Assembly: GCA_000934665.2 (NCBI GenBank)
Contig: JYFJ02001049.1
Location: 62,001 to 93,747, forward strand
Source of the DNA: Catajapyx aquilonaris
Lineage: Eukaryota
Direction of reading: 5' to 3'
Length of the DNA stretch: 31,747 nucleotides
Under the pieces are notes generated by a model. That model saw only the letters and a program-made list of their open reading frames with translations. It did no database searches and was not told the DNA's origin. How positions within the stretch are numbered: position 1 is the first letter of the stretch; each line of letters begins with the position of its first letter. The translations under genes and the position numbers were made by a program. Shown piece after piece: positions 1-31,747 of the stretch.

Positions 1-796
1 CTCTAAGTGCAGTCTCCAATAACTCGTCCTTTTCCATGAGATATGGCAGCAAGAGGGGGAACAGAAACATTTGGTTAGAGTAGATGCTTTAGCACTGTTT
101 TGAGGTAATTCATCTTCTTTTGGTCAGGAAGACATTTCCAATAAACTTTCAAGTCTCCAATCACCCTTCACCACGACCATGCACCTTTCATCTCAACTAC
201 TGGCACTTTTTCCTAAAACATCATAGCAACAATCATCATATTACATAATTTACAATCTCAAACCAAAAAAAGAGATTCATGCTAACATAAAATTAATGAA
301 CAGTCTTTATCTTCTTCTCTGTGCAGAGCCATGCATTGGGGGAAAATATGTAAACTGAACGATCCAGGAGCTTCCGCTTACCCCTTGGGAAAGCACTGGT
401 GTGACTGTAATAACCATCAAAACTAATTGGCTGATCTATCAGATATATTTTTACTGGATTCCTATGAGACCAGCAGTGCACCAAAGAAATTAACATGAAA
501 AATGTGAGTATGAGAAATGTCTGGAAAAAAGGCTCAAAAAATAATGGGACACATCTACAACTAATACCAGAGCTAAGTGGAATGCCAAATGCTATCTAAA
601 CGTAACATACAAGTGAGGCATGTGAAATGTTTAGGTATCATTGTTATTTAAGCTTGTTTTTTTTTTTTTCGTTGGAAATAATGTATCACATTCTTAAAAC
701 AATCTCATGGAGTGGTTGGGAAGAGAGCATATTCTTTGTGAAAAAACTTGTAAGAGTAACGCGAGGTTGGAGCCGAATCAGATGCCGCAGAGATTC

Positions 797-3299
797 TTAG
801 AGAAGGCCTACATCTTTGAGAGCACCCTCCACCGCTTCTTCCTAAGGAAAAACAACAAGTGACAAAAAGGGGGAGATTCATTTTTTTCTTCTTCTTTCGT
901 CAGATATGGAGCACAGTACTTTACATGCTCACAAATTCCTCAATAGGACCAAAGCAAGAATCCGTTTGCTACTTGAATTTAGGTCCCAACCAGCAAGTTA
1001 TTCCATGCATTTTGGCTACACACGAGGCCTCCCTATTAGAAATGCCCAACAACACCAAATAGGGTTAACATGAAGAGCCTTGACACTGACTCGTATAATA
1101 ATAATCAACCGGACAGGAAAGGAGAACAGGTGGTGAATTTTTTCCATGCAGTAAGGTTAGAAAGGCACGACATGCTTTGATACCCGTAACAGTAAATATT
1201 AGTTTCCCACACATAACTGGTCCCAAATGCAATGCCCAATTTCATATCTAAGGAGGGATATTTATTTACCACAACTCCAATGTGCTACAAAGCTATCAGT
1301 GTACTAATTGTAAGTGCAGCCAAGCTCATACACCAAAATATGCACTTGAAAATTTGAAAAAGCTATTGTCCCCTTCTTTCAGGAAAATGTACAAAAACCC
1401 GACGAACCTGCTGAGATTGTTTAGTAGGGTACTTGTGAAATGCTCAGTTTAGGAAACATTAGTAACGTGCCCATTGCATATTTCACAGTGGTCCTACACG
1501 GGATAAGTGGAAGGTTCCCCATCTGACAATTTAGGAAACTGACTCACTGAACTACATAACATCAGTTATGCAACAACCCTCGAGTGTAATAACATTTCAT
1601 ATATTAATTTTTCAAACAAAAAAAAAATTTTCTCATAAAATATATTCTAAGACATCCGCAAGTGCAACGAAACATAAAAATCTTGTGCCAACATAACAAA
1701 AGGTCACACCACACTAGGATGGACGGACTCTTCACATAATACTCACATGCTGAGATGCAATTACAATTGTTGTTCGCAACAATACTGAATTTGAATAACT
1801 CCCCCCTTCCCAAAATCTGCCATGCAAGCAAAATACAAGTGGACATCACATTGGCTTAATGACAGTTCCTTCTGTTTTTGTTTTTCCTTCTCTCCATAAC
1901 CAGGAATGAAGGGGAGTAAGGTTTTTGTAACTGCCATGCTGCTTTTTTCTCTTTGCAACCAAGAGATTAACAAGGAAAATTTGATCAAGCAAAACCACAA
2001 GTAGTGCATGCATGGAAAACATGGACGTGTATGCCTGTGTCAAAGTGTGTGTATGTAGTAGCCTCAAAGCTCAATGCTGTGACTGCCATGACTAACCTCC
2101 TGCAGAAGGTCCTGGGCTGCTATGGCCTTCAAGACATTCTTCTTGCTGGTCTCCTGGATTTCCCCACCCAGGAGGAGCTCATCCAAGATGAAGTAGGCCT
2201 TCTCAAAGTTGAAGATGATATCCAATTCACACACCTGTGTAAACGAGGCATAATGTGGACACATGGAACACATCCATGTGTGTAGGCAATGCCAGCAAAT
2301 GTTAGCAATGTGGACGGCAATTATTGCTGTATTTTCTCTAAATGACATGCTGTCTCATCCACTCACTTCATTATTTTGATCTTACTTCAGCAGCAGGTAG
2401 AATGAATGCAAGGTAAATGTGCATAGGCTAACTTACGCTTCCAAAGTACTTGTCAAGCAGCTCCACGAAGCGATGGATTACTTCCAGGGTGAGTAGTTCA
2501 TTATCATCCTGCTCAATAGCACAGCAGAAGTATAAACTTGCATACCTATGAAGATGAAAATGGCTTCAGCAATCACTGAATTTTAAGGAGTCTTGTGGCA
2601 GAACCGGAACTTGGGTACTGATGTAACAATGGCAACAATTACTTTCAACAATGTCACTAACAAAACTATCAAATAATGCATCAGCATTCAAGTCCCATGG
2701 CCAGACCTCGAGGTGGCTCAAGTAACAATCCCTAACCTCTTGTAGACTACTTTAAGGTCACGCCACTCAAGGAAGCTGCACATCTTTGGCTTGCGGGCTA
2801 GGATGGTAGTGATGAGCTCCCTCGTGATCTTCTTCTTCACTTTGTCTGGGTGGGCCACATACCACTTCTGTAAGCGAAGCTTGCCCTGGCGGCTAAACAG
2901 CAACATAAAGTGCATCTGGGGGAGAAAGAAACAGAAAGACAGAACAAGTTGGGAGGGGAAGAATCCGGTTAGTCAGGTGTCAAGAATACATGCAGGATGA
3001 GTAAGTTGTTAGTTGAAAAATAACATCACGTAAAAATGTATGAAACTCTGGACAAGTTCCACATCATGGAATGTGAGATGGAAGTTTGCCCAACTTTTGT
3101 ATGGAGCATTGGAGTGTCCCTGTGTGACTCTTGCCACACACAACCACCTGTGGGACTTGACGTGTTCTTATGAAATGTGATTGCATGAGAACTTCCAGAA
3201 GTGATGATAACCAGGCATACTGTGGCAAATACCTTTTCAGTTAATCTACAGTGGGACCTGCCCAGAGTCTCGCGCTGCCCTCCCTTGCAGACTTACCAT
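797..3299 (-). CDS. AP1S: AP-1 adaptor complex subunit sigma (small chain), 157 aa; coding exons 3297-3299 (ATG only), 2737-2915, 2437-2545, 2097-2234, 797-841
   Basis: Spliced translation [20 protein letters not shown]...[58 protein letters not shown]...[21 protein letters not shown] is the clathrin adaptor sigma-1 signature. All introns are GT-AG with matching phases. The start context is ccaccATG|gtaagt. Confidence 0.96.
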
Positions 3300-3379
3300 G
3301 GTGGGGTGTTTGGTGGTGGCCGCCCCCCGAAATACTTTATCCGGCAAACTGCACAATAAAACTGTGCCGAACTACTTTG

Positions 3380-3623
3380 TTGCCATTTCGTGATAGTGAT
3401 CAATGAATGCAAAGAGATGCAAGGATGTGACGTGTCAATACGGTTGTGGGTGGGTCCCGTCGAGAAATGGCGCACTATTGCCAACAGATGGCACCACTCT
3501 CTGGTTCAAAACGTTCCTAATGACATCCCCCAGTCCGGTCCGGACCACTTCCGGTTCCGTTCCCCCAGTCCAGAGGACCACGTCTGACCGACCGGCCGAC
3601 GCAGAAGCACGGGCAGAAGCACG
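3380..3623. promoter_or_regulatory. Probable bidirectional CpG-rich promoter between AP1S and RPL8, including the RPL8 non-coding first exon (donor at 3624)
   Basis: The two genes are head-to-head. The stretch is CpG-rich and carries a YY1-like aaatggcg (~3465), an ETS-like acttccgg (~3547), a pyrimidine-rich TOP-like stretch (~3549-3566) and a donor acg|gtaaga at 3623/3624 that can pair with the acceptor tttgcag at 4033. Confidence 0.6.
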
Positions 3624-4043
3624 GTAAGATTCAAGTCCGCTCGTTTTCACTTCGAAAATCCAAAGAAATCTGACCAAAATTGAGGTCATCTGCAATCCCG
3701 TGTGGTCCAGGACGCTCTTGAGTATGTTCCCCGCCAGACAAGGCCAAGTGACCGTGGCAGGGGTCGGGCCCGGTGCGCCAAGCGGGTGGTTGGTTGGCCG
3801 ACTCTGGCATGGTGTTCCTCGCACTAGGCTTGGGTGGAAGGGAGACTCGCGTGATATTCACGGCGGTCCTGCGATGGGCAGCGGGTTGCAATTAAATTGT
3901 TTTCACTCTGGTGGGGAAGATTTGCTGTCACGAGTGGCCAGGGCTGTATGGGAACTTGTAAAATGATGGTAGCACTAGATGCATAAATGTGTTAGCCCAA
4001 GGAGCCAGTTTACATGACGGATTACATTTGCAGGCAGTGAAAG

Positions 4044-5738
4044 ATGGGTCGTGTGATTCGTGCACAGAGGAAGGGGCGTGGGAGTGTTTTCCTCTCCCAC
4101 AACAAGCACCGCAAGGGAGCGCCCAAGTTCCGCCCCCTTGACTACGCAGAGAGGCATGGCTTCATGAAGGGAATCATCAAGAACATCATCCACGACCCTG
4201 GCCGTGGAGCTCCCTTGGCAGTGGTGCACTTCCGCAACCCGTACAAGTATGGGACCAGGAAGGAGCTGTTCGTTGCCACCGAGGGGATGTACACCGGACA
4301 GTTCATCTTCTGCGGACGAAAGGGTACCTAAGAGAGGATCTTGAAATGTGTAATGCATGAGTAGCTATAATGGTTGTTTGTGGTAGTGTCCCATTTCCAC
4401 AAGGGGTTCTGAGGAATAGTTTTGGTATTGGCAGTTTTAGCTGAATTTACTTGCCACTTGCCATGCAGGAAAATTCCATTTAGGACATGTGACTACATTT
4501 TACCCCTAGCAAAGTTTTGCAGTTGACAAAATGCTGCAGAACCGAGTGTGGTCAATCTCATCCTGAATTCAGATTTGACCCAAATGCAGTGCCTAACAGA
4601 CAACGAAGCAATTGTAGAGCAATGGCTGGCAGAGCAGTTGAAAATTCGAAGAATTTTAAAACTACGGAATATTAGCAATTAATTAAGTTCGTGCTTGGTT
4701 GTCGACCTAGGAAAGCATTGAGTGAAGATATTGAGGTTGCAATATTTTAGTTATTGTTTTATTGTTTTTTGTTTTAAATATAAAAGGAAGATTTTTAAAC
4801 ATGTGTCACGTTCTAAAGGTATTAATTTATCCACAGCCAATCTGCAGATCGGCAATGTGATGCCTGTGGGAATCATGCCCGAGGGTACCATCATCTGCAA
4901 TGTTGAGGAAAAGCCTGGCGATCGTGGCAAGCTGGCACGTGGGTCAGGCAATTATGCCACCATCATTGCCCACAACCCTGAAACCAGGAAGACCCGTGTG
5001 AAGCTCCCCTCAGGGGCAAAGAAGGTCATCCACAGTGCCAATCGCGCCATGGTTGGTGAGTACATTTTGGTGCTATTAGGTCATTCTTGCTGCCATAACA
5101 GATCATTTGGATAGTTCAGTTATTATAAAACCGTAAGCTGGTTGATTGTGTTTAAAAGTAGAAGTCACATTTGTATTCATAGCTGATAGCAAAACGATAT
5201 GTGCATACTGTTCAGACTTTCCAAACCAGCCTTATTTGACAAATATCTTGTTTCATTGCATTTTTAAATAATATGCGCCCTCTCTGACCTTTCCCTTCAT
5301 AGGCTTGGTTGCCTCACCTCTTATCAACAACTTCCCATTCATAATGTTGCATTAATATACAGGATTGAAGGCAATGGCAGCTTGTAATAGATTTGTTATG
5401 TTTTGATTCCTCTGGATGTTATAGCTTCATCCATATCATTATTATTCATAACTTTTGCAGGTGTTGTTGCTGGAGGTGGCCGTATTGACAAACCTGTGTT
5501 GAAGGCTGGCCGCTCCTACCACAAATACAAGGTGAAGCGCAACTGTTGGCCAGTGGTTCGTGGTGTGGCCATGAACCCGGTGGAGCATCCCCATGGTGGT
5601 GGTAACCATCAGCATATCGGAAAGGCATCTACAGTTGCCAGGGGTACCAGTGCAGGGCGTAAGGTCGGCCTTATTGCTGCCAGGAGGACTGGAAGGATCC
5701 GTGGAGGAAAGAAGGAGCGCAAGGATGAAAAGGCATAA
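4044..5738 (+). CDS. RPL8: 60S ribosomal protein L8 (uL2), 258 aa; coding exons 4044-4323, 4837-5055, 5461-5738
   Basis: [11 protein letters not shown]...[12 protein letters not shown]...[22 protein letters not shown]...[10 protein letters not shown] are uL2 motifs. Both introns are phase-1 GT-AG, the CDS is 777 nt, and AATAAA lies at 5757-5762. Confidence 0.98.
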
Positions 5739-6249
5739 ATGCATCTGTCTTGACATAATAAAATATTGGACCGGATTGTACTGGGTCGCTAGTTTCAGTT
5801 TAACTTTAAAAGTATTTTTTACCGATATCCTGACTGGAGAATTGCTGGGGGCTGGTTCTTGAACTTCCGGTGTTCTGAAACTGATCCAATGACTAGAATG
5901 ATGACTGACAGTGAGTGCAACTGAAACTAGGTAATCTGTCTGTCTGTTTTACTTACTCCCCCCTAGCTGGTTCTCGTAGTTTGCTGTCAGTGGAATCCCA
6001 CATCTGAACCAATATCAGGTTCATGCAAAGAGCACAGCTACTCCAGATAAAGGGGGACTAACACAGTTGCAAGTATAGGTCATGCTACACAATTACAGGT
6101 ACTTTTAGAGGATTTTTTTTTGGGAGGGGGGGGGAGAGAGAGAGAGAGAGGAACTACCCAGTAACTCCTGAAATTTGTCTTTTTTTATTGGTCTCCCCAT
6201 TTTTCCATGATGTATACTCCCATTGGTTGCACTGTAATTTACGCCATGT

Positions 6250-7021
6250 TCACTTAATATTTCTTTGCACTCGACGAGTATATTGGCCACGGGCTTCCAT
6301 CAAGGCCCCCTCCAGAACCTGTGTCATATGCTGCAGGTTACGAGGATCAGTCTGAAGAATCACATTCTCTCGTCCATTGAGTTGTGTTTCTAGGCCCAGT
6401 TGGAATGTGATGACAGGTTCCAGCTGATGTTGAAGTGAGCGGGATGCAACTTGGACCTCTGTCCTCCAGTCAAGGTCTGCATAGTGGGGGACATCTGGAA
6501 CAGGCACATGTCGCAGTGCACGTTGTATTCCATCCTTGTTCATGACAAAGTGTTGAACAACAACTTTTTGCTGCTCCTCATCAAATCCCAGAGAAATTAG
6601 AGTTCCCTCCATATCCCCATCAGAAGAGTCCCCACAGCAGCCAAGAGTAAGCAGATGAGACATGCCTTCCACTCCACGGCTCACCTTCTCCACTTCACAT
6701 CCAAGTTTGTCTGGAAAAGGTATTGCAGTGTTGCATTTCATTGCCAAGTATGTATTGAGTAAGCCATTCATTAACAACTGCAATAAATGTTAACATTTGG
6801 AGTGGCCATGCACTTCAATTTTACCTGGGACCTCCCCCTTCCCCAGTCAATGAATATCACGCAGAATGATGCTACTTACGTGCGGCATTCTGGTATGCTT
6901 TAGGATTGGTCCCATTCCTGAGGGTGTCCACTGCCATCTTGCAGAAGCTGTCCAGCACGTCAGGTGGCAGTGTGGCAACATACTCCAAGTGCTCTTTGTG
7001 ATTGTCCCGTAAGATCAACAT
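6250..7021 (-). CDS. COMMD2: COMM domain-containing protein 2, 200 aa; coding exons 6880-7021 and 6250-6710
   Basis: The N-terminus MLILRDNHKEHLEYV...GTNPKAYQNAAHKL...GVEGMSHLLT and the COMM domain PHYADLDWRTEVQVASRSL...LQTDPRNLQHMTQVLEGALME match COMMD2. Phase-1 GT-AG intron; minus-strand AATAAA at 6184-6189. Confidence 0.93.
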
Positions 7022-7098
7022 TGTTCCAGAGTATATCTCCTGCGTTTCAGTGCAATACTATACAATTTGGAGGGAGAGGTGGACGGGCCAGTAGGGTG

Positions 7099-8141
7099 CT
7101 AGCTGAACCGTGGTCGAGTGCCAAAGACCCCTGCTCTGGCGAGGCTGGCCACGAAGTTGTAGGTGACCAGAAACACTAAGACTAAGAGGAAGGCCTGGAA
7201 GAGGAATTCCAACCAGTCGAAGGTGTCCGACGACTGTCCGTCACTGGATGCGGAGGGCCCCTCTGCTGCAGGTGGTTCGCTCGCTGCAGATGGTTGGCTC
7301 GCTGCAGGTGGTTGGCTCACCTGAGCCTGCTTCGGGGCAGACTTTGCGGTAGACTTAGAGCCGCGCGAGGAGCTGCGCCCCGCCGCCTCCTGCACCCCTC
7401 TGCCCGGTCTGCCGCCAACTCCTCCTCCGGGCGCACTCCTACCCCGGGCAGGGCACCAAAGTGTTAATCCCAGTGTTTAGTTTTAAGCGGGGGAGTTTAA
7501 GGGAGATTATTCTGCGGCCGATCTCAAACGAAGCTTGCGAAAGGAGGCGGACATGATGGATAAATCGGGGCTGGTCATAGCATAGCAGTTATTTGCAATC
7601 CCATGTACTGTATTTTACGACACAAGTGTGTGACTTACGGTGGTGGGAAGATCACGTTCAGTGACGGGTCATGGTCCAGATCCATGCCATGATGATCTCT
7701 GAAGTAGGGCGGTTGTCCATATCCAACTTGAATCCCACGGTCTAATCTCACGACTGGCTGTTCTTGTTGTTGCTGCTGCAGCTCCAGCTGCTGTGCGCCT
7801 CGCCCTGAAGACCACATCCCGCAGCAGTCAATCCAGTCATTGACATGCTGGTTCTGATGTGGGGGAAGCTGCTGGTTCTGATGTGGGGGAAGCTGCTGGT
7901 TCTGATGTGGGGGATAAAGCTGCTGGTTCTGATGTGGGGGAAGCTGCTGAGCCTGAGGTGGGGGGTGGTGGTGGTGGTGGTAGTAGTGTTGGTAAAAATC
8001 TCTGTGTGCATCTTCTTCCTGGTGGGTGGGTGTGACGTGCGGCTGCGGTGGATCATTACGGATCCCAGCGTAGCGTTTGAATTCTGCGGAGAGAGCCTCA
8101 GGAGGAGTCACGGGTCTCTCGTTCACCGTTCGACGACGCAT
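7099..8141 (-). CDS. Hypothetical ~280-aa low-complexity (Q/H/P-rich) protein with one C-terminal transmembrane helix; exons 7639-8141 and 7099-7438
   Basis: The two listed ORFs (7635-8222 and 7099-7395) join in frame through a gtaagt donor (7638) and the first AG after a branch-like ctaaac (7440-7439), in phase 2. The ATG at 8141 is in an aaacATG context. The hydrophobic segment FDWLEFLFQAFLLVLVFLVTYNFVASLA is followed by a short basic tail. No recognisable family. Confidence 0.6.
7847..7948 (-). repeat. 24-bp coding tandem repeat, about 4 copies, encoding LPPHQNQQ (one copy has an in-frame Tyr insertion)
   Basis: The unit gctggttctgatgtgggggaagct is repeated; the length variant is +3 nt and preserves the frame. 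Confidence 0.9.
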
Positions 8142-8599
8142 GTTTACCCGCCTCCAGCTAGGGCATCGGGTGTTGAGTGTTTGACAGGGTGGTTTCCGCG
8201 GAGACGGGAGAACTGTCTGCACTTTCCAAATCTCCCCGCCATTCCTCTCTGGCCAATAGGCGACGATACCGTATATGTGTTGGCACCACTGGAGAGATAT
8301 GGCGTTGTGTGAGTAGCGGCTATTATTATATTAGTTCCAAATATAAGCAGCTGCTGTTGGATTCTTTTTCCAGTTAATATGCTAATGTACTCACTGCATT
8401 TTGTGCTGCCGTGCATGCTGCATTTATTCTGCTATAGAAAATGCAGGAAGTAACATAGAAGAACGGCTCTTGTGTTGCTGCTTCAACTCTATTAATTAAT
8501 GTTTTCTCTGCTTTGTGCTGTAATAAAATAGCCGCTATGTAATGTAGCAGAAACTAATCAACAGCTTCCACAGCAGCTTCGCTTCTTGAGTTTCATCAG

Positions 8600-8680
8600 A
8601 CCCTATCCAAGATGGCCGCCATTTCAAATTCCATCACATGAGCTGCGGGGACGCTTTGGGGCTTTTGCGGCTCCTTACCG
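8600..8680. promoter_or_regulatory. Probable DZIP1 start region / non-coding first exon with a two-way YY1-type motif
   Basis: aagatggccgccattt at 8609-8624 reads as a YY1/PHO-type core on both strands. The region is CpG-rich, with donor ccg|gtgagt at 8680/8681 and a candidate acceptor tag at 8890. Confidence 0.45.
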
Positions 8681-8917
8681 GTGAGTAGGCTCATCTTTTC
8701 CTGGTGGAGAAGGTGCCAGGAGGGGATGGTGTTTGGAGAACCGCGGATGCCACGCTCATGCCTATCAATTCTGTGCACAAGTCCCTTGTTTTGTTGCAGC
8801 TACACGTCTACCTCCACAGTCAGTCCCAGTCCACAGTGTCCTGGAGCCTGTCCAGGTCACGACTCTGCTGCTGGACCCATTGACACGTAGGTGGATGAAG
8901 GAGGAGGGGAGGTGACT

Positions 8918-11900
8918 ATGGGTTCTAACAAAGCAGGCCATGAGGATAATGGATGGAAGAAGGGGGAAGGCATTAGTGAATGGCAATTCCAACGGAAGAC
9001 AGAGAAACTGGACTGGCGGAAACTAGGCACGTATATCACAGTGTAGGATGACTAGATAGGTGGATCAACTGGGCGTTATTGTGCTGGGCTTGGGCTGTCC
9101 TTGATGAATATAATTTCAATGCATGATTTGATATCGAGGGACTCCAGAGAGTACATCGTTGTATGGAAGAAAAAAAAATTTATGCATGCCTGCAAGATAT
9201 AAGTAGTGTGACATCCACCAGATGATACTGCTTACATTTAGTTGCAACCATTTGTGCAATAATCAAAGTTCATTCCTATTGACTAAAATGTGTGTGTGTG
9301 TTTTTTTTAGCTGCTGTCGATGTGGAGAGAATAGTTCGCAACCTGGATGTCCAGACATTGCAAGATAACATGAAGCATGTGACTCTTTGTGACCTGGAAA
9401 GCGAGTTTGATGTGTCAACATTGGATCCCAGTATGGTAAAGCTCTTCCGACTTGCTCAACTGATAATCCAGTACCTACTGCAATGCCAAGAGTTTCTTAC
9501 CACAAGCTTGGCTGCTGAAGAAGAGAAAGCTGTGAAGGCTGCCGAGGTGATACATTAACACACAGTGATTTAATTACTTCAGTTGAATTGATATGATTCA
9601 CTTTTAAAGGAATTTTAGTCGAGATTTTAGTTCTTATTTAAAAATTCATGTAGGCTCTGTGAAAATTTTCAGAAGTACTCAAGAAGCTATGAAAAATGGA
9701 CATTCTCTTGTTTATGCAGCAACCTAGCATGGGGGGGGGGGGGGGGGNGGGGGGAATTTGCATAATACTAGGCCAAGATAATGGTGGGATAGCTTGAAAT
9801 ATACTGATACTTGACAGTATCACAAAAGTGATCCTTATTTATACCCGCAATATCTAACAACAGTACGGTAACTTATTTTGCTAGTGTAGAACATTGACAC
9901 AGTTCGATGAAAATGTAAAACAATATATTGCATGCATAGAACTGGTAGATTGGGAGGACCATGTGTGCTTCTTTTTCAAGCCAAAATTCCCACTCAAATT
10001 TTTTTAGTGCCCAGTAATTTATTGAAAATGGTGTCAAATTTAATTGTAAGAATGTGGGAAGAGATACCATGTGAGGCACAGAAGCAGGGTGCAAAAAATA
10101 CATGTCATGTGTAAACAGAGTGAGAGAATTAGTCTTGGTGTGCTGATCTTAGTTGCCACCTGTCAAAAGTTAATGCTCTTTCTCACAACTGTTGGCATTT
10201 TACACTACCCTTTTTTTCCATGAGGTGAGTCAAGGCAAGTGCGACTTCGGAAAAAAAATCCTACCACGGTATGGGAACACTTTACACGACAGCCCCATAT
10301 GATTGTCCTGTCCTCAGGCAACATATGGCGAAAACATATTCCCGCATTACTGGCTTTGTGTGGCTAGGCGGAGGCGGAACGCGCAACCCTCACATCTCCA
10401 CCTTCAAAAGAAGATCGACGAACTTCGGAAGATAGTTTCTGTAGGTAAACTTCAACATGCTGGGTGTTCTTCGTATTTTTGCATAGTTATGAAGCATTTT
10501 CCAGGAACTTTTCATAGATGTTGTGTAATTAACGATAAGATTATGACGTCACCTTCGAAAGCCTAGGTCGCAGTTGCCCCATGACAATGTGACACTGGGG
10601 CATGTGCACCGATTTCTATGGGGCACATGCGACTTAGAGGTCGCACTTGCCCTGTGTAAGAAATTGTTGTAGTAAAGGAACGTCATATACGCAGGATAAT
10701 TTGGCAGAAGCATGTGATGAGGTTGCTTGAGGTGTGTCTACCGCATACCGTGCTTCCAAGAACTACGGTATTCCAAAGGGGGGACATTGTATGACCACAT
10801 AATTATCAAGAAGGCGAGGAAAGAAGGGATCTGGAGGTGGGCATGGGTGTCTGCATTACTATTTGGAGTGGATTTCTCAGATTGAAATGTGTGCTAAACG
10901 TGTGATTACGGCATTACGCTTACTGAAGAAGTGCTTCTGAGACATACTAACTTATTTTATTCACATGTCAACTCAAACTATGTCATCATCATCATCATTT
11001 ACTTCACGGCAAAATAATCCCATAGAGGGGTAGCCAGCGGAGTACAGGTTGCCCCTGTCCCCCTCGTATGACCTACAAAATGACACTCTGGTGGATGGTC
11101 AGGCCATTAACCTCTGCGTGGCAAACTATGTAACTTGGAGATTTTTTCTTCTCTTAGCATATTCAAGTCTTATGCAGATTTTCATTGAAAGTGGATACTT
11201 TGACGCTGGAAAAAGGTATTTTGATTCGGAAAAGAACTCGAGAAAGGCATACTTCTACCCTAGTCGCCACTTACCTCATTTCCCTTACCCGATGCTCTCC
11301 TGCAAAGACAAGGCCAGTAGTTGCACTTTCCCCATGTTGGGGCAAGTTCCAAATCCATGACACAGTTTTGGGAATAATTCATTTTCAGACAATGGGGAAG
11401 TAGCCTTGGTCTGGGATTTGGGATTTTTGTTCATAACTAGCTAGACCATGCCTGTAAACATACATTCCATCACTTTGTTGCATCAAAATGACATTACTGG
11501 ATAAATTACGGCACATTTAAAAGTGCCTTCAAAATTGTCGGGAAAAATGCCCCGGCCGGGTGGTGCCAATCGAAAGGGTACACTGAAATGCCTGGTTGAC
11601 TGCGAGATATGAGGAATTTGACTTTGAATTAACCGCGGACACGACGGAAAGCATTCGCAAGGAAGCTGTAGGCCATCGAGGTGGAGAAGGGGGGCCTTTA
11701 TGTGCCTAATTCGGGAGACAGATATTTCCGAGCTGGTGGCATCACTGCCACGTACAAAGCGGCTTGAGCGGCCTGGAATCTTGCTCACGGAATGGGACGG
11801 TTGCTAACAACAGCGAAGCATTTTACGACAATGACGGGGCGCGTTCTATAACACCATTTTTACGTTCATTTCACTTCGTGTGACGTCAACATTTTCTAGG

Positions 11901-14900
11901 GAAACAGTGACGTCACCATTTCCCTACATAAAAACCCCAATTACTCCGGAACTGAAACTGATATCTTAAAACGGAATATGCCAAAAAAATCCAAAAAATA
12001 TGGGCGAATTTATTATGTAGTTTCCAAAATGAAGGCTACTTCCCCATTGCAAAACCTTACCACATTGATTTTGTGATCACTAAAAGAGAATTAGTTACTC
12101 TGCACGTGGTTATAAGTTGAGCTTTTTAACAGCTTCCTGAGCGGCACAATCCTCACCCAAAGTCAACCTATGATGTAAAACAGGGTCGCACTTGCCCCGA
12201 CTCACCTTACTTTTTTTATATAGCACATATGAGCATATTTAAATGTATGTGCGAGACTAAATGTAGGAGCTAAGTAAGTCAGGAACTGTCCCTATTAGGT
12301 ATTTAGCATGCTGATGAATAATTGTACTTACGTTCAGACTGAAGGGTGATGTAAAAAGGTCTATTAGAATTTTCTAAGTCAATTCTTACCTCCCCACATA
12401 ACATTAGTGTCATTTTAATAATATCCACAACTGTTTACAGGATCTGGCCATTGTGTTGCAAGACAAAAAACAACTAGAAGAGATAGTGAGAGGCTTGCGC
12501 CAGGAGAACAAAAAGCGTCGAAAGATGTTGGCATGGCATCAGTCCACCTTTGCATCTGGTGATTGCAATAAAAAACAAGATGGAGGAAATAACATAAAGG
12601 AAATTGTGGTCCACTGTCCTTACTGTCCAAAGGCCTTCCTTGCCACCAACTTTCTGTTCATACATTGTGCCAGGCGGCACCCTGATCGTAGCCCACCTGT
12701 AATATCTGTGCCAATTCAGCCTATATTATCAAGTAACAACAGTGCAGTGGAGTTAGGGGAGGAGGTGATAAATCCACTTGAGAAGGAAGTACAGGAGCTG
12801 AGAAAGAAGCTGAGGTATGCTGAAAATAAGGCATTGGATGAAGGCATGCATCAGCAGGTAGGAACACATTTTAAAAATATAAGTCATCAATTTGTTTGAA
12901 TGTTTAATTATTAACCTTTGTTGTCATAGAAGGGTAAGGAGGAAATTGAGAGGGAGAGGATGAAGATGAGCTTGGAGCAATTGAGACTGGATCTTGAAAA
13001 AAAGCATCAGGAGGAGATAATGAACTTGAAAGACATGTTTCATGAAGAAGTGCAGGTAAGGTGGAGTGGTTGGATTTTTACTGTCTTCATTGTCACTTAC
13101 ATAGAGCTTAATAATTATGTATATTTTGTGTCTATTTTGTAAATGAAACAGATTAATATTTTTGCACATTATGTGCTTTGCATGGACAGTCTTGATTTTG
13201 TACAGTGAAATCTGTTTATAAGGAACCCTGCATGCAGTCCATGCATGTCCATGGGCTGATTTTGCTTGGTCTGAGAATGAAAATTTCAATGCACATGGGT
13301 TGCACCAGAAGTCATGGCATATGTTTTTAAATATTAACTCAGTTTTTAGCTTAGCCTTTAAGGATTAAGGATGGTTTATACTCTCGGGTAAGGGCCACGT
13401 AGTCAGAGTAGCAGCTTAAGAATAGAAGACCAAGTGGTTTATAGTTCTTACAAAGTAGCCTACTTCCCAAGCTACTGTCACGATTTGCAAGCCATCGCAT
13501 ATGTCGAAAGTGCTTGCACGCTTTCTGACCAGGTTTCCCCCCCCCCTATACAAATCACCTTTATAAAGTAATGTCCATTGAACTCTGCAGTGTCTACATT
13601 GCATGACCAAAACTGGTCTTAGTCCAAAAGAATGCCTCTCAATCATTTATTTTGACATACTCAACCTATAGACATGGAGTTGTGGATTAATTGTTGAACA
13701 CTGCCCGTCGCACATCCCGCCAGACCTGTCAAGGACACTTTTTAAAAACTTCAATTATTGTACATTTTAAAATGCCCATGGACCACACTGCAGACAAAAT
13801 CATCATGAGTGCAATTTTTTTTTGCATAAAAATAGGCACAACACCAATAGGGCAATCAAATGTACTATATCGCTCAAAAAGATAGAGACGATTGGCATTT
13901 GATTCAAGTGCAAGTTGCACTTGAGTCAAATGCAAAATCGTCTCTATCTTTTTGGGCGATATAGTACTTTGCAGGTTTTTTCAAATATTCATTGATGATG
14001 ATGATGATGATGGTGATAACACACCTAAAAAAATAATTAGAGTAATACCAAGGTGGGCAGAGAAGTTATAACTCACAAGGGAATGACCAAGGGTGGTAGC
14101 CTCTGATTTGACTGAAACTTGGTTGAGGGGTCAATCATGGCACACAGTGGTGAAGGTCCTAGACTGCGACTTTCAGACATTTCCGAGATATGAGCAATTG
14201 AAACATCCGAATTTTGGCTGCGCGTACAGGGTTCGGGCAGGAAAAGGACAAGTTCAAGGTCCCTGTACCCCTATACACACAGACAAAATTAGGGTGTTCC
14301 CATCGCTCATATCTCAGAAACGGCTGAACCACTGTATTTATGGCACATGATTGATCGCTCATGGGGGAGGTGTGGTGGCCGAGATGGTAACGTCTCGGCT
14401 TGCTGAGTGGAAGGTCCCAGGTTCGATCCCCGCCTGGGAGTTCCCTTCCACCTGCGTCAGGAGGGTCTCTGACCTGCACCAAGGAGGTGTCTGGCAACCT
14501 AACCTCCTGGGGAACAGCACATGGCCCCTTTTCAGACAATGCACTCGCACCCATGTTCCCTCCCCAAAAATCCCTTATCCTTACTTAATGTCCTTGTTTC
14601 CCTGCACTGGAGTGAAGATAAAATTAGAAAATTGATTGAAAAATGGTGGTGTACCATCCCTTATAGAACCCGTCATCATGGGGTACAAAAAAATAAAAAA
14701 TAACAAAATAAAAAACTGATCGCTCATGCATGTTTCAGCCAAATCGGAGGCTACCACCCTTGGTCATTCCCTTGTCAGATCTTTTGTGCACTCGGGTTTA
14801 TTTCTCATGAAATAGTGGAAATGGAACATATGCCCAACAATAATAATGACATTTTCATGTGTTTGGTAGGCCAAAACATTTTTTAGATTGGAGTTGCTCA

Positions 14901-17900
14901 AATGTATTGTAGCTGACTAATATGTAGGGAACCATCCACAAATGTACAGAGTCATGTTCAGACATGCAGACTAGCAAAGGATTTCAGTATTATGTAGTCC
15001 AGCAATCTAGCTGGTAAAAGTGAAGTTTGTGAGTGGGGAGGGGGAGGCATCAGAATTTTCATTTTACCAGCCAGACTAGTTAACGCAGTTTTCTGTTGCA
15101 AGTCTACATTTCTTAAAGATACAGTGTGTGAAGTGTAACAACATTTTGGAATACATTAATTTTATGAAATAATTATATTGAGGGCTACTGCTACCTGGTG
15201 GATCTGATCGTACAATAGACAAAAAAGTGATTCAAAAGGGATAGCTTTATTAACTTTAAGCTCTTGATTGATCAACTGTCACGTGCTCGTCATTTTGTGC
15301 AAAGTGACTTGTATGATGTCTTACCAGGGGAATTGTTTAGTTGCAAACTCCTCAGTTGCATATAAATTGCAAAGCTGTGCTTCCTGTGGGGTCTCTTCCA
15401 TTATTGACCATAATGTTTCTTCTCATATATCCTAACCTTGAAGCGAATCCCTTTCTCCTCATGCCAGCCTTGCAAGGCCCTCTCATCTACCACTGACACA
15501 AAATCATCTTCTTGAAACTTTGGAAAAAATGTGTCACATTTAAAAGTTGCATTTATGTGTGTGAGATACATGCGGTGCAAGTAGGGACTCTCTAGTGCCA
15601 GTTTGTATATTTCAGATCCTCCATGAACCCATATTGTTTCCACATGTTTGAGCCTATTACACACTTCCAGTGCCTCTCCTAGGCTTCCAACCCAGTGTAC
15701 ATCTTTATTTATGTATGCAGGTCTTGAAGAGTGGCTTATCACAATGTTCAGGGTGTTCGGAAAGGGTTGCAGGTCCAAATCTTTGAGCGTGTCCCATGTC
15801 CGACGTCCAAATATAGCTGCATTTTGCTTTCTTGAGTCAGTGGTGGAAGTAGTGAGATGGAGATAGTGTTCCCAGTCTTTAGTGAGGTGCCAGGGAAGGG
15901 CCTGATCACGGCCAATACCTCTCTCAGAATCCAATGCTGCTATTATGTTCATTTCTATAGATGTATCTACCAAATAGTGATTGTGTGATATTATTTTCAT
16001 TTTTCTTCATGGTGAAAATAAATAACTAGGTAGAATGCTGGGAAAGTATTTGAGCATGTCATGAGGCATAATATTTTACAGTCAGGAGTGGCCAAGAATG
16101 GTACAAAAGCTAAAAATGAAGGAAAGGTCAAAGCATGGTTATTTTTTGCCACTTTCAGTGGAATTTTAAAGTTTATGTGTTTGATAATAGTATTTCTTCA
16201 ATGGGCATTATGATCGTTGATCTTGTTCATACCATTTATTCATATTTAAGCTTGCATCATAGAAGACTATTTAAAAACTCCATATGAATAATGAATGTAT
16301 TAGGTAGCACTTCATGTATGCTTACTTTATAGCTAGTGCAATGCAACAAAATAAGATTCCTTACCTTGCTGTTGTGTAGTCCCAGTTGGCCTTGGCTAGA
16401 AAGGAAGGCCCCTTCACTCCTGCTTGATTCTAAAGGTGAATGTGAAAAGGAAAGTGGAGGGGAAAACTGCTTGGCAGGAGGGCAGAGGGGAGGGGAGAGT
16501 CGGTTTTCTTCTCTTTTGTAATCCCTTATAGTGGCTTGATCTGCCATTGGTTCAATTAAGTGCTTGGGGGCAAGTAGACATCCTGTTTTAAATGAGTTCC
16601 CAGAATAAGTATCATGTGAACAGCAAAACCTTTACTTGTGCAAATCATACCTTAGGGTTAAGATTTTTTTCTCTCTAATTGGCCACCATAATTTCTTGCA
16701 ATTGAATGATTCAGCGACACTCATAGTTTGAATAGTGGGATAATTTTATTATCTTATCTTTATTTTGATAAATGGCATATCTTACAATGATTTCTAGACA
16801 TTTTTCCTTATTTGTTGAAAGACTTTCGCAAGTCTTTGAAAGGGCAGACAGTGACATCTGTTCAGTTCTTGTACCCTATTTAACTTTATTTGGTGTTAAG
16901 ACCACTACTACTACCTACTTACCACAAATGGGATATAGAGGTATATCTGCAATTTGCCAGCTCATACGTGTATTTGTCATGTAATATTCCGGATTAAAGA
17001 TGAAATGAGTAGGAAATCCATAACCTAATCATCATTGCAGCACAAAAGATGATCCTGTAAAAGGCCCAAGGTGGCCTATCATGGGGTATCCATCATCATT
17101 ATTATTATCATTGCAGCACTTAATTTGAGGGCTGTTACAGTGGTCCTTGGACTTACACCATAATACTGTACATACTGATGACAGTCTCATGGTTTCTTTT
17201 TAATGAACTTGGTTCATCAGTTTGAACATTTTGAAAACATGGTGCCTTTGTGGACATTGGTAATACTAGTACTGTACTGTAACACTGTAAGTAACATTTG
17301 ATTTATTCTCTGAATGATTGTTGCCTGAACTTCTATTTCAGAAAATTCAGGACAAGGTTGGCAGTATGACACCTCAGAGCATTTCTCCTCGCCTGGGAGA
17401 CCAACCAGACCTTGTAGATAAGCTGCATCAGCAAGATCTGGAAATACGCAACTTGCAGGACCAGCTCAAATCTCAGGTAAGTCCTTTCTGACATACTGGT
17501 GGCATGTTTAAATGGGCTACATTTATTTTTTGGGGTGCTAATTGAAGGAGGCCAGGAGGTGAACATGGGGCTCATCAAGGGACTGTAAAAAGAAAGAAGA
17601 AAAAAAAAGAGAGGATGTGAAAAGCAGGATGGTGTTACATGTGGGAGCATTATATGGAGGTTTTACTGTATTTTAATAATGCTTTGCCATCACGGCTTCG
17701 GAACAAGAAGGGAGGAAATGGTGGAACCCACTCTTGTGGGATCAGCCGCTTTGCCTGAATTTATGAAAATTTTATTGAGACCAGCATTTCATTACATAAA
17801 ACTGAGCATCTTGGAAAATAGAATCAGTATTTTAGCTCATACCTTGAGTCAATTTTACCGAATCCTGCTAATTTGACTTGTTAATAATTGCCATTATCTG

Positions 17901-20900
17901 CAGCATTGTCAGGGGGGAAGGAGAGAGGAGGAGGGAAAATGAGAGAGAAAGTGCTTAGTGTGACGCCAACAGAAGGATGAGTTATATGCTCTTGGACGAT
18001 TAGGCCATAAGAGGGCCGCATTTCATGCAGATTATTGTGAACTTTGAAAACATTGTGACGCAGTTGTGAGTTGTGTAGTGGGAAGAGGAGATTGTGAGGA
18101 TGAACCAGTGCATTTTTAAGAAGTGAAATTCCTTCGACAACATTTTTTGAAGTTGTTAATTTTTAATACCATTAATTAATATTAGTGAAAATAGTATCTA
18201 TTTCCTGTTACATTTTTCAATCTTCTCAATATCCATGTAAACTTAGAGGATAAAGTGGATGTTACAGTAAATAAGTTGCACAATTTAGAATGTATCTTAA
18301 TATTGGAATGTGATGAAAACTTTTATTTTCATTATGTGCAATTCATTATACTTGCAATTCTGCCATCCCAAGGGGAAACACCCTAACTCCAAAACTAGTA
18401 GGGGTGAAAGTCACATACATGCCCTGCACTAATCCCCCCTGACTCAGGAGGGATTAGCGCAGGGCATGCCTGCGACTTTAACCCTGACTAGTTTTTCAGA
18501 TAGGGTGTTTCTCCTTGGGATGGCAGAATTAGCATTGGTTTAATGGGCAGTATACCCTGCAGTAATAAATTCAATGTTTAACTCAATACAGCTGAGCAAA
18601 GACCTGGGCAATGTTGAAGGACGACTGGAAGCTCAGGAGCGCTACTGGAAGGCAAAGCTGAAACAAATACAAGATCACCATGCAGCTGACATGCAGCATC
18701 TGAAAGAGACAATGGAAAAGGGTCAGAGAGAAGGTAGGCAATGGTTAGAAACTGTGGTTAATTGTAATCGGTATTATTTTTTGCAAGTAACTTACATTTA
18801 AATGACAGTGTCTAATCTGCAGTCTAGAAGTGAAATTACACATTTAAGGGCAATTTTAAGGCGAAATCTAGGGAAGCAGGCACCAAACTCAATGAAACCA
18901 ATCAAATGAATTTGTTTTTCGGCATGTGTTTTTAAAGATACCAACCAGGGGTGTTGCGAGAAAATTTTGGCAGGATATACTCTAGAAGTGCAAAGGCTTA
19001 ACAAACAGTGTTCTTTCCCCCTCTGGTCAACCAAAAGCATGATTACATACCTGCAATGCTTTACACTGTACATGTTGCAGTATACACACACAACCTTTTT
19101 TTGCTGAATTTTGCTGAACATGAGGCTTCTTGAAGGGGTGTAAGCCATAATGTGTGTGCCATATATACTATAGCCTCACATTTAGATTTTTCTCTGCTGG
19201 GTGTATGTCGCATACCTGTGTACAGTCGGCTCAAGGAGTATGTTACCAGACCCCTAACCTAGAAATTTCTAGGTTAGGGGTCTGGTAACATACTCCTTGA
19301 GCCGACTGTACCCCCTCTGCAACACCCCTGGATACAAACATTTTAGCACCTTTACTCTTATACCATGAAGGTAAATGTTGCTAACTGCATAATTGATTAA
19401 GCCAGTGGTTTCCAACCTTTCTTGAGTCACAACCCCCTTTTATAATAGCAAAATGACCTGCGACACCACCTCATTTGCATAAAATGGCATAACTTGTGCC
19501 TGCCACGCTTGGCACCAAGGCCAGCAAATGGAGATCGGCCCCATCTGGACTTCAGTTGTGACGAGAGTATTACCTTGTAGTACGAGGGCCGTTCCAAAAT
19601 GATTTACAACTTCATTTTACAAATACATGGACCATTGAGGTTGGAAAATAGGCACACATTATTGATAGAATCCTGCTGGAGCCGAAAACACTGGCACCAT
19701 GCGTGTGGCAATTTCCAGGCCCTCCAGGAACCACTTTATGGTGGTGCGGCGCACCCAGTCCTGGACAACTGCTCACAGTCAACAATGTCCTCGAAATGGT
19801 GTCGGCGAAGGATATTATTAAGTGGATCCGAACAGGTGAAATTCACTGGGAGCCAGGTCCGGAAGTATGGTGGGTGTGGAAGCACCCAAAGCCGAATCCA
19901 TGAAAAAATCCCTTTGCCGATGCCATTTTGAGGACATTGTTGACAGTTGTCGACTGTAAGCAGTTGTCTAGGAGTGGGTGCGACGCACCACTAAACCGTA
20001 GTTCCTGGAGGGCCTGGAGAGGTTTCCACACCACATAAATCCTGTGTATTCGGCTCCAGGAGGATTGTATTGATAATGTACACCCATCTGCCGACCTGTG
20101 AGAGCCCTGTATTTTTGGCAATAAAATAAATTGTAAATTATTTTGAAACAGCCCTCATAGAAGATTAATTCAATCTAGACATACTGTATTAAAACACGAA
20201 TGTAAAAAAACCTTCATGGACAAATAATTTCCTGTAAAATTTATTGCAAGTAAAAATTACCGTTACGACTGCGCGACACCCCCGCCCCCCCAGTCACGAC
20301 CCACAGGTTGGAAACCACTGGCTTAAGCAAACATTAATATTGGTATTTACATTTCTAACCATTCCTGTGAAAGAATGACAAGATGTTGCTTCTAACAATT
20401 CTTTTGTAATTCACATGATTGTAATTTATTAATATTGGCATTAATTAATTTCATTACTAATCAAGGGCAAAATGTCATGAATATCAGCTGAAAGAACATG
20501 TGTTGAACTTACAGGTTCACTTGCATCGTCAATGCAAGCCTTGCAGATTAAGGGCCTCCACGAGCAGTCAGTAGAGCAGGAGGCTAAGCTGAGAAATCAG
20601 GAGGAGAAGATTAAAGATCTGATCCACTCCCCACCTACTCTGGAAGGTGTGAACAGAGGCAGCAGTAGTCCTGTTCAGACACCACGCGCAGCCACATCCA
20701 CCAGTGAATCCCAGGAGTCATCACCCAAGTTGACGAGGGGCAAGGGAAAACCACCATCAGCTGTAGTTAGACAGCAGGTTGTTCACTCCACTCCCAGGAA
20801 TGAGATCCCTGAGCCCAGTGAGTCCAGCATTGAAGCAGTGGATGAAGAAGAAGAAGAAGAAGAGGAAGAGGAAGAAGATGATGAGGAAGACAAGGGGATG

Positions 20901-23900
20901 TCTGTGGCTGAGGAACCAGTTCCATCAAGGTAAAGGATAATTATGTGACATTCATTTTATGTGGTTCAGTTTTGTAAGTCTTGTAAGTTACTTGTTCCAG
21001 TAGTGTATGAAGAAATTATCAATCTTTGAATTCTTAAATACTAAATTATATGGGAGTGTGTATTGCTGTATTTAAATTGTACTTTGAAGTTGGTTTGCAT
21101 GTGATGCTTTTGTGCTGCCTGTCTTGCAGCTGCACTACATAAATTGAAGTTATTTTTGGTGGAGCCATTATGTAGCATATGCTTAGGGTCACAATTTTGT
21201 TGGATTTGCAGTGAAGCCTGTGTATAGGGGTAGCCAAGGGGGTAAGTCACTCCTCAAAAAAGTGTGCACCAGCTCACTTGAATTGCTCACTGAAGTGAGT
21301 TGCTCTTAAAGCTGAGGGAAGCCATGGAGAGATGCAGAAGGTTGAGAGCCAACAGCCCACAGGGTAGGGACGAAGGTCTCATGCTGCACGTTTTGTAACA
21401 ATAAGTACACCAAAACTGAAAATCAGTCCTCACCGCACGTCACTATGGGCTTCGAGTGCAGCTGTGAGTGTGGATTCCCCCTGCAAAATGCGCATTTGTG
21501 CCATATGACTCACCTGTTGGCTCTCCAGCCCTTCGTGGCTCACCAGTGAGGGTGTACACCGGCTCATTGAAGCGACTACCCCCTTTTGGGTTAGACCATA
21601 AAAATTCTCCATAAGACCCATTCACACAGGCCGTCGACAGTTTTGGTCTTTGGTCACGTTGACGCCGCAGACCAATCATATGAGTGGTCCACGGCGTCAA
21701 CGCAACGAAAGACCAAAACTGTCGACGGCCAAATTCATAGTATACCATCAAACAGGGTGAGATTGTGACACACTTTGAGGTTTTTCTTATAGTAGGGCAG
21801 ATAGGTGAAACAATTGTGCCTTTAATGATAGAAGCATGAAATTTGGCACACTTTTAGACAACACCCTAATGGACGTTTTTGGAAGGGCAGCTATCTCAGA
21901 TTTTTCCTGTAATTAAATTACGAGCCATTTTTCAAAATGGCGACTAGGTGTCATATAAACGTCTTATTTTTTGTAGTTATTTATGTTCGATCATTTATTG
22001 TGGCCATGCGATGACTATTTTTATATATTTTTTAATATTTTTATTTTACGTTACCCCGTGATAAGGCTGAGCCTTTTTAGGGGGGTGGAATACCACCATT
22101 TCACTCCATTTTCATATATTAACTTCATTCACCGGTGCAAGGAGTCAAGGATGTAAGGTAAGGATAGGGATTTTTGAGGAGGGAACATAGGGTGCAAGTG
22201 CAAGGTCTGTAAAGGGGTCATGTGCTGTTCCCCAGGTGGTTAGGTTGCCAGACACCTCCTTGGTGCAGGTCAGAGACCCTCCTGACGCAGGTGAAAGGAA
22301 AGTTCCCCAGGCGGGGATCGAACCTGGGGCCTTTCACTCAGCAAGCCGAGACGTTACCATCACGGCCACCACACCTCCCCCCATGCGATGACTATTAGAA
22401 GTAAAATACACTTTTGAAGTAAAAAATAATTTAAAGTATAATAGTATAGTGTACTGTATAACAATCATAATCATATTCATAATTTATAACATACGAGGCC
22501 CATATCATTCTATTGTAAAATTTTATGGTATCGTTTGCTACCTTTCCCAAATTGCCACTGTGCCCATCAGGGTAATATATAAATATATAAGTAAGTAAAT
22601 AAATACATAAATAAATATCATTTTATTGGGATAGTCAAGTGAAGAAAAATAAACTCCTTCACAACTATTGAGAGTTGTTTATTTGATACTCATGCAGTGT
22701 CTTGGATTACTAATTTTTATTTTATTGTCCATTAAAAACTTTAAAATCAAGCATCAACAAAAATTAATTTTACAGGCCTAATAACACCAAGTCGCGAATT
22801 TCATTTGCCATTGCCAACCTCGTTCATCCTTCAATGTAGTGAAACATGTCTACATTCGCTAGTTTACATCTGCTCCCAGTAGGGCACAGTGTTGTCCAAA
22901 AAATGTACTGGTACAATCTCACCACATTTGACGGGTATTTATGAAAATAAAACCCTTGCTCTTATTGAATAATTTTTTAACTGTTTAGTTTTTACTGTAT
23001 ACATACTAACTAACCATACTAACTAACGTGGTGGGGAATACTACCCCGCCACAATTTTTTCCACACTACCAGAGACAGTTTCGCCCCCAAATTTGCCGCC
23101 CCTAAAAATTTGCTGCTCTAGGCAGTTGCCTACTTTGCCTAAATTGGGAAATATGGCCGTGGCTGTTCCCTAATTGTCACAACTTCATTCTTTTCCCAGA
23201 ATTAATGCAGTACAAATATAGCAAAATATAATGGATAAGTTATTCTTTATGAAGAAGGGCTTGTAATTCTTTCAAGAAAACTTTATTTTGTCATTGGGTA
23301 AAGTATTCAGTATTTTGTGATTAGTATTACTCTAACAGTTTCAGGACTATGACCCCAAAAGCAACCCCACAAAAAGCAACAGTTGAGGTTCCTGAAGGGA
23401 GTTCGAAATCTTTGAAAGCATTGCGAAAATCTGCAAACCAAAACCTGTCACCTCATCTGAAGAGATTTGGCATTTCACCAAATGAAACCCACCTTAGTGC
23501 CTCCAGAAAGAAAGAAGTGGTGAAGAAGCTGCAGAAGGAGAGGGACAAAATAAGTCAGGTATAGCCTGTGTACCTAATTTTAATGTAATATTCTCAGTGA
23601 TGAGAATGACGTAGTGATTGAGGACCTTTACCGTAGTGCCTGTTGCACATTATGCAGTGAGTCCAAGATCTAGAGATATTTTTGTAGTTTTGTGTACTTT
23701 ACTTTGTATTGACACTAGTGGTGAGTTTAAAATCATAACATTTTGGCTGTTGGTCAGTGTTATTAATGTTATTAATTTCAATGTTGGGTAGCAATATCCA
23801 GAATACAGACACATTCGCACCCAGCTGGAAAAACAAGTAAATGCCAGGGTGCAAGAGAAGTTATGGGAACAGGCTGACAACCAACCATTTCAAAAAAGGA

Positions 23901-25986
23901 GCCCTTTAAAGAAGCTGATGACCATTGTCAAGAAGAAGTCGAAAGAATTCACCAAGTCACCTTCACCCAGAGGTGAGTCTCTTCACTATTTCCTATTTGC
24001 AAATACAATAATAACTATTATAATGATGATGATGATGATGCAGGAAGGAGTGGAAAAGTGCACCTGGAGACACCAAAGCAGACTAAGTCATCACCAGTCA
24101 AAACAGCTCCACATTCTGCCCCACCTATTATCCGCAGTAAAAGTCAACTGGAGAGGAAAACTGGTCCAAAGTGAGTTGTAGAACTTATCTACTGGATAAA
24201 ATTAAGGAAATGCACAGGATAATATATTTAAAAGCTTGTGTAACAGGCTTTTGCTCTTATTATTGAACCAATGAAGCAAAATATTGATGTTATTTCAGTT
24301 TGGTCTTTCATTTCTGGCTGCAGTAGCCTACTGGCTGATATTAGATAATTACCTTTTTGATGTATGATTATTTTTATTTATGACATTAATATTTATGTTT
24401 GCAATTGCAGGAAGAGCGTGTCAATGGTTCTTCCGCCAAAGGACACAAAAATGAGTTTGGAAAGGGAAGAGTCCAGTAGTGAGTCATATGAGAGTGACTT
24501 GGGCACAAAGCAGGCACCCAATGAGACGATCTCAAACTTGAGTCCCCAGAGAAGGAAGGCTGTGGTCAGAAACCTACTTCCCAGCTTTGAGCAAGTTTCT
24601 GCAGAAGTGGAGCAACAGGAAGATATCCGCAGAGGAAAATCACATTCCAGGTTAGTTCAATAATTTGTACTGGAAAAGTCCTCAAAAAAATGACTGTGTG
24701 TTTCAGTTGGGGTATTATTTGTATTATATTGATTGAGGATTTTTTGCTAACTGAGGCTAAGTGAACTAAGTTTCAAGGTTTTTCTTCCTTAGTTTCATTG
24801 TACAGGGCGTTTGGCCTAGCTGATGATCCAAGGAGGGGAGATGGAGGAGTGTTGATGGATTAGTCACTCTTTGGCCATGGTGTAACCCCACCTCAGACTC
24901 AGCACATGATTTTGGTCTCCCTTTACCATTTTGAAGCAGCTGACTTGTTTATATTTCCAAGGGTGACTAATGCATCAGCTCTTCCATTTCCTCCCTCTTC
25001 AGATTGTTCACTTACGCAGAGAAACATCTGTCCGCATGTATAAATTTATTTTAAGAGCCAGCCGGCCATCTCTCCCCCATAAAGAGATATGACGCCAATG
25101 AAGTAATTTGATTACTGACCTTGAGAGCTCTCATATCTTCATTTTAAAAATCTATTTCAGCTTAGCGGACATGCAGAATATTCCAGACCTGCCAGATGAT
25201 AATATAAAATTGAAGAAGCCGTCACCTGGTTCAAAGGTGGCTGAGCTAAGCAGAACTATAGAGGAACAGTTGAGTGGACCACGAAAAAAGCCTGCTGGAG
25301 GAGTAAACGTGATGGAAAATGAAGAATACCAACCACCACGTGACATCTCCCTACCTGCCCGAAAAGAGACTAGTAAAGATAATGATGACGATGATGATGA
25401 TTCCTTCTCATTTCCTTCATTTGATGAGCCATATCAACCTAAGAGGTGAGCATCTGCAATCATGTTCCAACTTTATGAAGAGAGCATTTGGAATTTGATT
25501 TTTGAAGCTTTCCTTACATGAAATGGAACTAATTTTATAAAGTTAGATTCTTAGCTGCAATGAGTAAGACATTTCCAATTACAAGTTAGTTATGTTTAGT
25601 AAGTTGACTTACGTTTATGTATAGTCAGTATGCTGTGGGGAGTACAGTAATAGCTGGCACCTTATTATTAATAAGCAAATTGGATACAAGAAAACTACTC
25701 ATCATAAGTTCAATGAATATGTAGTACCGCTTATGTTCTAGAAATAAGACACAATAAGATCCAACTAAGCAATCAATGTACTTGTCCCAGGGCATCATCA
25801 GCGCATTCCACCAACACCCTTGGCACCAGCAAGTGGGGATCGACCTCCGAGATGGGGCAGGAAACCCTCTCAGGCACTACCCCTGCAAGTGGAAAGCCAC
25901 CAGTGCCTAAGCCCAGATTCTTGGGTAGACAAAAAGGGTCCTGGGACTCAGACTCAGACTTTGACATCAGTGATGTTATAGAATAA
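8918..25986 (+). CDS. DZIP1: DZIP1/Iguana-family C2H2 zinc finger and coiled-coil ciliary basal-body protein, ~942 aa; coding exons 8918-9026, 9311-9546, 12441-12857, 12930-13055, 17342-17476, 18592-18733, 20515-20929, 23339-23558, 23792-23972, 24044-24170, 24411-24650, 25161-25445, 25791-25986
   Basis: Dzip-like N-terminal domain (WQFQRKTEKLDWRKLAAVDVERIVRNLDVQTLQDNM...LDPSMVKLFRLAQLIIQYLL), one C2H2 finger CPYCPKAFLATNFLFIHCARRH, coiled coils, and a C-terminus ending WDSDSDFDISDVIE*. All 12 splice phases are mutually consistent (2829 nt). AATAAA at 26378-26383. The exon 8 acceptor could alternatively be 6 nt downstream. Confidence 0.9.
10674..10803 (+). pseudogene. Decayed transposase N-terminal pipsqueak-type HTH fragment
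   Basis: Translates as KGTSYTQDNLAEACDEVA*GVSTAYRASKNYGIPKG, then after a frameshift in a G6 run TLYDHI. This fits the HTH_psq pattern Y..E.L..A...V..G......A...YGIP..TL.D. Confidence 0.7.
10984..11121 (-). mobile_element. 5'-truncated non-LTR retroposon (SINE/LINE 3' end) with an (ATG)n tail
   Basis: A perfect 10-bp direct repeat caaactatgt at 10974-10983 and 11122-11131 brackets the insert, and a (cat)n run abuts the left copy. Confidence 0.7.
11390..12049. mobile_element. Non-autonomous DNA element with perfect 18-bp TIRs, superfamily unassigned
   Basis: caatggggaagtagcctt (11390-11407) and aaggctacttccccattg (12032-12049), with a CpG-rich interior. No clear TSD. Confidence 0.65.
13862..13967. 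repeat. Near-perfect ~106-bp palindrome (fold-back MITE, TA ends)
   Basis: gtactatatcgctcaaaaagatagagacgatt...tgcaagttgca...aatcgtctctatctttttgggcgatatagtac, with about 3 mismatches in the arms. Confidence 0.9.
14076..14774. mobile_element. Non-autonomous DNA transposon (about 40-bp TIR, 3-bp TCA duplication) interrupted by a SINE
   Basis: caagggaatgaccaagggtggtagcctc at the left end, gaggctaccacccttggtcattcccttg at the right end, and tca on both flanks. Confidence 0.8.
14364..14716 (+). mobile_element. tRNA-derived SINE, full length
   Basis: A box tggccgagatgg, B box ggttcgatccc, A-rich tail, 12-bp TSD tgatcgctcatg (14352-14363 and 14717-14728). A second copy lies at 22020-22380. Confidence 0.92.
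15401..15952 (-). CDS. DHFR: Dihydrofolate reductase-family protein (divergent), 183 aa, uninterrupted CDS, antisense within DZIP1 intron 13056-17341
   Basis: Motifs GIG....LPW, KQNA.I.GRRTW, GGSEIY, YLTHI..TF.CDTFFP and EEKGI.F...YEK. The ORF is intact, with an alternative upstream ATG at 16000. Minus-strand AATAAA at 15246-15251. Confidence 0.93.
   Translation of the reverse strand: MNIIAALDSERGIGRDQALPWHLTKDWEHYLHLTTSTTDSRKQNAAIFGRRTWDTLKDLDLQPFPNTLNIVISHSSRPAYINKDVHWVGSLGEALEVCNRLKHVETIWVHGGSEIYKLALESPYLHRMYLTHINATFKCDTFFPKFQEDDFVSVVDERALQGWHEEKGIRFKVRIYEKKHYGQ
18360..18526. mobile_element. Fold-back MITE flanked by AATT
   Basis: aatt-ctgccatcccaagg.gaaacacccta at the left and tagggtgtttc.ccttgggatggcag-aatt at the right; the arms pair almost to the centre. 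Confidence 0.85.
18946..19330. mobile_element. Non-autonomous DNA element with short TIRs and an apparent 9-bp TSD
   Basis: TIRs caggggtgttgc and gcaacacccctg; flanks gataccaac and gatacaaac (1 mismatch). Confidence 0.65.
19220..19311. repeat. Perfect 92-bp spacerless palindrome with Tc1/mariner-like TA-CAGTC ends
   Basis: gtacagtcggctcaaggagtatgttaccagacccctaacctagaaa is followed directly by its exact reverse complement. Confidence 0.95.
19403..20320. mobile_element. Non-autonomous hAT (Charlie-like) element carrying a nested mariner derivative
   Basis: 16-bp TIRs cagtggtttccaacct and aggttggaaaccactg; 8-bp TSD gattaagc / gcttaagc with central TA. Confidence 0.88.
19583..20157. mobile_element. 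Mariner-derived fold-back element made of two inverted transposase 3' ends
   Basis: Ends TA-cgagggccgttccaaaat and attttgaaacagccctca-TA. The minus strand at ~19670-19890 encodes a frameshifted VLPHPPY(S)PDLAPSEFHLFG...HFEDI...VQDWV...WFLEGL..LP..W..C, i.e. the mariner YSPDLAP motif and C-terminus. Confidence 0.85.
20842..20891 (+). repeat. (GAA/GAG/GAT)n coding microsatellite giving a poly-Glu/Asp tract in DZIP1
   Basis: Encodes DEEEEEEEEEEEDDEED. Confidence 0.85.
21629..21730. repeat. ~102-bp imperfect palindrome (MITE-like hairpin)
   Basis: ggccgtcgacagttttggtcttt at the left and aaagaccaaaactgtcgacggcc at the right (23-bp perfect outer stem), plus an inner cgttgacgccg / cggcgtcaacg stem. 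Confidence 0.88.
22020..22380 (-). mobile_element. tRNA-derived SINE, second full-length copy
   Basis: Reverse complement of the 14364-14716 element, with a T-rich tail on the + strand and a 16-bp TSD ccatgcgatgactatt (22004-22019 and 22381-22396). Confidence 0.92.
22556..22891. mobile_element. Small CAC...GTG-ended element (Chapaev/Transib-like)
   Basis: TIRs cactgtgccc and gggcacagtg; flanks ttgc and ttgt; AT-rich interior. Confidence 0.45.
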
Positions 25987-26133
25987 CCACCACGCTACTC
26001 TGCACAGTAACATATCCTATACAAAGTTACAAAGCATTGATAGAAGAGGTCCCAGGCCATCATCAGTTAGGTTCAATAGAAATATGAGTATCTTAATTGC
26101 ATGAGTAGGGTTGTGACTATATTGAAAGCCAAT

Positions 26134-26242
26134 GGGTGGAATTTTCGTCGTACTACTAGTTACTTTTAACTTAGCAGTACCATTGCATTACATTGGTACT
26201 GCTAAGTTAAACGTAACTAGTAGTACGACGAAAATTCCACCC
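26134..26242. repeat. 109-bp hairpin MITE in the predicted DZIP1 3' UTR
   Basis: gggtggaattttcgtcgtactactagttac...ttaacttagcagtacca, a loop, then the reverse complement; aat on both flanks. Confidence 0.9.
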
Positions 26243-28124
26243 AATGCAATGAAAAGAACATGATTCGTGGCAGTAGGTTTATAATATCTCGTGAGGGTTG
26301 GAACTGAATTCATGAGAAATCGCTTTTATTTGGAATGCCAAAAGCAATAATGAAGTGTGATGAATTTTAGTACTGGCAATAAACTGTCAGATGGTGACAG
26401 CTGTTGAGATGTAGTCGGTGAATCTCGCAACAATCCTAGTAAGAGATATCATCACTGGCATAAACACTGATTCTTGTAAAAAAATTAAATACCCCAGGCA
26501 GCTGCTGGTTGGTATCAATTGCTATCACTCTCTCATGTCTTATTCATCTATGGCACGTCACTAACAACCCTAGTGACAACGTTGAAGATTATAGATATAT
26601 GTTTTGAGTAACACTTTGGGCAGTAGTCATTTGGCTGTTCTTCAATAATCACGATATTAATTAATATAATGTTGATCATGGCTTTTGTTCCAACCCTTGT
26701 AACTGTGGTGTACCAGTGTCTTTTCCGTCCTGAAGGAAATCTGGCTGCAAACGAAGTTTATTTATGGATTCAGTCCTGTTTCACAAAATGGCTTGAAAAA
26801 TATATGACTTAAGAGCCCTCTGCAACTCCATAGGGCCTTCTGAATAAGAAATTTAACCTCAAAATGCCAGCAACTTTTAAATAAACATGCGATTTTTATG
26901 GTCCCTGAGATGGAACATGTTACAAGCCAGTTTCTATAACACTTGGGCCAGGAGTTTGGGAGAATCCACACGATTTGTCCAACCATTTGTTTTGCATGCT
27001 ATGCTTTATGAAATGATCATACTTGACATCATTGGAACAGGCTGAGAGTCCTGTAAACTTCACAGTCAGTGTGACCCTTAAGACTGTAGTGAATTTTATT
27101 TCCGTCCAGAAGTGGTGCAAACATATCGACATTTAAGCATATGTTTAAGGGCTATATTTGTGAACATTTCTACTGTAGTTTAGTCATTGTGCCAAAAAGT
27201 AGTTGGCTGAATTTTCATTTTGTGATAGTTTGATTAGATTTATAATGTAACCTAGTCATATTTGTATTTGGCACTACCATAAGATCAGATGGTAATTACA
27301 TGCTCTCTCACTTAAAATGTTCTGTTAGATGGAAGCCATCGATGGCCTGTGCTGTGCTGGCCAAGTACGTACATACAGTTTATGGGTGGCATTCTAGTGC
27401 TATTGAAGTAAAGCAGTACAGTTATCATGCTTTCCATCATATTTCTGAAGCATGGCCATCCTTTGGGAATGTGAAAAGATAACTCACTGCTTTGCCTTCA
27501 CTGGATGCATTTAGTTTAATTTGAGCCTGTATGTCATTAGGGTATCCATGCACAAAGTTAGACCCAAAATTAAGTGTGACAAGCGCTTGTTTTGCAAATG
27601 CACATAGGCAAAGAGAGGGGCATTCGGGACAGGGAGTGCAGTGGTGCATTCATGTCAATTAAAGTGATTTTGGCACATACAGGGTTTTTGCTTGGGGAAT
27701 CAGAGGTAATAACGAGGCACTTTGAATAAAATACTACTTGTCAGCTAAATATCAAAATCTGCCATTAATTGTGGCCCTAGTCAAGCACAATTTTATGAAC
27801 ACATGAAAATTATGAGTATTTCTGAATGCTGAACTTTTTGTCCATAATGTGATCAAACATGAACAAAAAACCTTTTTTCAGTGGTGACACTCTCGAGTCA
27901 TGTGCATTACAATACTTGTGCCACAATGCCTGATGCATGGAGATAGATCAGCTAGTTAACATGTAAAAAACACCAAAATATACTTGTGCAATATCCTGAA
28001 AATCTGACCTATAAATATACAGTTTAAGGTGAAACCTGTTTGTAGGGGACCCTGGATGCAGCAAAACCTGGCCCATTCCAGAACTACTGTGTGGTTCCAC
28101 CCACAGGGTTTCCAATATACTGTA

Positions 28125-28300
28125 CAGTCGACTCTGGATATAAGATCCTCGGCTATTAGCAACCATTGGTTATACCAAACTCGAAAGGCTGGTCCTGGCA
28201 TACTTCCATATATGGCCTGTGCATTTGGATGTAGGAAACCTAGGTTATAGGATACTGATTTCCACAGTTCCTTGAAGTCTCTTATATCCGGAGTCGATTG
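28125..28300. mobile_element. Tigger/pogo-like MITE with TA duplication
   Basis: Ends ta-cagtcgactctggatataaga and tcttatatccggagtcgattg-ta. Confidence 0.75.
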
Positions 28301-28441
28301 TATTTCGGTAGAATGGAAACCCACCTCTTCTGACAACACCCTGACAAACTCAGTTTTAATTACCCAATACATTTCCATGCAGCACATGGACGCAAGTTGT
28401 TATAGTGAAGATTGGTGATGTTTTTTGTCCTCTTGCCTTCT

Positions 28442-29056
28442 TCAGGAGTCATCGTGATCTTCATCCTCTTTCTCTGATTTGCATGGAGGGCATGATGGAG
28501 GAGAGAAGGGGGAGTAGCTTGGAGAGGTCGGAGAGTAGCTTGGAGAGGTCGGAGAGTAGCTTGGAGAGGTCGGAGAGTAGCTTGGAGAGGTCGGAGAGTA
28601 CGTAGGTGATGATGGGGAGTAGCTTGGAGAGGTTAGAGAGTAGTACTTAGGTGATGTTGGGGAGTAGGTTGGAGAGGTTAGAGAGTAGTACTTAGGTGAT
28701 GATGGGGAGTAGGTTGGAGAGGTAAGAGAGTATGTTGGTGACATGGCGTTGTAGTTAGGTGATGATGAATAGGTTGGGGAGTGAGTGTGGAAGGCTGCGG
28801 AGCACTTATAAGATGCTGGGGTGTGCTGTGGGGAGCCTGGTGAATAGGATGGGCTTTTGGGTGGGTATGATGGACTTGGCGAGGTGGCACTGTACGAAGG
28901 GGATGTGGTGCTCTTGGTGGGGCTGTGTGATGGGCTAGCTGTAGAGCAGTTTGGCGTTGTCGGTGTGAGGCTGGGAGAAGTTGGTGCATATGCAGGAGAT
29001 GATGGCCTCATTGCTCCAGCCCCTCTCTCACTCGTTCTTGGTTCTTGCTTGTCCAT
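28442..29056 (-). CDS. Stand-alone 204-aa protein composed of RNA polymerase II CTD-like heptad repeats with an acidic C-terminal tail
   Basis: Four perfect YSPTSPS, plus [35 protein letters not shown] and more degenerate N-terminal heptads; ends [10 protein letters not shown]. An in-frame stop lies ~20 codons upstream of the ATG, and no RPB1 core sequence is present in the remaining 2.7 kb. Minus-strand ATTAAA at ~28355-28360. Confidence 0.7.
28512..28733 (-). repeat. Coding tandem repeats: four identical 21-bp units (28512-28595) followed by about three 45-bp units
   Basis: gagtagcttggagaggtcgga x4. The 45-bp unit encodes YYSLTSP(S/T)YSP(S/T)SP(K/T). Confidence 0.92.
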
Positions 29057-29189
29057 GCCCCTTGGTCTACACTCAAGGCCTTGGCCTTGGAGCCGTCTTC
29101 TGGACCCGAGCTGTCCCCTCAGTCACTTTGTTCAGGAAGCCCCTCTTCCTCAGGCTCTGTTCTTCGTCAGATTTGGGGCCGACTGCGGA

Positions 29190-29910
29190 CAAAGATGGGC
29201 ACAGCTAACCGAAAAATCAGATTCTCTAACAGCTGATCAGCTAACTATAAAAAATTGGATTTGCTAAATAGCTAATGCTAAATGGCTAGAAAATTGTTAA
29301 AGCTAAATAATGCTAACAGCTAACTTTTATTTTGGAATGGATGCTTTTTTGGCTATATGACCCTTAGAAAACAGACCTAAGCTGATAAAGCCTAGAGTAC
29401 ATTGCTACACATACGCCTTATTTAGTTACTTACTGTTCCGTACAAAAAGTAATAAACAAATCCAAAGAGCAATAACGTTTATTGCCTTATTGGTCACATA
29501 CTGATACTCTTACATTTTTACTCCATCATTTGGGAGTGATGGTTGGCCATAGGGCCTGGAAGTCCCCCACATTTTTGGACATTGAAAGGAAGACTTTCAA
29601 TTTTGGGTCATCACCAGTGGGATTCCACCATAGGGATTAGGGCCTTGAAGTCCCCACCCATAAACTGGTCTATTTTAATCCCTGCCTGGAGTGGAAACAA
29701 TGCAACTTTAAAAAGTAACAGACAGCGAGACAGGAACACGAATGAATTTTGTTAGCTGAATTTATTTAGCTGCAGTGCGGCACCAAATTTAGTGGGAGCT
29801 AATTAGTCAGCTAGCGGCCTGAAATGTTAGCGAAAACAGCCAATCAGCTAACTGAAAGATAGTTCAGCTATTATCTGTTAGCTGATTAGCGGCGGTAATG
29901 CCCACCTTTG
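29190..29910. mobile_element. Non-autonomous hAT element just upstream of the CTD-like ORF
   Basis: TIRs caaagatgggca and tgcccacctttg; 8-bp TSD actgcgga / actgtgga; many subterminal (a)gctaa / ttagc(t) repeats. Confidence 0.88.
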
Positions 29911-30246
29911 ACTGTGGACGTGTGGAGCAGGCCTCGAAGCCACTGCTGGACCCGAGCTCCTCTCTTCTTAAACACTGGGGACTAACTGCTCCTTATTGTG
30001 TGTCTCTTGATTACTCACTTCACTTTATCACAGCTTTTGCTGTCTGCATAACTGCCAGCTCAGCCTCACCCCTCCTGCTCCACTATCTTCTGCTTGATTC
30101 CCTTTTATGCAGGTTGTGCATCACTATTCACATGCTTATGTGTCAGCCTTATTCTTCTTGATGCTCATCTATATGTGACCTACAGCTCACCCCCGATTAG
30201 GGCAGGTATCAGCAATCATGTGCCTCCCCATCACAATGGGTATAAC

Positions 30247-30357
30247 CAGGGATGGAAAAAGTACCGCTTCCTTCCAAGAAGCGCTTCTTTTTTCCATGTG
30301 CAGGGATAGAAAAAGAACCGCTTACCGCCCAAAGAAGCGGTTCTTTTTCCATCCCTG
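30247..30357. mobile_element. 111-bp hAT MITE built from two tandem hairpin units
   Basis: TIRs cagggatggaaaaag and ctttttccatccctg; perfect 8-bp TSD ggtataac. Confidence 0.9.
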
Positions 30358-30554
30358 GGTATAACTCTTTTCAAAACAGCATTATTCGAATTCAATTTAT
30401 TGAGCACTCACAGCCCATTCAACCTATTAAATGAAATGAAATTTGACATTCATTTCACATCCACATTCAATGTTACTAAATTCATCTTGCAAGTCAATTC
30501 AATTCATAACAAAAATGAGTACAGTATTTAATTTCTTCTTCAGAATGCCAGATA

Positions 30555-30760
30555 CCGTCAAACGGGGTGAGATTGTGCCAGTGCACTCTTTTGTGCCTTA
30601 CTAATCTACTATTATAGCAGCACACGTAAACTAGGGAATTTAGGCATGTTTCACAACATTGAGGGATGGTCAAGGTTGGCAATAATGAGTGAAATTTGCG
30701 GTAGGACGAACTGTTGGCGCAAAAAAAAATGCACTGGCACAATCTCACCCCGTTTGACGG
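30555..30760. mobile_element. 206-bp pogo-like MITE with perfect 31-bp TIRs and TA duplication
   Basis: Ends ta-ccgtcaaacggggtgagattgtgccagtgca and tgcactggcacaatctcaccccgtttgacgg-ta. Confidence 0.92.
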
Positions 30761-31073
30761 TATGTATCCCCTTTTCATGGAGCCATTTTATACTGTCTTG
30801 TCTGTATCTGACAATGCTGGAGGAGTCTCAAAATAGCAATAATGGAGTGCAGTCATATTTTGTACTGAAGCATCATCTCTGTTGCCGTATCATGCCGTTT
30901 AGCTGGAACCATTGTTGTCTGAAGAAGTCTTGTCCGATGAATATCAGTTGAAGTCATTTTCGTCCTATACCATTTTTTCCCCAATATACAGGGTGATTCT
31001 CTCGAATACGAACCCAAACATTCCTCAATAACTTTTTAACTATGGTATGGTTCCTGATGAAAATTAACATGTA

Positions 31074-31461
31074 CAGTCCCGCTCATAGAGAATGGTACGA
31101 CTCTATGGACGAAATGTTTATCCTCATTATCGAGCATGATTCCCCACCTTAATTCGACAAAACCCTATGGACGACCTTTTCTGGACCTCTGGTGACTCGT
31201 GTGATCCATCCCGATTTTGAAATAAAAATTTTCATGGCCAAAATGTTCAACCCGGTGCAATGCTTATGTAGATTTGATGTGAATTTCCCCCCTAAAATTT
31301 TCCAACTTAGCTTTGTTTTTCTCCTCTCTTTTTTTATTTTATTTTGATTCCCTTTTCCCGGACTTCCTCATGACCCCTAAAAACATGCTGGCGGCCCAGG
31401 GGTTGGGAACAGAATGAACATTTCGTCCCTATAGTCATACCATTTTTTATGAATGGTACTG
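31074..31461. mobile_element. Tc1/mariner-like MITE with degenerate ~45-bp TIRs, probably nested in another tacagggtg-type element starting at ~30989
   Basis: Ends ta-cagtcccgctcatagagaatggtacgactctatggacgaaatgtt and aacatttcgtccctatagtcataccattttttatgaatggtactg-ta. Confidence 0.7.
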
Positions 31462-31747
31462 TACTACCTTATATGATGCCATACAATGTCTGCCTAAAGA
31501 ATATACCAAAAGTTCAGTGAGTCCTAAAGCGTCAGCAATCAGAAAAGTGTGATATTAGTGCATGAATGTGATTCTAGTTGACTTCATATTCAGGCAGGTA
31601 AAATACCAGCATCTCCGAAAAGACTACCCCAGTCTGCAGTTTAAGCATAGGGGTCATTCCATGTCAATTCACCGAGCTTTTAAGGAAAATTGACCCTTGG
31701 GTTGTCAGATTTTGACGAAAATCGGCGAATCGCTTTAATTACGTCTT

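Follow-up and report, generated by a model that had tools for sequence, protein, structure and literature searches.

A dihydrofolate reductase-like gene of Catajapyx aquilonaris that lacks the folate-binding arginine and probably acts on another pterin or binds folate unusually

The minus strand of the Catajapyx aquilonaris window (the whole stretch of DNA that was analysed, 31,747 nucleotides) carries a dihydrofolate reductase (DHFR)-like gene whose product retains the catalytic acid, the NADPH motifs and the contacts to the pterin ring but has a remodelled folate-tail subsite. This division had been put forward by eye in the earlier note and was borne out by alignments, by the conserved columns and by a charge count. 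Among the residues replaced is Arg70 (Arg57 in E. coli), which hardly varies in this textbook enzyme and drug target. The sequence makes it probable that the protein uses a different pterin as its substrate or binds folate in some atypical way. Our favoured reading, held tentatively, is that of a live, selected NADPH-dependent reductase in which the p-aminobenzoyl-glutamate subsite has been dismantled, a diverged paralog that would prefer unconjugated dihydropterins.

The DHFR-type open reading frame (ORF) noticed at 15401-15952 was confirmed on the minus strand from the ORF list, the translation, a Pfam match and an AF2 model. It consists of 183 codons and a TAA stop (15403-15401), with the whole DHFR domain in a single exon of the contig, and a frame of this length is expected by chance at the local base composition with a probability of about 2e-5. 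The same frame begins further upstream in the ORF list, at an ATG at 16000-15998, giving an ORF of 199 residues (15401-16000), of which 15401-15952 is the part read from the second in-frame ATG and 15953-16000 is a possible N-terminal extension of 16 codons on the minus strand. As to the choice of start, 9-14 residues precede the first strand in relatives and the alignment with Wuchereria bancrofti DHFR begins at the second Met. An in-frame TGA on the minus strand at 16007-16009, found by reading the sequence, means that the ORF extends no further 5'. An AATAAA hexamer matching the consensus is located 149 nt past the stop (15246-15251, minus strand) and is a candidate polyadenylation signal; no A-run follows it in the sequence. 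Word depth over the ORF was approximately 38 against 30-40 in the single-copy flanks, and by this measure the gene is single-copy. Sequencing contigs of a second sample (X5, low depth) were identical to the window over 15379-15966 and showed neither transcript ends nor polymorphism. A six-frame profile scan detected no second DHFR locus in the window (E 6.1e-68 for the ORF, 0.24 for the next best). A 23-residue look-alike at 13852-13917 (minus strand) was considered as the relic of a second DHFR and rejected as a chance match: its tblastn E was approximately 0.5-1 and its pairwise E 0.001, it lies within a high-copy repeat and it is missing from the profile scan. Rfam and tandem-repeat scans around the locus gave no match.

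The protein belongs to Pfam family PF00186 (DHFR_1; E 2.9e-31, 108.8 bits against a cut-off of 25, with profile positions 2-158 of 159 covered) and is predicted to adopt the DHFR alpha/beta fold. The AF2 model had a pLDDT of 97.2 and a pTM of 0.91, and in Foldseek it matched W. bancrofti DHFR (9oni/8e4f) with a TM-score of 0.91 and an rmsd of 1.6, and human DHFR with a TM-score of 0.90. HMMER alignments were obtained against chicken DHFR 1dr1 (E 5e-28) and W. bancrofti DHFR 8e4f (E 3e-36), and human residue numbers are used below, which we take to be equal to those of 1dr1 at the positions compared. All of the motifs quoted in the earlier note (GIG, GRRTW, GGS, QPFPNTLN, DWEHYL, IFG, WVHGG and SH) are in the minus-strand translation, and the alignment it had made by eye holds under HMMER.

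The half of the active site that carries out the chemistry is intact in sequence. The catalytic acid is Asp26 (codon GAC at 15875-15877, minus strand; Glu30 in human and chicken and Glu-32 in W. bancrofti by the HMMER alignments), and Thr131 (Thr136) and Trp21 (Trp24) are also present. The translation and alignments also contain the NADPH motifs GIG, GRRTW and GGSEIY, together with Ser73 (Ser76). The earlier note had listed the change from Glu30 to Asp as a kept acid, and so it is, although the change itself is not unusual as Asp is the commoner state of this column, occurring in 106 of 158 family rows with Glu in 50. Among 140 other DHFRs, 22 columns are conserved to 90% or more, and the query matches 20 of these, among them the acid, the two glycine motifs, Thr56, Tyr121 and Thr136; it departs only at position 34 (Phe to Tyr) and position 70 (Arg to Thr). 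When columns at least 80% conserved were counted, 24 of 31 were kept, and all seven departures fell in folate-site elements and were mostly common to the clade described below.

The folate-tail site is remodelled. Relative to chicken 1dr1 the query has Asp at Glu30, Trp at 31, Tyr at Phe34, Leu at Gln35, Phe at Met52, Phe at Leu67, Pro at Lys68, Thr at Arg70, His at Arg77 and His at Val115; relative to 8e4f it has Thr opposite the folate-binding Arg-72 and Asp opposite Glu-32. The Arg70 position is occupied by Thr67 (codon ACC at 15752-15754, minus strand) in two HMMER and two MAFFT alignments, and none of these places an Arg or Lys at or next to this column within F-P-N-T-L-N; an Arg or Lys there would have counted against the original observation. 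The residue lost corresponds to Arg-72 in W. bancrofti DHFR, which forms a hydrogen bond to the carboxylate of folate (PMC10191325). The Val115 position is His110 (codon CAT at 15623-15625, minus strand, by alignment and sequence), shared only with Artemia and P0035/P0155. Positions contacting the p-aminobenzoyl group (Pro61, Leu67 and Phe31/Leu) are Lys, Phe and Trp in the query. Over 13 folate-tail positions the net charge is -2, against a mean of +4.3 and a mode of +5 in 56 Arg-bearing rows. The human substrate site, as listed in one report, comprises Ile7, Glu30, Phe31, Gln35, Ser59, Pro61, Asn64, Arg70 and Val115, and only Ile7 of these nine is identical in the query (PMC7435474). Arg occupies the position-70 column in 143 of the 158 domain rows and is absent in 15; these rows came from the 150 best library hits and three cluster members, with five domain hits of fewer than 120 aligned residues dropped. 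By sequence the protein has neither the Arg70 nor the basic tail site of a housekeeping dihydrofolate reductase (EC 1.5.1.3). Two of the changes first listed, Q35L and R77H, were not diagnostic, and neither is position N64: the genuine DHFR of W. bancrofti has Ala, a disordered Lys and Phe at the three positions (PMC10191325).

In a maximum likelihood tree the query belonged to a clade of eight proteins, none of which has Arg70 (UFBoot 99, SH-aLRT 90), and within it to a sub-group with Artemia and P0035/P0155 (96/80). The other members of the clade are Artemia franciscana (KAK2719181.1, XP_065576047.1), Blattella germanica (P0156), Dryococelus australis (KAJ8871908.1), P0009, P0035, P0155 and P0157; a scan of metagenome contigs with P0155 recovered two loci with identical coding sequence, which are uninformative for dN/dS. 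Support was SH-aLRT 95 in a quick tree and fell to SH-aLRT 80 with 34 folate-site columns removed, and the bootstrap of the careful tree was not fully settled (correlation 0.974). These proteins, from brine shrimp, cockroach, stick insect and unnamed relatives, are uncharacterised and labelled 'dihydrofolate reductase(-like)'; they are the closest relatives (33-42% identity), though the query is distant from each of them. Phe at Met52 and His at Val115 are common to the query, Artemia and P0035/P0155, and the query and five of the seven other members have one extra residue inserted ahead of the 66-70 loop. The earlier note had asked whether a clade with Thr at Arg70 and His at Val115 was conserved. 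The loss of Arg70 was found in all eight proteins, whereas the residues replacing it were T, C, C, C, V, A, A and A, and His at Val115 occurred in four of the eight. Such variation in the replacing residue, and also at positions 61 and 67, fits relaxation as well as new specificity. Four proteins (P0007, P0009, P0035 and P0155) have a basic residue (Lys or Arg) one or two positions ahead of the missing Arg, which from its location could stand in for it. Unlike the other members, which have Cys, Val or Ala at position 70, the query has Thr and no Lys or Arg nearby, and the tail site is most negative in the query and Blattella. Across the tree Arg70 was lost at least five times.

In the favoured reading, the usual DHFR chemistry would be expected since the nicotinamide and pterin-ring half is intact (Ile4, Ala6, Leu19, Trp21, Asp26, Tyr30, Thr52, Gly111-Gly112, Tyr116 and Thr131): NADPH would donate a hydride to the C6 atom of a 7,8-dihydropterin whose ring is held by the Asp26 carboxylate. 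The half that clamps the p-aminobenzoyl-glutamate in every studied DHFR appears to have been dismantled, with Arg70 replaced by Thr, the neighbouring basic residues gone, Pro61 and Leu67 replaced, and the bulkier aromatics Trp31 and Phe67 predicted to lie along the path of the folate tail. Folate polyglutamates and classical antifolates would be bound poorly, and the most plausible reaction would be the reduction of 7,8-dihydrobiopterin, or a related unconjugated dihydropterin, to the tetrahydro form. Membership of an old Arg70-less clade leads us to read the gene as a diverged paralog working beside a canonical DHFR. Paralogy is likely on the tree and by analogy. What the analysis shows is the fold, the retained motifs, the lost tail site, the place in the clade and the selective constraint; the substrate, a canonical partner gene and expression are inferred.

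A rather less probable reading is that the gene is the sole or main dihydrofolate reductase of the animal, that it has lost the Arg70 clamp and that it holds its substrate through the pterin ring, a stacking aromatic and hydrophobic contacts, with antifolate insensitivity as a side effect. Retention of all the catalytic and NADPH residues would be expected of such an enzyme, and the Arg70-less clade adjoins the Arg-bearing DHFRs of holometabolan insects in two trees (support 81 in the quick tree and 88 with the folate-site columns removed). An arrangement closer to the species tree, in which the cockroach and stick-insect proteins were grouped with those holometabolan DHFRs, was not rejected (delta lnL 28, p-AU 0.24), and for this reason paralogy is only likely and orthology with repeated loss of the Arg is possible. 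The Blattella member is annotated 'Dihydrofolate reductase' and was the only DHFR that surfaced for that species, but the searches did not list every DHFR per species, which makes a single copy seen a weak indication. The genuine DHFR of W. bancrofti already accommodates hydrophobic side chains where Q35 and N64 would be (PMC10191325), and mutations of Phe31, Phe34, Arg70 and Val115 are among the changes listed for methotrexate resistance in human cell lines (PMC7435474). Against this reading stand the presence of Arg at column 70 in most of the family rows given above and the charge of the tail site, as a net-negative site should repel the polyglutamate tails of cellular folates. In addition, positions 61, 67 and 70 vary freely within the clade and are 82-91% conserved in housekeeping DHFRs, and the grouping of a branchiopod with polyneopterans to the exclusion of other insects (99/90) is what an old paralog would be expected to give.

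We consider it unlikely that the product is a pseudoenzyme that serves in binding or regulation, or that the gene is a recently silenced retrocopy with its frame still intact. The gene is intronless, is antisense inside or beside another gene, has a longer terminal branch than most (1.01 changes per site against a median of 0.75) and is without a close ortholog: none above 45% identity was present in the libraries searched, approximately 15 billion proteins, so no dN/dS could be computed. When 5.8 billion proteins were searched by words with the query alone, 38 candidates were obtained, none at E of 0.001 or below. The conserved columns nevertheless speak for a functional enzyme, and as read from the alignment they show the gene to be under selective constraint. 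At most one of the 22 near-invariant columns (20 of them kept) was changed on this long terminal branch, for which the probability would be approximately 9e-9 if the gene were unconstrained, and the query agrees with Artemia at 19 of the 22 conserved columns but at 57 of the 161 others (binomial 1.9e-5). The losses lie within one subsite and are not scattered, the open frame has a start and a stop and is followed by an AATAAA, and neither a remnant of a poly(A) tail nor any other mark of recent retrocopying is present.

Acquisition from a virus or bacterium, with the oddities of the gene reflecting a foreign origin, is very improbable: the gene is intronless, the ESM Atlas returned generic DHFR clusters only, in the nearest of which the commonest known phylum is Nucleocytoviricota, and one relative is auto-named 'Viral dihydrofolate reductase', but the best sequence relatives are animal proteins (37-43% identity), the gene is nested among arthropod sequences in the tree, it resembles the host genome in read depth and has host sequence on both flanks, and a viral origin was rejected as the best viral structure was a herpesvirus DHFR at 33% identity with the rest at 27% or below.

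The canonical animal DHFRs (8E4F/9ONI, chicken 1DR1 and human 1DRF/1DHF) share with the query the family, the fold, the position of the carboxylate, the GxG and GG motifs, Thr56, Tyr121 and Thr136, the nematode enzyme of W. bancrofti being 37% identical. The query differs from them in being without Arg70, Pro61 and Leu67, in having His at Val115 and Trp at 31, and in a tail charge of -2 rather than approximately +4. The top matches by E-value were the second domains of tandem DHFR-DHFR proteins in the annelids Paralvinella (KAK2164111.1) and Lamellibrachia (KAI0215959.1) and the bryozoan Watersipora (XP_067938869.1); in the scallop Ylistrum (XP_060080827.1) the second DHFR domain is partial. 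Like the query, these domains keep the acid and the NADPH motifs and lack Arg70, and in all five full two-domain proteins, from annelids and a bryozoan, the Arg70-less domain lies beside an Arg-bearing one. They nevertheless form a separate clade (98/96), are fused to a canonical domain and have no His at Val115, whereas the query stands alone.

Human DHFR2 (DHFRL1) retains the folate site including Arg70. It is an intronless DHFR derivative kept as a second gene and is 92% identical to DHFR (PMC10884974); the query, by comparison, does not exceed 45% identity to any known protein, and its tail site is rebuilt. That an enzyme of the DHFR lineage can switch to a substrate with a different tail has a precedent in DmrA of Methylobacterium extorquens, a DHFR homolog that reduces dihydromethanopterin or dihydrosarcinapterin while DfrA and DfrB of that bacterium reduce dihydrofolate (PMC6193120). 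The likeness to DmrA is drawn by description, and that enzyme is bacterial with a substrate that bears another long tail. In the openly available literature we found neither animal DHFR paralogs without Arg70 nor tandem DHFR-DHFR proteins described. PTR1 in trypanosomatids and FolM in bacteria use NADPH to reduce unconjugated pterins in cells that also have a DHFR; they have the short-chain dehydrogenase fold and no homology to the DHFR fold and are a functional analogy only. A shrimp 'HGT dhfr' is an unrelated, Vibrio-like gene (PMC3750580).

A broader proposal, which goes beyond a diverged paralog in this species and which we regard as speculative, is that an old undescribed branch of arthropod DHFRs, with a parallel in several invertebrate phyla, constitutes a dedicated reductase of unconjugated 7,8-dihydropterins, and that repeated loss of Arg70 in duplicates is a convergent route to it. 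Dihydrobiopterin reduction in insects is credited to DHFR (PMC11121863). If the proposal were true, the 'salvage' of dihydrobiopterin to tetrahydrobiopterin that textbooks assign to DHFR, and perhaps steps of the pigment pathway, would be carried out by a dedicated enzyme, a new activity in a well-studied fold and possibly the missing dihydrobiopterin reductase of arthropod pterin metabolism. 'Dihydrofolate reductase' annotations in crustaceans and hemimetabolous insects may then misname the function. A tail subsite dismantled with catalysis kept would also be relevant to how antifolate insensitivity arises in nature and to designing inhibitors that are selective. Should the gene instead be the sole DHFR, it would be equally instructive on the dispensability of Arg70.

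The neighbouring gene is DZIP1-like and located on the plus strand at 9283-12896, with a Dzip-like_N exon at 9283-9555 (Pfam PF13815, E 2.3e-24) and, at 12408-12896, a C2H2-like ORF. Downstream of both and antisense to them is the DHFR-like ORF, which probably lies within an intron of the DZIP1-like gene. The ORFs at 20481-20930 and 25102-25446 gave no Pfam match and may be later exons of the same gene.

The DHFR-like gene lies on the minus strand, where the long form of its ORF starts with an ATG at 16000 and ends with a TAA at 15403-15401 (199 codons) and the span named in the earlier note (15401-15952) begins at the second ATG of the same frame, giving 183 codons plus the stop. Residue numbers of the query protein are counted from this second ATG. 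An in-frame TGA at 16009-16007 (minus strand) closes the frame 5' of the ORF, and an AATAAA with no A-run after it lies 149 nt beyond the stop (15251-15246, minus strand). The query matched Pfam DHFR_1 along the whole profile at 108.8 bits (cut-off 25, E 2.9e-31) and was the sole DHFR locus across the 31.7-kb window by tblastn with eight DHFRs and by a six-frame profile scan. Word depth in the contigs of a DNA run was about 38 over the ORF and 30-40 in the unique flanks, which indicates a single-copy gene, while the neighbouring repeat reached 254,000. A run from a second sample consisted of low-depth, DNA-like contigs with sequence identical to the window.

A HMMER alignment to chicken DHFR (1dr1, E 5e-28) placed in the query the changes Glu30 to Asp, residue 31 to Trp, Phe34 to Tyr, Gln35 to Leu and Met52 to Phe, together with Leu67 to Phe, Lys68 to Pro, Arg70 to Thr, Arg77 to His and Val115 to His (human/chicken numbering). 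The best solved relative was the Wuchereria bancrofti DHFR (8e4f/9oni, HMMER E 3e-36). In the available part of its description, no side chains but those of Glu-32 and Arg-72 hydrogen-bond folate and Phe-36 stacks upon the p-aminobenzoyl ring (PMC10191325); these three residues aligned with Asp26, Thr67 and Tyr30 of the query. The alignments to solved structures reproduced the by-eye alignment to human DHFR in the earlier note, and the loss of Arg70 proposed there is solid, with Thr67 in that column against both 1dr1 and 8e4f. The other pocket changes listed were also present, but those at the Gln35, Asn64 and Arg77 sites are not diagnostic because the genuine W. bancrofti enzyme varies there too, having Ala, Phe and a disordered Lys, respectively, in the same part of that source (PMC10191325). 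Of the nine human substrate-site residues named in the available part of another source (Ile7, Glu30, Phe31, Gln35, Ser59, Pro61, Asn64, Arg70 and Val115; PMC7435474), the query matches only Ile7.

The query was scored against 1.84 billion cluster representatives, which gave 14,336 matches at E <=0.001, 18 of them at E <=1e-30 and none more than 45% identical, and no close relative came out of a word-based search across 5.8 billion clusters. The best 150 of the 14,336 matches and three cluster members were split into 163 domain hits, five of which were excluded for having fewer than 120 aligned residues. Among the 158 rows aligned, Arg occupied the Arg70 column in 143 and was missing from 15 (hereafter Arg-less). 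Asp in place of the catalytic acid Glu30, which had been noted previously, is present and is more common in the family than Glu (D 106, E 50 of 158 rows). A second alignment comprised 141 single-domain proteins. Of its 22 columns conserved at >=90% in the other 140, the query retained 20, departing at Phe34 (Tyr) and Arg70 (Thr), and of the 31 conserved at >=80% it retained 24. The seven departures (Tyr30, Ala46, Phe48, Thr55, Lys57, Phe64 and Thr67) were all in folate-site elements. Tail-site charge, summed over 13 positions that surround the glutamate tail (human/chicken 28, 32, 35, 36, 61-65 plus the inserted residue, and 68-70), was -2 in the query versus a mean of +4.3 in the 56 Arg-bearing animal-side rows (mode +5, range -2 to +7), four of which were at or below +1. 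The loss was therefore specific, with the tail subsite stripped and the pterin-ring and NADPH halves intact. An AlphaFold2 model built from the 141-row alignment had a pLDDT of 97.2 and pTM of 0.91, and Foldseek matched it to W. bancrofti DHFR (TM 0.91, rmsd 1.6 A) and human DHFR (TM 0.90).

The top matches by E-value were DHFR-DHFR proteins with two domains, from annelids (Paralvinella, Lamellibrachia), a bryozoan (Watersipora) and further records. Among the matches listed, domain 1 bore Arg70 and domain 2 was Arg-less in all five proteins with two full domains, while the second domain of the scallop (Ylistrum) protein was only partial. These tandem proteins (P0002-P0006 and P0008) are 329-379 aa long and encoded by annelid, bryozoan and scallop genomes. 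Single-domain Arg-less proteins included those of Artemia franciscana (Cys70/His115/Phe52, from two loci of a single chromosome), the stick insect Dryococelus and Blattella germanica (both Ala70), the weevil Anthonomus (P0127 'DHFR-like', Cys70), a tardigrade (Leu), a brittle star (Phe) and several Logan, JGI or ENA records. The distribution of Arg-less rows is not random.

A tree of 73 rows (IQ-TREE, LG+C20 PMSF), comprising the query, the 66 animal-side rows of a first FastTree and six added proteins and omitting rows outside that animal side, placed the query in an eight-row clade that was entirely Arg-less (ultrafast bootstrap 99, SH-aLRT 90, the bootstrap not being fully settled at a correlation of 0.974). 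Two subclades were resolved, namely the query with Artemia and the related proteins P0035 and P0155, as (query, (Artemia, (P0035, P0155))) at 96/80, and two further relatives with the two insects, as (P0009, (Dryococelus, (Blattella, P0157))) at 100/98. The clade was recovered without 34 folate-site columns, SH-aLRT falling to 80, and six of its eight members, the query among them, carried a one-residue insertion ahead of the 66-70 loop. The conserved clade that the earlier note looked for thus holds for the loss of Arg70, but substitutes at position 70 vary and His at Val115 occurs only in the four-protein subclade of the query, which also has Phe at Met52 in common. The lophotrochozoan second domains formed their own clade (98/96) apart from that of the query, and the weevil protein was nested within the Arg-bearing DHFRs of beetles. 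Accounting for the Arg-less label takes five changes on this tree (5-6 when the bootstrap trees are used), and Arg70 has therefore been lost repeatedly in DHFR duplicates. Extra beetle copies were also seen in the ladybird Henosepilachna (P0054 and P0158), one of which kept Arg70 with a tail-site charge of -1, and the beetle copies suggest further independent tail-site remodelling after duplication.

The gene is likely a paralog. Substitutes at 61, 67 and 70 vary freely within the clade at positions 82-91% conserved in the family, branches in the Arg-less clade are long, and the fused proteins demonstrably carry an Arg-less and a canonical domain side by side, all of which favour paralogy indirectly. 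A paralog older than insects would also give the grouping in the best tree, where branchiopod and polyneopteran proteins were united and those of beetles and an ant fell outside. That the gene is instead a genuine DHFR, working independently of the arginine, is possible but unlikely; holding the polyneopteran Arg-less proteins with holometabolan DHFRs cost 28 log-likelihood units and was not rejected by the AU test (p-AU 0.24).

A non-catalytic or silent copy is improbable, although very recent silencing may have occurred. The query and Artemia agreed at 19 of the 22 near-invariant columns and at only 57 of the 161 others (binomial 1.9e-5), and at most one of the 22 changed along a terminal branch whose length was 1.01 changes per site (P ~9e-9 if unconstrained). 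With this base composition, a frame of 183 codons would be open by chance with a probability of about 2e-5, and together these results argue for constraint. No ortholog in the searched libraries was close enough for dN/dS. P0155 (Cys70/His115/Trp31) was an uninterrupted GC-rich ORF with AT-rich flanks at two metagenome loci (L001:146-772 and L002:90-716), whose coding parts were identical with three differences just 3' of the stop. The window is eukaryotic in character (sparse ORFs, split genes, about 40% G+C), and the DHFR tree and a COMM-domain relative together suggest an arthropod host. A foreign origin of the gene is very improbable, and viral DHFRs were farther (best a gammaherpesvirus enzyme at 33% identity, others <=27%).

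The protein has a DHFR fold in which the nicotinamide/pterin half-site is intact while the tail half-site is dismantled and reversed in charge, and it belongs to a conserved clade under constraint. It may use NADPH to reduce, at C6/N5, a 7,8-dihydropterin without the p-aminobenzoyl-glutamate tail. The most plausible substrate would be 7,8-dihydrobiopterin, which in insects is at present held to be reduced by DHFR in the available part of one source (PMC11121863), and affinity for folate polyglutamates and classical antifolates is predicted to be weak. DmrA of Methylobacterium, a DHFR homolog that acquired another pterin, is a precedent as far as the accessible text describes it (PMC6193120). 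Public annotations of the relatives read 'dihydrofolate reductase', 'dihydrofolate reductase-like' or 'hypothetical protein'. A full-text literature search, with subscription literature and supplements outside its scope, returned no account of animal DHFR paralogs lacking Arg70 or of tandem DHFR-DHFR proteins, and the Arg-less clade is new to the literature so searched.

Other features of the window included ribosomal protein uL2/RPL8 exons (4722-5111 and 5391-5735, plus strand) and a COMM-domain exon (6253-6783, minus strand), the best named relative of which was cockroach COMMD2 at 46% while a Logan protein was 63% identical. A Dzip-like_N exon (9283-9555, plus strand, E 2.3e-24) and a C2H2-like ORF (12408-12896, plus strand) were assigned to a DZIP1/Iguana-like gene. 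The DHFR-like gene is probably antisense in an intron of this gene, which depends on later plus-strand ORFs without a family match. An ORF of 195 aa (7635-8222, minus strand), rich in His, Gln and Pro and containing repeated PPHQNQQL units, had no Pfam match. A 204-aa ORF consisting mostly of YSPTSPS-type heptads with an acidic tail at its end (28442-29056, minus strand; Pfam RNA_pol_Rpb1_R, E 4e-7) may represent either a Pol II CTD-like exon or a retrocopy, and the few ORFs scanned nearby had no further Rpb1 domain. A candidate second DHFR relic of 23 residues (13852-13917, minus strand), 48% identical to query residues 117-139 and 1.5 kb downstream on the same strand, was in a repeat and invisible to the profile scan, and was judged to be chance. 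Very high-copy repeats at 11367-12100, 13569-14302 and 14303-14669 had word depths of 23,000-254,000 versus about 35 for unique sequence in the DNA run of the same organism, and many contig joints fell in them.

Follow-up and report, generated by a model that had tools for sequence, protein, structure and literature searches.

The heptad ORF and its surroundings

The window analysed here, the whole 31.7 kb stretch of Catajapyx aquilonaris DNA (31,747 nucleotides), carries, one after another, an exon for an AP sigma subunit, exons of RPL8, an ORF with a COMM domain (its best named relative, at 46%, being COMMD2 of a cockroach), a Q/P/H-rich ORF and a DZIP1-like gene. The last of these is a multi-exon gene on the plus strand (~9283-25449) with introns of several kb. 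An intronless DHFR-like ORF sits inside one of these introns, and its best relatives, from an annelid, a bryozoan, a brine shrimp and a butterfly, are 35-43% identical to it. An Rfam search of the window gave no match. Convergent with the DZIP1-like gene, some 3 kb past its end and 2.7 kb from the window end, lies an ORF that encodes tandem heptads like those of the RPB1 CTD. This ORF and the features that accompany it are as follows.

28442..29056, minus strand: CTD-like ORF, consisting of heptads and an acidic tail only, with its stop codon at 28442-28444; matches Pfam family PF05001 and is predicted to be disordered.
29054..29056, minus strand: start codon ATG of the ORF, flanked by G at both -3 and +4; no other ATG occurs on this strand in the 345 nt before it.
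29123..29125, minus strand: in-frame TGA, 22 codons 5' of the ORF ATG.
28445..28480, minus strand: acidic C-terminal tail, with seven Asp/Glu in 12 residues and CPPC just before it.
28355..28360, minus strand: ATTAAA, a candidate poly(A) signal 82 nt past the stop codon and the sole AATAAA or ATTAAA in the 542 nt downstream; it could be a chance occurrence.
28123..28302, no strand assigned: MITE-like high-copy element with 23-nt inverted arms that are 91% complementary, at a depth of 817-1618; bounds the ORF island on its 3' side.
29140..29800, no strand assigned: high-copy repeat DNA, at a depth of 106-4863, beginning ~85 nt 5' of the ATG.

The ORF is intact over 204 codons, from its ATG to the stop codon read at 28444-28442, within a stop-to-stop frame of 226 codons (28442..29122). 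Its product, of ~21 kDa, is dominated by four residue types, with Ser, Pro, Thr and Tyr (59, 43, 25 and 20 of the 204 residues, respectively) making up 72% of the chain. There are ~20 heptads, of which four are perfect YSPTSPS units, two are Lys7 units and three are YSLTSP units, and SP dipeptides number 32 in all. The Pfam family PF05001 (RNA_pol_Rpb1_R) matches the ORF in six stretches, with an E-value of 4.3e-7 and a score of 30.3 bits where the cut-off is 20.3. The product is predicted to be disordered throughout, with a mean pLDDT of 46.5 and values below 50 in 150 of the 204 residues. These results bear out an earlier sequence-only reading of this DNA, which had described an intact 204-codon ORF with its own ATG, ~20 heptads (four of them perfect) and an acidic tail. 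The in-frame stop that the same reading had placed shortly upstream is the TGA at 29123-29125, which closes the frame of the CTD-like ORF to any upstream exon.

The ORF occupies an island of ~840 bp bounded by high-copy repeats, and has a GC content of 0.53 compared with 0.39-0.42 in its flanks. Copy number was assessed as the summed depth of contigs from three DNA runs (X1, X2 and X4) of one sample over positions 27800-29800. The bins that cover the ORF (28336-29139) gave summed depths of 11-72, near the 21-33 of the unique flank (27800-28067), so the ORF is single-copy, without a near-identical twin in the genome, and is not a recent duplicate. The repeat DNA at 29140..29800 carries a cluster of TTAGC/AGCTAA motifs and a TATA-like TTATAG at 29250. 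As only ~85 nt of unique DNA lies upstream, and the ORF is placed among copies of transposable elements, it has no evident promoter of its own. The next ATG upstream of the ORF start is at 29402; a stretch of 345 nt without an ATG turned up in 0.08% of the mononucleotide shuffles and in 3.8% of the Markov ones, figures that are weak and post hoc. A 16-nt match between 29097-29112 and 29943-29958, considered as an upstream similarity, was dropped as it extends to only ~30 nt. Contigs of a further run (X5, of unspecified kind) matched only repeat pieces and positions 27800-27977, leaving the ORF uncovered.

Two halves of the heptad array

The array is made up of a degenerate proximal half and a more regular distal half, the latter falling in a region (28512-28741) across which Tandem Repeats Finder (TRF) detected periods of 21, 42 and 45 nt. 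All three components lie on the strand of the ORF.

28745..29005, minus strand: proximal degenerate heptads (residues 18-104), encoded by non-repetitive DNA outside the TRF arrays, with the frame never lost.
28601..28732, minus strand: three di-heptad units with a 45-nt period, each YSLTSPT/S followed by YSPS/TSPK/T, with one extra Tyr codon between successive pairs.
28517..28600, minus strand: four 21-nt units, identical in DNA, that encode the four perfect YSPTSPS heptads.

Of 87 aligned positions in the proximal half (residues 18-104), 51 (59%) carry the consensus residue, and Tyr1 is kept in four of the 12 heptads there; residues 1-104 contain 12 SP and three TP dipeptides. Retention of heptad residues, examined position by position in this half, gave no clear selection signal. 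In the distal half (residues 105-188) the consensus is matched at 68 of 81 aligned positions, Y1 and S2 being kept in all 11 aligned heptads and S5 and P6 in all 12. Recent duplication by itself would lead one to expect such conservation in the distal heptads.

The codons of the perfect units are those of a YSLTSPS-type unit in which Leu has been replaced by Pro, so the consensus repeats were regenerated locally rather than inherited. Synonymous codon differences at S2 (TCT/TCC), S5 (TCT/TCA) and P6 (CCA/CCT) separate the two older unit types; these are either mutually old or came from the parent as distinct repeats. The repeat structure indicates that the distal half was built recently by replication slippage. 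The number of 21-nt units, four here, and the join of the two halves lack independent confirmation, since the short-read contigs listed end within the array and none of them spans 28542-28671.

We propose a history in which the CTD-coding end of an RPB1 gene became a stand-alone frame in repeat-rich intergenic DNA. The proximal half would be the old, diverged stretch of heptads, and the distal half would have been rebuilt by slippage, giving first the three 45-nt di-heptads and then the four identical 21-nt units from a YSLTSPS-type unit. Quick regeneration of perfect heptads from a variant unit by slippage, as seen at this locus, bears on the homogeneity of CTD arrays.

Relationship to RPB1 and status of the frame

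Three full RPB1 proteins (from coelacanth, bat and lancelet) were used as tblastn queries against the 31.7 kb window. Every match with E < 1e-9 fell within 28451-29065, and neither the catalytic nor the linker parts of RPB1 gave a match below E = 0.8 at any point of the 31.7 kb. None of the catalytic domains of RPB1 (PF04997, PF00623, PF04983, PF05000, PF04998, PF04992 and PF04990) accompanies the ORF heptads there. The ORF is thus free-standing within the window, without polymerase exons there. Its heptads form an array of RPB1 type apart from RPB1, unattached to a polymerase in the window, of a kind of which uncharacterised examples are already present in protein databases.

The architecture of the array was compared with that of 26 RPB1 proteins, 25 of them from named animals. 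Each of the 26 contains 16-28 perfect heptads, compared with four in the ORF. The consensus block, as judged by reading, comes first in the 25 animal RPB1s and last in the ORF. An animal-type CTD has at least 40 units, with consensus repeats proximal and Lys7 or degenerate repeats distal; the ORF has ~20 units in the reverse order. The sequence-only reading had held that there is no polymerase domain or RPB1 linker nearby, that the array runs from degenerate to perfect heptads, and that it is unlike a true metazoan RPB1 end; the tblastn searches of the whole window, the consensus matches in the two halves (51/87 and 68/81) and the counts of perfect heptads agree with it on each point.

The ORF probably goes back to the end of an RPB1 gene that codes for the CTD, a reading that draws on the family match, on heptad spacing maintained over the whole length, and on the acidic tail, and which we regard as the economical one. 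Alignment with three RPB1 CTDs gave 57-64% identity to the ORF over 175-205 residues, and among longer protein matches the best 120 all carry RPB1 catalytic families. At least four Asp or Glu residues are present in the last 12 residues of 23 of the 26 RPB1s, and seven in those of the ORF. The N-terminal opening of the ORF is similar to the conserved stretch of non-consensus sequence with which animal CTDs begin, above all in tick and barnacle. When the N-terminal segment was placed on the 26 RPB1s, its best match lay at the CTD start in 11, with a lead over the second-best position of at most 8 points (at most 5 in 24 of the 26), so positional homology between the ORF N-terminus and the CTD start is suggestive only.

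The route by which a CTD-coding end might have been separated from its gene was sought in the flanking DNA. No poly(A) remnant is present, there being only an A6 run after the stop codon, and no flanking direct repeat that could represent a target-site duplication was found around 28303-29140 among 10 families of direct repeats. Old retrocopies lose both kinds of mark. The proposal that this is a duplicated or retroposed CTD that has become separate therefore stands in part: the CTD-like character and the free-standing position in the window were upheld, but neither the poly(A) nor the target-site marks of retroposition were seen.

We tentatively prefer to see the ORF as an orphan gene, specific to its lineage and derived from a CTD, with a disordered product that would serve as an analogue of the CTD, and give this whole chain a little less than an even chance. 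A possibility that we take seriously, though we hold it to be somewhat doubtful, is that the ORF is a dead duplicate, an RPB1 CTD fragment that was copied into repeat-rich intergenic DNA and has drifted there unexpressed with its frame still open. That its frame stayed open would be explained by the rarity of stops in C-rich heptad DNA and by slippage, which regenerates in-frame units of 21 and 45 nt. The ORF strand is C-rich and G-poor (253 C and 71 G among 615 nucleotides), which lowers the frequency of stops, and the two remaining frames of that strand, which contain three and eight stops, have open runs of 90-109 codons, as a dead duplicate would allow. The low consensus match and sparse Tyr1 residues of the proximal half resemble decay, and the perfect heptads, being four identical 21-nt copies, are young and need no selection to account for them. 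Repeats on both sides of the ORF, and the fact that comparable ORFs elsewhere are singletons, also speak for a dead duplicate.

Simulation gave results on both sides. The 815-nt region was shuffled 5000 times by mononucleotide and 5000 times by a first-order Markov procedure, and the proximal 110 codons alone were open in 3.6-6.9% of the shuffles, a frequency that leaves room for a dead duplicate. An open frame of at least 226 codons, however, appeared in only 18 of the 5000 mononucleotide and 20 of the 5000 Markov shuffles, or 0.4%, which argues against one. All departures from the heptad register over the 204 codons are in frame, even though 41% of the proximal half deviates from the consensus. 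A simple simulation of neutral decay, which assumed a consensus-heptad ancestor and indel:substitution ratios of our own choosing (0.03 and 0.08), left an intact frame in 0-2% of runs at 50-60% identity, so that an in-frame proximal half would seldom survive in a dead duplicate. The ATG in good context, the ATG-free leader and the well-placed ATTAAA also point to a gene, each of them weakly when taken alone. The GC content of the ORF, higher than that of its flanks, is in keeping with a gene as well.

Orthologs were sought in two protein searches, at near and at longer lengths and among proteins of at least 112 aa, which returned only RPB1s and unrelated heptad proteins. The best match of near length reaches 58% identity at 60% coverage; where local identity is higher, at most 29% of the query is covered. 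Six peptides specific to the ORF found no relative among viral and metagenome contigs. The exact ORF sequence is absent from the protein collection, but so is the neighbouring DHFR-like ORF; the genome seems to be unannotated there, and the absence of the ORF is uninformative.

A convergent origin, in which a low-complexity S/P/T/Y-rich protein or a coding minisatellite with no descent from RPB1 serves a function unrelated to transcription, appears improbable. The local rise of the perfect heptads from a YSLTSPS-type unit, in place of inheritance, would suit convergence, as would the narrow lead of the CTD-start match and the outcome of a search of the ESM Atlas, which gave no usable match for the ORF. 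The SPxYxPxSP spacing, however, extends over the full length, beyond what composition alone would produce, and the six PF05001 stretches pass a curated cut-off. Y1, S2, S5 and P6 have been kept by the two older unit types through their synonymous codon differences, and the acidic tail stands at the end of the frame, as in most RPB1s. In addition, a reading of the ORF N-terminus shows no hydrophobic stretch fit for a signal peptide.

That the ORF is the true last exon of RPB1, with catalytic exons past 31747 beyond a long, repeat-filled intron, is scarcely credible: a minus-strand ORF so close to the window end, introns of several kb in the adjacent DZIP1-like gene and an N-terminal segment similar to the canonical CTD start would permit it, but the in-frame TGA lies 22 codons upstream, no pyrimidine-rich splice acceptor is present between that stop and the heptads (every AG there follows purine-rich DNA), the only acceptor-like site near the ORF, at ~29187, is upstream of the TGA, a linker of the ...SPGSPGSP.SPYIPSP type is missing, and both the number and the order of the heptads depart from those of the RPB1s compared.

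A possible trans-acting CTD and its known counterparts

As an orphan gene that still codes, the ORF would specify a disordered ~21 kDa product with ~20 heptads and a CK2-type acidic tail. Proline-directed CTD kinases would act on this product at its 32 SP sites. In the YSLTSP units Ser2 is no longer followed by proline, so these would be Ser5-only substrates of such kinases, judging from kinase specificity. Di-heptads with spacers between them are reported to suffice as functional CTD units in yeast and mammalian cells (PMC6548728), and by analogy the ORF di-heptads, spaced by one residue, are compatible with function. Phosphorylated or not, the product could compete with the polymerase tail for kinases, phosphatases and readers, making it a trans-acting CTD analogue; we infer that the ORF may be maintained as a coding gene, may be expressed and may work by such competition.

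A more specific form of this proposal, that the ORF is an expressed and selected 21-kDa mini-CTD, phosphorylatable and acting in trans to tune transcription, or to damp it globally, in a particular cell type, is unlikely as it stands. Such a mini-CTD would soak up CTD kinases, phosphatases and readers, or would enter transcription condensates, by analogy with the germline quiescence brought about by PIE-1, Pgc and Pem-1, here with real heptads instead of a mimic motif. The idea of a decoy is reasonably drawn from what CTD heptads do and from these three precedents.

CTD function is usually studied within an enzyme of 2000 residues. A natural CTD-only gene, if that is what the ORF represents, would amount to a ready experiment on free heptads as a kinase sink, a reader decoy or a condensate client, and would bear on whether dampers of transcription have arisen repeatedly in animals out of the tail of the polymerase itself. 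If silent, the ORF would be merely an unusually well-preserved gene fragment.

The closest likeness of the ORF is to the CTD of RPB1 itself, with which it shares tandem Y1S2P3T4S5P6S7 repeats with Lys7 and other variants at positions 4 and 7. Both also open with non-consensus sequence of the SP.Y.P.SP type, end in an acidic tail and are predicted to be disordered. The ORF differs in having no fused polymerase domain and in starting at its own ATG after an in-frame stop. Its ~20 units, four of them perfect, compare with 40-52 units and 16-28 perfect ones in RPB1 CTDs, the degenerate units come first and the consensus units last, and an extra Tyr stands between its di-heptads. A conserved ...KGSTYSPTSPGYSP... 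end, recognised by eye in several of the deuterostome RPB1s and, as KGSSYSP..., in that of the tick, is missing from the ORF.

Other small heptad proteins without a polymerase domain are 200-290 aa long and contain 10-20 heptads in tandem, flanked by unrelated sequence. Among them are XP_063239470.1 from a stick insect (P0115), CAG9828923.1 from Diabrotica (P0063), P0020, P0024 and two proteins that combine a BTB domain with heptads, P0108 and P0112. None of those read in sequence has the N-terminus, di-heptad units or tail of the ORF, and each of 10 comparable heptad proteins that were looked up forms a one-member cluster at 90% identity. No characterisation of such proteins was found in the literature searched. 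Among titles and the opening lines of abstracts, in a body of literature that mostly excluded subscription journals, there was no paper on a free-standing multi-heptad CTD protein from an animal.

Peptides outside the polymerase can occupy the sites of CTD readers. In yeast, CTD-mimicking motifs of Sen1 and Trf4 are reported to bind the CTD-interaction domain of Nrd1 (PMC7110113; PMC4186968). The likeness to the ORF is that short, non-polymerase peptides fill the site of a CTD reader; the Sen1 and Trf4 motifs are single, short and set within large enzymes, whereas the ORF is an array of heptads.

The nearest known way of working to that proposed for the ORF is found in PIE-1 of C. elegans, Pgc of Drosophila and Pem-1 of ascidians, which interfere with phosphorylation of CTD Ser2, PIE-1 and Pgc acting by binding P-TEFb (10.1101/2021.07.12.452040; PMC2748068). 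The three proteins are small, specific to their lineages and unrelated to one another. No sequence relationship of the ORF to PIE-1, Pgc or Pem-1 was found. PIE-1 carries one non-phosphorylatable heptad-like motif within a zinc-finger protein. The ORF, in contrast, consists of ~20 phosphorylatable heptads and nothing else.

Repeats flanking the CTD-like ORF

Five MITE-like inverted-repeat elements, whose arms measure 23-56 nt and show 81-95% complementarity, were found in the 6 kb around the CTD-like ORF, a reading frame of RPB1-type heptads:

26130-26246, MITE-like inverted repeat
28123-28302, MITE-like inverted repeat
30241-30363, MITE-like inverted repeat
30552-30763, MITE-like inverted repeat
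31071-31464, MITE-like inverted repeat

The element at 28123-28302, the only one of the five for which depth was measured, has a genome copy level approximately 30-70 times the unique depth. Directly upstream, the ORF is adjoined by repeat DNA of very high copy number, in which summed depth climbs to about 4800. Within this repeat lies a dense cluster of TTAGC/AGCTAA motifs, which may be a promoter or an array of binding sites carried by a transposon.

29195-29330 and 29835-29890, dense TTAGC/AGCTAA motif cluster, including the palindrome AGCTGATCAGCT
29250, minus strand, TATA-like TTATAG

Gene order and low-complexity sequence

Between 2064 and 25449 the window carries, in order, an AP sigma subunit gene (minus strand), RPL8 (plus), a COMM-domain protein gene (minus) and a DZIP1-like gene (plus). 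The COMM-domain frame, whose closest named relative is COMMD2, runs uninterrupted in one piece over 179 codons. An exon of the DZIP1-like gene encodes a poly-Glu/Asp stretch, derived from a GAA/GAG triplet run at 20832-20890. The sole N of the window, at 9748, falls within a run of 24 G (9731-9754) that is probably a weak spot of the assembly or sequencing.

A further open frame carries tandem units that encode QQLPPHQN-type repeats; it also contains a His run, and a Pfam search of the frame gave no match.

7635-8330, minus strand, Q/P/H-rich open frame of 231 codons
7846-7964, tandem repeat of 24-nt units within this frame

A DHFR-like ORF within the DZIP1-like gene

An intron of the DZIP1-like gene houses an intronless DHFR-like ORF on the opposite strand:

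15401-16006, minus strand, DHFR-like ORF (Pfam PF00186, E = 2.9e-31)

This ORF may be a retrogene, or else a paralog that evolves rapidly. Its identity to its best relatives is only 35-43%, and several of these are tandem double-DHFR proteins of 359-379 residues, from an annelid and a bryozoan.
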